In this document: one piece after another, positions 1 to 64,000 of the stretch
Layout: every line of letters starts with the position of its first letter
Position numbering within the stretch: the stretch's first letter is position 1
Source of the DNA: an uncultured Methanoregulaceae archaeon
GTDB lineage: Archaea; Halobacteriota; Methanomicrobia; Methanomicrobiales; Methanospirillaceae
Assembly (NCBI GenBank): GCA_963717525.1
Contig: OY970343.1
Span: 64,001 to 128,000, forward strand
Length of the DNA stretch: 64,000 nucleotides
Direction: 5' to 3'
The notes under the pieces: generated by a model
What the model was told of the DNA's origin: nothing
Database searches by the model: none
The model's input: only the letters and a program-made list of their open reading frames with translations
Position numbers and translations under genes: made by a program

Positions 1-186
1 CATGTGCCGATCATCGTTGCGGCGAATAAAAAGGACCTGCCGGGCGTGATGAGCGAGGAGGAGATCCGGAAAGGGATCGGCACAGGGAAGAACGTCCCGG
101 TCCTATTGATATCCTCGCACCAGAAAGATGAAGTACGCGCCGTCCTGGAATCGCTGGTGGACTCGATCACCCGGTTCATCTACTGA
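1..186 (+). CDS. Small GTP-binding protein, C-terminal part (runs off window start)
   Basis: G4 motif in '[11 protein letters not shown]' and a G5-like 'ISS'; open to the window edge. Confidence 0.7.
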
Positions 187-257
187 TACAGCGGCGGGTC
201 CGCCCACGACCATTCCGGGGTACCTGCTGCTCCACGCCCGGACACACGAAAAAAGAC

Positions 258-1010
258 ATGCTTACCTTTATCGGCCTTGGCCTCTACGACAAAAACGATA
301 TCTCGGAGAAAGGGCTTTCCTTCATCAGGAGTGCAGACCACGTCTTTCTTGAGGGATACACGTCCCGGCTCATGGGGACAACACGGGAAGAGCTCGAAGC
401 ATTCTACCAAAAACCCGTAAGGCTTCTCATGCGGGCAGACGTGGAGCAGCACCCGGGCGAGCTGCTTGACTGCGCAGCGCGGGGAAACACGGTCTTTCTT
501 TGTGCCGGTGACCCGATGGTCTCGACGACCCATGCGGACTTAAGGATCCGGGCGGCAGACCGGGGCATTCCCACCGCAATCATTCACGGGTCATCGGTTG
601 TAAGCGCGGTCTGCGGGCTCTCGGGGCTCCAAAACTACCGGTTCGGCAAGTCCTGCTCGGTGCCGTTCCCGCAGGCACACTGGTCGCCGACATCGCCTTT
701 GGACGTTATTGCAGAAAACCGGGCGCTCCGGCTGCATACGCTGGTGTACCTCGATATCCAGGACGGGCGTTACATGACCGCAAACGAGGGTATCGGCCTG
801 CTTGAAGGGATGGCACGAAAAAAACAGGTGACAATCCCTCTCTACATCGGCATTGCCCGGGCCGGATCCGATGCACCGGTCGTGCGGGCCGGTACTGCCG
901 ACGCTCTTTGCTCCATGGATTTCGGCCCTCCCCTGCACGTACTGGTAGTCCCCGGGGAGCTCCACGATATGGAGCGTCAGTACCTTGAGAGGTTTGCCGG
1001 CCTATGTTGA
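258..1010 (+). CDS. dph5: Diphthine synthase
   Basis: [42 protein letters not shown] motifs. Confidence 0.95.
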
Positions 1011-1582
1011 TCGGCGCGTGCGGGACGCTCCTCTCCCGCGAACTGGATGCCGTTGCCATGGCCCCCCCGGAGGGCACGCCGCTTGCGGCGCTTGCCGGCA
1101 CCACGAAAGGCATGGCACGTGCCTACGCAGACGATGGTGCCACGTTCTTTGCCGGCGGGGATCTGGTCAATGCGCTGGCCGCGTATTATTACGGTTTTGG
1201 CTGGCTGCACTTCGGTCTCGCATACGGCCTGCTCTCCCTTCCGGGAAAAAAGCCGGCCTGTCCTTTTGGGGGGTCAAAAGAAGCACTCTCCCCGGCACAT
1301 GCTGCGCAGCTCGACGAGAAGACCCGGAGGTATGCGAGACTGCTCGATACCGCATGCACCTCGGTGGCTACTGCCCCGGAACCTGAAACGGCAGGCGCCT
1401 GGTTTGCCCGGCGCGTCATCCTGGTTGGCACCTGCTACGCGCGGGGCGGGAGGTGCAGCCTTGCCGGGGGAGCTGAGGAGGAGGCTCTTGGCCGGTTCAG
1501 CTACGGCCACGGGTGGCTGGATGCGGGAGCCCGGGCCGGACTGCTCACGGTCACGGGAAACCGGGAGCTGTTTACTCTCTGA
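1004..1582 (+). CDS. DUF357 domain protein (two tandem repeats)
   Basis: Repeated [17 protein letters not shown] / [16 protein letters not shown] motifs; overlaps the dph5 stop. Confidence 0.8.
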
Positions 1583-1702
1583 AAACAAGCGCGTTCCCTG
1601 AAGGGAATATCACCTGACGAAATCCTGAATAAAAAGTGTTTATACTATGCCTCATAACCTTTTAAGATAAAACAGGCAGGACGCGCTGCCGGGACAAAAA
1701 CC

Positions 1703-2720
1703 ATGGAGCGATCGCAGAAGAAATGGCTGTATATTTCCATCAGTTTCTCCCTTGCGGTCCTTATCATTATCCTGTACCTTACCATCAATGCAAATACCAT
1801 CCAGTATCTCAAAAAGATCAATCCCTGGTTTTTCAGCTCTCGCTTTCCTCACCCATATCCTGACGATGTGCTTCTGGGCGATGCGGGTCAAGAAGATGTC
1901 CGGATCGCTCGGGTACCCGATCAAATTCTTCTATTCGCTCAACCTCGTTTTTGCAAACCTCCTCGCCGCGGCTGTCACCCCGGCACAGGCAGGCGGCGAA
2001 CCGGTCCGGGTGCACGAGCTCTACAAGGCAAATGTCCCGCTCGGTGATGCAACAGCGGTCGTGATCATGGAGCGTGTGTTGGACGGTATCGCCCTTGCCT
2101 GCCTTGCCGCGTTTGCGATGTTTGCCCTTTCCGAGCAATGGCATAGTCTTGGGGCGATCTCGGATGTCATGATCTATATCACGTGGATCTTTGTGGCCGG
2201 CTGTCTCTTCCTCTTCTACCTTGCCATCCGGAGGCCTGACGTGATGAAACGGGTGGCCGACCGGGCCGCACGCTTCTTTACCCGGAAATGGGAACCGGCC
2301 CGCGTCACGGTTATCCTAGAACGGATCGATGCGGAGATCGCAAACTTCCATGCCGCCGTGCTGAGGTTCGTTAGGACTGCAAAATCCGGGCTGGCTTGGG
2401 GCATGCTCTTTACCCTCCTCTACTGGGTTTCGGAGATCGTAACGGCATCCCTGATCCTCATGGGTCTCGGGCAGCCGCCCCTCTTCTTTGAGTCGTTTGT
2501 GATCCAGCTCATCCTCGCCATCTTAATGATGCTGCCCCTGACACCGGGCAGCTCCGGCATCGCCGAGGCCGGGGCAACCTCTATGTACGCCCTCTTCCTC
2601 CCTTACTCCATCTTGGGTATTTTTGTTGTCATCTGGCGGATCGTGCTGTATTACTTCAATATCGCCCTCGGGGTCGTCGCCAGCCTCATCATCGTCCGGC
2701 GCGAGTCGGAAAACAGGTAA
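1703..2720 (+). CDS. Flippase-like / lysylphosphatidylglycerol synthase TM-region membrane protein (UPF0104); apparent frameshift near 1830
   Basis: TPAQAGGEPVR and PLTPGSSGIAE motifs; N-terminus lies in ORF 1703 and the rest in ORF 1752-2720. Confidence 0.8.
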
Positions 2721-2787
2721 CCGCGCGGGACTATCCGAAGGCAGACCTCTACTCTTATCATACGGCAGGGTGATCTCTTGACCGGAC

Positions 2788-3237
2788 ATGCAGCAGGTCA
2801 GGTGCGAGGTCAGGGGAGTCTTTGTGGCCATTAACGACGCGGCTACCGTACCTGTGGTAGTGCTGACTGACCGTGCAGGACGCCGCCTGCCAATCTTTGT
2901 CGGACTGTGGGAAGCGGTCTCCATAAACAGTGCACAGAACAAGGAGGTGCCTCCCCGCCCGTTCACGCACGACCTGTTCCTGGATCTCATGGGAAAATTT
3001 GCAATCTCCGTCCGTCAGCTTGATATCGACAGTGTCGAAGAAGGGGTGTACTACGCGCACCTCGTGCTTTCCTCCGGGGGCCGTACAGAATTCCTTGACT
3101 GTCGGCCAAGCGACGGAATTGCGGTGGCCCTGCGCGCCAATGCGCCTGTCTTTGTGGATGAAGCACTGCTCGCTGCCGCGGGACAGGAGGAAAGTATCTC
3201 CTCCATGGTCGAGATCTCAGCGTTTCTCCAGAAGTAG
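2788..3237 (+). CDS. Bifunctional nuclease family protein (DUF151)
   Basis: LPIFVGLWEA, PRPFTHDL, DCRPSDGIAVALR motifs. Confidence 0.9.
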   Translation: MQQVRCEVRGVFVAINDAATVPVVVLTDRAGRRLPIFVGLWEAVSINSAQNKEVPPRPFTHDLFLDLMGKFAISVRQLDIDSVEEGVYYAHLVLSSGGRTEFLDCRPSDGIAVALRANAPVFVDEALLAAAGQEESISSMVEISAFLQK

Positions 3238-3271
3238 GGGATACATACCCGATCGATCACCCGGCAGATCT

Positions 3272-3586
3272 TCACTTTCGCCGGTGCTCAAGCTCGCGGA
3301 TGACCTCTTCCAAGTCAACGTCCGCGGCCCGGAGCGCGACAAGGATATGGAACAAGAGGTCGGCTGCCTCTTCGGTTGTCCGCTCCGGCACCCTGTTTTT
3401 TACGGCGATGATGAACTCGGTGGACTCTTCGCCCACTTTCTCTAGGACCTTGTCGATCCCTTTCTTGTCCCGCAGCAGCCGGCTGGTGTAGGACCCTTCG
3501 TCCGGGTGTGCCGCCCGCTCGCAGATGATCTCCCAGAGTTCCCGGATCACCCGGGGGTCGACCGTGCCCTCTCCTTGCGGCTTCAT
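3272..3586 (-). CDS. hisE: Phosphoribosyl-ATP pyrophosphatase
   Basis: SYTSRLL, KVGEESTE, EAADLLFH motifs. Confidence 0.93.
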   Translation of the reverse strand: MKPQGEGTVDPRVIRELWEIICERAAHPDEGSYTSRLLRDKKGIDKVLEKVGEESTEFIIAVKNRVPERTTEEAADLLFHILVALRAADVDLEEVIRELEHRRK

Positions 3587-4026
3587 GCTTCCTCCTGCAC
3601 GAGCAGTACTTCCCCGATCTCAAGACCGCAGAAACGCCTGCAGAGGATGCGCGCCTTCTCAATATTGCAGCCGGCCTTCCCGATCGCGATGCCGAGATCG
3701 CTTTTTTTGTTCACCAGCACGTTGACCGGGCTGTCATCAGCGCCATGTTCGACATCGACGACCCCGGCAGGTTTGAAGATGTTGGCGATGAACACGCCCG
3801 GGTCCTCGGCATATTCGACCATCTCGATGCGCCGGCCCAGCACATTCTGGAGCCTCTTTATATTGTCGCCTTTCTTTCCAATCGCAAGTCCCATGTCGCC
3901 CTGCCGGATCACGTAGATCACCCGGTCGAACCGGTCATCGATCACACAGTCGAGGGCTGTTGCCCGTGTGAGGATCCGCAGCTCTTCTATGTACCTTCGT
4001 TCCTTAAAGCCGATATTGCGCTCCAT
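3583..4026 (-). CDS. nusA: Archaeal NusA-like KH-domain transcription factor
   Basis: Two KH GxxG motifs: GLAIGKKGDNIK and GIAIGKAGCNIE. Confidence 0.88.
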   Translation of the reverse strand: MERNIGFKERRYIEELRILTRATALDCVIDDRFDRVIYVIRQGDMGLAIGKKGDNIKRLQNVLGRRIEMVEYAEDPGVFIANIFKPAGVVDVEHGADDSPVNVLVNKKSDLGIAIGKAGCNIEKARILCRRFCGLEIGEVLLVQEEA

Positions 4027-4190
4027 ATCAAAATCAATCCTATTGTATCCGCAATTTTGCCGATATTCGATGCTTGGATATATCTGCTGGCCCGGCAGGC
4101 CGGGTGCATGTATGCGTGATTATGAAATAATCACACGCTGCTTGTGTAAAAAAGTTTGGAAAAAGATCGGGGTGGTAACCTGACGGGATA

Positions 4191-4918
4191 TCAGGCGATC
4201 GTATACGTGATCGATACCTGGGCAGTGACCGTTATATCCCCGGACTGGATCGGTGTCGGGGCAGCCGCCATTTTTCCTGACGCTGCTGCGGTCGTATCAT
4301 AATTGCCGTAGACCACCGGGGTGTACCCCTGGGTGATATCTGCTGCCTGGGTCCCGGTTATAGTCACGTTGAGGGCTGCAGCGACGGCATTTGCATCGGC
4401 TCTGGCGTTTCCGACTGCCTGGGTAAGTGCCTGGCCCCGGAGCGCCTGCGCCTTTTCGTCCGAGAAGAGGAACTGGATGGAGTTCACCTGGTTTGCCCCG
4501 GCGTTTACTGCCGTATCGATGACCTGCCCGGTCGTGTTGGTGTCCATGAGGGTGACCTGGAGGGTGTTTGTCACCTGGTAGGTTTTGACCGTCCCGGAAA
4601 AGATGCTGCCTGAGTCCTGCTGGTAGACCGGCGTGATCGAATACCCGGTGGTCTTAATCTCGTCACGGGGAACCCCTGATGCAGCGAGCGCATCCATGAC
4701 GTTGTTCATCGCAAGAGCGTTGTTTGACTGTGCGATCCTGACATCCGCGTTTTCGGTCTGGACCGCAAAATTGATCTGCACCCGGTCCGGGTACCTGTAA
4801 CCGATCCGCTACCGCTGACCTGTATGACATGGTCGTTTGTGGAATCCGCTGCTGCACAGCCAATCAGTGCCAGGGTGAGGACCACCAGGGCGAAGGTGAG
4901 TACTGCCGTTTTTCTCAT
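4191..4918 (-). CDS. SIMPL (DUF541) secreted protein; apparent frameshift near 4790
   Basis: Signal peptide, IQVSGSGSVTG(TPD), GANQVNSIQF, VTAQVSITY; split across two ORFs. Confidence 0.85.
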
Positions 4919-5088
4919 GGTATATCCGACCGGGTATTGGAGAACGGGGCGATTAAATATTGCTTTGACTGCGAAATTGTTCGCAATTATCAGGAAAAAA
5001 CCGGTGAATGAACCCAGATACAGCTGAAAGGAGAATGATCCCCCAAAGTAACATGTGCCGGCAGAGTGTATAGTACAGGCGATAGAGC

Positions 5089-6339
5089 ATGGGAGCAACA
5101 ATCGTCGAGAAGATCTTCTCACGGAAATGTGGCAGCGATATCAGGGCAGGCGAAGTGGTCATGACGCCCATTGACGGGGCCATGATCCATGATATTACCG
5201 GCCCGCTTGCCATCCAGAAGTTCTCCGAGATGGGAGGCGAGCACGTCTTCGATCCAAAGCGTGTCATCATGCTCTTTGACCACCAGATACCGGCAGACTC
5301 CCTTGAAGCGGCAAAAATCCACAAGTATATGCGTAAATTTGCCGCAGAGCAGGGCATCCACAACTACGATATCAACGAAGGGGTCTGCCACCAGGTGGTC
5401 CTGGAGAAGGGACGGGCAGCGCCCGGCGAGATCATTGTCGGGGCCGACTCCCACACCTGCATGTACGGTGCTGTCGGGGCATTTGCGACCGGCATAGGTT
5501 CGACCGATATGGGTTTCGCGCTCAAGTTCGGCGCCCTCTACTTCAAGGTGCCGGAGACGATCCGGGCCGAAGTGTCAGGAAAGTTCCGGAAGCGTGTCGG
5601 GGCAAAGGACCTGATCCTTGCAATTGCAGCCGATATCGGGGCCGATGGTGCGACCTACCAGGCGATCGAATTCACGGGAAAAACCATCGCAAAAATGGAC
5701 ATGCCCGGCCGGATGACCTGCTGCAACATGGCTATCGAGATGGGGGCAAAGGCCGGCATTGTCCCGCCCGACAAGGTCACGTGGGCGTACATGAAAGGTC
5801 GCAGGAAGATAAAGCCGTTCGATCTTGCGAGCGACGACAATGCGAAGTTTGCAGAGAAGCGGACGTACAACGTCTCGGATCTTGAACCACAGGTCGCTGT
5901 CCCCCACAATGTCGATCAGGGAGTACCGGTCAGCAAGGTTGCCGGGACCCGTATTGACCAGGTCTTTATCGGCTCGTGCACAAACGGGCGTTACGAGGAT
6001 CTCGCCGAGGCGGCAGAAGTACTGGGCAAAAAGAAGTTTGATTCGGGGACCCGGGTGCTCATCATCCCCGCCTCCCGTGATGAGTATCTCAAAGCGCTCG
6101 AAAACGGGCTTATAGAACGGTTCGTGAAGGCGGGAGCCCTTGTTGAGGCTCCCTGCTGCGGGCCCTGCATGGGCGGATCATTTGGCCTGCTCGCGCCCGG
6201 CGAAGTCTCGCTTTCCACCTCGAACCGGAACTTCAGAGGCCGGCAGGGCAGCACCGATGCGTTGGTGTATCTCTGTTCTGCGGCTACCGCAGCGGCGAGC
6301 GCTATGAAAGGTGAGATCACCGATCCGCGGGAGGTGTGA
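5089..6339 (+). CDS. leuC: 3-isopropylmalate dehydratase/homoaconitase large subunit
   Basis: GADSHTC, IGSCTNGR, CGPCMG, STSNRNFRGRQG motifs; LeuC versus AksD cannot be resolved by eye. Confidence 0.85.
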   Translation: MGATIVEKIFSRKCGSDIRAGEVVMTPIDGAMIHDITGPLAIQKFSEMGGEHVFDPKRVIMLFDHQIPADSLEAAKIHKYMRKFAAEQGIHNYDINEGVCHQVVLEKGRAAPGEIIVGADSHTCMYGAVGAFATGIGSTDMGFALKFGALYFKVPETIRAEVSGKFRKRVGAKDLILAIAADIGADGATYQAIEFTGKTIAKMDMPGRMTCCNMAIEMGAKAGIVPPDKVTWAYMKGRRKIKPFDLASDDNAKFAEKRTYNVSDLEPQVAVPHNVDQGVPVSKVAGTRIDQVFIGSCTNGRYEDLAEAAEVLGKKKFDSGTRVLIIPASRDEYLKALENGLIERFVKAGALVEAPCCGPCMGGSFGLLAPGEVSLSTSNRNFRGRQGSTDALVYLCSAATAAASAMKGEITDPREV

Positions 6340-6341
6340 CC

Positions 6342-6905
6342 ATGCCGGCAAGGATGACCTCAATGGAAAAGACCATGATCGTTGACCTGACCCCCCGGAC
6401 AAAAAACATGCAGGTCTGGAAGTTTGGAGACAATGTCGATACCGATGCGATCATCCCGGGACGGTTTCTTACGATCAACAATCCCGACGAGCTGGCAAAG
6501 CACGCCTTTGAGGGCACCCGGGACGAGTTCGCAAGGAAAGTAAAAGACGGCGATGTGGTTGTTGGTGGGAAGAACTTCGGGTGCGGTTCCTCGCGCGAAC
6601 ACGCGCCGCTCGCGCTTCTCGGTGCAGGTGTCCACGTGGTGCTGGCACAATCGTTTGCCCGCATCTTTTTCCGGAATGCCATCAATGTCGGGGTACTTCC
6701 GGTGGTCTGCCATGATACGGATAAAATTGCAGACGGTACGAAGATTACGCTCGATCTCAAAGAGGGATACGCAGAGATTGACGGCACAAAACTCGCCATC
6801 GAGCCGGTGCCCCCGTTCATGCAGGGCATCATTGATGCCGGGGGCCTTGTGGAGTATGCGAGAAACTTAAAGGAGGTGCCGGTATGTACAAAGTCGCGGC
6901 AATAG
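6342..6905 (+). CDS. leuD: 3-isopropylmalate dehydratase/homoaconitase small subunit
   Basis: [32 protein letters not shown] motifs; GGAGGTG RBS before ATG 6342. Confidence 0.85.
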
Positions 6906-7999
6906 GCGGTGACGGTATCGGCCCGGAGATTGTTGCAGAAGGAAAGAAGGTGCTCGAAGCCGCAGGTGAGCGGTTCAACTTCGGGATCGACTGGACGGAT
7001 TTCGACATCGGGGCAGACCGGTATCTTGCGACTAAAAAACTCCTCAATGAGGATGATCTTGCAGAACTCAAAAAGTTCAAGGCGATCTATTTCGGCGCCA
7101 TCGGCGATCCCCGGGTTCCGCCGGGCATCCTCGAGAAGGGAATCCTGCTTGCGCTCCGGTTCTCCTTTGACGAGTACGTGAACCTGCGGCCGATCAAGCT
7201 GCTGGAAGGCGTCGAGACGCCGCTTGCGAATAAGAGTCCCGCGGATATCGATTTTGTGGTCATTCGGGAGAATACCGAGGATTTCTACGTCGGCATCGGC
7301 TCACGCTTTAGAAAGCACCAGAAGATCGAACTTGAGGTAGCCCGGGAGCTTTACAACGTGAAGTTCGGCCTGGACATAGACAGCGATGCCGAGGAACTGG
7401 CCTACCAGATCGGCGTTGTGACCCGGGAAGGATCGCGCCGGGTCCAGACCTATGCGTTCGAGCTCGCAGAGAAGCGCGGGAAAAAACTGACCTCGGTGGA
7501 CAAGGCAAATGTCCTCTCCGACGTGTACGGCCTCTGGCGCGATGTCTTTACTGAGACCGCAAAGAAGTACCCCGGTGTCGCCACGGAATTCAATTTCGTC
7601 GATGCGGTCACGATGTGGTTTGTCAAGAACCCCGAGTGGTTCGATGTCGTGGTCACGCCCAATATGTTCGGCGATATCATTACCGATCTCGGCGCGATGA
7701 TCCAAGGCGGCCTCGGGCTTGCCCCGGGCGGCAACATCAACCCGAAGGGCACGTCGATGTTCGAACCGATCCACGGGTCGGCACCGAAATACAAGGGAAT
7801 GGATGTTGCAAACCCGATAGCGACGATCTGGGCAGGATCTCTTCTCCTGGATCACCTCGGCGAACGCGAAGCCGCTGCAGCGGTGGTGTCTGCCATTGAA
7901 AAGAGCATCAGGGATGGCATCGTGACAAAAGATCTCGGCGGGACCGCGGGAACGAAAAAGGTGGGCAGTTATATCGCGGACAGCGTGCGCCGCGGCTGA
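6884..7999 (+). CDS. leuB: 3-isopropylmalate/isocitrate-family dehydrogenase
   Basis: [36 protein letters not shown] motifs. Confidence 0.88.
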
Positions 8000-8058
8000 T
8001 CCGGTCACTCGCTTCTCTTTTGTATTTTGTTATGCACTCCGCAAAAGATCATGGCACC

Positions 8059-8190
8059 CATGACGAGCTCGATGCCCTGACCTCCGCATTAGTAGGTTAT
8101 TTTTACCTTGCCGGCGAGCTGTGAGGCGATCGGGAACGCGACGGAAGGATACCTGATCCTTCAAAATCCCTCAGGTATCCTTGACAGGTA
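8059..8190 (+). pseudogene. Probable fragment of a DUF429-like (RNase H-fold) protein C-terminus
   Basis: Reads HDELDALTSALVGYFYLAG, then after a frameshift EAIGNATEGYLIL; no N-terminal part or start codon. Confidence 0.45.
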
Positions 8191-8312
8191 AGGCCGGGAA
8201 AGGATCGCTGCAATCACGACTTTGGCGAGCTGTGCCCCGCTCCTGATCGGCTGATGGTCGATAATGTACTAGTGCGAAAATAAGGAAAAACACAAAAGAA
8301 AAACATCGATGT

Positions 8313-9242
8313 CTACTGAAGGTTATCCGGGATATCGAGCGGGACATCTCCTTCGTCTTCAGATTTTTTGGGGGAGAAAATGGATTTGAGCGCGGCAAAA
8401 GGCCCTCCATTGTTTTCATCGGCCGGATCCCTCCCGTTCTTTTTTCTGTCCCCGTAATTTTTCAGGAGAATTTCAGCCTCGATCAGCCCTTCTTCGACTT
8501 TTTTCTTTTCCGTCACGTCCACGAGGTACCCGGCGATAGCGACGGTCTGCCTGTTCTTTATCACCGGGATTTCGTTGACCTCAACCCAGACCGTTGAATT
8601 GTTGCGGCCGTAAAATTCCAGGCGGTATGGCGGTTCGCGCCTCCCGGAGGAGATCGCTTTTAAGGTCCTTTCCAGTCCCTTTGCATTGAGCGGGTTATCG
8701 GTCAGGTAATCGGTCCACAGTCGTTTACCCGAGCGGGAACCTGCCCCGAGAATCGCCCGGATCCGGGGACTTACATAGTGCAGGGTATGATCGGAACTGT
8801 GCGTGAAATACATCTCCTTACCGCTTTCGAGGAGGAGCATCAGTTCCTCATCCCGCTTCCTGATTGCCCGGTGCTCCCTTTGAAGCCGTGTGATGTCCCG
8901 CCCGGTAGCCACTATCGCGATTACGCCTCCGTTGCCATCGGTAATCGATCGGGCCGACCAGCTGATGCAGCGTGGCCCCCTCGGTGACGAGATCCATTGT
9001 TCCACCTGGCATGCATAGGGTGGCCGGAAGAGTCCGGTCATCTGGGTGGCCATAACTTCGGAATACCGCTGATCAGTTGCAGGCATAAAGACGCTGCCGG
9101 AGAGTTCCTCCCGTGTCTTTCCCAGTGCATCGCAGTATGCCGTGTTGACAAACAGGAGGCGTCCCTCGGGACTGAACTTGACCAGCATGTCCTGCTGGTG
9201 CTCCACCAGTTCCTCATAGGGGGGATCATCGCAGGTATCCAT
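8313..9242 (-). CDS. Tandem PAS-domain sensor protein with no output domain
   Basis: GRLLFVNTAYC...IVATGRDIT and LHYVSP...GYLVDVTEKK PAS/PAC motifs. Confidence 0.85.
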   Translation of the reverse strand: MDTCDDPPYEELVEHQQDMLVKFSPEGRLLFVNTAYCDALGKTREELSGSVFMPATDQRYSEVMATQMTGLFRPPYACQVEQWISSPRGPRCISWSARSITDGNGGVIAIVATGRDITRLQREHRAIRKRDEELMLLLESGKEMYFTHSSDHTLHYVSPRIRAILGAGSRSGKRLWTDYLTDNPLNAKGLERTLKAISSGRREPPYRLEFYGRNNSTVWVEVNEIPVIKNRQTVAIAGYLVDVTEKKKVEEGLIEAEILLKNYGDRKKNGRDPADENNGGPFAALKSIFSPKKSEDEGDVPLDIPDNLQ

Positions 9243-9418
9243 ACCGTGGCTCCGTTACGGTGAGGGAGACAGCGCCGGCCTAAAAAAGACCCCCATCACT
9301 CAGTACACGTTTCCTTTGTGGACTATTAATGTTGCATATCATCTGCGCTATACCGCTCTGGAACTACCGTGGAGGAGTAAAAAAATGAGAGGGGGGATAC
9401 GAGAGGCGTGCGCGAATG

Positions 9419-9838
9419 TCAGACCCGTACGCCAATCTGCTGCTGGCCGGAGAGCCTGCGGTCTTTCCATGCGGGTGATGCGGGCTGATCAGGGATCCGT
9501 GCGATGGTGGCGAGCCGCTCCCTCCCGTAGATGACCGACCTGATGGCAAGGAGTGAAACTGTGAAGTTCCCTGCCTCGAAGAGTTCAAGGTTGAGGGCTT
9601 TACCGGATGCCGACACCTGTGCGAGGCCGCAGGTCGCCCCAAGGTAATAGTTCCACTCGCGGACGAGTGTCTCCACCTGGACAACAACCTGCCGGCCGGA
9701 GATCCCCTTTGCCAGATCCGCGAGCCGGATCGCATACCGGGCGCCCATGATGTGCAGTTCCACGACCTCATGGAGCTTGCCGTCATGGTCGATTGCCCGG
9801 TATCCTGTCCGCCGGATATAACCTGCTTTCTGCATCAT
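9419..9838 (-). CDS. Hypothetical protein
   Basis: ~139 aa ORF from ATG 9838 with a TATA-like element upstream; no recognised motif. Confidence 0.6.
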   Translation of the reverse strand: MMQKAGYIRRTGYRAIDHDGKLHEVVELHIMGARYAIRLADLAKGISGRQVVVQVETLVREWNYYLGATCGLAQVSASGKALNLELFEAGNFTVSLLAIRSVIYGRERLATIARIPDQPASPAWKDRRLSGQQQIGVRV

Positions 9839-9984
9839 ACACGACCACCTTCTGTCGTAGTAGTGCGTCTTTACCGACCGGTATATAAGCCGGGGCCGTG
9901 CGCGGGGTGAAAGTGAAAGAAGAGACGGGCACCCCTCTTTTTCCGGCCGATAATATCGTTGCCTGATAACCGGCACCTGGGTAC

Positions 9985-11116
9985 TTACACAGTTTTGTCC
10001 ATGCAGGCGTTCAGGACATCTTCGACAAAATGGAGCGTGCCACCTGTACCTGCAAGTGGGGGATGTGCAAGCCTGACCTGTCCGCGGAGCGGGGGGATGA
10101 TCCCGACAAAGGCACGGTCGGCGCACAGGGTGCGTTCGAACGAGGATCCTATCACGAGATCCGGTGCGACCTCCGCGATCGTTCGGCCGACCTCTTCAAG
10201 TCCCGCCAGTTTCTCAACCTTGCAGTGCACGCCCGTTTGTGCCGGGGGGTCGTTGCGCGTACCGATGGCAAGGATCTCCGCATCGAGATACCGTTGCAGG
10301 GTGTCAGCGGCAAAGAGAGCATACGCAGCGCCGGCAAAGACCGCAACCCCGGGCGGGTCGTACCGGCGGAGGAACTTGTCGCACGCATGGATCACCCGCT
10401 CCTCCTGCTTATCGAGTTCGGCCAAAACCGGGCCCATGTCAGCACCGTTATACGCCACGGCAAGCCTCTCACAGGTGGCGCGGAGCGCCGGTATCCCGAG
10501 AGTTCCGCCAATGTATCTTCCCGACCCCAGATCCAAAATCCTCGTTTGTACCAACCGTCAGCGGGGACGCGTGTCCCGCCATCCCGGCTAGGTCCCGGCA
10601 GAACACCGTTCCCACGGGGATGCCGGCACAGTGCAGCAGCCGGGAGATCTCCTGTATGTTTCCCTCGTAAAAAGGGTCCGAAAGAGAGACACCATCAATA
10701 TTGACTCCCGGTCGCTCCGAGTCGATCGCCGGGGAAAGCACAGCGAGAGCCGCCCGGTACCCGGCCTCCATCTCCCCGGCAAACCCGGGGCTGTCGACAA
10801 CAATAATGTCCTTTTCGTCAACCATCGATTTTATGTCCTCCCCAAGGGCGGAAGGAACACAGGTGGTGATTACGGCTATCCGGCCTCCCCTGCCGGAAAG
10901 ATCGCCGATCACCTCACGAAGCCGGTCACCTGACCCGAAAATCACCTCGTTTTCGAGGATGAATGTACTGTGCAGGGGGGCGTGGAGGAGGGTCGCCGGA
11001 TAATAATAGCACCCGCTCGACCCGTGGATGACAACCGTGATCCCTTCAAACCCGGCAAGGCAGGCTGCTGCCCCGGTCATGGCGCAGGGCCACAGGGGAG
11101 TCCCGCACTCAGGCAT
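9985..11116 (-). CDS. Nitrogenase component-1-like subunit (NifK/BchB-like, ~375 aa); apparent frameshift near 10520
   Basis: PCAMTGA, IHGSSGC, TTCVPSALGED motifs; C-terminus DLVIGSSFER...PLAGTGGTLHFVEDVLNA resembles the NifK end. Confidence 0.85.
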
Positions 11117-12149
11117 GGAGTGCCCTCCTCCATCGGTGAAGCATCCGCCGCACGCCGGTAATACCAATCGGCGGCGTCACGGGCACGGGCACCGGGCGTC
11201 CGGTTGAGGTGATGTCGAGCCGGAGGGCCTGTGCAATATCCTGTGCCACCCGGCCGCCTTCCGGATCGGGGGGATGCGGGAAAAAGGAGACCCCCAGACC
11301 CGCAATGTCCGCAAAATCGTCAAGGGTCTCCTGCCGGAGTGCATGTTCCTCATCCAACGCATGCCGGGGGTCGATCCCGCTGGCACCGGCAACAGATTCA
11401 AGAAATGCGATGGTTCCGGAGATCCCCACAGGATATCCCGGAATATAAGGGGTCCCAAAGCGCTCCCTGAGGTGTTCTCCGACAGGAATTAGGGAAGGAT
11501 CCCGGAGCACGTTGAGCCAGGCAGCCCCCAGTGATGCTATCTGCCTGGTGGTAACGTCATGGACAAACCGGACATTCACGGAGAGGCCAAGCAGGGTGAG
11601 TAGCCGGGAGACCTCGGCGAAATTCTCATCAACCTCGTATTCGAGGTTTTTCTCCCCGATGATATTCACCCTTCCGTTTCCCGTGGCCGGCTCTGCAAGC
11701 CCGGCAAGGGCAACAAGCGCATTGTTGACGCCGGTCTGGAACGATCCTCCGAGGAAGCCGGCGGTCGGGACAACGATAACCGGCACCCCGGCCTTTGAAC
11801 CGCAGACCATCCCGACATCGTCGCCAATGGTATCCACGATACAGGTAGAGAGCACAAAAACAGCCCCGGGATCGCGTGCGATCACCTGATCGAGTGTATG
11901 GTCAAGCGCCCCCTCGCCGCCGAAGATCACATCGGTCTCCGAGAGCCCGGTCGAAACAAGGGGGGGCAGGGAGACATGGTCATTATCGAGGCTTGTCGCG
12001 TGCAGGAGGGAAAAATTGTGATGTGTACATCCCGCCGGACCGTGTACGACCGTGATCGCATCGCAGACATGGGTGGTCACCGACAGTGCGCCGGTGAGGG
12101 TGCAGCCGGCAGATCTACATAAATTCGATGGCGAGGGCCTCAAGGTCAT
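11109..12149 (-). CDS. Nitrogenase component-1-like subunit (NifD/NifE-like, ~346 aa)
   Basis: [45 protein letters not shown] motifs. Confidence 0.88.
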
Positions 12150-12930
12150 CAATCTCGAGCGGGGTGGGGATGGTAAACCGGGTATTCTCCATCACCCGGG
12201 CGGCAAGATCCCGGTATACCGTTGCCTGCGCTGAAGCAGGCTCGTATTCGATCACTGTTTTACGGTTCAGCTCGGCGAGCTGCACGGTACGGTCCCGTGG
12301 GATGAACTGGACAAGGTGGCTGTTAACCCGGCGGGCAAATTCGGCCACCAGCTCCTCCTCCTTCGGCTGGTTCTTTGCGTTGCAGATAACACCGGCAAGC
12401 CGGCACCTGCTTTTCGGCCGGGAACTGAGGCGCTGGATCGCCTTGCAGATGTTATTGGCCGCGTACAGGGACATGAGTTCTCCCGAGGTCACGAGATAAA
12501 CTTCCTGCGCGTACCCCTCCCTCATCGGCATGGCAAAGCCGCCGCAGACCACGTCACCCAGCACATCGTAGACGATCACGTCGCCTGTGAGCGTCCCGAA
12601 CTTCTCCAAAAGCTGGAAGGTGGCGATGATCCCCCGGCCGGCGCAGCCGACGCCGGGCTCCGGCCCCCCGGCCTCGACGCAGCGGACCCCGTTAAAACCG
12701 GTATAGACTACATCGGCGGGTGATACCGATTCAGCACCCTGCTCGCGCACCAGGTCCATCACGGTCGGGATCAGCCGTCCCTGCATCAGCATGCGGGTGC
12801 TGTCGCGCTTGGGATCGCAGCCTATCTGGAGGATATCGTACCCTGCAAGCGAGAGGGCAGCGGAAAGGTTTGCCGATGTCGTGGACTTTCCGATACCGCC
12901 TTTTCCGTACAGGGCGATCTGTTTCATCAC
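12115..12930 (-). CDS. Nitrogenase iron protein (NifH)-like reductase
   Basis: [43 protein letters not shown] motifs. Confidence 0.93.
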
Positions 12931-13061
12931 CGTACTATGGGCCGGTAGTTTATATTAGATCTTCTGAAGTTAACAAAAGTAGATTTGCGTTTATGGCCCG
13001 CATGCGCTGGTCGGAGCCCCGGAACAGCGGCGAAAATCGATAAAAAGAGAGATGAACCGGG

Positions 13062-13442
13062 TTATGCCTTGTTGGTCCAGAGCCCGTGGACGCTGCAGAA
13101 TTCCCGGGCTTTCACGTTTGTATCATTGATCGGGAACTCTGCTTCAGGTTTCTCGCCGGGTTTGAGCCATCTGATATACGCATTGTCGCCGTAACGGACC
13201 TCGATCCACTGGATGTAGTGCTTCTCTTCCATCGGGTGGGGCACGGAACCGACTTTCACAAGAATTCCTTTTGCAGTCTTCTCTATCACCGGCACATGCT
13301 TCTCCTTGCCCTGGTCAGTGGTCTTTTCCTGCTGGAGGACCATCGGCTTCCCGCAGCACACCATCGTACCGCCGGATGCTCCGACTACCATCACGGTGTT
13401 CCCGCAGACCTCGCACTTGTAAACCTCGAAGAGTTTTGTCAT
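13062..13442 (-). CDS. dfx: Desulfoferrodoxin (2Fe superoxide reductase)
   Basis: CEVCGN...CCG, EKHVP, HPMEEKHYIQW, CSVHGLW motifs. Confidence 0.95.
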   Translation of the reverse strand: MTKLFEVYKCEVCGNTVMVVGASGGTMVCCGKPMVLQQEKTTDQGKEKHVPVIEKTAKGILVKVGSVPHPMEEKHYIQWIEVRYGDNAYIRWLKPGEKPEAEFPINDTNVKAREFCSVHGLWTNKA

Positions 13443-13459
13443 ATCGGCTGCTCCTTTTC

Positions 13460-14645
13460 TTACACGATGTTAATCTCTTTATGCTTCTTTAAGATTTCGT
13501 CGGCAAGCCGGTCAAGGGCCTGCATCGTCTCTTCACCGGGTTCGCCCAGTACCATGACCGGCGGGATCAGCTCGATTTTGATATGATCCAGCATCTTAGT
13601 GATCGTCTCGACGCTCTTGCCACCCCACCCATAGGAACCGATGACGGAGGCAAACCGGGTCTTGGGCCGGAGGGTGTTCGTGAGGTATGTCGCGGAGACA
13701 ACAGACGGGTGCGGGCCGAAGAGGACGGTCGGGGTAGCGATCACGACCGTGGCCGCGTCGACAAGGGCGAGAGCAAGTTCGCCGATGTCTGTCCGGGTGA
13801 GGTTAAAGGGTTTCACAACGATCCCCCGGGTGATGAGCGCCCCGGTGAGGTGATCCACCATCTTTGCGGTGCTGCCATGCATCGAAACGTACGGGATGAC
13901 CACCTCGTTTCTGACCGTATCCGATACCCAGTCCGCGTACGCGTCGAGGATAAACTGCGGATTCTTGTTGACCGGGCCATGGCTGGGTGCGATCATCGTT
14001 GGTGAGAGGGCCCTTACTTTCTCCACGTAGCCTTTGATGCTCCCGCGGAACGGCATCATGATCTCCGCATAATACCTTTTTGCCGAACGGCATGCCCATG
14101 CTTCATCCGTGATAAACAATTCAGTTGTGGCAGCGTGGAATCCGAACAGGTCACAGGGGAAGAGGATCTTATCCTCGACGAGGAACGTGATCTGGGTCTC
14201 GGGCCAGTGCGTCCATGGCGTAATGAAGAACCGGAGCGTCCGGTCGCCGAGTGACAGTGTCTCCCCGTCCACTATCCCCTTAAAGCGTTCCTGAGGGACA
14301 TGCAGCAGGGCAACAAGGAGATCCCGGCACTTGGCATTCGTGACCACCTGTGCTTCCGGGTAGAACTCCAGGATCATCGGAAGTGAACCGGAGTGGTCCT
14401 GCTCGGCATGGTTGATCACGACATAATCGATGCGTTCCACGCCTAGTTTCACGAGGTTTGAGATCAGATCGTATTCCTTCGAGGGATCGACCGTATCGAT
14501 AAGGGCAGTCTTCCCGCTGCCCTTGATAAGGTACGCGTTGTAACTCGTCCCTTCCGGCAGCGGGATCAGCTCATCAAAGATCCGCCGGTCAACATCAAAA
14601 GCCCCGACAGAATGTACCTCCAGAAACAAGTTCACGGGAGACCAT
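13460..14645 (-). CDS. fprA: Flavodiiron protein (FprA family); probable frameshift near 14620
   Basis: GTSYNAYL, NHAEQDHSG, HWPE, flavodoxin SMHGST and GSYGWGG motifs; the likely start (MVSRELV) is in another frame. Confidence 0.9.
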
Positions 14646-14908
14646 AATAACCACCAGCATTTAACCGGCTGTGTTAAACTGGTTTTTCGGCACAACAGGC
14701 CGGCCATATCCAGTCTTACTTGCCGGACGTCATCCTCGAGACCGGCCTGCTTTCCTTAAAGCGGCTCGCGTTTTGGGGTTAGGGACAGGACAGATTATGC
14801 ATAGGTACCGGTCCACTAAAACCATATTCTCTCCTGACAGGTAGATGTAGAGTACCGCAGGGAATAACCGTTTCGATAGTGCTCACGAAGGGTTATTGTG
14901 CTGTTTTC

Positions 14909-15418
14909 CTAGGGAATAATGCCCCATACAGGAAGACCGGAGTTCAAAAGGACGATCTGCAGATTGGCATAGCAGATAATCAGCATCAGGATCAGGCACG
15001 GGACCATAAAGAATGCAGAAGTCACCGCAGATCGCAGGCTCTGTACAAGTGTGCAGACCATCACGGCGACGACCATCACCATGATGACGAACGCAAAGAA
15101 GAGTGCCTGAAGGAAGAAGAAGGAACCAAACCAGAGTAAAAATACGATAAGTGTGAACACAAAGAGATGTAATGCTGCCCTGACTTCGTTATGGTTGAGC
15201 CCGGCGTTCCATATGGAATACAGCGAGAGGCCTAGGAGACAGAAGATGATAATGATTGCATAAAAGACAATAAGGTTTGAGGGAAGAAAATCGGGCTTTT
15301 TCAGGCTGGAGTACCACCCGGGTATCGACGTAGTGAAGAGATAAAGAGCCACATACCCCGGAATAAGACATGCTACAAGGGATGCAATAAGCCTGCCGTA
15401 ATGATGCTCTTTTTTCAT
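14909..15418 (-). CDS. TspO/MBR family membrane protein
   Basis: WYSSLKKPDFLP motif; five hydrophobic segments. Confidence 0.75.
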   Translation of the reverse strand: MKKEHHYGRLIASLVACLIPGYVALYLFTTSIPGWYSSLKKPDFLPSNLIVFYAIIIIFCLLGLSLYSIWNAGLNHNEVRAALHLFVFTLIVFLLWFGSFFFLQALFFAFVIMVMVVAVMVCTLVQSLRSAVTSAFFMVPCLILMLIICYANLQIVLLNSGLPVWGIIP

Positions 15419-15679
15419 TGTATGAGCGGTATATTGCTCCCGGAGGGGTATAAAGATTATGAATCTTGTCATGGGCAGATCGTCCTTCCTGCCGATGAGA
15501 GATCAGGTAAAAACGGGGTCTGTTACCGGTTATCACCTTCATGCACCTCCTCTACGAAGAAACCGGGAGATCATCCTCGCGTGAGGTGCCCGGAGGTCTT
15601 CTTCAGGATTCAGCTGGAGGTACGGCACATGGACCGGGTGCAGGGATCGCCCCAAGTTTGTGTAACGGCCTGAAAAAAA

Positions 15680-16650
15680 TTATGATGTGGCGTTGTTGAT
15701 GGTAAACGACGAAGTCAGTGATCCAGTCGTACCGTCAGAAGTTATAACCTGGACATTATATACTCCCGGGGTTGCCGAATCAGGTATTGCGAGGGTGCAG
15801 CTGATCGAGGTTGACCCGCTAACTGCGGGGTTTGTACAGGGAATCTGCGTCAACCCGTCAGAGGAAACCAGGTTCACCAGTTGTGCATTTGTAAAGGTCT
15901 GTCCATTAAGGGTCAGGGTATATGAAGATCCAGGGTTTCCGCTCGTGGGAGTGATACTGCTGATAGTCGGTGACGCAAGACCGATGGTAAATGCGCTCAT
16001 AAGTGACATGGATTGCCCATCAGGATTGATGACCTGGATATTTGCCGGGCCTGCATTCAGGCCAGCTAGGTTAACGGAACAGGTAATCTGCGTGGAGGTT
16101 ACCGAAACGCCTGAGGCTGTGACCGGCTGGAGCCCCGGCTGGATCAGGCGGACCGTTGCCCCGTTCACGAAGTTGCTCCCGGTAATAGTAAGGGAAACAC
16201 TCGTACCGATCGCGCCGGTTGTGGGGGATACCGTGGACGCGATCGGCCCGTTGCCCGAGGGGGTGGTCGTCACCGCGGTGGGGACGGTTGGGGTTGCGTA
16301 GGTGACCGATGCGACAGAGACCTGGGTGAGTAAGACCGGATATAATTTCTCCGTATCGATACGGGTGTCAGTTGTTGTTATTCCCGTTTCTTGGCTCCAT
16401 GTGCCGTCAGAATTTTTCTCAACCAGCACACGCCCGTACAGGTCACTGGTAGAATCATAGGATGTGATAAGCCAGATGAGCGATGACGCGTTATTTGTAA
16501 CAATATCCCCGGCTGAGTATTTTGCCCGGCCGGTGTGGCAGGGACGGTAGCGGTCTTTGTGGCGGTACTCTGGCTTGAACAGCCGGCGAGAAGTACACAC
16601 ACGATAAGAAGCAGACCCAGCAGGAGTCCGTAACAAGATTTTGCTGTCAT
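15680..16650 (-). CDS. Secreted lipoprotein with two IPT/TIG Ig-like domains; apparent frameshift near 16525
   Basis: LLAGCS lipobox, Thr-rich linker, SVSPTTG..LTITGSNF and SITPTSG..LTLNGQTF repeats. Confidence 0.75.
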
Positions 16651-16808
16651 GACATTACGTTCTGCGCACAGAAGGATAAAAATTTGGTTTGGCAGAACTG
16701 CAGCCTGCCATGCCAGTTAACCTGCATCTCTCATCAGGTTATACTCCCTTTTATCGTGCCCTGGATGCGGTTTTAAGCGTCCGGGCAAGCACGTGTTCCT
16801 TTACCCGG

Positions 16809-17644
16809 CTATTTTTCCGGCAGCACGATGGTTGTATAGTGGCGGGAGAAGTGCCAATGTACTATTATGAGGACAACCGTGACCACAATCCCGCAGAGAA
16901 TTACGACCGGGCTGATCGGGCCGAGATACGCCGGATCGATACGGGCGTTCAGGAAGACAACGAGACCTGAGGTGACCACAATAATGGTCGCATAGACATC
17001 ACGGACGGCAAAGAAAAAGAATGCAGCTATGCAGCCGGCCACAAAAAACCCGGTAAAGACTCCCGGAAGTCCGGGCCGGCAAACAGGATCGACAGGGAGA
17101 GGGCAAAGATGAGTGCCGTTATCACTACCCCGGTAATGACAGAGACTATCACACCCTCGCTGCGGAAATAGGCCTGGACATGGGTCCCGACGAGCACCCA
17201 GCAGATCATCACTGTTGCGATAGCTATAGGGAGAAGGAGCATGAAGAGCGTGGCGCACTCCACCCGGTTAAGGCCCTCTATACCCGGCGTGCCCGTGATG
17301 ATAAAGAAGGCATACCCGGCAAGGGCAGTGAGGCTGACGGCAGCCACCGTGCGGCGTGCTGACCGGAAACCGATCTGGAACATGTTGACGGCCCCCGAAA
17401 GGAACGCAGCCCGTATCCGCACGATGGGTACAATGATACCTACAAGGATTCCGGCAAGGACGGTGTAGAGCACAAGACCCGGAACACTTGCCTGCTGGAA
17501 GAGGCGGGTGGTTCCGGCAAGCAGGTAATTTTCCAGCAGCCAGATAAGGACAATAACAAGGGGGGTAAGGACCAGGGTCACCAGGGAAGAATACCGGGAA
17601 CCCTGCTGTGATCCTGTCGCGTCGTCTGTTCTGGTTTCGTCCAT
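16809..17644 (-). CDS. Multi-pass membrane protein; apparent frameshift near 17045
   Basis: Many hydrophobic segments spread over two overlapping ORFs. Confidence 0.6.
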
Positions 17645-17723
17645 GTGCCCATTCCCGTCGCGGCCCCCGGTCATGTGACATCATTACCCGTGACGCCGGG
17701 CCGATACCGTGCCGGGATAATCG

Positions 17724-18572
17724 TCACTTCGCAGCTTCAAAAAGGTCACGGATCCGGCGCGTACGGTCCTCGGGTGCGAGATCCCGGGTCGGATACCGGT
17801 CGTCGAAGGTGGGGAAGGCCCGCTCGTAAAACACCCCGAGCGCGATGGGGGCGTCGCGGTTATAGTCCCATTCCCGTGCTTTTGCACACGCCTTCTCAAA
17901 ATCAGCGGTATCGTGACCGGCAAGGTCGTACACCCGGGACTGGTAGTAATCGGTCATGTTAAAGAAGCTCGCGCAGATCTGGAGGACATCGATAAAGGCA
18001 AAACCCTTGTGGGCAATTCCCTGGTGGATCAGCTGCGCCAGCTGTGGCATCTTTTTCGTGTATCCCCGCGCGATGTAGGTGGCTCCACCTGCAAGCATCA
18101 GTTCCAGGGGGTTGAACGGGTACTCGGTCGTTCCTGCCGGGGTGGATTTTCCCCTGAACCCCAGGGGAGACGTGGGGGTGTACTGCCCGGTAGTGAGGCC
18201 ATAGACCCGGTTGTTGTGGACGATCATCGTGATATCGATATTTCTCTTTGCGGCAAAGATCAGGTGGTCGAGACCCTCGGCGTACGCATCCCCGTCTCCT
18301 GCGCAACAGATGACCGTCAGCCTGGGATTGGCAAGCTTGATCCCCGTCGCCACCGGGATCGTCCGCCCGTGGAGCGTATAGACCGAATTGATGGCGAGGT
18401 AATCGGCCATCTTCGCATGGCACCCGATCCCCGTAACCAGCACCACGTCGTCCAGGGACCCGCCCTCTTTTTCGAGGCCGGCAAGGAGGTCCTTGAGCGT
18501 ATGCTGGAGGGCGAAGTTGCCGCAGCCGGGACACCAGGTGTTCTGCGCAGGAGTGATCAGGTTCCGGGTCAT
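17724..18572 (-). CDS. korB: 2-oxoacid:ferredoxin oxidoreductase beta subunit
   Basis: TWCPGCG, GIGC, HGR, GDGD, NNRVYGLTTGQ motifs. Confidence 0.9.
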   Translation of the reverse strand: MTRNLITPAQNTWCPGCGNFALQHTLKDLLAGLEKEGGSLDDVVLVTGIGCHAKMADYLAINSVYTLHGRTIPVATGIKLANPRLTVICCAGDGDAYAEGLDHLIFAAKRNIDITMIVHNNRVYGLTTGQYTPTSPLGFRGKSTPAGTTEYPFNPLELMLAGGATYIARGYTKKMPQLAQLIHQGIAHKGFAFIDVLQICASFFNMTDYYQSRVYDLAGHDTADFEKACAKAREWDYNRDAPIALGVFYERAFPTFDDRYPTRDLAPEDRTRRIRDLFEAAK

Positions 18573-20227
18573 GGGGTGATCACCTCCTGCACCCGTCGGG
18601 CCAGTTCTTCAGGAGTGAAGGGGCGGCCATCATATTTGAGGATCGTTGCCTCAGCCCCCACGCCGTGCTCCCGGGCAAGTGCAGCGAGCTGCCCGGTGGC
18701 ATTTTCCTCGACAGCAATCAGGTGCTTCACCCCGTGGCATGCAGCAGAAAACTGCTGGTCCGGGAAGGGGAAGAGCACCACGGGCTGGATAACCCGCAGC
18801 CCAAGCCGCGCTGCCATTTCGTCGCAGGCATTGCGGACCGAGCCCCAGCAGAGGAGGGCGGTCGTGGCATCGGCTGTGCCCCGGACGCTGACACACGGGT
18901 ACTGGTTCAGCTCATCCCTGAGTCCCGTCTCCTTTCTCCGGCGTTTCTCGGTCATCCGGGTAACCAGTGCCGCGTCCTCGGTGGTAATCCCGTCCTCGTC
19001 ATGTGCATAGCTGTTCACCTTGACCACCGCGTCTTTCCTGCCCGGGAAAGCGAGGGAGGAGATTCCTGTTGGGGTATCGAGGTACCTCCGGTAGGGACCT
19101 TCCCCGTCCCAGAGCACGGGAGTTGGGGCCGGCAGAGCACCGAGTTTTTCGTAATCGAGGCTGTAGGTTCCTTCAGAAAGGGTCTTGTCGGCGAGCACGA
19201 ATGCCGGAATCTGGTATTTCCATGAAAGGTGGATCGCAGCGGTCGACCAGAGATATGCCTCACCGGGATCGGCAGGTGCTACGACAAGCCGGGGAAACTC
19301 GCCCTGCCCGGCATGCAGGACGAACCGGAGATCCGCCTGGCCGGTGTAGGTTGGGAGGCCGGTTGACGGCCCTGTTCTCTGGGAGACCACGATCACGATC
19401 GGGATCTCGGCCATACCAGCAAACGACACCCCTTCGGTCATCAGGCAGAACCCGCCTCCCGATGTCCCGACCGCTGTTTTTGCCCCGGCGGTCGCGCTCC
19501 CGAGGCCCATCAGGATGACAGCGATCTCGTTCTCCGGGTGGATCACCTTCATTCCGAAACGCTCCGCATTCCCCGCAAGGAAGTGGAGCAGGGTTGAGGC
19601 CGGCGTCATCGGGTAGGCAATATACGCAGAAAGGCCGCCGGCGACAAGGCCAAGCCCGATCGCCTCGTTGCCGGAGAACAGGCTGTGCGCCGGGCCGGGA
19701 ATCGCCGGTACCGGCCGGGCGGTCTGTACCTGGTCATACGCCCTCTTCGCAACCCTGATGTTCTCGTCTGCCGCCTTTGGCATATGCCGGTGGAACACTT
19801 CCGCGACGATCTCCCAGGAAATGCCTGCAGATTTTGCAAAAGCTCCGATCATCGCCGAGTTCCCGGTGATGGGTGGCGCGGATTCCTCCTTTATGATGGC
19901 ATTTACGGAAACGGTCTGGCCGCGTGGCAGTGATTTTACCTGGTCCGCGTTTGCCACTACGGTGCAATCCGGGCAGTGCGGGAGGTGCAGGGTGACGGTC
20001 TCCTGGTTGAGTGCCACAAGGTAATCGATACGGTCGTTGTATGCACCGACGGGTGTATCCGCCGCACGTATAAGGGCAAAATTGTGGCCCCCGCGGATGA
20101 GCGATGGGTAATCGGTATACATATAGACATAATAGCCGAGATGGTTGAAGAGCTGGGCAACCAGTGCCCCGGCGTTGTTGATCCCGTCACCGGCCCTGCC
20201 GCCTACGAGCACGGATACTTCCTTCAT
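18569..20227 (-). CDS. korA: 2-oxoacid:ferredoxin oxidoreductase alpha (gamma-alpha fused) subunit
   Basis: GGRAGDG, SLIRGGHN, YPMTPA, ENEIA, QRTGPSTGLPT motifs. Confidence 0.9.
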   Translation of the reverse strand: MKEVSVLVGGRAGDGINNAGALVAQLFNHLGYYVYMYTDYPSLIRGGHNFALIRAADTPVGAYNDRIDYLVALNQETVTLHLPHCPDCTVVANADQVKSLPRGQTVSVNAIIKEESAPPITGNSAMIGAFAKSAGISWEIVAEVFHRHMPKAADENIRVAKRAYDQVQTARPVPAIPGPAHSLFSGNEAIGLGLVAGGLSAYIAYPMTPASTLLHFLAGNAERFGMKVIHPENEIAVILMGLGSATAGAKTAVGTSGGGFCLMTEGVSFAGMAEIPIVIVVSQRTGPSTGLPTYTGQADLRFVLHAGQGEFPRLVVAPADPGEAYLWSTAAIHLSWKYQIPAFVLADKTLSEGTYSLDYEKLGALPAPTPVLWDGEGPYRRYLDTPTGISSLAFPGRKDAVVKVNSYAHDEDGITTEDAALVTRMTEKRRRKETGLRDELNQYPCVSVRGTADATTALLCWGSVRNACDEMAARLGLRVIQPVVLFPFPDQQFSAACHGVKHLIAVEENATGQLAALAREHGVGAEATILKYDGRPFTPEELARRVQEVITP

Positions 20228-20319
20228 AGAGATTCCCTTCACATCTCTGGTGTTTCCGGGAACGGTATATAGGTTGGGATAGGTGCGATCTTCGGGATTA
20301 TTTGTCTTTAAAAAAAGCG

Positions 20320-20709
20320 TTAATTCTTCTGGATCATGCTCTCAAGCAGCGTTTTCATCTCGTTGATCCGGTAGGGTTTGGTGAGCCTGCCGGAAAAGCC
20401 ATAATTTGCATAATCCTGCATGACAGGGTCATTGGTATATCCGCTTGACACGATGGCCTTGACGCCGGGATCATAGCTGCGGAGTTTCTCCACGGTCTCC
20501 CGGCCGCCCATCCCTTCGGGAATGGTGAGGTCGATAATGACAAGATCAAACGGCCGGCCCGCCTCATTTTCCTGTCTGTACAGCCCGATCGCTGCTCCCC
20601 CCTCTTTTGCAAAGGCAGCATCGTACCCGAGGAACCGGAGAACCTCCCGGGAAACATCAAGAATGATCTCCTCATCATCCATCAGGAGCACCTTTCCTTT
20701 ACCTGCCAT
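20320..20709 (-). CDS. Single-domain response regulator receiver
   Basis: LLMDDEE, DLVIIDL, SSGY, KP motifs. Confidence 0.9.
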   Translation of the reverse strand: MAGKGKVLLMDDEEIILDVSREVLRFLGYDAAFAKEGGAAIGLYRQENEAGRPFDLVIIDLTIPEGMGGRETVEKLRSYDPGVKAIVSSGYTNDPVMQDYANYGFSGRLTKPYRINEMKTLLESMIQKN

Positions 20710-20859
20710 TCTTTTCTCCTCTCGTGTAATACTTCACCGAGGCGTACTATATAGTTTCCCCCGTCGCAGGTGCGTGGACCGCCGGGACCGGCAGGGATCC
20801 TGCCCCTCCTTCACTGGCCGGGAAGGCAGATCGGGCCGGAGTACCGGTACGCTTCATCG

Positions 20860-21141
20860 TTATTTTGCTTTTTTCAGTGCCCGCAGCCGTGCGGCCTCTT
20901 CTGCATCCTGTACCCGCAGGAGGAAGGTCCCGTGGCAGGGCTTGGTGTACGGGAAGATGACAAAATCCCCGTCAAGGCCGACCGCGATAGGGGGGACACC
21001 AATAGTATGGACATCAAATATCTTGAATCCCGGTTCGACATCGATCGATTCGGAAAAATGACTTTTGATATACTCCCGGCATTCCTTGAAGGACGCGTCG
21101 CGGATCAGGATCTCGTAATTGAGCGCTTCTACGCAGCCCAT
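20860..21141 (-). CDS. DUF1894 family methanogen protein
   Basis: MGCVEALNYEIL, IGVPPI, FPYTKPCHGTF motifs. Confidence 0.8.
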   Translation of the reverse strand: MGCVEALNYEILIRDASFKECREYIKSHFSESIDVEPGFKIFDVHTIGVPPIAVGLDGDFVIFPYTKPCHGTFLLRVQDAEEAARLRALKKAK

Positions 21142-21600
21142 GGTGCCACCTCGTCGATCGCTTTTTTCAGCGGCAGGGGATTGTGCACGGCCTTTGCCGC
21201 AATTTTTGTACAGGGGAAGGTGATCTGGCCAACCAGATCTTCCTGATGCTCGCCATAGATCAGGACAAAAAGGCGTGCTTTGGAGATTGCAGCCATCGTT
21301 GCCGCGTAGCTGATCCCTGCATCGTTGTGGATGAACACAAAACACTGGTCAAAATCCCGTTTCTTCTCGACGATTTGGGCGACAACCCGGTCAAGGTCCG
21401 TAACCTCCCCCAGGTAGTGCCGGTCGGGATCGGCAACGAAAAGCAGGGTGTTTGCCGCCTTGTTCCCGGCGATTATCGGGGTTATTCCCGAGGATTTGAG
21501 CCGGCTTATCAGGGTACAGCGCGATACTTGTCTGCACGGGCACCTGCGGGCACCCCAGAACGAGAAGGGCAGTTTTCGAAGAGTGGGTATCTGGTTCCAT
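21129..21600 (-). CDS. DUF1890 family protein; apparent frameshift near 21510
   Basis: LLVLGCPQVPVQ, FIHNDAGISYAAT, AVHNPLPL motifs; usual partner of DUF1894. Confidence 0.75.
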
Positions 21601-21688
21601 GACCGGCACCGGTTATTTATACAGCTATTTTCGCCCGAGGCAATAATCCTGTGTATCCTTCCCCATCGAACCTCATGAGGGGAACGGA

Positions 21689-22021
21689 TCAGGGGGTGTC
21701 ACCGGTTTCCTTCCGTACCCAGTCGAGATACGGTGTATACCCCGAGGTCACCGGGACCACGATAATCTCCGGGACCTCGTAGGAGTGCATTGACCGGAGG
21801 GCGGCAACCGCCGCATCCGCACGGGCTTTTGTGGTCTTTGCGATCAGCAGGTGCTCGGGTTCCCGGCAGACATTCCCTTTCCACCGGTACGTGGACCGGG
21901 CCGGGAGAATACTGACGCAGGCCACCAGCCTGCGGCTCACCAGTTCCTCTGCCAGTACCGCTGCATTATCCGGTGCTGCCGTGCAGAGGATCATCACGAT
22001 ATCCGTTGCCATGCCTGCCAT
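21689..22021 (-). CDS. cutA: Divalent-cation tolerance protein CutA
   Basis: LVACVSI, STYRWKG, HSYEVPEI, YLDWV motifs. Confidence 0.92.
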   Translation of the reverse strand: MAGMATDIVMILCTAAPDNAAVLAEELVSRRLVACVSILPARSTYRWKGNVCREPEHLLIAKTTKARADAAVAALRSMHSYEVPEIIVVPVTSGYTPYLDWVRKETGDTP

Positions 22022-22159
22022 CTTCCCGGGATCCCGCTGGTCCCCCTCATGCCACCGGTTCGCTCGCACCCGATATTAAAGATCCCTCCTGTTCTGTCCT
22101 TCCGGTATCCCCTTTTGATCGTTAATTACTAGAGCCTGCGACTCGAACGTATACTACCT

Positions 22160-23307
22160 ATGTACTCAACACGCATGAGCAATCTCCCGCCGTATCTTTT
22201 TGCACGGATTGACGAGATGAAAGCAGAGCAGCAAAAAAAAGGTGTTGATATCATTGACCTGGGTGTTGGCGATCCGGATCTCCCTACGCCACCGCATATC
22301 GTTGCCGCTCTCTGTGCCGCAGCGCAGGACCCACATAACCACCATTATCCCTCGTACGCCGGATTGCCAGCCTACCGGGAGGCAGTTGCCGGCTGGTACC
22401 ACCAGAGATTTGGGGTGAAACTCGATGCCTCAAAGGAGACCCTCGCCCTGATGGGCTCCAAGGACGGGATCACCCATATCGGGGAAGCGTTCGTGAACCC
22501 GGGTGATTACGTGCTTGCCCCGAGCCCCGGGTACCCGGGTATTCGACCGGCACCCTGTTTGCCGAAGGTAAAGTCCACGAGATGCCGCTTTTACGGCAGA
22601 ACCATTTCCTCCCGGTTCTTGACGATATACCAAAGAAGATCGTGCGCTCTGCAAAGCTCCTGTTCATCAATTACCCCAATAATCCCACCGCCGCCGTGGC
22701 ACCGCTCTCGTTCTATCGCGAGGTGGTGGATTTTGCCGCGGACAACAATATTGTCGTGGTCTCGGACAACCCCTACTCGGAAGTTGCGTTTGAAGGCTAC
22801 CTCGCCCCGTCATTTCTGGAGGCACAAGGGGCAACGGAAGTCGGGGTCGAGATGCACTCGCTCTCCAAGACCTACAACATGACCGGCTGGCGTATCGGGA
22901 TGGCAGTGGGAAACGCTGAGATCCTCTCCGGTCTTGGCCGGGTCAAGACCAATGTCGACTCCGGGGTCTTCAACGCCGTCCAGTATGCCGCGATCGCTGC
23001 GCTCTCGGGCCCGCAGGATTGTGTCAGAGAGGCCTGCGCCACCTACCAGGAGCGCCGGGACGTGCTGGTGTCCGGGCTCCGCGAGCTGGGCTTTGATGTT
23101 CCTCTCCCGAAAGCAACCTTCTATGTCTGGGTGCCGGTCAAAGACTGCATGTCCTTTGCGGCAAAACTCCTCAACGAGGCCGGCATCGTGGTGACGCCAG
23201 GCATCGGCTTTGGCTCTGCGGGAGAGGGCTACGTGCGGTTTGCGATTACCCGTCCGGTAGAGCGGATCAAAGAGGCCATCGGGCGCATGCGGAGGCTATC
23301 CTTGTGA
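22160..23307 (+). CDS. dapL: LL-diaminopimelate aminotransferase; apparent frameshift near 22540
   Basis: LPPYLFARID, GSKDG, NYPNNPT, SLSKTYNMTGWRIG motifs; directly upstream of lysA. Confidence 0.88.
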
Positions 23308-24596
23308 AACTCCCCCCGCATCTCACGATACGAAACGGGCATCTCCATGTCGGCGGCCATGACTGTGTCTCCCTATCAGAAAAATACGGTACCCCGCTCT
23401 ACGTCACGAGCGAGGACCGGATCTGCGACCATTTCAGGGCATACCAGCAGGCTCTCTCCTCACGGTACCCGAACGTCCAGGTGCTCTTTGCGGCAAAGGC
23501 AAACGGCAATCTCGCGGTGATGAGGGCACTGGCACAGCTGGGTGCCGGGGCAGATGTCTTCTCCGGCGGCGAACTCGCGCTTGCCCGTGAGGCCGGCATG
23601 CCGGCAAAAAAACTGCTCTTCAACGGCAGTTCAAAGACGAAGAGCGACCTTGCGCTTGCCGTGCAGCATGGCGTGAAAGTCTCGGTCGACTCCCTTGACG
23701 AGCTTCACCAGCTCGACGCGGTGGCACGGGAGGCCAAAAAAGTCGCTGAGATCTCGTTCCGGGTCAACCCTGCGCTCGAAGTTCCGACCCACCCGAAGAT
23801 AGCAACCGGTCTTGCCACAAGCAAGTTCGGGATCCCCCATGGCCAGATCCCGGCCGCATATAAGGAGGCCCTCTCCTGCAAACACGTCAGACCGGTCGGT
23901 ATTCACTGCCATATCGGGTCGCAGATCCTTGACGTGGAGCCGTTTGCACGGGCCGCAAAAGTGATGGTCAGGATCGCACAGGAGCTCGCCGGGATGGGCG
24001 TGAAGCTCGAGTTCCTCGATCTCGGCGGCGGCCTTGGCGTCCCCTACCATCACGATACCGACCCGGCGCCGACACCGGAGGACTACGCAAACGCGGTTAT
24101 GCCGGTCTTCCTTGCCGGGATCAAAGCGGCCGGGATAACGCCGGAGCTCTGGGTCGAGCCGGGCCGGTACCTTGTCGCCGATTCGACGGTAATCCTCACC
24201 CGGGTCAACTCGACAAAGACCGCACACAAGCGGTTTGCAAACGTGGACGCCGGTTTCAACCTGCTCATCCGGCCTGCGATGTACGATGCCTATCACGAAG
24301 TGATTGTGGCGAACCGTGCTGACGCCCCCCTGACAACCGAATATACCGTCACCGGGCCCATCTGCGAGACCGGCGATATCCTTGCTGCCGACCGGAAGCT
24401 GCCGGAACTTGCCGCGGGCGACCTGATCGCGGTGCTGGATGCCGGGGCTTATGGGTATGCCATGTCCTCGCAGTACAACGGACGTCCCCGTTGCCCTGAA
24501 GTGCTGGTCCACGGGAACGAAACCGCGCTCATGCGTCGCGGCGAGACCCTTGCAGACCTGACCAGTACCATGGTGCACCCGCCCTGGCAGCGGTAA
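23304..24596 (+). CDS. lysA: Diaminopimelate decarboxylase
   Basis: FAAKAN, SKFG, HIGSQI, EPGRY, GPICETGD, GAYG motifs. Confidence 0.95.
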   Translation: MKLPPHLTIRNGHLHVGGHDCVSLSEKYGTPLYVTSEDRICDHFRAYQQALSSRYPNVQVLFAAKANGNLAVMRALAQLGAGADVFSGGELALAREAGMPAKKLLFNGSSKTKSDLALAVQHGVKVSVDSLDELHQLDAVAREAKKVAEISFRVNPALEVPTHPKIATGLATSKFGIPHGQIPAAYKEALSCKHVRPVGIHCHIGSQILDVEPFARAAKVMVRIAQELAGMGVKLEFLDLGGGLGVPYHHDTDPAPTPEDYANAVMPVFLAGIKAAGITPELWVEPGRYLVADSTVILTRVNSTKTAHKRFANVDAGFNLLIRPAMYDAYHEVIVANRADAPLTTEYTVTGPICETGDILAADRKLPELAAGDLIAVLDAGAYGYAMSSQYNGRPRCPEVLVHGNETALMRRGETLADLTSTMVHPPWQR

Positions 24597-24611
24597 GAAG
24601 GGAGGCCGCCC

Positions 24612-25922
24612 GTGGTACTCTTCCACTACGCGCTTGTCGATGACCTTATCACCCCGGAAGAGTTCGAACGGCGCGTGGAGGAAAAGATCGACGAGTGCGG
24701 GGATCTCCTCGATGAGCCGACCGCTGCGATGCTCGTGGTCGGGGCGCTTGGAAGGCAGCACGTTAAGATCCGGGCCCTTTCCGGGAAATCCAGTCTGTTC
24801 TGCTTTTTTGCCCGGGTGATCGACAAGACCGAGCCCAGAGAGTTCGACCGCAGGGACGGGGAGAAGGGCTGGGTCGCGACACTTCTGGTGGGCGATGAGA
24901 CCGGGACCACCCGGGTCGTGCTCTGGGACGAGAGGGCAGGCGCTGTGCTCGAGATCGCGATCGGCGACGTACTGGAAGTGATCGGGAGGCACCCGGGGAA
25001 GAACATGCGGGAGATCTACGCGCTTGCCTTACGCAAAGCCAGCTGCGAGATCACATGCACCGCGACTGCCGGCGGGAACGCGGCAGGACTGTCCACCGAA
25101 CCAGTCGATCTCGATGTGATCCTGGTCGGTATGGATGCACCCCGCACATTTACCCGCCGCGACGGGACGACCGGGGAGATGATGGAGTGCGTGATCGGCG
25201 ATGCAGAGGGTACGGCCCGCGTTGTTGCGTGGGTGCCGGACCTGCTCCGGGATATCCCCGCCGGGAGCACGATCCACATCACGGGTGCAAAACCTGACCG
25301 CCGCTCAGAGGGCCGGGCCTACTGCATCGACGAGACCTGCACGGTTAGCCGTTCCGATACCCTTGTCACGATCCCCTTTGCTGCGCTCGCATCGGTCAGC
25401 GATACCGGCACGTACTCCGTGCGGGGCGAGGTGAAGGCAGTGCAGGAACCCCGGTCGTTTACTTCCCGGGACGGGACGGCTTCGTGGGTGCGGAATATCC
25501 GCATCGGAGACGGCGATGAGGAACTCAAAGTCGTTCTCTGGGGAGAGAAGGCGCTGGTGCCGGTGCTGCCCGGCGATCGTGTCGAGATCTTCCATGCGGC
25601 GGCAAAACCCGGCCGGTTCGGGGGCATCGAGCTCGGGGTGGGCCGGGGAAGTGTCCTGCGGATACCGCACGAAGAATCCCGGGCGATCACGTTTACCGGG
25701 ACGATTATTCCCGGGAACGGGTGCACGTTTATCGACGATGGAACAGAGCGGTTCCTTGTCACCGGGGACCTTCCGGCCGGGCATGATGTACGGATCACGG
25801 GAGTGCTGTGCGGGAGCCGCATCATCCCGGAGGTCGTGGAACCGGCAGATAAAGACCCGGATCAGGTGGCAGCCCGCCTCGCCGCCCTTGCCGCCCGGCT
25901 GGATACCCCGGCACCGCCATAA
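24612..25922 (+). CDS. rpa: Replication protein A-like multi-OB-fold ssDNA-binding protein
   Basis: Three repeats of R-x-F-x-RRDG...GD.TG..RVVLW; adjacent to radA. Confidence 0.85.
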
Positions 25923-26002
25923 GATCACTTTCACCCTGCGCACGGCCCCGGGTTATATGGGTGGTGTTAAAATGTTGTTGTGCCATAGGAGATGTACAAG
26001 AA

Positions 26003-26979
26003 ATGGCTGACAAAGCACTGGATATAGAAGATTTACCCGGCGTCGGACCAAGCACTGCCGACAAGCTTCGCGAAGCAGGCTACCTTTCCGTCGAGAGCAT
26101 CGCAACTGCCTCACCTGCAGAACTCTCCGAGATCACCGAGATCTCAGAGTCCACAGCGAAGAAGATCATCAAGGCGGCCCGCGAATCCGCAGATATCGGC
26201 GGTTTCAAGACCGGAAAAGACATTTTCGAGCAGAGAAAGGACATCAGGAAGCTCTCGTTCCGGGTCCCGGAGCTCGACGCGCTCCTCGGTGGCGGCCTGG
26301 AAACCCAAGCGATCACCGAGATGTACGGTGAGTTTGGTTCCGGTAAAAGCCAGATCGTCCACCAGATGGCAGTCAACGTCCAGCTGCCCGAAGAGCAGGG
26401 CGGCCTTAATGGCAGTGTGATCTATATCGATACCGAGAACACGTTCCGCCCCGAGCGTATCGAGCAGATGGTCAAGGGTCTTGGCATCGATGACATCCCG
26501 GATTCCCAGGAGTTCCTGGACAATATCCATATCGCCCGGGCTCACACGTCCGATCACCAGATGCTTCTCGTGGAGAACTCCCGGGATCTCGCAAACGAAC
26601 TCAAATCCAGCGATAAGCCGGTAAAACTCTTCATTATCGATTCGCTCACCGCCCATTTCCGGTCCGAGTACGCAGGCCGGGTACGCTTGCCGCACGGCAG
26701 CAGAAACTGAACCGGCACATGCACGATCTCTTCAAGCTCATCGATGAACACAACGCCGTCGGGCTTGTCACGAACCAGGTCATGTCCAACCCCGCTGTGT
26801 TCTTTGGCGATCCGACAAAACCCATCGGGGGGAATATCGTTGGCCACACGGCAACCTTCCGGCTCTACCTCAGGAAGAGCAAGGCCGGCAAACGTATCGC
26901 CCGTCTCGTGGACAGCCCCAACCTTCCCGAGGGAGAAGCACCATTCATGGTTGAAGAGGCGGGACTCAAACCGTGCTGA
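26003..26979 (+). CDS. radA: DNA repair/recombination protein RadA; apparent frameshift near 26680
   Basis: [39 protein letters not shown] motifs; one G missing in GRG(T)LAARQQK. Confidence 0.95.
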
Positions 26980-27671
26980 AGGCGATCCTGACAGATGTTG
27001 ACGGAACTATAACGGACCCCGCCCGCAGGATAGACACCGGGGCGATCGAGGTTATCCGATCGCTTGTAGATGACGGGGTCGAGGTTGTCCTTGCGAGCGG
27101 GAATACCTCCTGTTTCATGGATGCCCTTTGCAAAACGATAGGCACCGGGGGGTCATTTATTGCGGAGAACGGGGGTGTATACCGTGTCGGGTACACCGGT
27201 ACCCTCCGCCTCGACGGCGATCAGGGTGTCTGCCGCACCGCTCTTGAAACCGTGCAGGCCCATTACCGGAAGAAGGGGATCGAACTGGAACTCTACAACC
27301 CCACGTACCGGTATACAGATCTTGCCTTTGCCCGGACCGTGCCGGCTGAAGAGGTACTGCAGGTGCTCGCCGGCCAACCGGTACAGGTGATCGACACCGG
27401 GTTTGCCATCCATCTCCAGTCAGAAGGTGTCAGCAAGGGGACCGCCCTTCTTGCGCTCGCAGATGACCTGGACCTCTCCCCAAAAGACTTTTTTGCTATC
27501 GGTGACGGGATCAACGATGTCCAGATGCTTCAATGGGCCGGCCGGGGCGTGACGATAGCGAATGCCCACCCGGCAACAAAAACGGCGGCATCCGATGTTA
27601 TGGAAGAAGCGTACGGGAAGGGCTTTGTACAAGCCACAAAAAAGTATAGGTCTTATTTTCGGGCAATGTAG
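26973..27671 (+). CDS. HAD-family phosphoglycolate phosphatase
   Basis: DVDGTIT, LASGN, AENGG, SKG, GDGINDV motifs. Confidence 0.88.
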
Positions 27672-27907
27672 CGATCGACGACGATATAGTCCTTGATATC
27701 CTTTACCGATTCGAAGGGGATGACCAGCAGGTTACCGTCTTCCAGGGCGTAACCGTCGGTGACAAAGGACTGGTCCGGGTGGACGATCAGGTCGAGGACC
27801 TGCCCGGAATCGAAATCGACCCTGAGGTTTTTGAGCGTCCCGATGAGCTTGCCATCGTTGCTCATTATCTTTTTACGCGAGAGGCTGCGGGCAAATGTAC
27901 GAGTCAT
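27653..27907 (-). CDS. PRC-barrel domain protein
   Basis: IMSNDGKLIGTL and IPFESVKDIKDYIVV motifs. Confidence 0.85.
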   Translation of the reverse strand: MTRTFARSLSRKKIMSNDGKLIGTLKNLRVDFDSGQVLDLIVHPDQSFVTDGYALEDGNLLVIPFESVKDIKDYIVVDRYIARK

Positions 27908-28074
27908 AAAAAAAATGACGATGTATTAATATTTAAAGTGTTCTGAAATGGCGGGGCATAACAGGTTATTTTGAGAATTTAATCCGACTTTTTCGTTCTT
28001 TTTTGCGCGCGGCCTGTATACGCAAACGCAGCCTCTCCTGTGCCGGGACAATTCCGCTTTGGGAACGGGAGAGA

Positions 28075-28953
28075 TCAGAGCGAGGGAAAGACCCGGATGA
28101 TATCAGACTGGGTGAGGATCCCGACCGGCTTCCCGTTCTCGGTCACTACCAGCCGCCCGATCTCGCGTTCCTTGAAGCGCCGGATCACATCGAAGAGCTT
28201 GATATCCGACGGTGCCTGGACCACGTCACGGGTCATAACCGACGGGAGAGTGGTGTCGAGGGGCAGGTCGTGGTCGAGCGCTTTTGCAATATCGCCCATG
28301 GTGACGATGCCGGCAAGGTAGTCCCCGTCGAGGACCGGTGCCCCGTGGATGCGTTCCCGGTGGAAGAGGGCAACGGCATCCCGGATCGTCTGGGTACTGG
28401 CGAGCGTCTTGAGCGGGGTGCTCATGTATGCCTTGATCGGCTGTTTGGGAAGTGAGATCATCTCCGATGTGGCGATGAGAAGCGACTGCTTGGACTCGTC
28501 TTTCCCAAAGACCTCCCCCCGGATCATGAGCTTGTTTACCGGGGTCGGGCCGATCGTGATCCTGTCACCGATCTCGAAGATCTTGGCACTGCCGATGAGC
28601 TTGATGACCGCGTGGCAGATGTCCGGGTGGCAGAGCGTGGTAAAATCGATCTCCTGCACGTGAGCCCCTTTGATCTTCTCGCCGTCACGGCTGATAGGGA
28701 CATCGTAGTCCCCCTCGGAGATATTCAGGTTGAGCTCATTGTAGGCGAGCTGGGTGGGGATGTACCCTCCTTTCGGGCCGGGGACACCGTCCACGAGGCC
28801 GACCGCTTTGAGGGACTGCATCTGGTTCCTGACCGTGCCCGGGTTCCTCTGGATCATATCCGCGATCTCCTCACCCTTGATGGAATGGGACTGCTGGTGG
28901 TAAAGGGTGATGAGGGTGATGAGGATATCCTTCTGGATCAGGGACAGCTCCAT
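28075..28953 (-). CDS. HTH plus CBS-pair transcriptional regulator
   Basis: RNPGTVRNQMQSLK..GLVDGVPGPKGGY winged HTH; two C-terminal CBS domains. Confidence 0.88.
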   Translation of the reverse strand: MELSLIQKDILITLITLYHQQSHSIKGEEIADMIQRNPGTVRNQMQSLKAVGLVDGVPGPKGGYIPTQLAYNELNLNISEGDYDVPISRDGEKIKGAHVQEIDFTTLCHPDICHAVIKLIGSAKIFEIGDRITIGPTPVNKLMIRGEVFGKDESKQSLLIATSEMISLPKQPIKAYMSTPLKTLASTQTIRDAVALFHRERIHGAPVLDGDYLAGIVTMGDIAKALDHDLPLDTTLPSVMTRDVVQAPSDIKLFDVIRRFKEREIGRLVVTENGKPVGILTQSDIIRVFPSL

Positions 28954-28999
28954 AACGATAAGACGTATCACACTCTATGAATATATAGGTTGGAGTTTT

Positions 29000-29992
29000 G
29001 TGGAATTCGAACGTATGCCTACCGTGCCCACCGCCGATGAGATCCTTGACCGGAGTTTCCGCCGTGCAGCAAAGAAGATGAAAGAGAAACTCAACAAGGA
29101 CCGGGCAAACGAGGAGTTTGTGCGGGCCGTCGGTGCAGCTATCCACGACCGGCTGGTCTACATCATCCGGGGATTCCCCGAGTTTGAGAAGATCCCGCCG
29201 TTTTACCGTGAGATGGCAGAGATCCTCTACGGGGTCGATAACATCAAGCAGTCCCTCGGGGCGGTCGGCTGGGCGGCCAAGCATACCAAGATGGTAGGCC
29301 ACGAGATAGCCATACAGTCCCGGCGATCCACGGAAACCCTCGTGCTCCGGAAACGAGCGGTCGCACGCCTCGCCTCCATGGTCCACCAGATCGATAAGGA
29401 TCTGCTGTTCTTAAACAAGGTACGGAACACCCTGCGGAAGCTGCCCCATGTCGAGGATGCGTTCACGGTCGTGATCGCGGGATACCCCAACGTGGGCAAG
29501 TCCTCGTTCATCCGGCTTGTTTCATCGGCGACACCCGAGATCGCGTCCTACCCATTCACGACAAAAGGCGTGATCGTCGGGCTCCGGGAGCAGGGACGGG
29601 ACCGGATCCAGTTCGTGGATACGCCGGGGATCCTCGACCGGCCTGCAGACGAGAGAAACCCGATCGAGCGGCAGGCCCTTTCCGCGATAATGAACGTGGC
29701 AAGCGTGATCCTCTTCATCCTCGACCCGTCCGAGCACTGCGGGTACCCGATGGAGATGCAGCTGCGCCTCCTTGATGAGGTAAAAGGCATGGTGAACGTA
29801 CCGCTCGTGGTCGTGGCAAACAAGTCCGATCTCAGGGTGCAGGAAGGCTTCCGTGCCATGTCCACCGAGACCAAAGACGGGGTGAATGCGGTGCTCGAAG
29901 AGCTCCTCAGCCACCGCCCGGCCTGGCTTGCCTCACGCAAAGCCAATGAGAGCCCAGCCGATAAAAAACCCGAGGATAGTCCCGCCGTTTAA
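29000..29992 (+). CDS. NOG1-family GTP-binding protein
   Basis: GYPNVGKSS, YPFTTK, DTPGILDR, NKSD motifs. Confidence 0.9.
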   Translation: MEFERMPTVPTADEILDRSFRRAAKKMKEKLNKDRANEEFVRAVGAAIHDRLVYIIRGFPEFEKIPPFYREMAEILYGVDNIKQSLGAVGWAAKHTKMVGHEIAIQSRRSTETLVLRKRAVARLASMVHQIDKDLLFLNKVRNTLRKLPHVEDAFTVVIAGYPNVGKSSFIRLVSSATPEIASYPFTTKGVIVGLREQGRDRIQFVDTPGILDRPADERNPIERQALSAIMNVASVILFILDPSEHCGYPMEMQLRLLDEVKGMVNVPLVVVANKSDLRVQEGFRAMSTETKDGVNAVLEELLSHRPAWLASRKANESPADKKPEDSPAV

Positions 29993-30835
29993 AGGCGGGA
30001 GACCGGCCTGCGGGCGTCCTGACATGACAAAGTGGAGCAGGACAACAAGGCCGGCGATGGAGCCGATCATCGCCCCGAGCGCCGGCAGGTTGAAGAGTCC
30101 GAAATATTTTACCCCACCGGTGAAGACGTTTGCAGAGACGACGAGCACCGAGGGCATGATCATGTCGCCCATGCCGATGATAAACGCGGACCGCTCCCCG
30201 CCGTCACCCAGTTTCCCGATTCCCTCTTTGATGAACGAGTAATCCCGCTTTTTGGGGATGACAAAGAGGATCGGCGTTTTCAAATCGATGACGCCTTCGG
30301 CAAGGGTGATCATATGTTTGGTCTTGTAGACCGAGATCGCGTCGTAGACCGCGAGGATTACGAGCAGCACGATGACCGGGATAGTGCCCAGCGAGACACC
30401 GAAGATGGAGGCGACACCGGCCGCAAGGAGGATCCCGAGGGCGTCTATGACGTACCACTCCGGGTATTTGTACAAAAGCACCGTCGCTGCCACGGCGAGT
30501 GCCAGCATGGCCGCGATCTCTGCATCCCCCGGCCCGACAAACAGCGGCACGATTGCGGCAAAGGTGTAGACAAATGTAAGAAAAATGGAGAGCCCGATCA
30601 CCCATGCAATCACGTTCTTCTTGCCGTACCTGATCAGTACGAGGAGAAAGGCCGTAAAACCGAGGAGGATTGCAATAAAGATGAGCGGATCGGCGAGGGA
30701 CTGGGGGTCCTGGAACGCGGCAAGGCCGGCGGCCTGGACCGGGAGCGAGAGGGCGAGGGAACCCAGTTCCACGATGACAAGGATCGCGGGCATCACAAGG
30801 AACGGGATGTATTTCTTTACGTCGCTGGTATCCAT
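29933..30835 (-). CDS. Presenilin-family intramembrane aspartyl protease (PSH)
   Basis: YDAI, GMGD and AGLPPL (PAL-equivalent) motifs within TM helices. Confidence 0.92.
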   Translation of the reverse strand: MDTSDVKKYIPFLVMPAILVIVELGSLALSLPVQAAGLAAFQDPQSLADPLIFIAILLGFTAFLLVLIRYGKKNVIAWVIGLSIFLTFVYTFAAIVPLFVGPGDAEIAAMLALAVAATVLLYKYPEWYVIDALGILLAAGVASIFGVSLGTIPVIVLLVILAVYDAISVYKTKHMITLAEGVIDLKTPILFVIPKKRDYSFIKEGIGKLGDGGERSAFIIGMGDMIMPSVLVVSANVFTGGVKYFGLFNLPALGAMIGSIAGLVVLLHFVMSGRPQAGLPPLNGGTILGFFIGWALIGFA

Positions 30836-30893
30836 GATGGTGTCTCCGGAGGGATAGTTAGCTTAATGATGTGCGCTCTCATCATCTAAAAGC

Positions 30894-31208
30894 ATGGACA
30901 TTCCCGAGTATCTCCCCGACATCCTGCTCACGGCCATCATGGTGATTTCGACCATCTTTCTCATCCTGCGGTTCTGGCAGGACGTTACCATTGCCATTGC
31001 CGCCGCCCTCATGATGCTTGCGCTGGGCGGGCTTTTCCTGTCCCTCCAGATCAAGGTGCGGAACCTCGAAACGAACGTGATCACCCGGGAGCGCATGCTG
31101 CGCTCGAACCTTGAGGAGATCTCCACCCGCATGACCCAGAAATACGACCAGACCACCAACCACCTGGACGAGCTTGTCGGCGAGTTCTCGAAACGGGTGT
31201 ACAAATAA
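30894..31208 (+). CDS. Small membrane protein with C-terminal coiled coil
   Basis: Two TM segments and a heptad-rich tail; upstream of fen. Confidence 0.7.
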   Translation: MDIPEYLPDILLTAIMVISTIFLILRFWQDVTIAIAAALMMLALGGLFLSLQIKVRNLETNVITRERMLRSNLEEISTRMTQKYDQTTNHLDELVGEFSKRVYK

Positions 31209-31249
31209 GAGTCCGGGCTGCCAGACGGTACGGCAGGAGATAACGGGCC

Positions 31250-32251
31250 ATGGGTGTCGCACTCCGGGATATCATCGCAGACTACAAGACGCCGGTTACC
31301 TGGGAGGGTCTTTCCGGGGTGGCTGCGGTCGATGCGAACAACGCGCTCTACCAGTTTTTGACCATCATCCGGCAGCCTGACGGGACGCCGCTGATGGACC
31401 ATCACGGGAGGGTGACTTCGCACCTCTCGGGGATCCTCTTCCGGATGGTCAACTTCCTTGAGAAAGGGATAAAGCCGGTCTTTGTCTTTGACGGGAAACC
31501 CCCCGAGCTCAAGGAGGCGACGATTGCCGTGCGCCGGAAGAGCCGGGACGAGGCCGGGGAGAAGTGGAAGGAGGCCATCGAGCGTGGCGACGAGGAGGAG
31601 GCGTACAAACAGGCCCGGTCCTCGACCCGGGTGGACGAGACGATCCTTAAGACCTCCCGGGAACTGCTCGACCTGATGGGCATCCCGTATGTCCAGGCCG
31701 CCGGGGAAGGGGAGGCGCAGGCCGCGTTTATGGTGCAGCAGGCCGAAGCCCGGTTCGCGGTCTCGCAGGACTACGACACGCTGCTCTTTGGTACGCCCAC
31801 GCTCGTGCGGAACCTCACCGTGAGCGGGAAGCGCAAGATCCGGGGCCGGGTCATCTCCGTCAGCCCGGAACGGGTGGTGCTTGCCGATGTGCTCGCCGGC
31901 CTGCACCTGACCCGGGAGCAGCTGATCCAGGTGGGGATCCTTGTCGGGACAGACTTCAACCCGGGTGCCGAAGGCGTGGGAGCGAAGACGGCCCTGAAGA
32001 TCGTGCAGAAGGGTGAATTTGCGGCAAAACTCGCGGAGAAATGCCCGGGGTTTGACCCGGAGCCGGTGATGGAGCTCTTCCTGCGCCCGCCGGTGACGAC
32101 CGGGTATACGCTTGCGTGGAGTCACCCGGACGTAGAAGGGATCAAACGGATGCTCTGCGACGGGTACGATTTTGCCGTGGAAAGGGTCGACGCGGCGCTC
32201 GAACGGTACACGGTAAAATCCGGGCAGAAGACGCTTGAGAGCTGGTTCTGA
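31250..32251 (+). CDS. fen: Flap endonuclease 1
   Basis: DANNALYQFL, EGEAQAA, SQDYD, GTDFN motifs; C-terminal PIP box QKTLESWF. Confidence 0.96.
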   Translation: MGVALRDIIADYKTPVTWEGLSGVAAVDANNALYQFLTIIRQPDGTPLMDHHGRVTSHLSGILFRMVNFLEKGIKPVFVFDGKPPELKEATIAVRRKSRDEAGEKWKEAIERGDEEEAYKQARSSTRVDETILKTSRELLDLMGIPYVQAAGEGEAQAAFMVQQAEARFAVSQDYDTLLFGTPTLVRNLTVSGKRKIRGRVISVSPERVVLADVLAGLHLTREQLIQVGILVGTDFNPGAEGVGAKTALKIVQKGEFAAKLAEKCPGFDPEPVMELFLRPPVTTGYTLAWSHPDVEGIKRMLCDGYDFAVERVDAALERYTVKSGQKTLESWF

Positions 32252-32373
32252 GATCCTGGTGCGCCTGCGGTTGATGCCCCCCTTCACTTTGTTGGAATTC
32301 TCCCATCAACCGCCACCGTACCAGCCCCGGATTTTACAAAGAGTTAATATAGCACAATTTTCCTTTTACCATT

Positions 32374-32664
32374 ATGGCGATACATGATAAATTAAAAGAC
32401 GATTATGAAGTCATAAAAAGCGACATTATAATTCCGCTCTACTGGATAATTGGTTTGATGCTGGTGGTGAGCGGCTATATTCTCATTACATCGGCATCAC
32501 CCAACGTTGAGGGTGGTTTTGCCTGTATGGCGTTAGGATTTGTTCTCGTTATTATTGGTCTGAACAAATTCTCCAATGCCGAATCAAAAAAGAAAATGGC
32601 TGAAATCCAGCACACCCTCAATAAAATGGAAAAAGACCTCCAGGAACTCAAAGGCAGGCAGTAG
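32374..32664 (+). CDS. Hypothetical two-TM protein with coiled-coil tail
   Basis: 96 aa AT-rich ORF. Confidence 0.6.
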   Translation: MAIHDKLKDDYEVIKSDIIIPLYWIIGLMLVVSGYILITSASPNVEGGFACMALGFVLVIIGLNKFSNAESKKKMAEIQHTLNKMEKDLQELKGRQ

Positions 32665-32794
32665 GGGATTTAACGAAGGGTAACGGAACTTTTTAGGCTT
32701 TGATTGTTCCTTCTGCATCTGCCATCTGCCCTCACCGGCAGATCTCCGCGGGTTCGTTCTTGGGTTCGAATCCGGATGCTCGCATGGAGGGAGT

Positions 32795-34160
32795 GGGATA
32801 TATGGTATTCCCAAAAAATGCCACTCTTGTAATAATTGCTGCACATGATAGCAACGGCTCTGCAATTGCGGAGCGCTCATTTTACTTTCACATCGCGTTA
32901 TCATCCTTTTATGGTAATTAAAAAATTAGAATAATACTAGCGGAGGGATTATGGAGATATTTCATGAGATGAAAAAATATCAAACAAACAAATCAGGAAA
33001 TATTACTCAAATGTCCATCCCATTAAAGCCAAATGACGATGGAATGGTTGGAAGAGAATGTCCGAATACAGATTGCATTTTAAAATATTTTCAGATCGGA
33101 CAATCGATTCCAGACGAATTCTTGAAAAATGGAAACAATCTGTCAGATAGCAATATTACCTGTCCCTATTGCGGTCATGTCGATCATTTTCAAAAGTTCC
33201 ATTCTGAAGATCATAAAAAATGGATTGAATCAATGATACATCGGGACATGGCAATAACAATCCAAAATATGCTTCAAAATACTGTGAAAGGATTCAAATC
33301 TTCGTCAAATTCTGGATTTTCATGTTCAATGTCGTTTAAACCGGGGCCCTTGCCAAATGTGCGTTATTATACAGAAGAAAAGTTGAAACGAAAAGTAATC
33401 TGTGATAACTGCGGGTTCCAATATGCAGTCTATGGAATATCATTTCATTGTCCGTTTTGCGGAAAAGGGAATTTACAGATCCATCTTACCCGAAATGTGG
33501 AAATCACTCGTGTTTTGATCGAAGAGAGCATAAAATTACAGTCGGAACAAATGGATGTTGCCCAAAGAATGATTGGAAATGCTTTAGAGGATGTCGTTGG
33601 CATCTTTGAAGGATTTCATAAAAACATTTATGTTTACGGGATTCATCACAAATTTTCAAAAGAGGATGCCGACAAAAAAGAAGAGCGGATTAAGGTAACA
33701 TTTCAGCGACTAGATGGCGCACAAAAACTTATGCTAACTGATCTGCAATATGACATTTTCTCAAGTATTTCTAATGAGGATAGATTATTTCTTGAAGAAC
33801 AATTCCTAAAAAGGCATGTTTTAACTCATAACCTAGGGCTTGTTGATGAAAAATATCTCGAAAAAGCAAATTACTATTCGAAACAGGGTTCTGAACTGGA
33901 AATTTTACCGGCAGATGTTTCACGCGCTTTAGAAATTGTCACCTCAATTGTTGGGAGAACTTCTCAACATATCATTATAGAAAAATAATTTTTATATCCC
34001 CTCCTTTCAGCACATCGCGAGTAACCGCCTAACCGCCCCCGTCGTAATGTTGATCTCGCCGAACTTTCGTATCCGGGTCTTGATCCGCTGGAAGGTCTTG
34101 CGATCAACCCCGGATTTTTCTGCATCGCATTGCCACATCAACGAATATATTCCATTTATC
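32795..34160. mobile_element. Probable casposon-like element relic (one terminal repeat, cargo gene, polB-like tail)
   Basis: tRNA-3'-like site ending CGCA, then GGGATATA...CAAAAAATGC starting 14 nt from that CGCA, AT-rich cargo, HTH-like fragment at 34007-34140; resemblance to casposons is from memory. Confidence 0.45.
32951..33988 (+). CDS. AT-rich multi-Zn-ribbon protein with C-terminal HEPN-like domain
   Basis: CPNTDC, CPYCG, CDNCG, CPFCG Cys pairs; R-x4-H motif in FLKRHVLTHNLG. Confidence 0.7.
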   Translation: MEIFHEMKKYQTNKSGNITQMSIPLKPNDDGMVGRECPNTDCILKYFQIGQSIPDEFLKNGNNLSDSNITCPYCGHVDHFQKFHSEDHKKWIESMIHRDMAITIQNMLQNTVKGFKSSSNSGFSCSMSFKPGPLPNVRYYTEEKLKRKVICDNCGFQYAVYGISFHCPFCGKGNLQIHLTRNVEITRVLIEESIKLQSEQMDVAQRMIGNALEDVVGIFEGFHKNIYVYGIHHKFSKEDADKKEERIKVTFQRLDGAQKLMLTDLQYDIFSSISNEDRLFLEEQFLKRHVLTHNLGLVDEKYLEKANYYSKQGSELEILPADVSRALEIVTSIVGRTSQHIIIEK

Positions 34161-34188
34161 CAACCTCTCCCTGACATTTTTTCAAAAG

Positions 34189-34518
34189 GAGGGGCGGGGG
34201 TACCCCCCTGTTGGCCCGGCACATGGGGGGGAGGGTACCCCTCACCTAGAAAAAAGAAGGGAGGGGGGGTGGCGGTCACCCCCCTCCCTCCCTTGTCCGC
34301 ATCCGGCTCCTTTTCTGCATGGCCGAAACCGGTGGTTCGCGTGGAATTGCCGGCGTGAATTGTGGAGTTTGCGTTTTTGGGGGATTATCATTTGATTGCC
34401 CGGCTGGGGACCTGAGGGGGAGGGGGTACCCCCTAGTTGCCCGGACACATGGGGGGGAGGGTACCCCCCACTTGAAAAAAAGAAGAGAGGGGGGGTGGGG
34501 ACCACCCCCCTCCCCCCC
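34189..34518. repeat. Two imperfect ~105 bp direct repeats rich in G/C runs with internal palindromes
   Basis: Copies at ~34189-34292 and ~34414-34518: GGGGTACCCC...CACATGGGGGGGAGGGTACCCC...GAAAAAAGAAG.GAGGGGGGGTGG...ACCCCCCTCCC. Confidence 0.85.
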
Positions 34519-34625
34519 ATGCGGGCAAAGGCCAGCCCGGATCCTGCACGTGAACTCATTTTCTGCCAGGTGCAGAACGGGATAAGAAAAAAGAGGAAAG
34601 GATGCGGTACCGGGCGCTTACCCGC

Positions 34626-35141
34626 TCACTCCGGGGTTGCCTCGATCACGAGGCTGAAGGTGTCAGCAGCGGATGATGCGCCTTCCCACGGGCGCATATA
34701 GGTCGCTTTGAAGGTGTAGGTACCTACGGTGTCCGGCGCAAGGATCCATTCATGGTAGCCGCCCGCCCCGATCAGGGTGGTGTTGGGGGGGTAGTAGGTG
34801 TCAGAGATGACCGAAAGACCCTTCGAAGCAGTTGCGTTCCACATGTACCCGGTTGTCGGGTTCTCGTTCAGGCTGACCAGCACCCGCTCGCTGGCCGGGA
34901 CCGTCAGGATATCCCCGTTTGAGCTGCTGTTCACAAGGATGGTCGTTACCGAAGCACTGGTGGAAACCGGTGTGACCGCTGTGCTTGCTGCAGGAACGGT
35001 GACAACCGCATTGGCAGTCGCTGCCGGTACGCCGGCCGGCGTGACCGTGGAAGGTGCGGAATTTTCAGTGCATCCTGCCATGAGTGCGGCTGCGAGGATA
35101 AAAATGCAGCCGATGGCAGTGATCAGGTAAGTTGTTTTCAT
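34626..35141 (-). CDS. Chagasin (I42) protease-inhibitor lipoprotein
   Basis: MAGC lipobox, NPTTGY, GAGG, RPWE motifs. Confidence 0.92.
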   Translation of the reverse strand: MKTTYLITAIGCIFILAAALMAGCTENSAPSTVTPAGVPAATANAVVTVPAASTAVTPVSTSASVTTILVNSSSNGDILTVPASERVLVSLNENPTTGYMWNATASKGLSVISDTYYPPNTTLIGAGGYHEWILAPDTVGTYTFKATYMRPWEGASSAADTFSLVIEATPE

Positions 35142-35286
35142 GCAGGTCACCTGTTGAATATACACAATTTTTGCGGGAATTTTAATAAATCTGGCGTTAA
35201 CTACGATTTTTTTTGCAGTCATCCGCCGGATCCGCACCGGATCGATCTGCCTTTTAGCCTCGTGTGCACAACCTATCAGCGATTAC

Positions 35287-36222
35287 ATGAAACCGGGCCC
35301 GGAGGACAGGGGAGATGGGGGAGCATCAGCCTCAAAAGAGCAGACGGTCGTATTCAGCCTCCTCTGCGACATCGCCCTTTGGCTGCCGGAGATCGCGGCG
35401 GTCGTCCTCTCCGGCTCCGTCACCCTTTTTGCGGATGTCCTCAAAGACGGAAACGAGATCCTCGCCACCGCCTTTGCCCTTATTATCCTTTTAAAGATGA
35501 AAAACGGGGCGGGTTTCACCTACGATTACGGTATGGGAAAGTTCGAGACCTTCACCCGGAGCGCCACCGGGGCCGTCATGCTCGTCTCCATCTTCATCAT
35601 CTTCCTTACCGCATTCAACCGGATCTTCACTCCCGAAACACTCCAGCCGACTGGTGCGTTCATCGCTGTCCCGCTCATGATCCTCTCTGCTGTCATCGAC
35701 ACGTTCCTCTGGCAGAAGAACTACCGGATCTCCCTTACCGACCCCTCGCCCATCATGGAAGCCCAGTGGCGGCTCCGGCGGGCAAAAGCCTTTGCCGACA
35801 TCGCGGTCCTCCTCTCCCTGGTCCTCTCCTTTGCCCTTATCGCATACACCTGGGCGGTCTATATCGACCCGGTGGTATCGTTTATCATCATCGGGTTCCT
35901 GCTCATCGCAGGTTTCCGGGAGATATCCTCCTCGCTCCCCGATCTCTTCGACAAGACCCTTGAAGAGGAACTCCAGATCGTGATCTTAAAGGAACTCTCC
36001 GCGTTCTTTAACGAATACGAAGGGTTCTACGGTGTCCGATCGAGGCGTTCCGGCAGCAAGATCTATATCGACATCTTCCTTGGTTTCGATCAGGAGCGGA
36101 AGATGGGCACGGTGCAGGACACCAGCGACCGGCTCAGGACCTCTCTTGAAGGGAAGATCCCCGGCAGCATCGTCTCCATCGTCCCCACGAGCGAACGATC
36201 TGCACCCGTCTGCCACCGGTAA
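35287..36222 (+). CDS. Cation diffusion facilitator transporter
   Basis: SGSVTLFAD, YDYGMGKFE, IDPV, RSRRSG motifs. Confidence 0.85.
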   Translation: MKPGPEDRGDGGASASKEQTVVFSLLCDIALWLPEIAAVVLSGSVTLFADVLKDGNEILATAFALIILLKMKNGAGFTYDYGMGKFETFTRSATGAVMLVSIFIIFLTAFNRIFTPETLQPTGAFIAVPLMILSAVIDTFLWQKNYRISLTDPSPIMEAQWRLRRAKAFADIAVLLSLVLSFALIAYTWAVYIDPVVSFIIIGFLLIAGFREISSSLPDLFDKTLEEELQIVILKELSAFFNEYEGFYGVRSRRSGSKIYIDIFLGFDQERKMGTVQDTSDRLRTSLEGKIPGSIVSIVPTSERSAPVCHR

Positions 36223-36333
36223 ACCGCCCCGGTCCGGATCATTATCCCCGGGCGCTCAACAGAAGTGTCTTTTTTTATGGAAATTGTTTAATAACGTACA
36301 CGACAACCCGATCGTATCGAGTGTGCACTTCCT

Positions 36334-38634
36334 GTGATCCATATTCTTTGCATTGACGATGAACCAGCCCTGCTCGATCTCACGCGGTTGTTTCTCGAGA
36401 AGACCGGTGAATTCAGCGTCAACCCGGTCGTTTCCGCGGAGGAGGCGCTCGCGCTCCTCGCGGATCACCACTTCGATGTCATCGTCTCCGATTACCAGAT
36501 GCCGGGAATGAACGGGATCACGTTTTTACAGCAGATCAGGCGTTCGGGGATTACCGTCCCGTTCATCATCTTCACCGGAAAAGGACGGGAAGAGGTTGTG
36601 ATCGAGGCTATCAACAGCGGTGCCGACTCCTATCTCCAGAAAGGGGGCAATCCCCGGGCCCAGTTTGCCGAACTTGCGGAGAAGATCCGCCAGATGGTCA
36701 GGAGGTCGCGTGCCGAACGCGCACTCCGGGAGGCCGAGGCACGGTACCGGGCGATCTTCCAGAATGCATCTGATATCATACGGATTATCGACCGTGATGG
36801 CAGGATCGCGTGGGACTCCCCCTCCTCGTCAAAGATCCTCGGGTATCCTCCCGGTTCGTTAAACGGGAAGGACCCGCTGGACTATATCCATCCCGACGAC
36901 CGGGATCGTATCAGGTCCGATCTTGCCGCCGTCCGCGAGGACAGAAATTCCGGGTTCCCGTCAGAATTCCGCGTGCGCAGGGCAGACGGAAGTTATCTCT
37001 GGGTCGAATCGATCGCTTCCAACCTTACCGGTGTGGAGGGCGTGGACGGTATTGTGGCCACCACCCGGCCGATCGCAGAACGGAAAGAAGCCGAGGAGCG
37101 ACAGAAAAGGAACCACGAGGAAGTGTCCGCCGCGTTCGAACAGCTGACCGCAACCGAGGAAGAGCTGCGCCAGAACTACAACGAGCTCGCCATGAGCGAA
37201 CACCGGCGTGCAGAGACAGAGCAGATGGTCCGGGCCTCGGAGGCGTTCCTGAAATGCGTGATCGCCGATGTCCGGGAAGGCATTATCGCCTTTGATTCCG
37301 GCCTCCACGTCACCCTCTGGAACCCTTTTATGGAAGAGCTGACCGGGATCCCTCCCGCCGATGTCATCGGAAAAGACCTGTGTACCTGTTTTCCTCAGCT
37401 GAAAAATAACGGGATCCCCGGCACGATTGCGCGTGCGCTCGCAGGAGAGACGGTGGAGACCCCCGATATCGAGCTCACCCTGAGCATAAAAAAGAAAGAG
37501 ACGATCTTTGTACGGGGCATCGTCTCCCCCCTCAGGAGCCATGAGGGATCGGTTATAGGGGTCATCGGGGTTGTCCAGGATATCTCCGCGCGCAAGAACG
37601 CCGAGCTTGCGCTGCTCTCGGCCACCCGGGATCTCCACGAGAGCGAGGAAAAGTACCGGAATGTCTTTGAAGCAAAGAACGATCCCCTTATCCTTGCCGA
37701 TGCAGAGACCCGGGCCATCCTCGATCTTAACCCGGCCGCATCCGAACTGTACGGGTATTCCCGTGAGGAGATGCTCGGGATGGTGTTACTGGACCTTTCT
37801 GCCGAACCGGAGAAGACAAAGGAGGCACTTGACCGGAAGGTCCCCCGGGTCGCCCTCCGGTATCACCGCAAAAAAGACGGCCTGGTCTTTCCCGCCGACA
37901 TCGCGCTTGCCTACTTCACCCTCAAGGGACGGTCGGTCCTTATTCTCTCGATCCGAGACCTGACCGGGGTCCAGCAGATAGGCGATGCCCTGAGGATTGC
38001 AAACGTCAAGCTCAACCTCATGATCGGGGTGACCCGGCACGACGTACTCAACTCGCTTACCGTGCTCATTGCGTACAACGGCTTTCTCAGGGAACGGGAA
38101 CTCGATGACCCGACCCGGGATCTTCTGGAGAAGCAGGAAAAAGCCCTGCTTGCGATCCGCAACCAGATCGAGTTCACCCGTTCCTATGATGATCTCGGGG
38201 TCAAGTCCCCGCTCTGGCAACACATCGGGAATACGGCAGCGCGGGCTTACGCCCAGTTCATCAATACAATCTCGTTTACCTGTGAGGCCGGTGACCTTGA
38301 GATCTACGCGGACCCGATGCTTGAGAAAGTGTTCTACAACCTCTTCGATAACGCGTTCCGGTACGGTGAAGGGGTCACGAAAGTCAGGCTCTCCGGGGCC
38401 ATTGACGGGACAGACCTCCTCCTCTATTTTGAGGACAACGGGATCGGTATTGTGGAGAACGAGAAGACGCGGATCTTCTCCCGGGGCATCGGCAAGAACA
38501 CCGGGCTCGGCCTCTTCCTGACCCGGGAGATCCTTGCTATCACCCGGATCGGGATTTCAGAGACCGGGGAGTACCGGAAAGGGGCACGTTTTACGCTCCG
38601 GGTGCCCCGGGGTGCGTACCGGCTGATGAAATGA
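36334..38634 (+). CDS. Hybrid sensor: receiver, 3 PAS domains, histidine kinase
   Basis: SDYQMP receiver, PAS repeats, RHDVLN H-box, NLFDNA, DNGIG, GLGL motifs. Confidence 0.92.
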   Translation: MIHILCIDDEPALLDLTRLFLEKTGEFSVNPVVSAEEALALLADHHFDVIVSDYQMPGMNGITFLQQIRRSGITVPFIIFTGKGREEVVIEAINSGADSYLQKGGNPRAQFAELAEKIRQMVRRSRAERALREAEARYRAIFQNASDIIRIIDRDGRIAWDSPSSSKILGYPPGSLNGKDPLDYIHPDDRDRIRSDLAAVREDRNSGFPSEFRVRRADGSYLWVESIASNLTGVEGVDGIVATTRPIAERKEAEERQKRNHEEVSAAFEQLTATEEELRQNYNELAMSEHRRAETEQMVRASEAFLKCVIADVREGIIAFDSGLHVTLWNPFMEELTGIPPADVIGKDLCTCFPQLKNNGIPGTIARALAGETVETPDIELTLSIKKKETIFVRGIVSPLRSHEGSVIGVIGVVQDISARKNAELALLSATRDLHESEEKYRNVFEAKNDPLILADAETRAILDLNPAASELYGYSREEMLGMVLLDLSAEPEKTKEALDRKVPRVALRYHRKKDGLVFPADIALAYFTLKGRSVLILSIRDLTGVQQIGDALRIANVKLNLMIGVTRHDVLNSLTVLIAYNGFLRERELDDPTRDLLEKQEKALLAIRNQIEFTRSYDDLGVKSPLWQHIGNTAARAYAQFINTISFTCEAGDLEIYADPMLEKVFYNLFDNAFRYGEGVTKVRLSGAIDGTDLLLYFEDNGIGIVENEKTRIFSRGIGKNTGLGLFLTREILAITRIGISETGEYRKGARFTLRVPRGAYRLMK

Positions 38635-38686
38635 CCGCCCGGCCCGTGTCTGTCGGGCATGGCAAAGGGTATTTTTGCGGGGTGTC

Positions 38687-39628
38687 TTATGAGTCCGCAA
38701 TCCCGGCAGCGTAATGGTGCGATCTCTGGTGGACGCTCCCGATAAGCGACTTCTCGAAGCACTCATCCTCGCTGACCGGGCGGGAGATGTACCCGAGGGC
38801 ATGGAGCGTCCGGGCAAATTTCATGGTGGATGCGATATATTCTGGCGGCAGTGCGGCACAGTACTTTGGTGAGATGCGATAGGTGTCCAGGACGAATGCT
38901 GCATCCACCATGCCGGTCGTCTCTGCCACAATCCGGGCACAGGTGGCGGGATCATGGCGGATCCATTCGCAGGCGGCCTCGTGGGCGGTCAGGAACCGGG
39001 TGAGCAGGTCGCGCTTATTGAGCATCTCCCGCATGACGACGATCCCGTAACTCGGGTTGAACGGCCAGAGCTGATCGGGCGGCACTGCGAGCCGGGCGTT
39101 CCCGTACCGACGTGCTGTTGTTGCAAGCGCCGGCGTCCCGGCAGCTGCCGCAATCTCCCCGTTTAACAGGGCATCGGGAAGGAAATCGGCCCAGGGGTAA
39201 TTACGCACCGTGATATCCATTCTTTTGTTTTCCTTAAGCAGATCATTGACGATCACGTCATGAATGGATCCCTTCGGCGGCGTTCCTATGGCCTTGCCGG
39301 ACAGCTGGGAGAGGAACTCCTGCATGCTGCCGCATTCACCGAGGGTCCGGGTGGTCCTGCCTGCGATCATGACCGTGCCCTCGATGTGGCCCCCCGCGAT
39401 GCAGGCGAGCTTCAGCCCCCGGTCTATCCCGATGATGACCGGGGGGAGGCCGATATATCCGAGATCAAGCGTGCTGGCCTGCATGGCGTTGATGATGTCC
39501 GGCCCCGAGGGAAAGAGTGTCCACGTAGCGTGAATATTCTGCTCCTGGAGGAGGCCGGATCCCCGGAGCAGGAAGGCGGTATGGTACAGGGTGGAGAGGT
39601 GGCCGATCCTGATCGTTTCCTGCGCCAT
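38687..39628 (-). CDS. SsuA/TauA/NMT1-fold substrate-binding-like protein lacking a signal peptide
   Basis: FPSGPDIINAM..DLGYIGLPP and GKAIGTPPKGSIHD motifs; begins directly with TIRIG. Confidence 0.8.
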   Translation of the reverse strand: MAQETIRIGHLSTLYHTAFLLRGSGLLQEQNIHATWTLFPSGPDIINAMQASTLDLGYIGLPPVIIGIDRGLKLACIAGGHIEGTVMIAGRTTRTLGECGSMQEFLSQLSGKAIGTPPKGSIHDVIVNDLLKENKRMDITVRNYPWADFLPDALLNGEIAAAAGTPALATTARRYGNARLAVPPDQLWPFNPSYGIVVMREMLNKRDLLTRFLTAHEAACEWIRHDPATCARIVAETTGMVDAAFVLDTYRISPKYCAALPPEYIASTMKFARTLHALGYISRPVSEDECFEKSLIGSVHQRSHHYAAGIADS

Positions 39629-39631
39629 GGT

Positions 39632-40120
39632 TCACCCGACCTTTTTGAGCACTGCAGTGATCGCCTCGTCAACGCAGGAGAGTTCGGGGCGGAGCATCCC
39701 GACCGGCACGTCCACGATCTTCTCTACTATCGAAGCAAGGATCGGGGCGCAGATGATCCCCGACGCCCCGTCCTTCTCCGCCCGGGCAGCCGCAACGATG
39801 CATTCTTCGAGAGAGTGGGCGGAGTAGCCCCTGACGGCAAATTTCTGCCCTCTGGATTCCACTTCCCGGGTTGTAAAGGAGTCGAGCAGGAACTTGGCCG
39901 CGATCACCGCGATGAACCGGTGGCGTTCCGGCTCAAGGACGGCGACGATCTTTTTCACGGTCGAGAGCCGGGGGTCCCGCTCCCCCAGCGTCACCTTGTA
40001 CAGCGTCGAGGCCGGGATACCGGTCTGCTCTGCGAGCTCCTTTACCGTCATGTTCCTGCGCTCCAGTTCCTCGTTTAACGCTGTGGTAAAATCGGTCTCG
40101 AAGATCCTTTTTGAGAACAT
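39632..40120 (-). CDS. XRE/Cro-type HTH transcriptional regulator with C-terminal domain
   Basis: MTVKELAEQTGIPASTLYKV...RDPRLST motif. Confidence 0.85.
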   Translation of the reverse strand: MFSKRIFETDFTTALNEELERRNMTVKELAEQTGIPASTLYKVTLGERDPRLSTVKKIVAVLEPERHRFIAVIAAKFLLDSFTTREVESRGQKFAVRGYSAHSLEECIVAAARAEKDGASGIICAPILASIVEKIVDVPVGMLRPELSCVDEAITAVLKKVG

Positions 40121-40223
40121 ATTATCCTTTAAGTGGTGTTTTAAAGGTTATAATTATTACTATAAGGTTAATTTATTTGCAAAATAGGAAAAATATTTGA
40201 ACCGGCCAACCCATGATCCTGCG

Positions 40224-41036
40224 ATGTACAGCGATCAAACCTACGAACTGACGGTGCTCCCCGGCACTACCCGGGACGGGGAAAAGGAAGGATTTGACCG
40301 GATCGTGATCCGCCCGGGCGACACCCTCTCGATCGTAGGGCCGACCGGCTCGGGGAAATCCGCGTTCATCAACGATATCGAGGTCCTTGCGCAGGAAGAT
40401 ACGGTGACAGGACGCAGCATCCTTGTCAACGGGGAGGAGCCCCTGGAAGACCTCGTGCGCGACCCGGCAAAAAAGCCCATCGCGCTCATCACCCAGAACA
40501 CCCGGGTCATTGCGGATCTTTCCGTTGCCCGGTTCCTCGCGCTTCACCTGCAGGCCCGGGATACCGGTGCCGATTCCCTGATCGCCGGCACCATAGCGCT
40601 TGCAAACGAGTTTACCGGGGAGAAGATTGCCGGGTCCATGCGGATGACCGGGCTCTCGGGCGGCCAGACCCGGTCGCTTCTTATCGCTGATGCGATCCTT
40701 ATCGGCCAGACACCAATCCTGCTCCTCGATGAAGTGGAAAACGCCGGCATCAACAAGGAACGGGTCATTTCCTGCCTGCGGGAATACAAGAAAGCCGTGA
40801 TCTTCGTCACGCACGATCCCTATATCGCGCTCATTTCCGACCGGCGGATCGTGATGAAGAACGGTGCCGTGACCGCCGTTCTCGAACCCGACGGCTCTGA
40901 GTGCGATATTATCGGAACTGTGTCCGGTATGGATGCGTTCCTGTGGGATCTCCGGGAGAAGATCCGCAGTGGGGAGCTGGTCAGCAATCCTGAAAAAACC
41001 CAGGCAGCTCCCAAAAAGACTGGTATTACGGCATGA
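40224..41036 (+). CDS. Stand-alone ABC-type ATPase
   Basis: GPTGSGKS, LSGGQ, LLLDEVEN, VTHD motifs; no permease nearby. Confidence 0.85.
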   Translation: MYSDQTYELTVLPGTTRDGEKEGFDRIVIRPGDTLSIVGPTGSGKSAFINDIEVLAQEDTVTGRSILVNGEEPLEDLVRDPAKKPIALITQNTRVIADLSVARFLALHLQARDTGADSLIAGTIALANEFTGEKIAGSMRMTGLSGGQTRSLLIADAILIGQTPILLLDEVENAGINKERVISCLREYKKAVIFVTHDPYIALISDRRIVMKNGAVTAVLEPDGSECDIIGTVSGMDAFLWDLREKIRSGELVSNPEKTQAAPKKTGITA

Positions 41037-41740
41037 GACTCGTGATTGTCGCCGGCCCGCCAAGCGCCGGCAAAACCGCGGTCATCCGCCAGATCATCAG
41101 GAAATTTGTGAAGACTGACACACCTGCGTACCTTAAGATCGATGTCGTGAAAGCGTTCGAGGACGAGGAACTCCGCGAGGAATTCGGCATTCCCACACGG
41201 AAGGTCTATTCCGGCGACCTCTGCCCCGACCATATGGGCATCATGGTGCTCAGGGACGCGATCACATGGGCAGAGGGGATCGGGGCCGGCATGCTCATTA
41301 TCGAGAGCGCCGGGCTCTGTCTCCGGTGTACACCGTACACGACGCAGGCGTTTGGCATTGCTGTGCTCCCCGCAGTATCCGGCAGCAACGCCCCGCTCAA
41401 AATGGCGCCCCTGATCGCCCTTGCTGATGCGGCGGTCGTCACCAAGACCGACCTTATTTCGCAGGCAGAAAAAGAGGTGTTCCGGGAGTGTATCCGGAGC
41501 GTTGTCCCGAAGATCGACATAATAGAAACCAATGCTGTGCAGGGTACAGGTCTTCGCTACCTGCTCCAGGCCATCAGCAGGTATCCCGGGATCAGCGATT
41601 TGGAGACCATCGCGCTGCGGGGCACGCCGCCGCTTGGGGTCTGCACCATCTGCATCGGTAAAAAAGAGATCGGCTGGCAGCACCATTTTGGCGTGATCCG
41701 GCCTCTCGCGGAGGCTGACAATCTCTACCGGGGAGACTAA
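41033..41740 (+). CDS. HypB/UreG-like (G3E) GTPase
   Basis: GPPSAGKT, LCPDH, ESAGLCLRC, TKTD motifs, C-terminal CTIC. Confidence 0.82.
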   Translation: MRLVIVAGPPSAGKTAVIRQIIRKFVKTDTPAYLKIDVVKAFEDEELREEFGIPTRKVYSGDLCPDHMGIMVLRDAITWAEGIGAGMLIIESAGLCLRCTPYTTQAFGIAVLPAVSGSNAPLKMAPLIALADAAVVTKTDLISQAEKEVFRECIRSVVPKIDIIETNAVQGTGLRYLLQAISRYPGISDLETIALRGTPPLGVCTICIGKKEIGWQHHFGVIRPLAEADNLYRGD

Positions 41741-41745
41741 CCGCC

Positions 41746-42360
41746 ATGGCATGGGATCCCCCCGGCAAGGATTGCGGCTCGTGCGGCCTTCCTGCCTGCA
41801 GTGAGTTTGTAAGGGCAGTAAAAAAAGGTGACAAGGCTGAGACCGACTGCCCGTTTTATACCGTGGAGCAATGCGCTTCATGTGCGCCTGCCCGGTACTC
41901 AGGAACTGACGTGACCGGGGCTAAATATGACTTTATCATCCATGCCTTTCCCGGCGAACCGTCGGCCCGCAAGTTCATCGTGCCGTTCCGGGCTGACCTC
42001 GTGGAGAAGTGGGATATCCGGCCGGGTGCGCTTGTCACCGGCCGCCCCGCCGGGCCCGGGTGCCCGGTTTACCACGCGCTCCGTGTCCTCTCTGCCAACC
42101 CGGTCACCGGGGTGCTCGCGTGCCATACGGTCGGGCCTCTTGTGGCACGCAGGGAAAAGGCGTTTGACGTGCAGGCCTACCATGTCCACGCATTCGAGGG
42201 TATTGCGGAGACTATCCTGCGCCCCCCTACCCTTGGCCTGCGGCAGCGTTTCCTCCCGGGCTACTGCATGATGGATCTGTCCCACACGGCAGTCGTCAAC
42301 ATGGTCTTAAAGAAAAAAGACGGCGTGCATGTGAGAGTAGAGGACATCCGTATCCAGTGA
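41746..42360 (+). CDS. (Fe-S)-binding protein
   Basis: N-terminal PGKDCGSCGLPAC...CP 4Fe-4S module; further GCPVYH and YCMM motifs. Confidence 0.8.
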   Translation: MAWDPPGKDCGSCGLPACSEFVRAVKKGDKAETDCPFYTVEQCASCAPARYSGTDVTGAKYDFIIHAFPGEPSARKFIVPFRADLVEKWDIRPGALVTGRPAGPGCPVYHALRVLSANPVTGVLACHTVGPLVARREKAFDVQAYHVHAFEGIAETILRPPTLGLRQRFLPGYCMMDLSHTAVVNMVLKKKDGVHVRVEDIRIQ

Positions 42361-42367
42361 GCGTTGT

Positions 42368-43643
42368 ATGATTCCGAAATACCGCATCCGGTGTGTCAGT
42401 GGGGGGGAGATTGTTCCCGATATGGCCTCCCTGTCCTGCCCGGCCGGCCATGATTCCCTCCTGCGCACCGAGTATAGCCGCCGCAGGTTACAGCCTGCAC
42501 CTCAGAGCGGGATCTTCCGGTACCTCTGCTGGCTGCCGGTGACCCGCCCGCTGCTGCCCTCAGGAGGCCCGGTGACGTTTACGAGCGCCGCGTTCTCCCG
42601 CGAGCTTGGCCTTCCCCGGTTAGCCATCTCATTTTCCGGGTACTTCCCGGAACAACATGCCTCCCTTACCACCGGTTCATTCAAGGAACTCGAGGCCCTG
42701 CCTACCCTGCAACGGCTCTGGGAACTGGGAAAGAAAATCCCGGTGATCGCCTCTGCGGGAAACACCGGCCGGGCCTTTGCCGGGCTCTCGGCTCAGGTAC
42801 AAAAAGCCGGTGGTGGTAGTGGTGCCAAAGGATGCCGTCTCCCGTCTCTGGACGACCACTCCTGCACATGATGTCTTCCTTGTGGCAGTTAAAGGGGACT
42901 ACACGGATGCAATCGCCGTGAGCACTGCGCTTGCTGCTGTCCCCGGGTGCGTGCCCGAAGGCGGGGCAAGGAACGTTGCACGCCGTGACGGGATGGGCAC
43001 CGTGATGCTCGATGCGGCAGTCACGCTGGGCAGAATACCTGATCACTATTTCCAGGCAGTCGGGAGCGGGACAGGAGCTATTGCCGCATGGGAGGCGGCG
43101 ATCCGGCTCATCGGGGACGGCAGGTACGGCACGGCTCTCCCCCGCCTCCACCTCGCCCAGAACAAACCCTTCACCCCGATGTTCTCAGCATGGCAGCAGC
43201 GTCGCCGGAGTATTAACCCGGAGCTTGATATGCCGGATGCACAAAATGCCATACAGGAAGTCATGTCCCCGGTCCTTACCAACCGCAACCCTCCCTACGG
43301 TATTGCAGGAGGGCTCTTTGACGCCCTGCAGGCAACGGACGGGTGGATGTATGCAGTATCGAACGAGGAGGGAAGGAAGGCGATGCAGCTCATCCGGGAC
43401 ACTGTGGGGATCGATCCCGACCCGGCAGCGGCAGTCGCCACCGCGGCGCTCATGCAGGCAGCAGAAACCGGGGCCGTTGGCCCGGACGATTATATCCTTC
43501 TCAACATCACGGGAGGAGGATACGAGAGGATCCGGGAGGATTATACCCTCTCTCCCGTAGAAGTGTCAGCCACGGTAACTCCTGACGAGCCCCGCGACAG
43601 GATTATTGCAGAACTAAAAAAGTGGGTGGCACACTATGGATGA
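42368..43643 (+). CDS. Cysteate synthase (coenzyme M biosynthesis); apparent frameshift near 42803
   Basis: Threonine-synthase-like: TGSFKELEA, ASAGNTGRAF, EGGARNVARRDGMG, QAVGSGTG motifs; adjacent to comDE. Confidence 0.9.
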
Positions 43644-44751
43644 AGACCAGATCATTGACGAACTCAGAAAACAGGGGATCGATCTTGTCAGCTCGGTTCC
43701 CTGCGACCGGGCAAAGGGCCTCTTTTTCAGGCTGCCCGAAAAATTCCGGCATATCGGCCTTACCCGGGAAGAGGATGGCGTGGGCATATCGGCGGGGGCG
43801 TACCTTGCCGGAGCCCGGCCGGCGATTGCCCTCCAGAGTTCTGGTCTCGGGAACATGCTCAACGCGATCCTCTCCCTCACGGTGACCTTCGGCCTCCCGC
43901 TCCCGATCCTTGCGAGCTGGCGGGGGTGCGAAGGGGAGAAGATCCCGGCCCAGATCCCGTTCAACCGCCCGCTTCCCGCTATCCTTTCCGCAGCCGGCAT
44001 TGCCTGCAGGGAAGTCTCCGGCCCCGATGCGCCACAGGAGATTGGTGAAGCGGTCGCGGCGGCATATAAAAACCGGGCCCCTCAGGTCATCCTTCTACGG
44101 CCGGAGTGCCTTACCGAGACCGGCTGCAGTGCACCATTTCAGCCGGCATCCACCCGGCCGTTTTCCCTTTGCTACGAGAGGAACTGGCGGCCTCCCACGA
44201 TGACCCGGTACGACGCGATACAGGCCATCACGGGAAGTGTGCAGGACGAAGTGCTGGTCGCAAATATCGGCGTTCCCTCAAAGGAGCTCTACACGGCCCG
44301 GGACCGGCCGGAGAACTTCTACATGCTGGGCAGTTACACGCAGGCATCCGCGATCGGCCTTGGCATCGCCACAGCACGGCCGGACAAAAAAGTGATCGTG
44401 ATTGACGGTGACGGGAGCCTGCTTGGCTCTGCGATCCTGCCGGTGATTGCAGCAGCGGGCCCGAAAAACCTCACGATAGCCTGCCTTGACAACGGCGTCT
44501 TTGGCAGCACCGGCAACCAGCCGAGGCCAGGGCAGGATACTGCGGACCTCGCACTCATGGCGCTCGGGGCTGGATTTGTGCATTCCACAACCGTGCATGA
44601 ACCAGGGGAACTCGAAGATGCGCTGGCCTCTCGGAAAAGTGACGGGCCGGCATTCATCCACGCCCGCATCCGCCCCGGAAATAGCGACGTGCCCAATATC
44701 CCCTTGTCCCCGTCACAGATCCGGGAACGGTTCATGGCCGCGCTTCTGTGA
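43636..44751 (+). CDS. comDE: Sulfopyruvate decarboxylase, fused alpha/beta
   Basis: SVPC, TREEDGVG, QSSGLGN, FYMLGS, DGDGS TPP-binding motif. Confidence 0.92.
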   Translation: MDEDQIIDELRKQGIDLVSSVPCDRAKGLFFRLPEKFRHIGLTREEDGVGISAGAYLAGARPAIALQSSGLGNMLNAILSLTVTFGLPLPILASWRGCEGEKIPAQIPFNRPLPAILSAAGIACREVSGPDAPQEIGEAVAAAYKNRAPQVILLRPECLTETGCSAPFQPASTRPFSLCYERNWRPPTMTRYDAIQAITGSVQDEVLVANIGVPSKELYTARDRPENFYMLGSYTQASAIGLGIATARPDKKVIVIDGDGSLLGSAILPVIAAAGPKNLTIACLDNGVFGSTGNQPRPGQDTADLALMALGAGFVHSTTVHEPGELEDALASRKSDGPAFIHARIRPGNSDVPNIPLSPSQIRERFMAALL

Positions 44752-44828
44752 CCGGCTCCAGAATTATGGGGCCTGATCGGAAAAGAGCGGGGAAAAAGAG
44801 ATCTTCTCCTGATCTTTTTAAAATATTG

Positions 44829-45692
44829 TCAGAGCAGGGGATCAGGAAGTTCCGTGCCGTAGACCGGAAGTTTTGATCCTGATACGAGCACCGGCCGGTC
44901 TGACCGGGCGATCTTGTCGAGGATGAGCTGCCTGCCCCGTTTTGTGAGCGCAAAGACCGGGACCGCTGTGCCTGCCTGCAGGAGCGCCCGGGCCCCCGCG
45001 ATCTGCCAGATCCATTTCGAAGCGCAGGCTGTCACGATATCTGCTACCCCGACAATCTGTTCGGCATCTGCCTCGGTAATGCCACTCATATGCACTCCGA
45101 AGATGAATGTTTCCGGGAACTGATCCCGGATTGCGGTTGCCGTTTCCGCGGAGGCAACCGTCACCGCGACACGGGAAAATCCCTTCTTGTACGCCCGGGC
45201 GACGCCGAGCACCGGGTCGACCGTTGCATGTGCCCGGTCGAGGACAAACCCTCCCTCCTTCTCGATCCTGTCCATCTCCTCTTTGATCGGCGAGGTGCTC
45301 ACGAGTCCGGACATCCTGCCGCCGATCCCCTGGACCATTTCCGGGGTAGTCACAATCACGGTTCCCGCACCGTCGCTGGCGAGGACTGCGGCATCAAGGG
45401 TCCCGGAAAGGATACCGGAACTGATCAGTTCAGACGCGCCAAATCCCACAAAATCCACAGTGCTGCTGATCTTCCGGTGCGGCCGGCACATGCCCCACGA
45501 ATGTATCCGGTGCTCAATGTTTGCCTTGACCGCTTCCGGGGTGATCTCGTTCACCGGCAGGGCAAATTTTTTTGCAAGCGGGCACTGGCGAAGCCGGGAG
45601 ACCGAGACTTCGGCTACGTTCCCGTTTTTTATGATGATCTTCGAACGTCCCACCGCTTCTATTACGTGAATGTCTTCCTCATTTTCGGACAT
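44829..45692 (-). CDS. Methanogenesis marker 8 protein (DUF2099)
   Basis: HVIEAVG, CPL, FVGFGASE, DGAGTV, QGIGGRMSGLV, TACASK motifs. Confidence 0.88.
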   Translation of the reverse strand: MSENEEDIHVIEAVGRSKIIIKNGNVAEVSVSRLRQCPLAKKFALPVNEITPEAVKANIEHRIHSWGMCRPHRKISSTVDFVGFGASELISSGILSGTLDAAVLASDGAGTVIVTTPEMVQGIGGRMSGLVSTSPIKEEMDRIEKEGGFVLDRAHATVDPVLGVARAYKKGFSRVAVTVASAETATAIRDQFPETFIFGVHMSGITEADAEQIVGVADIVTACASKWIWQIAGARALLQAGTAVPVFALTKRGRQLILDKIARSDRPVLVSGSKLPVYGTELPDPLL

Positions 45693-45852
45693 GGAATATT
45701 CCTCTTTTCTCCTTTGTCATATACGGAAAATCAACCCATCCTTTTCTTCCGGGAGAGGTGCCGCAGATATCATGTTCAGAACAAAGCCATGCTTGCTTAG
45801 GTGTGCTATGAAAACCGGGGAATAATAACCTCATGTACTCTGGCAATCATCG

Positions 45853-46761
45853 TTACAGCGCGAGCATCCGTTCTATCGCATCACGGGCACGGACTGCAGT
45901 CTCTTTCGGAACCGTGATCCTGGGCCTGAGCGTGACCAGTGCGTCGCGGACGTGTGCAAGGGTGGTCTTCTTCATGTTCACGCAGACGGCCTTCTCCGAG
46001 AGCGGGTAACAGTGCTTTCCCGGGCACTCTTTTGCAAGCCGGTGCAGGATGCCGATCTCGGTACCTATGATAAACTCGGTTCCGGGTGCAGCTTTGACGT
46101 GGCTGACGATCCCCGATGTGCTCGCGACGTGATCCGCACGGTCGATGACTTCAGGCCGGCACTCCGGATGGACGAGGACAACGGCGCCCGGGTGCACCTG
46201 TTTTGCCCGGGCAACATCGTCCGGGGTGTAGCGGTCGTGGACCAGGCAGAAGCCTTCCCACGGTAACACCGTCTTTTTGGTGAAGCGCGCCACGTACTGC
46301 CCGAGGTTTTTATCCGGGACAAAGATCACCTCATCCTCCGAAACTGCGTTGACTACCTTAACTGCGTTTGCCGAGGTACAGCAGATGTCGCTCTCCGCTT
46401 TGACGTCGGCAGTCGTGTTCACGTAGCAGACGACTGCTGCGCCCGGGTGACGGGTGCGGGCGAACCGGAGCTCGTCTGCGGTCACCATCCCTGCCATGGG
46501 GCAGCAGGCATCGATCGCGGGCAGCAGGACCGTTTTTTCCGGGGCAAGAATGGCGGCGGTTTCCGCCATGAAATCGACCCCGCAGAAGACGATAACATTG
46601 CCGGCCATCGCCGCCGCAGCACGGGCCAGCTCCAGCGAATCGCCGGTGATATCAGCGATGTCCTGCACCTCGGGCCGCTGGTAGTTGTGCGCAAGGATGA
46701 TCGCGTTTCTCTTCTTCTTAAGGTGCAGGATCTCATCCTGCAGCATACTTGCGTCCTGCAT
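45853..46761 (-). CDS. nadA: Quinolinate synthase
   Basis: LAHNYQ, GDSL, CGVDFMAE, YVNT, CLVH, HPEC, CVNMK motifs. Confidence 0.95.
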   Translation of the reverse strand: MQDASMLQDEILHLKKKRNAIILAHNYQRPEVQDIADITGDSLELARAAAAMAGNVIVFCGVDFMAETAAILAPEKTVLLPAIDACCPMAGMVTADELRFARTRHPGAAVVCYVNTTADVKAESDICCTSANAVKVVNAVSEDEVIFVPDKNLGQYVARFTKKTVLPWEGFCLVHDRYTPDDVARAKQVHPGAVVLVHPECRPEVIDRADHVASTSGIVSHVKAAPGTEFIIGTEIGILHRLAKECPGKHCYPLSEKAVCVNMKKTTLAHVRDALVTLRPRITVPKETAVRARDAIERMLAL

Positions 46762-46883
46762 CGGCAAACCCACGTGTGTTTGTATCGTAGTAGTGTGTCG
46801 CGGTGCATCAAAAAGTCGCTGGCGGGGCCCTTGCCGTACCGGGATGTTTATGCACCGGGGATTCCTATCTTCTATCGACGACC

Positions 46884-47078
46884 ATGAAAGTAATCCTGCC
46901 GGATCAGGGCATCCGGGTGATGGAGCACGGCCCCGGAACGGTCGCGGCGCTCCTGCACGAGCTCGGTATCAACACTCTGGAAGTGATGGTGGCCCGTAAC
47001 GGCACCCTTGTCCCCGAGCAGGCAGCAATCGGCGGGGATGACGAGATCAGGGTCATCCGGATCGCGCACGGGGGATAG
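46884..47078 (+). CDS. ThiS/MoaD/SAMP ubiquitin-like sulfur carrier
   Basis: 64 aa, VARNG motif, ends in RIAHGG. Confidence 0.88.
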   Translation: MKVILPDQGIRVMEHGPGTVAALLHELGINTLEVMVARNGTLVPEQAAIGGDDEIRVIRIAHGG

Positions 47079-47082
47079 GCCG

Positions 47083-48018
47083 GTGAAGCACCCTGCTGCG
47101 CCCGTTGATGTCCCGGCCTGTTCCTGCTGCGGGGAACCGGCGGTCATATACCAGCCGGTAAGCCGGCGCCATCTCTGCGGCATTCACCTTGTACGTGATG
47201 TGGAAAAGCGGGTTGCATCGACCATAAATGAGGCCGGGCAGATCCATGCGGGCGACCGGATCGCAGTGGCATTAAGCGGGGGAAAGGACAGGTACAGCGC
47301 TCCTTGTCATCCTTTCCCGGCTCCTGCCCGCGTGGCCGGGCGCGGATCTCGTTGCCATCACTGTGGATGAGGGGATTGCCGGGTACCGCACTGACACCAT
47401 ACGGGCAGCAGAGGCCCTGACAGGACGGCTTGGGGTGGACCACCGCATCGTCTCCTTCCGTGACCTTGTCGGCGCCGACCTCGATACCCTGCTTGCGGGA
47501 CGCGAGACAGAGGCCTGCACCATCTGCGGCATCCTGCGCAAAAAAGCACTCACGGATGCAGCCCGTACAGCCGGGGCGACCGCGATCGCCACCGGCCACA
47601 ACCTCGATGACGAGGCCCAGTCAGTGCTGATGAACGCTTTCCGGGGGATCTTCCCCGGCTCGTCAGGAACACCGGTACCGGCCGGTCGGCCCTGTTCCTC
47701 CCGAGGATCAAACCCCTTGCTGCTGTAACGGAGAAGGAGATCGCGGCCTATCTTTTTGTGCAGGGTCTTTTTTCCGTGCTGCCAGAATGCCCGTACACGA
47801 GATACGCACTGCGTGCCGAAGTACGGAGCCTGCTTGCAGGATTGGAGGACCGGCATCCCGGGACGATGCAGCATCTCGCGGACAACAAAAAAAGTATCGA
47901 ACGGTACTGTGCGGGGACACCGGTCATGGAATCCCTGCACCACTGCCGGGAGTGCGGCGACCCCTGCTCCGGCGAAATCTGCCAGGTCTGCCGGCTCCGG
48001 CACTCACTGGGAAAGTGA
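47083..48018 (+). CDS. TtuA/NcsA-type tRNA 2-thiolation protein; two apparent frameshifts (~47291, ~47645)
   Basis: N-terminal Zn finger, SGGKD(S) PP-loop, CTICG, TGHNLDDEAQ, CPY, C-terminal CRECG...CQVC. Confidence 0.85.
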
Positions 48019-48783
48019 AGGGGCGCCCTGTACCCGTTCAGGGTGAGTGTAGATAATCATCTTCGCGCTGCGGACAAACCCGACAATGCATACCCCGGTC
48101 TGCTCTGCGATGGTGACGGCAAGGGTCGTCGTCGCACCGCGTGATATCATCACCGGGATGTTTGCGATCAGGCACTTGCGCACCATCTCGGATGATACGC
48201 GGCCGGAGCAGATGGCAAACGTCTTTGAGAGATCGATCTTATTTTTCAGGCCGTACCCGATCACGCGGTCAAGCGCGTTATGCCTCCCGATATCCTCGGA
48301 ACGGGTGATGATACCGTCTTTTGATGCGAGCCCGACGACGTGGATACCACCGGTGATAGTGTGCAGTTCGGATTCGAGCACTTCCCTGGTGGTTGCACTG
48401 AGCAGGTCAGGAGTGACAGACAGGTCCGAGGTGATTCTGGGAAGTTTTTCGGTGTCGATAAAGGATGCAGCCCCCCCGCACCCGGAGAGGATCGTCTTTT
48501 TCGGGCCAAGCACCTTGAAGAGATTTTTGGTGATCACGCTGATCCGGTTTTTCTCGATCCTGATGGACTCGATCTCGTCGGCGCTTTTGATGATTTGTTC
48601 GGTAAACAGGTAGCCGGTGACAAAATCCTCAAGTCCGGTCGGGCTCATCATTGCGGTCATCGCATGCCTGCCGTTCACGAACAATGCCTCAGGAACCTCT
48701 TCGATGACCTCATGGGTACCGGTTTTTGCGGTCTGGCCTTCCATTTTTATGCAGGGCAGGTTCTTGAACATCGGTACCGTCAT
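48004..48783 (-). CDS. fdhD: FdhD sulfurtransferase family protein
   Basis: SGCG, TGGIH, EDIGRHNALD, SGRVSSEMV motifs. Confidence 0.92.
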   Translation of the reverse strand: MTVPMFKNLPCIKMEGQTAKTGTHEVIEEVPEALFVNGRHAMTAMMSPTGLEDFVTGYLFTEQIIKSADEIESIRIEKNRISVITKNLFKVLGPKKTILSGCGGAASFIDTEKLPRITSDLSVTPDLLSATTREVLESELHTITGGIHVVGLASKDGIITRSEDIGRHNALDRVIGYGLKNKIDLSKTFAICSGRVSSEMVRKCLIANIPVMISRGATTTLAVTIAEQTGVCIVGFVRSAKMIIYTHPERVQGAPSLSQ

Positions 48784-48806
48784 AAATGTCACCAGGCAGG
48801 GAGCGA

Positions 48807-49625
48807 TCAGGATCTTTTGCGGGCAGGTGGGAGCACTTCGTCCATGCTCCCTGTCCGGTACCCCTCCAGATCGAGGGTTACATAGGAGAACCCGAGTGCA
48901 CGAAGGGCACCTGTCACCGCAGCATGCATATCCAGTAATGCGTGCATCTCCTCTTTAGGCACTTCGATGCGGGCAACCTTCCCGTGGACCCTGACACGCG
49001 CCTGCACGAACCCTTTTCCGTGCAGGAATGCCTCGGCCCCCTCGACCATGTGGAGTTTTTCCCGGGTTATCGGATCGCCGTAGGGGATGCGGGAGGAGAG
49101 GCAGGCCGCCGATGGTTTGTCCCAGAAAGACAATCCCTCGTCCCGTGCAATCTCCCGGATATCGTTTTTGGTGAGGCCGGCATCGAGAAACGGATGAATA
49201 ATTCCCTCTTCAGTACTTGCGGCAAGGCCGGGCCGGTGTTCCCCGGTATCCGAGACGTTGATGCCATCTGCAACACAGGCAAAACCCAGTTCCTGTGCCC
49301 GCCGTTTGAGCACAGCAGCAGAGTTCTTTTTGCACCAGTAACAGCGTTTAGCGGGGTTCTTTGCGAACCGATCATCATCCATCATACTGACGGGAAGGAT
49401 CTCCAGCTCAAGGTTATACTTCCGGGCAATGAGCCGCGCCTCATCGATCGCTTCCCGCGGGACGACCGGGCTGTCGAGAAGGACGCACCGGGTCCTGTCC
49501 CCGAGTGCTTCCCGGGCAAGCACCGCGAGCAGGCTGCTGTCCACGCCGCCGGAGAAAGCAACGAGCAGGGATCCGTGCCCAGCGAGTGAATCGAGCAGGA
49601 GTTTTCGGCGGGCAGGGATTTCCAT
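48807..49625 (-). CDS. larE: LarE-family ATP-dependent sulfur transferase (PP-loop)
   Basis: AFSGGVDS, RCYWCK, RPG, ACLSSRIPYG, GYRTGSM motifs. Confidence 0.9.
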   Translation of the reverse strand: MEIPARRKLLLDSLAGHGSLLVAFSGGVDSSLLAVLAREALGDRTRCVLLDSPVVPREAIDEARLIARKYNLELEILPVSMMDDDRFAKNPAKRCYWCKKNSAAVLKRRAQELGFACVADGINVSDTGEHRPGLAASTEEGIIHPFLDAGLTKNDIREIARDEGLSFWDKPSAACLSSRIPYGDPITREKLHMVEGAEAFLHGKGFVQARVRVHGKVARIEVPKEEMHALLDMHAAVTGALRALGFSYVTLDLEGYRTGSMDEVLPPARKRS

Positions 49626-50045
49626 GGTGTGCACACGACCTTTTTAGAGACGCATCATTATCTGCGTGTTTTTATGAATGATTTTCGGGAGATACTCATT
49701 GAGATTACCGTGATCCGTTCCCGGTTCAGGACCCTCCGGGCTGTCGCCGGTAATTTTGTTTTCAAGCAGAAAGAAGTTTTGTTGATATATCATTGCATCA
49801 ATTATCATTTCAAACGGTGTTTATTTATACAATCCTGGTTCCGGCGATGGATTTCATCAGAGCATATACGGGTAAACCGCCGGAAAATGTCCCGGAATAC
49901 AGCCGGCCGCGAGCAGGGATCTACCCGTTGGCTGCGGTAATAAGGTATGCCGGAAAGAGATCAACAGAAAGCCGGCATACATGATAACCTTGAGCGTTAG
50001 AAATATTAACAATTGTGAACATACAGGTACTGTGGTTAACCATGA

Positions 50046-50330
50046 GTGATCGTCTTTGCTGTAACCAGCAGTAACGAAAAACGTGTACAGAATATTGGGC
50101 ACCTGCCGCCATCGGCAAAACTGGTGTATACCGTCCTCAGGGCCAACAGCCCGATGACTCAGAAAGATATTGTCCGGGAATCCTATCTTCCCGAACGTAC
50201 TGTCCGTTACGCGCTCTCCCGTCTCAGGGAGGAGAAGGTTCTGATCGTACATCTCTCCCTTGCCGATGCACGGCAGAGCCTGTACCGGCTTTCGGTGCGG
50301 GAAAACGAACCGGCTGCCATGGCGGCCTGA
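50046..50330 (+). CDS. Small winged-HTH transcriptional regulator (start uncertain)
   Basis: LPPSAKLVY..L....PMTQKDI.....LPERTVRYAL..L...DARQSLY motif. Confidence 0.82.
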   Translation: MIVFAVTSSNEKRVQNIGHLPPSAKLVYTVLRANSPMTQKDIVRESYLPERTVRYALSRLREEKVLIVHLSLADARQSLYRLSVRENEPAAMAA

Positions 50331-50562
50331 ATCGTCCCTTTTTCACTTTTCGCCGGTTCACGAAGGAATCCATTGTTGCAGGAATGCCGCCGGAAACGAT
50401 ATTCTTCCTCTTCGCGGAGTCAGGACCCGGCTCCTGAACAAAAATTACTGTGGGGAATATATTTTGCGCGCGAAATGCGTTCTCTGCATACAATTAAGTG
50501 CCAGAGTACCTGACATTTCCCTCGGAAACCAGGATCGGGAAAATCCTGCCGATGTCAGAACA

Positions 50563-50614
50563 TATAAATATTCACGATTGTTATCTTGTATAGTCAAAAT
50601 CACAATCGTGAATA
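50563..50614 (+). promoter_or_regulatory. TATA box plus a 13-bp inverted repeat upstream of tRNA-Cys/pscS
   Basis: TATAAATA at 50563-50570; TATTCACGATTGT (50569-50581) and ACAATCGTGAATA (50602-50614) are exact reverse complements. Confidence 0.65.
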
Positions 50615-50624
50615 CGCACAACAA

Positions 50625-50696
50625 GCCAGTGTGGCGGAGTGGTTACGCGGTTGACTGCAGATCAACTACACCCCGGTTCAATTCCGGGCGCTGGCT
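50625..50696 (+). tRNA. tRNA-Cys (GCA)
   Basis: Acceptor GCCAGTG/CGCTGGC, anticodon arm GTTGA-CTGCAGA-TCAAC, T arm CCCGG-TTCAATT-CCGGG, U73; CCA not encoded. Confidence 0.96.
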
Positions 50697-50721
50697 CTGC
50701 ACATAAAAAAGGTGACACACC

Positions 50722-52086
50722 ATGAGTATCCGAATCCAGAAAACATTCGAAGCACTCTTTGCTTTCGAAGAGATCCGCGGGCTCTTCCGCGAGTCCCTGC
50801 CAACCGGCTTTGACCCTGCGGAGGAGGCAGCGTTCCTGCAGAAGATTGCTGAAGTAAAGGCAATCCTTGCCGATCTCGAGGCAGGCACCGGCTCACCGAA
50901 GGTCACAAAGATTGCCGGCTCTATCGACCTGCGGACCCGGGAAGAGGAGTCCATCAACATCCAGCCGATCCAGGCAGCAGGCCGGCTGACCACGGAGGCG
51001 AGGAAGGCCCTCATCTCCTACGGTGACGGTTACTCGACGTGTGACGCCTGCCGGAAGCCGTTCCGGCTGGACAAGATCTCCCAGCCGGGCATAGCGGAGT
51101 TCCATGCTGACCTTGCGAAGTTCGTCAACATGGACCAGGCCCGGGTCGTTCCCGGTGCACGCCGGGGGTTCCAGGCAGTTGCAGGCACGCTCGTGAACAA
51201 GGGGGACAGTGTGGTAGTCTCGGCGCTCGCCCACTATACCGAGTTCCTGGCCGTGGAAAATGCCGGTGGGGTCGTAAAGGAAGTGCCGCTCGACGACAAA
51301 AATATCGTGACTGGCGAGGCAACGGCACAGAAGATCGAAGAGGTCAAACGGGAGACCGGAAAACTCTCGGTGCTCGTCATGATCGACCACTTCGACTACC
51401 AGTTTGCAAACGAGCACGAAATCAGCGAAATCGGAAAAGTCGCCCACCAGTACGACATCCCCTTCCTCTACAACGGGGCATACACGGTCGGCGTCCGGCC
51501 GGTCGACGGCAAGAAGATCGGGGCAGACTTTGTCGTCGGCTCCGGACACAAGAGTATGGCATCGGTCGCGCCGTCCGGGGTACTTGCAATGACCGATGAA
51601 TGGGTGCCAAAGGCACTCCGCACCACCGCGATGGTCGGCGACCTCACCAAACGGAAGTTTGGCATCAAGGAAGTGGAAATGCTCGGCTGCACGCTGATGG
51701 GAGGGACCCTGCTCTCGATGATGGCATCGTTCCCCGCAGTAAAGGAACGGGTGCTCCACTGGGATGAACAGGTGAAGCGCTCCAACTACTTCATCGACCG
51801 GCTCCTGAAAATTGAGGGGAGCAGGGTGCTCTCCGAGTACCCGCGTAAGCACACGCTCACCAAAGTCGACACCACGGGAAGCTTTGACACGGTCGCACAG
51901 ACCCACAAGCGCCGCGGCTTCTACTTCAGCGACGAGCTGTCGTCCCGCGGGATTGTCGGCGAATTTGCCGGGGCAACCCGGACCTGGAAACTGAACACCT
52001 ACGGCCTGTCCGAAAAGCAGATCCGCTACCTTGCCGAGGCCTTTACCGGGATCGCAGAGAAATACGGGATCCCTGTTGCGCCGTAA
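50722..52086 (+). CDS. pscS: Sep-tRNA:Cys-tRNA synthase with N-terminal extension
   Basis: PIQAAGRLT, DGYSTCDAC, GARRG, HYT, GSGHKSMAS, EMLGCT motifs; ~60 aa extra helical N-terminus. Confidence 0.93.
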   Translation: MSIRIQKTFEALFAFEEIRGLFRESLPTGFDPAEEAAFLQKIAEVKAILADLEAGTGSPKVTKIAGSIDLRTREEESINIQPIQAAGRLTTEARKALISYGDGYSTCDACRKPFRLDKISQPGIAEFHADLAKFVNMDQARVVPGARRGFQAVAGTLVNKGDSVVVSALAHYTEFLAVENAGGVVKEVPLDDKNIVTGEATAQKIEEVKRETGKLSVLVMIDHFDYQFANEHEISEIGKVAHQYDIPFLYNGAYTVGVRPVDGKKIGADFVVGSGHKSMASVAPSGVLAMTDEWVPKALRTTAMVGDLTKRKFGIKEVEMLGCTLMGGTLLSMMASFPAVKERVLHWDEQVKRSNYFIDRLLKIEGSRVLSEYPRKHTLTKVDTTGSFDTVAQTHKRRGFYFSDELSSRGIVGEFAGATRTWKLNTYGLSEKQIRYLAEAFTGIAEKYGIPVAP

Positions 52087-52226
52087 CGCCGGTTACCCGG
52101 TGTAATTATGCAATCCAGCGGATTTCTCAACGTAAAATGAAACCGATATTTCAGGTATCCCCGCAGGAATCAACCCGTTATATGAAATCCAGAGAAGCAA
52201 CAAGCAAAGAAAAAAATCCTGTATAA

Positions 52227-53543
<1,317 letters not shown>

Positions 53544-53546
53544 GAT

Positions 53547-55028
53547 ATGAGTATGCTCCGTGGTTCGCTCGGTATTGTCACAACCGGATACGCAGACCTC
53601 CCCGGCCCCTTCACGTTAGAGAGCGGGGCAGTCCTGCCTAAGGTGACCATCGCCTACGAGACCTACGGCAGGCTCAATAAAGAGAAGAGCAATGCGATCC
53701 TCATCTGCCACGCCCTCTCGGGCGACGCCCACATAGCCGGGTTCCACGAAGGAGAAGAGAAACCCGGGTGGTGGGACGCGGTGGTCGGGCCGGGTAAGGC
53801 CTTTGACACCGAGCGCTATTTTGTCATCTGCAGCAACGTGATCGGGGGGTGCAAGGGCTCGACCGGCCCTTCATCCATAAACCCCGACACCCTAAAACCC
53901 TACGGCGCAACCTTCCCGGTGGTGACCATCCGCGATATGGTCAACGCCCAGAAAGGTCTTATCGATGTTCTTGGCATTCCCGAACTCTACGCGGTTGCCG
54001 GCGGATCGATGGGCGGCATGCAGGCGCTCCAGTGGACCGTCTCGTACCCGGACCTGGTAAAAAAGGCGATCATCATAGCCGCGACCGGGTACTCGACGCC
54101 CCAGCAGATCGCGTTCAATGAGGTCGGCAGGAAGGCGATCATCTCGGATCCCGACTGGAACAAAGGAGACTATTACGGGAAGGAGATCCCCTCCCACGGC
54201 CTCGCGCTGGCCCGGATGGTCGGCCACATCACGTACCTCTCCGATGAGTCGATGCATACGAAGTTCGGGAGGGCCCTCCAGGGAAAAGACCGGGTCGGAT
54301 TTGATTTCTCCACCGAGTTTGCCATCGAGAGCTACCTCCACCACCAGGGGGATACGTTCACGAAAAGGTTCGATGCGAACTCGTACCTCTACATCACCAA
54401 GGCCATCGATTACTTCGACCTCACCCGGGAGGGATCCCTTACCACCGGCCTTGCGGCGGCAAAGGCAGCGTTCTTTGTTATCTCCGTTACCTCGGACTGG
54501 CTCTACCCGCCCTACCAATCGCAGGAGATCGTGACGGCGCTTACCGCAAACGAGCGCGAGGTGCACTACTGCGAGATCCGGTCCAATTACGGCCACGACG
54601 CATTCCTGCTCGAATCCGGCCAGATCAATTACCTGATCACGAGGTTCCTCTCCCATACAGTCGTTGGCGACGTGATGATCCGCGACGTCGAGTGTATCGA
54701 GGAGGGGACGACGATTGCGGTCACCGCCCGGCGGATGATCAAGTGCAGTGTCAACCACCTGCCGGTCCTTTCCGCTAGCGGCCAGCTCGTGGGGATCGTA
54801 ACGTCCTGGGACATTGCAAAGGCAGTTGCGTCCAACTTCCTGTGGCTCGACGAGATCATGAGCCGCAGCGTGGTCACGACCACCGAGAACGAGCCCGTGG
54901 ACGAGGCTGCCCGGAAGATGGAGGCGCACTCGATCTCCGCGCTGCCGGTCATCGATCCCGAATCGCACGTAATCGGGCTTATCACGAGCGATGCCATCAG
55001 CATGCTCGTCGGCAGGCAGAACCCGTGA
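53547..55028 (+). CDS. metX: Homoserine O-acetyltransferase with C-terminal CBS pair
   Basis: CHALSG, GGSMGG, DWLYP, GHDAFL motifs; CBS domains in the last ~120 aa. Confidence 0.93.
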
Positions 55029-55079
55029 TCTTCACCACACACTAACAACAAGACTGAAATCGATTATTGGACAGGGGAA

Positions 55080-56198
55080 ATGGACATGACAAAGAAATGG
55101 CTGGTCAGGTATTCCGAGATCTTCTTAAAATCGGACCCGGTGCGCCGGCAGTGGGAACGCGTCCTGATCAATAACATCAGGCAGCAGATGCCGGACACAA
55201 AGATCAAGAGCGAGCGGGGCCGGATCTGGCTCACCGGTGAGGTTGACCCCACAAAACTCCGGCATGTCTTCGGGATCGTATCATTTTCCGAGGTCGAACA
55301 CGTGCCCCGTGACGTACCGCTGGAATCGGCGGTGGTGGAATACGGCAGGACCCACGGCCTGCCTGCCGCAAAGACGTTTGCGCTCAAAATAAAACGAGTG
55401 GGCAGGCACAGTTTCTCCTCGAACGACAAGGCAATAGAGCTTGGTGACGTGGTCAGGAAGGCCTTCCCGCACCTCAAAGTGAACCTCGCCACTCCCGATG
55501 TGGAGATCCATGTCGAGATCCGGCAGGACGAGTGCTACCTGTACGATACCGTGATCAAGGGGGCAGGAGGTCTCCCGCTCGGCGTGGAAGGGACACTTGT
55601 GGCCCTTGTCTCGGGAGGGATCGATTCGCCCGTTGCGGCGTACATGATGATGAAGCGGGGCTGCAAAATTGTCCCGATCTTTGTCGCGCTCGACACCTTC
55701 CTTGACGAGACCGTGCTTGCCCGGGCCGAGCGGGTCGTAGAAGTGCTCCGGCAGTACCAGCCCGATATCCAGCTCCGGGTGATCCACGATTCCTACCTTG
55801 CCGCAGCAAAAAAGGAGCTGATCCGGAACCGGCAGGAGAAGTATACCTGTCTCTTCTGCAAGCGCCGGATGTACCGGATTGCCCAGGCCATCGCACTGGA
55901 AGTCGGGGCAAAGGGCATCGTGAACGGCGAATCGCTCGGGCAGGTGGCCAGCCAGACCCTCGATAATCTTGTTGTCCTCTCCGATGCGGCGGAGATCCCG
56001 GTCTACCGCCCCCTCATCGGGTTTGACAAGGCGGATGCGATTGTACTTGCCCGCGAGATCGGGACCTACGAGGAGTCCACCAGTAAGGCAACGGGCTGCA
56101 TGGCGGTGCCCACGGGACCGTCCACGAAGGCCCAGCTCGCGGAGATCCAGGAGATGGAGCGGCATATGGATTCGACGAAGATGCCACTGCCGGTGTGA
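55080..56198 (+). CDS. thiI: tRNA 4-thiouridine sulfurtransferase (no rhodanese domain)
   Basis: RYSEIFLKS, THUMP domain, SGGIDSPVA, CLFCKR, GESLGQVASQT motifs, distal Cys. Confidence 0.92.
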   Translation: MDMTKKWLVRYSEIFLKSDPVRRQWERVLINNIRQQMPDTKIKSERGRIWLTGEVDPTKLRHVFGIVSFSEVEHVPRDVPLESAVVEYGRTHGLPAAKTFALKIKRVGRHSFSSNDKAIELGDVVRKAFPHLKVNLATPDVEIHVEIRQDECYLYDTVIKGAGGLPLGVEGTLVALVSGGIDSPVAAYMMMKRGCKIVPIFVALDTFLDETVLARAERVVEVLRQYQPDIQLRVIHDSYLAAAKKELIRNRQEKYTCLFCKRRMYRIAQAIALEVGAKGIVNGESLGQVASQTLDNLVVLSDAAEIPVYRPLIGFDKADAIVLAREIGTYEESTSKATGCMAVPTGPSTKAQLAEIQEMERHMDSTKMPLPV

Positions 56199-56413
56199 TA
56201 ATTTTCCGGAATCCTCAGCTCATGACCCGAACTTTTTTAGAAATGTTCAGATCCCGGGCTGTTCTTTTTTCGGAAAAACCGGTAACGTTAATAAACATTT
56301 TTTGAAAAGTTCGATAACATTGGTAAACAATTTGAGAAAAGTCCTATAACCTCATTGAACATTTTTGAAAAACGCACTATGATTAGTGAGGCCTTTTAGA
56401 GAGAGGCAACTCA

Positions 56414-57346
56414 TTAATTTCCCAGACGATAATGGCTGTTTGTGATAGGCGTTAAGATATCCATCACTGACTCGAATTCCAATTCAGAGCCGATGCAGAT
56501 TACCTGCTCACCCTGTAGGGTATCCTTGAGGAAGTCTATGAGAGAAGTTCTGTGCAAAATATCGAGATGGGAAAATGGACTGTCCAGGATGAGCGGCAGC
56601 TGACATTTTGTAGATTTTCTTAATCCAGCCAGAAGAGACAGCCAAAGAACAATCCGGTCTCCTGTCGACAACGTGGGCAAACAATCGTAATTATCGCGTT
56701 TCAAATGAAAGATCCCATTCTCATCAAATTCAATCGAAAAGTCAGAATCTGTATATTTTCTCTTGAGGGCGGTCCATACCGCTCCTGAAACAATCTCAAT
56801 TATTTTCTCGTTAGAGATTTTTGAAATTTTCGATCCAAACGTGACTATATTTTCTATCAGGTTTGTTGGGTTCTGCTCTCCATTCCAAAGATAGAGGAGA
56901 TCTGATTCACGGGGAAGTTCATAGTCACCATCAACCCACAGGGATTTTCGCAATTCTTTAACCGCGCGCACGTCGGAAAAAAGTGAAATATCTTCATTTA
57001 ACCATGAATATTCGCACGTTCTCTCAATCTTCAGCCTTACGTCGGAATTTGCTTCAGAGAGGAACACCTGAACCGAAACTTCGACTTTTTGATGATTCTT
57101 CAACGATTTTAACAACTGATGGTTTATGAGAGATGGATCCTGTGTCGAGATATCCTGATTACCCTGACTAAAAGCCCACCGCAATGCATCCACGATAGTA
57201 GTTTTACCTGAACCACACGGCCCTTCTATGATATTAACAAATTTTTCAGGAGAATGCCCAAGAACAATCTCGTTTTTTCCGAGGAACGACCTAAAATTGT
57301 TTATAACAATCTCATCAATTATCAGGGATGGGCATGTTAAATCCAT
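56414..57346 (-). CDS. Short SMC/Rad50/DndD-like ABC ATPase
   Basis: NNFRSF, GPCGSGKTT, LSTGD signature, PLILDSPFSHLD..HR; AT-rich. Confidence 0.75.
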   Translation of the reverse strand: MDLTCPSLIIDEIVINNFRSFLGKNEIVLGHSPEKFVNIIEGPCGSGKTTIVDALRWAFSQGNQDISTQDPSLINHQLLKSLKNHQKVEVSVQVFLSEANSDVRLKIERTCEYSWLNEDISLFSDVRAVKELRKSLWVDGDYELPRESDLLYLWNGEQNPTNLIENIVTFGSKISKISNEKIIEIVSGAVWTALKRKYTDSDFSIEFDENGIFHLKRDNYDCLPTLSTGDRIVLWLSLLAGLRKSTKCQLPLILDSPFSHLDILHRTSLIDFLKDTLQGEQVICIGSELEFESVMDILTPITNSHYRLGN

Positions 57347-57501
57347 AATTTCTACTCTCCGAACGTCTAACGTTTTTCCGAATTTGGCGTTTCGATTAAT
57401 ATCTTTTATGGTACAGCCGGTCCGGCGATCCGGCCCCGGATTTCAGCCGGAATCTCCCGGTGAATTTCTCCGACGTATATCCGGGAAGTGTTGAAAAATG
57501 T

Positions 57502-57526
57502 GTCCTCTAGGATTATCCTAGAGGAC
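57502..57526. repeat. Perfect 12-bp inverted repeat with 1-nt spacer
   Basis: GTCCTCTAGGAT-T-ATCCTAGAGGAC. Confidence 0.85.
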
Positions 57527-57776
57527 TTCTTTTAATTCCTATTAAAGGAATAACGTAAAATCTAAAATTTTAGAGAGATCTCTGCCTAGAGAATCGCTGG
57601 AAAATCGAACCGGAAACCGGGCGGGACATTGAGCCCCTCAACTTATCAAATCCTATCGCTCGGATCCAGTTTGCGGCCTGTATTTTTCCCGCGGTTTAGG
57701 ATGTATGGAACTTTTCAAAAATGAGAGATGAACTGAGGCTGATACTCCACTGCCTGTCATGAAATCCGCGGCATTA

Positions 57777-59003
57777 TCAGAACTCCCTCATTATCTTTAT
57801 CGCACAAAATTCCCCGCACATTGTGCATTCCGCCTCACCATCAGATAACTCGCGCGCCCTCCCGGGATCCATGGAACACCGGATCTGGCCTTCGCGATCG
57901 AGCGCTGCCCGTAGTTCAGAGACAGTTTTATCCACAGCGTCACGGCCGTATTTTACCGTATCACCAATATGGGCTGCAATCCGGAAAGCAATGAGCCCTT
58001 CTTTTACCGCAGCCGGTGTGGGAAGGCCGAGGTGTTCGGCAGGAGTTATATAACAGAGATAATCAGCTCCGGCAGCACTTGCGGCACTCCCACCGCACGC
58101 CCCGGCAATATGGTCGTAACCAATGGCAATATCTGTGGGCAATGGTCCGGCAACAAAAAGCGGGAATGGGGACAATCTCTTTTGATACTTGATATATGAC
58201 AGGATACGGTCACTCCGGATATGACCGCCGCATCCTTCGATGATAACCTGAACCCCTCTTGCCAGCGCCCGGTGTGCGAGTACAATATTCTGGCGGATCT
58301 CGGCAACCTGCATTTTGTCTCTCCGGTCATGGATACACCCGCTCCGTGCGGTGTTTCCGAGTGAAAGGACAATATCGTGCTTCCGGCATATCGACAGGAC
58401 TTCATCAAAATGCTCCACGAACGGGTTCTCGCACTGGTGAATGAGCATAAATGCGCTGGTGATCGAACCGCCTTTGGATACCATGCCGAGCACCCGGTTC
58501 TTTTTCCGGAATCCGTCGAGCATCTCTCTGCTGACGCAATGGACAACAACGGAACTTATCCCCGCCTCTGCCTGCTTCCGGAGAGTCGTAAGGATATCGC
58601 CGGAAGTCATCTCCTTAAGGCCATTTTCGACAACAGCCTGGTATACCGGGACGGTTGTAATGGGAAGCGTGGTAACAGAACATATCTCCCCCCGGATTGC
58701 ATCGATGTCACCGCCCATCGAGAGATCGCTTATCGTGTCAGCGCCAAATTCCTCCGCGATCCGGGCCTTCTTGATCTCATCGCCGACATTTATCTTCCCT
58801 GTAGAAGTACCGAGATTGACGTTGATCTTGGTACTGAGACCCCTGCCGATTCCTACCAGCCGGTCACCGCGTTGCATGATCACCGTGCTGCCATCGGCTA
58901 TCTGCCGGCAGAGGGTCGCGGAATTCACACCTTCCTTCTCTGCAACCAGCCGCACCTGTGGGGTAATTATCCCTGTTCTTGCATGCTCAATCAGTGTTTT
59001 CAT
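57777..59003 (-). CDS. Divergent ThiC/Bza-family radical-SAM protein
   Basis: DLSMGGD, TVPVYQ, YDHI, CYITPAEHLGLP motifs, C-terminal CTMCGEFC. Confidence 0.85.
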   Translation of the reverse strand: MKTLIEHARTGIITPQVRLVAEKEGVNSATLCRQIADGSTVIMQRGDRLVGIGRGLSTKINVNLGTSTGKINVGDEIKKARIAEEFGADTISDLSMGGDIDAIRGEICSVTTLPITTVPVYQAVVENGLKEMTSGDILTTLRKQAEAGISSVVVHCVSREMLDGFRKKNRVLGMVSKGGSITSAFMLIHQCENPFVEHFDEVLSICRKHDIVLSLGNTARSGCIHDRRDKMQVAEIRQNIVLAHRALARGVQVIIEGCGGHIRSDRILSYIKYQKRLSPFPLFVAGPLPTDIAIGYDHIAGACGGSAASAAGADYLCYITPAEHLGLPTPAAVKEGLIAFRIAAHIGDTVKYGRDAVDKTVSELRAALDREGQIRCSMDPGRARELSDGEAECTMCGEFCAIKIMREF

Positions 59004-59596
59004 CGTGCACTCGTTCCGGAATATCCGGTTAGTTGTGGGGGTTCAAAGGATATGGATTCTGACTTTTATGTCCGCACCGGATCTTCTAACAGTACCGATA
59101 TGGATACAACCAGAATTGACCAAAAACACTTGTCATGAATCAATAAATAATTGGCTTTGTAGAAGACCTTCCTTCTCCGAAGTAAACAACTGACCTCAAA
59201 AAGTTAAGGTACGGTGTATCCCTACCTTTTATGCAAATAAAAGGAAATATCGTGTTATTCAGTTCTGGAACCAATACAATTTACATCTGAAAATTATTGA
59301 TAATAATTAATCTTACTTCAGATGGGGAACTCGAAGAAGAATGGGATTGAGGAAGCCTAGATATATGATGGGTAGGCGAGAATACGCTTGAATAAGTAAT
59401 GTGATACTTACAGGGATAATATCCGGTTTTTCCTGTTACGGGTATTAAGTTTTTCAATCAGAAGTCGAATTTTGGATAAATTTCCTGCATTTTGACCCCT
59501 TGCAGAGGTATGCTTTACATTAATATTATTAAAATAGAGAGTAACATTTATCGGTATATATACTGAATCATTTCACACTTAATTGCTGAGGAAATT

Positions 59597-61159
59597 ATGA
59601 AATTCGATGAAGCTTGTATTGGATCGGGCTTAATGGAAGCCATCACAGTTGGTTTATACGGTAATAATCTGAATTGTTTAAGAGAATATATTCAGAACGG
59701 AATAGATGAAGATGCGAAGAATATCGAATTATTTTTTGAAAATGGCGATCAGGATTTCGTAATAAAAGATGATGGAAATGGGATGAATCGCACTAAATTA
59801 ATCAGCGCATTAAGTATTGGAATATCAGAAAAAACTGAACCTGATATAGGATGGAGAGGAATAGGAATTTGGAGCGGAGTTCCGGTCTCAAAGAAGATCG
59901 TAATTATCACAAAATCGAGAAACAAGCCTATATTAAAGATAGAAATTGATAATGATGTAATACGGAAAGAAATTCCACTCAAAAAACCACTTTTAGACGT
60001 TTTAACCAAAGCGACAACTGATATTGAGGAATTAAAGCCTGGCAAAGATGACTCGTTAGCAAACTCTCATTACACGATTATCCGATTAGAATCAATTTTG
60101 CATACGCAAAAAAGTATTTTTGTTAAAAAGGAGATTAAAAAATATTTAGCCCGAGTAATCCCCATCCCATTTAATGAAGAAACATTTCTTTTTGCACCTG
60201 AGATAAATAAATTATTGAAAGATTCGAATGTAAAATTCCCTCTTGTTAATGTTACTTTCCAAGGAGAGAAAATTTTTAGATTCCCAGAGAGAAGCGATAT
60301 ATTTTTCGAAAAAATTTCAAAAAAAGAGTTTAAAATAGAAGGGGAAGTCGTGGCGATAGGCTGGTTTATCACCCACAAAGAAAATGGGGTTCTTAAAGAT
60401 CCAAATGGTGGTATAATTTTCAAAAAGAAGGGATTCACTATCGGAGATAAACACTTAGTCCACAAACAATTTGAAGGGCATTATGCTCAATGGCAATACG
60501 GAGAAATCCACATAATTTCAAATGAATTGAAAGAAGATACTGCTAGAAATAATTTTGAAAATACTTCTCCGAAACTTGATCCCTTTCTTGAAGATGTTGG
60601 CGCATTCGTTGGACAATTGCATTTACAGAATCAATATCAATCGGCACGTGTCGTAACTAAAGATTTAGCAAGAACTCAAAAATATATCGAAAAGGAGGAT
60701 TTCAGCAGTGCCAAGGAAAAGATAAAAGAAATCACTGGCCGATTGGCAGAAAGGAGGAGTTATCCAGGAGATGATTCATTAAAAGAAATGAAATCGGTGC
60801 TGGATTCAGAATCCACCCAAAATAAAGAAGAATTGACAGAAATCAAAAAGGAACTCGTTGGACAGACGCCGAGTTTGAAAGAAGCAAAAATATCCCATCG
60901 TGAATCAACAATTATGAGTTTGCCGAAGCCAGTTAGGGATCATATCCCCAAAACAAGGAAAAAAGGAAAGCTCGATCTTCAGAGTAGTTTAACAGATTCT
61001 ATTAGAGATAAATTGAAAGAACAAACTGCATCCTCATCCAATGAAATTCATGAGTTAACTAGAGAGGCTTTTGGATGGGATATAATAAAAGCATCCAATA
61101 AACCTCCCCTCCTTACAATAGATCCTACATACAATAATCAAAACCAGCAGGATTCTAGG
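59597..61159 (+). pseudogene. GHKL (Hsp90/MORC-like) ATPase, truncated by IS481
   Basis: LREYIQNGID, IKDDGNGM, IGWRGIG motifs; ORF reads into the IS end at 61160. Confidence 0.75.
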
Positions 61160-62181
61160 TGTAGAGTGCCACAATTAATGTCCGATTTGTTGACAGAGTT
61201 TATGTCCGCTTGATAGACATTTTCTGTTTTTATTAAAATTAATTTCGTTGTGATAGACTGATGTCGGAGTCATCCAGTTCAGGATCTCCTGCTTTCTCCA
61301 GTTGTTGTACTGGTGGTCGAAGGACCAGAGTTCCCGTTTGAAGTGGCTTAACGAATAGAATTCCTTGAGGGCAATGAGTTCCTGATAGAGAGTCTTGTGA
61401 TACCGTTCAATCTTGCCACGGCCACGCGGGTTGTACGGCCGGCCGAAGATCAGTTTGATACCGTTTTTCTGTGCTTCAGCTTTGAAGACTTTTGAGACAA
61501 ACTGTTTCCCATTATCGAGATAAATTTCACGAGGGATTCGTCCGGTGCGGAGCGCCCAGCGAAGAGCGTTGACCGCTGATGCAGCATCTTTGTGAAGATA
61601 GACCTTGCTTTTCACCCGATACCGGGAGCAGTCATCAGTAAAACCGGTGACATAGACCTTGCCGACACCCCGGATACGAAACTGGAACGTATCACCCTGC
61701 CACATGCTGTCAACGTGACGACGTTGGAATCGTTTGCCGGCTGGCTGAGGTTTTGCTTTGACACGAATGAGAAGTCCATGCTTTTTGAGGATACGATGGA
61801 CTGTCCTCCAGGAACAGGCCAGATCAAACTGGTACTTGATACGACGGGCGCCCCATGCAGGATATTTCTCTTTGAGCCGGATAATTCGTCGTTCCAGTGA
61901 CGGAGATATTGCCCGAGGGGATCGTTTCGGCCCGGTCTTTTTGGGTCGCAACCCATCCACCAGGTCTTCACGATGGGCCTTGGCCCAGCGTCTCACCGTC
62001 CTTTCGGAGATGCTATACGTCTCTCCGATCTCTCGTGCGCTTCGTATTCCTTCTTCATAGAATACGACTGATTTGGTTCTGATTTCCATGGTCGCTTTCA
62101 CCCGCAAGCACCTCTTCGGTGCTCTTGAAAGCGGACATAAATACTGTCACTGTTTTAGGACAGAAACTCTGGCACTATACA
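61160..62181 (-). mobile_element. IS481-family insertion sequence
   Basis: TGT...ACA ends; imperfect ~50-bp TIRs (TGTAGAGTGCCA.../TGTATAGTGCCA..., both with TGACAG..TTTATGTCCGCTT); no target-site duplication seen. Confidence 0.9.
61175..62089 (-). CDS. IS481-family DDE transposase
   Basis: N-terminal HTH, WGARRI, WQGD, DDCSRY, DNGKQF, GKIERYH motifs. Confidence 0.92.
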   Translation of the reverse strand: MEIRTKSVVFYEEGIRSAREIGETYSISERTVRRWAKAHREDLVDGLRPKKTGPKRSPRAISPSLERRIIRLKEKYPAWGARRIKYQFDLACSWRTVHRILKKHGLLIRVKAKPQPAGKRFQRRHVDSMWQGDTFQFRIRGVGKVYVTGFTDDCSRYRVKSKVYLHKDAASAVNALRWALRTGRIPREIYLDNGKQFVSKVFKAEAQKNGIKLIFGRPYNPRGRGKIERYHKTLYQELIALKEFYSLSHFKRELWSFDHQYNNWRKQEILNWMTPTSVYHNEINFNKNRKCLSSGHKLCQQIGH

Positions 62182-62534
62182 ACTATCTTTTGAGAATTGT
62201 TTTTAATTTGTTGAGCACTATGAATTACCCCAGGTAAAATATTCTTTCTATATTCATCAATCATTTTTTTTCTTGCATCAATTAGATCCATCACACACCA
62301 TTTATTTTCTGTCATTTCTTTTTGTTATTACGGAAGATAAAGTAGACTCTCACATTCCTTTTATTTGCATAAACAGAAAAAGACAATTTATTATTAGTAA
62401 CTCCATAAATTCTCTATTTTAATCTGAATTAAAATATTTGTAAATCATGAAAATGGGGCTATCCCCTTGACTCTATCGCACAAAAGAGTTCAGTTCCTCT
62501 AAAATTCCGATATGGTGAAATTATTATCTTGAAT

Positions 62535-64000
62535 TCATTTTCTTCTTTGGGTTATCTTAAAGAAAATACATGTCACGGCGATACCTGCCAAAGCCGAGGT
62601 GAAGGATAATGGCGTCGTAGGTGTTCCGGTCGTAACGGGTAGTGTTGGATTTACTCGCCAAAATGCATCCGGGATTGTTGAATTTGTTGGATTCAACGGG
62701 ATTATTATAGCGAAAGTCTGATTATCAATAGTCACGTTCTCCATCCCCCAATCTCTTGATACGGATGTAATTACATTCGAGGAAAATGTCGTGTCTGGTC
62801 CTAAAATGGGTATTATCAGAGAGTCGGTCTGATTATCAGCACTCACATCAACTATTGCGATACCGCTTGTTTCGGGGATAATAGTGGTGGAATTTGTGCC
62901 ATCCATTAATGTCCCGTATAACGGTTCGAGTCTGACATTCCCTTCCGGGGCTTCAAAAACAACAGGTATATCTGGCGGTTTGAAATACGTCAAATTAATA
63001 TAACTACCGTCAGAAGCGTAGAATAGATCAGCTCGGATTGCATTCTGTTGGTTTGGGTACAAATAACTGGAGGAAGTTATCCGCAGCTCCAGCCACGGGG
63101 TATAGTTGGCAGTGTAATCGGTTGACATTTCAGAGAAATGCGAAGATGGGTTATCATTCGAACCCCACCAGTTATACCGTGCATCAACTGGGGCCCATGC
63201 GTAAATGGCCGTCCCTCTATCATCATTCACGAGTCTGCTGGTTAGAATAAATACGGAAGCCCCATCGGAACCTCCTATGTCTGCAATAGCGCCCCCGCGC
63301 CCCCCGTTTTCTACCGAACAGTTTTCAATAGTTGAGGAAAATATGGCAATCTCACCTCGTGCGCCAATTGCACCTCCGCCGCTATTTTTTTCGGATACTC
63401 CGGCTGTGCAGTTTGTAAAAGTCGAAGAGGTTATGTCAAGACTGTCTCCATTCACGGGGAGCGGGGGTTCTGAGGAGATCGCACCTCCGCCTCCTTGGGC
63501 GATGCAATCTGATATGGTTGAAGAATTAACCACAGTATAATTGGTGGAGTCAATGGCTCCTCCTTGACCTGATGAACAACCTGTTATGAGTGAGGAGATG
63601 ATATTGGCCTCGCTGCCAATAAATTCAATGCCTCCGCCGGCGATCGTTGCTGAGCAGTTTGAAATGGTAGATGAGATAATTGTCAACGAACCACTAGAAA
63701 AAATCGCCCCACCGCTGTATGAGGTTGAACTGTTCATAATGATACACGAGGTAATGAGAAGAGAACCATCAGAATAAATGGCACCGCCATCAGGAGTATT
63801 TGATAGCTGCCCCCCGATAAGGGTCAGGTTATCAAGAGTGAGCGAAATTCCTCTTTGATTATAAAAAATCCTGCCGGTCCCTTGCGCATCAATAAGAGTG
63901 TTTTTTGCGTTCCCCCCCACTCCGACATTGGCCCGGATAGTTATGTCTTTTTTAATCGTAACGTTGTTCTCATAATACGTTCCTGGATTCAGTATAATCG
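62535..64000 (-). CDS. Surface protein with GGAI (Pmp/pectin-lyase-like beta-helix) repeats; 5' end beyond window
   Basis: Repeated GGAI motifs, ARYNWWGSN, Thr-rich linker, C-terminal TM plus QRRK; frame open to 64000 (ILNPGTYYE). Confidence 0.8.
   Translation of the reverse strand, partial: IILNPGTYYENNVTIKKDITIRANVGVGGNAKNTLIDAQGTGRIFYNQRGISLTLDNLTLIGGQLSNTPDGGAIYSDGSLLITSCIIMNSSTSYSGGAIFSSGSLTIISSTISNCSATIAGGGIEFIGSEANIISSLITGCSSGQGGAIDSTNYTVVNSSTISDCIAQGGGGAISSEPPLPVNGDSLDITSSTFTNCTAGVSEKNSGGGAIGARGEIAIFSSTIENCSVENGGRGGAIADIGGSDGASVFILTSRLVNDDRGTAIYAWAPVDARYNWWGSNDNPSSHFSEMSTDYTANYTPWLELRITSSSYLYPNQQNAIRADLFYASDGSYINLTYFKPPDIPVVFEAPEGNVRLEPLYGTLMDGTNSTTIIPETSGIAIVDVSADNQTDSLIIPILGPDTTFSSNVITSVSRDWGMENVTIDNQTFAIIIPLNPTNSTIPDAFWRVNPTLPVTTGTPTTPLSFTSALAGIAVTCIFFKITQRRK

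Follow-up and report, generated by a model that had tools for sequence, protein, structure and literature searches.

Background

Among the described nitrogenase-like enzymes CfbD is the product of a single gene, a homodimer with two cysteines per chain, and F430 synthesis requires an Fe protein for it (PMC13474568, section 6). DPOR and COR (BchLNB and BchXYZ, Group V) are heteromers without a catalytic cofactor that take their substrate into the FeMoco pocket, DPOR relying on three cysteines plus an aspartate. The Nif, Vnf and Anf nitrogenases, NifEN and the Mar and Nfa systems (Groups IV-C and IV-A, respectively) combine six P-cluster cysteines with a NifH-type donor and depend on the equivalent of NifD Cys275, along with a His, to bind an L-type or FeMo cofactor; in Mar and Nfa the L-cluster ligands are of the Cys270/His428 type (PMC13474568). 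The Isr system (IsrHDK, Group IV-F), which works with the radical-SAM partner IsrB, differs in that IsrDK lacks the Cys275/His ligands and holds four of the six cysteines, with only Cys88 in its D chain (PMC13474568, section 9.4), and Group VI NFL proteins hold at most four of the six and have an H protein that is sister to that of Group V (PMC13474568, section 7). Nitrogenase-like pairs without both FeMoco ligands, as well as archaeal H-E fusions, have already been noted (PMC3464626).

Here we analyse a three-gene locus in a stretch of 64,000 nucleotides (the window) from an uncultured Methanoregulaceae archaeon (GCA_963717525.1, OY970343.1:64001-128000). A sequence-only reading of the window had proposed these genes, here named H, D and K, as an uncharacterised nitrogenase-like system of its own.

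Results

Layout of the locus and the split in K

All three genes lie on one strand and overlap, H with D by 35 bp and D with K by 8 bp (Table 1); the sequence-only reading had described them as overlapping and co-oriented, and every motif that it quoted was found, including GCAGRG and VVCGG in H. Residues of D are numbered from the TTG at 12152.

Table 1. Features of the H-D-K locus, with positions counted in the window
Feature	Position	Strand	Basis
H, Fe protein (NifH homolog), 270-271 aa	12115-12930	-	PF00142, E 1.6e-108
D, alpha-like subunit, 346 aa	11109-12149	-	PF00148, E 1.3e-56
K, beta-like subunit, ~376 aa when intact	9985-11116	-	PF00148 on both halves
One extra base splitting K	10516	.	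assembly error
TATA-like element, 22-30 bases before the H start	12949-12957	-	sequence, read by eye
Upstream neighbours of H: desulfoferrodoxin and metallo-beta-lactamase-fold flavodiiron-type (presumed) protein	13062-14617	-	Pfam
Small protein downstream of K, ~140 aa	~9420-9840	-	no Pfam hit

The TATA-like element is the probable promoter of the operon, in keeping with archaeal promoter layout; a sigma-70 scan, whose consensus is not meaningful for an archaeon, found no promoter. The NrpR-type box GGAA-N6-TTCC, correctly reported as missing upstream, has its sole match in the 64-kb window at 41199, as compared to 1.85 matches expected by chance. As had been said of nifB/E/N, nifB is missing from the window, yet the genome does contain a nifB elsewhere that scores over the family cut-off; it stands alone (L181, G000:C1:1448219-1449034) in a genome without nif structural genes. 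The small protein downstream of K is conserved at this place in 73 loci and lies beside H in 5 of 5 loci that lack D and K.

The frame of K is broken in this assembly by a single extra base, noticed earlier as a frameshift near 10520. This base is missing, at full depth, from the contigs of all four runs inspected (from four studies; three of the runs may be the source of this DNA and one is not so marked), and alignment with relatives leaves a one-base gap here in 11 of 11 comparisons. Among the 75 related loci with a K gene 69 have it in one uninterrupted frame, and in the present assembly cfbD is likewise split. The split of K is thus limited to this assembly and is an assembly error; the operon is not decaying. 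Together with cfbD a SIMPL-like gene and an aminotransferase gene are split too (G000:C1:660.3-661.0 kb; window 4191-5122 and 22160-23307), probably by more indel errors.

Ligand residues of D and K

Cys17, Cys42 and Cys104 of D align with NifD Cys62, Cys88 and Cys154, and Cys11, Cys36 and Cys86 of K with the three NifK P-cluster cysteines; all six are invariant across the 44 D and 41 K rows. The position of the FeMoco ligand Cys275 is occupied by Arg217 of D, an arginine in all 44 aligned orthologs, which bears out the replacement claimed from the sequence. Phe138 and Val142 stand in place of nitrogenase Gln191 and His195, and the His442 loop is deleted. D had also been called too short to include the His442 region. 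The loop is indeed absent, but the chain is not cut before it, as the predicted fold of an ortholog aligns up to NifD residue 469; D is short because its domain III has shrunk internally, as seen in the ortholog model and the alignment, and because the loop is deleted, and not because of a C-terminal cut.

Further conserved cysteines are D116 and K4, K245 and K370. Conserved basic residues comprise Arg12, His43, His44, His50, Lys167, Arg182, Arg194, Arg216 and Arg341 in D (40-44 of 44 rows) and Arg65, Arg159, Arg251, Arg287 and Arg343 in K (38-41 of 41 rows), and these may form an anion pocket. On the sequence level the best matches of D and K are NifE, D being closer to NifE/NifD than to BchB. 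Both score far below all Nif/Vnf/Anf family cut-offs, below those of DPOR/COR too, and reach 37.8 and 43.1 bits against the CfbD family TIGR03282 with its cut-off of 268.4.

Tree position and predicted folds

A 44-row likelihood tree places D in a clade (100/99) with NifH-NifD fusions and unnamed bacterial pairs, the latter labelled Limnochordia, Nitrospinae and Tectomicrobia, as sister to NifD/E, and groups K with the fusion-type K (81/82). D and K thereby fall outside the NifD/E, NifK/N and CfbD clades, in line with the separate standing that the sequence-only reading had given them; the tree is built without named Mar, Nfa, Isr, Vnf and Anf sequences, which were compared by ligands and family scores only. 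One clade of D and CfbD is rejected (p-AU 0.0007), as is a recent duplication giving rise to D and K (p-AU 0.002), and a clade of K with BchB/BchZ gives a p-AU of 0.22. The arginine at the Cys275 site, the lost His442 loop and the position outside NifD/E and NifK/N uphold the earlier view that the pair is not an N2 reductase.

The models of a D and a K ortholog (pLDDT 88.9 and 91.0, respectively) both have DPOR BchB as their best fold match, D with a Z of 29.4 (rmsd 3.8, 326 aligned residues; next family 27.8) and K with a Z of 38.8 (rmsd 2.4, 368 aligned residues; next family 34.6), ahead of AnfK, NifN and MarK. This likeness of the models may reflect compactness alone. A search of the ESM Atlas returned only the family's own clusters. 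Asp246 of K (Asp/Glu in 39 of 41 rows) aligns in two alignments with BchB Asp274, presumably the proton donor in this numbering, and Arg343 of K in one alignment only with BchB His378, the K-BchB alignment being weak (probability 6.9%). We take Asp274 and His378 to be the Asp290 and His394 of the recent review, with an offset of 16 residues. NifK likewise has an Asp within one residue of the K Asp246 site. BchB Asp290 and His394 have been named in substrate contact (PMC13474568). K ends short of the C-terminal helix of BchB, which is the pigment cap.

Comparison with the known systems

With CfbD the locus shares an H protein that in practice is CfbC (see below), a similar subunit size and the lack of FeMoco ligands. 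It differs, however, in having two chains with three cysteines each, and the true cfbD lies elsewhere. DPOR, to which the fold points, likewise uses fewer cysteines than the six of D and K: where BchB has Pro, Asp and Cys, K has Cys at all three sites, Cys36 taking the place of BchB Asp36, and K lacks the C-terminal part of BchB whereas D groups elsewhere in the tree. Mar/Nfa, Nif/Vnf/Anf and NifEN share the six cysteines and the type of donor, but their cofactor ligand is an arginine in D and Gln191/His195 are replaced; NifEN is further set apart by the genome's lack of nif structural genes and by the place of D outside the NifD/E clade. Isr resembles the pair in having no L-cluster ligands but has four cysteines instead of six and a radical-SAM partner of which there is no counterpart among the conserved neighbours. 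Membership in Group VI NFL was rejected on the six cysteines of D/K and on the distance of H from BchL/BchX. The ligand tests hence rule out Nif, CfbD, Mar/Nfa, Isr and DPOR identities, and by its sequence D/K is an uncharacterised nitrogenase-like pair with a predicted ligand set that matches no characterised group, Mar, Nfa and Isr being compared by ligands and scores.

The NifH-NifD fusions with their K, together with the unfused bacterial relatives, belong to the same clade as D/K, and the fusion D chains shown are like D in having no Cys275 and no His442 loop. In the D/K family, by contrast, H is a protein of its own, D is shorter by about 80 aa, K has three cysteines as opposed to one in the fusion K, and no FecCD importer lies beside the genes. 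Of four fusion loci examined three have a FecCD-type metal-chelate importer in front of them; in L121, L122 and L147, from methanogens of two orders, the fusion and K follow a FecCD-type ABC importer directly. The bacterial sister pair (L212, one usable locus) has no Fe protein beside it, and its neighbours are uninformative.

Distribution of the family

The closest named relatives of the locus are in Methanoregula and then Methanoculleus, order Methanomicrobiales. D was matched at E <= 1e-60 in 199 of the 218 genomes of this order (single-protein census, counted by hand). The 19 misses comprise all 13 genomes of genus-level group g11, all three of group g4 and three single genomes, G098, which a profile recovered, and G138 and G005, which are misses of the single-protein census. 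K is found once each in 84 of the 93 genomes that are at least 98% complete, and since its nine misses all fall in g4 and g11 it is present in 84 of 84 near-complete genomes outside these groups. No D ortholog was found in 210 sampled genomes of the phylum outside the order, the best score being 5.9e-51. In an EF-2 tree (29 rows; G111, with a partial gene, was dropped) g4 and g11 form one clade (100/100) nested in the order, which points to a single loss of D/K and rules out independent losses in the two groups. A profile search of 1.8 billion representatives returned a tight family, followed by a gap to proteins of 370-450 aa and fusions of 730 aa. H, D and K occur together in 33 of 33 loci across six families of the order, the exception in layout being Methanoculleus, where K lies 2-4 kb away on the opposite strand. 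One species of this genus, Methanoculleus thermophilus, is accessible to genetics (PMC9081873).

D/K is therefore not peculiar to this genome but a single-copy, near-core gene pair of Methanomicrobiales. The step that depends on it is dispensable, because the g4 and g11 clade and all other methanogens sampled live without it. A description of the family was not found in the literature, including the available parts of PMC13753814, 10.64898/2026.08.20.746119, 10.1101/765248, PMC9447857, PMC7317204 and PMC7886697, and the pair can still be called uncharacterised; it may be plotted in a figure or the supplements of PMC3464626.

H as the single Fe protein

H scores 416.8 bits against the NCBIfam CfbC model, over its cut-off of 402, and 385.7 bits against NifH, under the cut-off of 394. 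We do not take the CfbC label as proof of identity, as the cut-off is unspecific and a Group III-type NifH passes it too. Cys96 and Cys129 are the cluster ligands of H. The source genome, which is 87% complete, contains one NifH homolog, a second one not being found, and three PF00148 genes, namely D, K and an unlinked cfbD. Of a separate cfbCD elsewhere in the genome, on which the sequence-only reading had counted, there is thus cfbD but no NifH homolog other than H. Since CfbD needs an Fe protein, H is the working CfbC of the source genome, by elimination and not by assay, and the notion of a self-contained three-gene system has to be given up, as H must also serve CfbD. A single NifH-like gene was also counted by hand (E <= 1e-40) in 89 of 154 Methanomicrobiales genomes at least 95% complete. 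In the genomes without D/K, H is retained alone in 11 of 11 loci fetched, and three of the five such genomes checked contain a single PF00148 gene and no Fe protein other than H.

H is 57-58% identical to Methanosarcina-type NifH and 48-51% to the cfbD-adjacent CfbC of other orders; a clade with the latter is weakly disfavoured (p-AU 0.037) in a comparison with three CfbC rows only and with unresolved deep nodes. The H tree and an earlier D/K clade tree are quick or FastTree versions. Residue 138 of H is one of only two columns that are conserved with D/K and changed without. It is Glu or Asp in 33 of 33 D/K loci and in another 71 of 71 H rows, two sets with a possible overlap, Glu138 in the present H, and Lys in 11 of 11 loci without D/K and in three of three cfbD-adjacent CfbC. 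The adjoining Arg140 of NifH is an interface residue (PMC10657360). Lys or Arg is frequent at this position in the fusion-type Fe proteins that work with heteromers, and since the genera without D/K are one clade the swap from Glu to Lys represents one evolutionary event. We regard the apparent tracking of D/K presence by residue 138 as a lead.

Several other Fe proteins and nitrogenase-like genes were seen in the course of these comparisons. In G227 the only Fe protein (L138) belongs to the PRK13230 subfamily, outside the CfbC model, which suggests that Fe proteins of several lineages act as CfbC, depending on the order. A further H-D-K set, nearly invariant and with a Cys at position 275 (L137, L159, L160, L161, L164 and L165), is common to families f10 and f14 and to some Methanomicrobiales; in G222 no Fe protein was found besides the H of this set, and cfbD lies elsewhere, a second case in which the donor must be shared. 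A separate single-gene nitrogenase-like family of about 396 aa (L149-L157 and L162; e.g. L154:3930-5117) has three P-type cysteines, Cys at 275 and a conserved MHG/MHS near the His442 region; these proteins could be homodimeric relatives that possess a cofactor site. The gene occurs in families f8 and f10 and in some Methanomicrobiales, the copy in G047 lying downstream of cfbD and a CbiA/CfbB-type gene.

Conserved neighbours

The conserved neighbours are the flavodiiron-type protein, desulfoferrodoxin, TrkH, phosphoribulokinase and leu genes. Several of them are found also where D/K is missing and represent order-level synteny: the flavodiiron-type gene is present in 13 of 25 D/K loci and in five of five loci without D/K, and together with desulfoferrodoxin, upstream of H, it goes with the H locus. 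A link to oxygen defence was consequently dropped as specific evidence, as the same neighbours flank H in genomes without D/K. The conserved neighbours of the family include no tetrapyrrole genes, no sulfur genes, no radical-SAM partner and no FecCD-type importer.

Discussion

From the residues that are kept and lost, we suggest that D and K would assemble into a compact catalytic heteromer, probably a (DK)2, whose interface would hold one Fe-S centre ligated by up to six cysteines, either a P-type cluster or two 4Fe-4S cubes. The pair would carry no catalytic metal cofactor, and its FeMoco-type pocket would be open, lined by basic residues and able to take an organic anion as in DPOR. Electrons would reach D/K with ATP hydrolysis from the adjacent Fe protein, whose use by D/K we consider likely and which would be the common donor for D/K and for CfbD in F430 synthesis. 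The substrate might be a carboxylate-rich metal tetrapyrrole, whether a corrinoid, an F430 intermediate or an oxidised derivative of F430, and the reduction would take place at the metal or at one of the ring double bonds; the step would be useful but not essential. This guess is based on the donor held in common with CfbD, the missing cofactor ligands, the BchB-like build and the sister clade beside metal-chelate importers, and we hold the assignment of such a substrate somewhat short of an even chance. Our favoured but tentative reading as a whole, that the electron donor of F430 synthesis may feed D/K as a second reductase, with a metal tetrapyrrole as its substrate, deserves the same reserve. 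Oxidised F430 derivatives do exist (PMC8549059), and the enzymes for F430 modifications are unknown (PMC9081873); oxidised or modified F430 species are accordingly testable candidates, but they are not evidence.

A bolder version, which is unlikely as it stands, has an ancestor of Methanomicrobiales acquire H, D and K as a complete operon from the fusion-type lineage. The Fe protein that came with it would have displaced the original CfbC and would now drive two partners, the CfbD homodimer and a D/K enzyme with a P-cluster only, the latter reducing a nickel tetrapyrrole either in the repair of oxidised F430, e.g. 12,13-didehydro-F430, or in a further F430 modification. If this were true, a six-cysteine cluster would act on an organic substrate directly, with no second cofactor, and would place the enzyme between DPOR and nitrogenase.

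But could D/K serve in cluster assembly instead? The best sequence matches are after all to NifE, the genome has its lone nifB without nif structural genes, and L-type clusters have been reported in the MCR activation complex (PMC13474568), so that D/K might act as the scaffold or relay where H assembles or mends an 8Fe cluster destined for another enzyme such as this complex, or as an accessory of CfbCD; the extra conserved cysteines of both chains could hold a transient metal. The L-cluster ligand Cys275, however, is kept in NifE and lost in D, and the other methanogens sampled manage without D/K as do those of the g4 and g11 clade, which leaves this role unlikely too, if the best placed among the alternatives to a tetrapyrrole reductase. 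Next in standing, and doubtful, is a reductive cleavage of a C-S bond in a sulfonate or thioether, e.g. a coenzyme M derivative, by an enzyme without an L-type cofactor, as is thought for isethionate reductase. IsrDK lacks the same ligands (PMC13474568), the majority of Group IV systems have a link to sulfur metabolism (PMC13753814) and the basic residues would fit a sulfonate as well as carboxylates. Then again, neither sulfur genes nor a radical-SAM partner accompany the family, Isr has two cysteines fewer, and the presence in every near-complete genome outside one clade fits housekeeping better than scavenging.

The importers beside the fusion loci, and an importer link that has been noted for other nitrogenase-like pairs (PMC3464626), would agree with a salvage of imported metal chelates, either by reductive release of the metal or by remodelling, from a corrinoid, a heme or F430 that has been taken up; this is the task proposed for the sister lineage. 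As the D/K family has no such importer among its conserved neighbours and is single-copy and vertically kept whereas the fusion loci are patchy, we find this more doubtful still. It is improbable that H serves CfbD only and that D/K is a passenger with another donor or pairs with CfbD: H does survive the loss of D/K and the bacterial sister pair has no adjacent Fe protein, but the overlapping H and D genes are kept across six families, 89 of the 154 genomes contain no other Fe protein, and residue 138 of H appears to track D/K. Finally, a decaying operon or an artefact, which the split K alone could suggest, is practically excluded, being refuted by the four runs without the extra base and at odds with the equally split cfbD and the single K of 84 genomes.

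Conclusions

The functions of uncharacterised nitrogenase-like clades and the choice of partners by Fe proteins are among the open problems named in a 2026 review (PMC13474568, section 10). The D/K family bears on both, as an enzyme that is near-core in a major order of methanogens and whose apparent ligand set is unlike that of any characterised group, and as a case of partner choice in which the gene count obliges H to serve CfbD, with D/K as a probable second partner. The clade without D/K provides a natural negative control, and a single position of H, residue 138, differs there as well. What is unusual about D/K is the donor that it would have in common with F430 synthesis, which points to a second reduction by the same donor, often the cell's only Fe protein of this type. 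If the substrate is an F430 species, D/K would add a step to the chemistry of methane formation.

What the first reader, a model, noticed from the sequence alone, without database searches (positions are those of the whole stretch)
40224..44751. Uncharacterised ABC-ATPase / G3E-GTPase / Fe-S trio coupled to coenzyme M biosynthesis genes
Seen: five genes that overlap or are under 10 bp apart: a permease-less ABC ATPase, a HypB/UreG-like GTPase with CPDH, CLRC and CTIC motifs, a 4Fe-4S protein with extra Cys/His, cysteate synthase and comDE. Known: cysteate synthase needs sulfite, and both the sulfite source and the last sulfoacetaldehyde-to-CoM step are poorly defined in methanogens using this route. 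Inference: the trio is a soluble, nucleotide-driven metal/Fe-S maturation or sulfur-redox module that may serve one of these missing steps.
Basis: partly seen in the sequence, partly recalled or inferred. Interest (0 to 1): 0.7.

Follow-up and report, generated by a model that had tools for sequence, protein, structure and literature searches.

The report
Sulfur-supply trio heading coenzyme M operon
Three uncharacterised genes (a soluble ATPase, a metal-chaperone-type GTPase and an iron-sulfur protein with an unmatched fold) head this methanogen's coenzyme M operon and recur beside sulfur-handling genes in many anaerobes, so they likely supply activated sulfur, possibly the sulfite whose source in methanogens is unexplained.

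Summary
The five-gene operon is real, in a Methanoregula-like methanogen; the cysteate synthase frameshift is an assembly error. The trio's co-location with CoM genes is already in print with role unknown (PMC12068725, Fig. 2B legend), and this scan found it before on other DNA. The last CoM step is assigned to MMP16/ComF, which this genome and genus lack (0 of 10), while trio and cysteate synthase stay linked (68 of 68 Methanomicrobiales with both). The trio is not CoM-specific: it occurs in many bacteria, often with NifS, Rrf2 and CysK/MetY, and 27 of 30 of that clade lack both sulfonate synthases. Added here: in Desulfotomaculia it never co-occurs with APS reductase (0 of 23 versus 96 aprA genomes; not significant after phylogenetic correction), and in two related genomes it sits directly behind comA. 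Three virus contigs carry at least its ATPase and GTPase. Against a strict sulfite role: 31 of 59 Methanosarcina lack it, and some carriers have sulfate assimilation genes. Best reading: a nucleotide-driven sulfur-mobilising module, likely feeding sulfite to cysteate synthase here (about 0.45). The main rival is Fe-S assembly (0.25). No chemistry was tested.

The parts
40224..41036 (+). Soluble ABC-type ATPase (270 aa): Walker A GPTGSGKS, Q-loop, LSGGQ signature, LLLDE, H-loop VTHD; no permease in the operon
   Evidence: PF00005 E 4e-13; motif residues invariant in 66 homologs; GTPase-ATPase fusions exist in the sister family (P0149, P0154)
41033..41740 (+). G3E-class GTPase (235 aa) with six invariant Cys/His-bearing ligands in CPDH, CLRC and CTIC, plus invariant H218
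   Evidence: PF02492; below HypB/UreG cut-offs; predicted fold matches UreG Z 21.9 (rmsd 2.3, 186 aligned) and HypB Z 20.3; conservation
41746..42360 (+). 'COG2000' Fe-S protein (204 aa): N-terminal CFeSP/RnfB-type four-Cys domain plus a beta-rich C-terminal domain with invariant C106, H110, C174, H180, R75, R100, R166, R197; predicted catalytic unit
   Evidence: PF04060; N-terminus matches CFeSP and RnfB; AF2 pLDDT 91.8; best fold match Z 3.8, no Foldseek hit at E<=0.001; invariants
42368..43643 (+). Cysteate synthase (uses sulfite); appears split by a one-base assembly error at 42796
   Evidence: TIGR03844 halves 1-140 and 139-398
43636..44751 (+). Fused sulfopyruvate decarboxylase ComDE
   Evidence: TIGR03845 and TIGR03846 over cut-off
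39632..40120 (-). Divergent XRE-type HTH regulator, kept upstream of the trio in many Methanomicrobiales loci
   Evidence: PF01381; gene maps
38687..39628 (-). NMT1/SsuA-like ligand-binding protein with no obvious signal peptide (by eye) and no permease; travels with the trio in Methanoregula and in two genomes of another order
   Evidence: PF09084; TIGR01728 below cut-off
40121..40223 (.). AT-rich divergent promoter region; block TTATAATT.TTACTA conserved in Methanoregula loci, likely back-to-back TATA boxes (inference)

Best explanation
The trio is likely one soluble, ATP- and GTP-driven machine that converts reduced or persulfide sulfur into the activated inorganic sulfur an anaerobe cannot get from sulfate, and in this operon it would supply the sulfite that cysteate synthase needs. 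Inferred steps: (1) the G3E GTPase loads or gates a metal centre in the Fe-S protein, as G3E GTPases do for their partner enzymes; (2) the Fe-S protein's C-terminal Cys2His2 site, with four invariant arginines, binds the sulfur species or oxyanion, and its N-terminal [4Fe-4S] domain moves electrons; (3) the ABC ATPase drives the uphill step; (4) sulfur enters as NifS persulfide in bacteria or as sulfide in methanogens, and leaves as sulfite (for cysteate synthase or ComA) and possibly sulfide or sulfane (for CysK, MetY, MMP16, ThiI), as disproportionation of sulfane sulfur or thiosulfate cleavage would give. Shown: gene order, conservation, folds, distribution. Not shown: any complex, metal, substrate or reaction.
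For: Linkage to cysteate synthase in 68 of 68 Methanomicrobiales with both genes; 44 of 121 have none of trio, CS or MMP16. It is kept with CS-comDE where MMP16, the pathway's only Fe-S enzyme, is absent (6 genomes of the own genus). A separate deep clade (39-41% identity) sits directly behind CS in 6 of 6 loci, between CS and comD in 4 of them. In Desulfotomaculia all 23 trio genomes have ComA and none has aprA over cut-off, against 96 aprA genomes without the trio. Those 23 lack Sat, and 3 of 3 tested lack CysD/CysH-family genes. In G231 and G292 the trio lies between comA and the DUF441 gene; aprA-positive G201 has the same locus without it. Other neighbours are sulfur enzymes: NifS in 23 of 37 clade II loci, CysK, MetY, CysE, ThiF, ThiI, LarE, TauE. 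CS, ComA and ComDE use no Fe-S or Ni cofactor (established knowledge). Sulfide to sulfite is uphill by about 140-190 kJ/mol with F420 or ferredoxin as acceptor (from recalled potentials), which would explain the NTPases.
Against: 31 of 59 Methanosarcina genomes lack the Fe-S gene. The 5 of these tested all have CS and only distant GTPase hits or none, so CoM can probably be made without the trio. In Methanosarcina carriers it sits with a second MMP16, ThiI and a radical SAM gene, not with CS. 27 of 30 clade II bacterial genomes have neither CS nor ComA, and 14 of 26 clade II genomes have Sat. Four trio carriers of another Bacillota class have CysD(N), and G121 has an assimilatory APS reductase and a sulfite reductase too. 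15 Desulfotomaculia have ComA with neither aprA nor the trio, 14 of them without Sat (completeness unknown). ComA is in 133 of 151 genomes of that class, so its co-occurrence alone says little. The aprA exclusion is not significant by independent pairs (only 4-5 pairs), and my aprA threshold (1e-100) would miss assimilatory AprA. Five paralogous copies are unlinked to CoM genes, two more being a contig end and a broken copy. One [4Fe-4S] domain is thin equipment for a 4-6 electron oxidation.
Confidence: 0.45

Rival explanations
1. The trio is an accessory Fe-S cluster assembly or repair system: a SufC-like ATPase, a P-loop carrier and a Cys/His scaffold, fed by NifS, maturing MMP16, radical SAM enzymes and ThiI. 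Its place beside cysteate synthase would be operon history.
For: The order Rrf2-ATPase-GTPase-NifS-FeS resembles Rrf2-iscS-iscU (NifS in 23, Rrf2 in 16 of 37 clade II loci). Radical SAM genes flank it in L380, L384, L385 and in Methanosarcina, with MMP16 and ThiI. NifU is next to it in L206.
Against: It is kept in operons whose other genes need no cluster (Methanoregula CS-comDE; comA operon of G231/G292; CS only in L362, L368). 5 of 5 NifS-type genomes already have a NifU/SufU-family gene. It does not explain absence from all 96 aprA genomes. There is no sequence or fold likeness to IscU or SufB.
Confidence: 0.25
2. The trio is a sulfane/persulfide relay or reductant supply for thiolating enzymes (MMP16, L-ASST, ThiI, MetY, CysK) and makes no sulfite.
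For: MMP16 is within 7.5 kb in 32 of 55 clade Ia loci; CysK, MetY, ThiI and LarE are neighbours. The window's genome has L-ASST, which may stand in for MMP16 (PMC12068725). The sulfur donor of MMP16 is stated to be unclear.
Against: It stays with CS when MMP16 is lost or moved (10 genomes) and sits directly behind comA in two genomes.
Confidence: 0.18
3. It is a Ni/Co/Zn metallochaperone module (HypB/UreG-like) whose client lies elsewhere; the sulfur link is secondary.
For: G3E fold and CPDH motif. The sister family pairs GTPase and ATPase with DUF364 'heavy-metal chelation' and solute-binding genes.
Against: Scores fall far below the HypB and UreG cut-offs. No hydrogenase or urease gene turned up among the neighbours I annotated (not all neighbours were annotated). 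Neighbours are sulfur enzymes in four clades.
Confidence: 0.1

Closest known systems
'ATPase / Ni2+-binding GTPase / COG2000 Fe-S protein' genes beside CoM genes (Chadwick et al. 2025, PMC12068725, Fig. 2B legend)
   Same: The same three gene types, the same link to CoM genes; role stated as unknown.
   Different: This locus lacks MMP16. In the parts read, the paper proposes no function and does not mention the bacterial NifS/Rrf2 form, the comA link, the aprA exclusion or viral copies (Fig. 2B itself, S1 Fig and the Discussion were not seen).
G3E metallochaperone GTPases UreG and HypB
   Same: Fold (Z 21.9 and 20.3), P-loop, ExxG, TKxD and a Cys/His switch motif.
   Different: Two extra invariant CxxC pairs and a C-terminal extension; below family cut-offs; partners are an ABC ATPase and an Fe-S protein.
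SUF/SMS (SufBC) and ISC/MIS (Rrf2-IscS-IscU) Fe-S assembly
   Same: A permease-less ABC ATPase; NifS and Rrf2 in the clade II operons.
   Different: No SufB or IscU fold in the trio; includes a G3E GTPase; found with sulfonate synthases.
MMP16/ComF and L-ASST (COG1900 sulfurtransferases)
   Same: Same pathway neighbourhood; Fe-S-dependent sulfur chemistry.
   Different: No trio protein belongs to COG1900; the trio persists without MMP16.
Sat/CysDN + APS reductase as sulfite source (the B. subtilis comA cluster carries its own sulfate-reduction genes; recalled)
   Same: Would fill the same metabolic slot; mutually exclusive with aprA in the Desulfotomaculia sample.
   Different: No flavin, siroheme or nucleotidyl-transferase domain; it would have to work from reduced sulfur.

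Membership tests
G3E (SIMIBI) GTPases | P-loop, ExxG Walker B, (N/T)KxD and G3E fold | tested here: met
   GPPSAGKT, ESAG, TKTD in the sequence; PF02492 over cut-off; UreG Z 21.9, rmsd 2.3, 186 aligned
HypB or UreG proper | Score over the equivalog cut-off | tested here: not met
   TIGR00073 54.9 vs 121.2; TIGR00101 22.9 vs 204.2
HypB or UreG proper | GTP-dependent Ni delivery to hydrogenase or urease | not testable with these tools
   Needs metal-binding and maturation assays
ABC transporter | Intact nucleotide-binding motifs | tested here: met
ABC transporter | Cognate permease in the operon | tested here: not met
   None in the window, and no recurring permease family beside the trio in 82 mapped loci; a remote permease is not excluded
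PF04060 (CFeSP/RnfB-type) Fe-S domain proteins | CxxCxxxxC...C motif over the Pfam cut-off | tested here: met
   37.4 bits vs 23; four Cys in 65 of 66 rows, the exception being the viral copy
SUF/SMS or ISC/MIS Fe-S assembly | SufB- or IscU-type scaffold within the unit | tested here: inconclusive
   No Pfam hit and neither family among the fold matches; an unlisted family is not excluded
SUF/SMS or ISC/MIS Fe-S assembly | Builds and transfers clusters | not testable with these tools
   Needs reconstitution
MMP16/ComF (COG1900d) | TIGR03287 match over cut-off | tested here: not met
   No trio protein hits it; the genome's only hit is the L-ASST-type gene, below cut-off
Known sulfite-forming enzymes (AprAB, siroheme reductases, PAPS reductase) | FAD, siroheme or PAPS-reductase domain | tested here: not met
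   No such Pfam or NCBIfam hit in the three proteins

The most novel reading that the evidence does not exclude
The trio is a new class of enzyme system: an ATP/GTP-driven, oxygen-independent sulfite generator built on a new metal fold. It oxidises or disproportionates sulfide- or persulfide-level sulfur and replaces APS reductase in anaerobes that must still make sulfonates: coenzyme M in methanogens, spore sulfolactate in syntrophic Bacillota. Viruses that likely infect methanogens have captured it.
Probability: 0.3. Interest if true: 0.88.

Novelty: new variant of a known kind. Interest (0 to 1): 0.6.

Why it matters
Both archaeal CoM routes start by adding sulfite, yet most methanogens cannot reduce sulfate and live on sulfide. 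I found no paper naming the sulfite source in searches (open-access library only). A specific three-gene candidate makes this testable by deletion and sulfite or cysteate rescue. It could also matter for building CoM synthesis in other hosts and as a methanogen-specific target. Even under the rival readings, a conserved ATPase-GTPase-Fe-S module with an unmatched domain, spread over many phyla and some viruses, is an uncharacterised piece of anaerobic sulfur biology.

Tried and rejected
1) Pseudogene reading of cysteate synthase: rejected as an assembly error. 2) M. acetivorans MA4556 'GTP-binding protein', induced about 10-fold on CoM starvation (S4 Table), looked like a trio member. Its neighbours are RuBisCO and a cobalamin-dependent methyltransferase locus, so I dropped it; its sequence was not compared. 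3) The inverted repeat CCTTTAA-N8-TTAAAGG upstream is not conserved in 17 related loci, so not an operator. 4) The claim 'almost only with a sulfonate synthase' fails for clade II (27 of 30 lack both). 5) Siroheme sulfite-reductase genes do not separate trio-positive from trio-negative methanogens (15 of 15 have them). In Sat-positive clade II genomes 7 of 10 lack them: inconclusive. 6) NifU/SufU is present in 5 of 5 NifS-type genomes: inconclusive for scaffold replacement. 7) Fold searches for the C-terminal domain gave best Z 3.8; weak likeness to elongation-factor barrels (Z 2.8-3.1) was not pursued; the domain was not folded alone. The Atlas gave only own-family clusters under 0.8. 8) No longer fused form of the Fe-S protein among 7999 candidates (weak evidence). 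10) No RNA holder was listed. 11) The independent-pairs test lacked power; the ComA tree is the quick tree, the careful one did not finish. 12) The P0123 scan meant to reach ComA-type methanogens returned bacterial-looking loci, so Methanobacteriales and Methanococcales were not profiled. 13) L078 (labelled Faecalibacterium) and L089 (labelled Nanohalarchaeota) look mis-binned and were not counted as bacterial evidence.
Full report
Observation. They are an ABC ATPase, a cobW/HypB/UreG-family GTPase, a PF04060 Fe-S protein, cysteate synthase (CS) and fused ComDE. The closest named homologs are Methanoregula. CS is split in the window by one extra base at 42796; contigs from 3 of 4 laid runs lack it and the fourth has no cover, and relatives lack it. 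The same contigs correct two frameshifts in ncsA nearby, so these are assembly errors. Upstream lie a divergent HTH regulator and an SsuA-like binding protein without a permease.

What is in print. PMC12068725 (read: abstract, Introduction, Results parts 1-2 of 3, supplement list, searched rows and parts 1-2 of S4 Table, part 1 of S9 Table; not seen: figures, S1 Fig, Discussion) says in the Fig. 2B legend that an ATPase, a Ni-binding GTPase and a COG2000 Fe-S protein are often co-located with CoM genes, role unknown. It shows genetically that MMP16 is the main enzyme for the last step, with L-ASST as a likely backup. The word 'sulfite' does not occur in its main text. S1 Fig could hold more on the trio's spread. 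Other papers were seen as passages only (PMC12713407, PMC4045070, PMC3087415, PMC6286981, PMC9826295, and the preprint version). Searches found no functional study of the trio. Earlier notes of this scan describe the same trio on other DNA.

Anatomy. The ATPase keeps all nucleotide-binding motifs. The GTPase folds like UreG (Z 21.9) and HypB (Z 20.3) but falls below both family cut-offs. It carries C64, H67, C96, C99, C204, C207 and H218 in 68 of 68 rows. The Fe-S protein has a CFeSP/RnfB-type N-terminal domain and a confidently modelled C-terminal domain with no good structural match (best Z 3.8). C106, H110, C174, H180 and four arginines are invariant in 66 of 66 rows. I could not view the coordinates, so their clustering into one site is inferred. 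A sister family fuses GTPase and ATPase in one chain, which suggests they act together.

Methanogens. Among 121 Methanomicrobiales genomes, 71 have the close GTPase, 72 have CS and 68 have both, always within 3.5 kb; 68 have MMP16 over cut-off and 44 have none of the three. The window's genus has no MMP16 (0 of 10), yet 6 of 10 keep trio-CS-comDE; in four genomes of another genus MMP16 has moved away. A deep clade in other Halobacteriota families has CS-ATPase-GTPase-FeS in 6 of 6 loci, followed by comD-comE in four. Against this, Methanosarcina carries the trio in 28 of 59 genomes, as a cassette with a radical SAM gene, a second MMP16 and often ThiI. Five trio-negative genomes tested all have CS. 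So the trio is probably dispensable for CoM synthesis in some methanogens.

Bacteria. In clade II (Omnitrophota, Planctomycetes, Chloroflexi, Acidobacteria and others) NifS lies in or beside the operon in 23 of 37 loci and Rrf2 in 16, with CysK, MetY or MetX nearby in some. 27 of 30 such bacterial genomes have neither CS nor ComA. In Desulfotomaculia (151 genomes) ComA is common (133), aprA is in 96, the trio GTPase in 23, and the last two never overlap (Fisher p 2e-12, inflated by kinship). On a quick ComA tree of 118 rows (114 of the 133 ComA genomes plus 4 outgroups) the trio label needs 9 changes, 4 forced by strong branches, but independent pairs are too few for significance. In the sister genomes G231 and G292 the trio sits between comA and DUF441; three more have comA within 8 kb. 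Fifteen genomes have ComA with neither aprA nor trio; 8 of them have the sister GTPase. In the class of Heliobacterium 7 of 112 have the trio; the 6 tested have ComA and 0 of 5 tested have dissimilatory aprA. However, four carry assimilatory sulfate genes, which weakens a strict replacement model.

Viruses. Three IMG/VR contigs carry the ATPase and GTPase directly behind the major capsid gene. The one that extends further also has the Fe-S gene, without its N-terminal cluster domain. Their GTPases group with the Methanoregula-like copies (support 90). The host is not known.

Mechanism. The common thread of the neighbours is sulfur insertion. CS and ComA take sulfite; CysK, MetY, MMP16, ThiI and LarE take sulfide- or sulfane-level sulfur; NifS makes persulfide. 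The trio is missing where sulfate respiration supplies both. CS, ComA and ComDE need no metal cluster, so maturing them is unlikely, and the GTPase's client is more likely the trio's own Fe-S protein. I therefore favour a nucleotide-driven sulfur-converting module that here supplies sulfite (0.45), over Fe-S assembly (0.25), a thiolation relay (0.18) or a plain metallochaperone (0.10). All chemistry is inferred.

Verdict. The feature is real, conserved and noted in print but uncharacterised. Interest 0.6.

Noticed in passing
L034:4104-5515, L035:4261-5591, L036:4264-6133 (IMG/VR contigs): Related tailed-virus contigs carry the ATPase and GTPase right after the major capsid gene; L036 also has the Fe-S gene lacking its [4Fe-4S] domain. 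The GTPases group with Methanoregula-like copies.
   Followed up: partly
own genome and genus g1: All 10 sampled genomes of this genus lack MMP16/ComF, yet 6 keep cysteate synthase and comDE: natural CoM makers that would rely on L-ASST or abiotic chemistry for the last step.
   Followed up: partly
window 44829-56198: A wider sulfur neighbourhood: methanogenesis marker 8, nadA, SAMP/ThiS, ncsA, fdhD, larE, SepCysS, metY, metX, thiI. CysK, CysE, NifS and ThiF lie about 50 kb further on in the genome.
   Followed up: partly
window 47008-48018: ncsA/ttuA is split in three by indels at 47291 and 47642 that the short-read contigs lack: assembly errors.
   Followed up: yes
L037, L045-L048, L053, L372-L375: Sister module: GTPase (35-39% identity) + ABC ATPase with an N-terminal helical extension + DUF364 (or a solute-binding protein), with no COG2000 gene; present in 8 of 15 ComA-positive Desulfotomaculia lacking aprA and trio versus 9 of 96 aprA genomes.
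   Followed up: partly
L039, L041, L044, L376: Second trio copies in Methanoregulaceae with a longer Fe-S protein (276-297 aa), unlinked to CoM genes; three of them near PKD-domain genes.
   Followed up: no
L202-L204: Trio followed by glutamate-synthase-like, CoatF, TPP-enzyme, oxidoreductase, MFS and comA genes: a possible sporulation sulfonate cluster.
   Followed up: no
L072, L073, L075, L076, L370, L371, L379: Methanosarcina accessory cassette (radical SAM)-trio-second MMP16-(ThiI), present in about half the genus.
   Followed up: partly
L380, L384, L385: Trio flanked by B12-dependent radical SAM genes in bacterial-looking metagenome contigs.
   Followed up: no
window 50722-52086: One of two SepCysS paralogs in the genome (56% identical); two ThiI paralogs as well.
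   Followed up: no
window 56414-62107: Low-GC stretch with an SMC-like ATPase, a ThiC-like gene (named by eye), an HSP90-like ATPase and an integrase-core transposase (named by eye).
   Followed up: no
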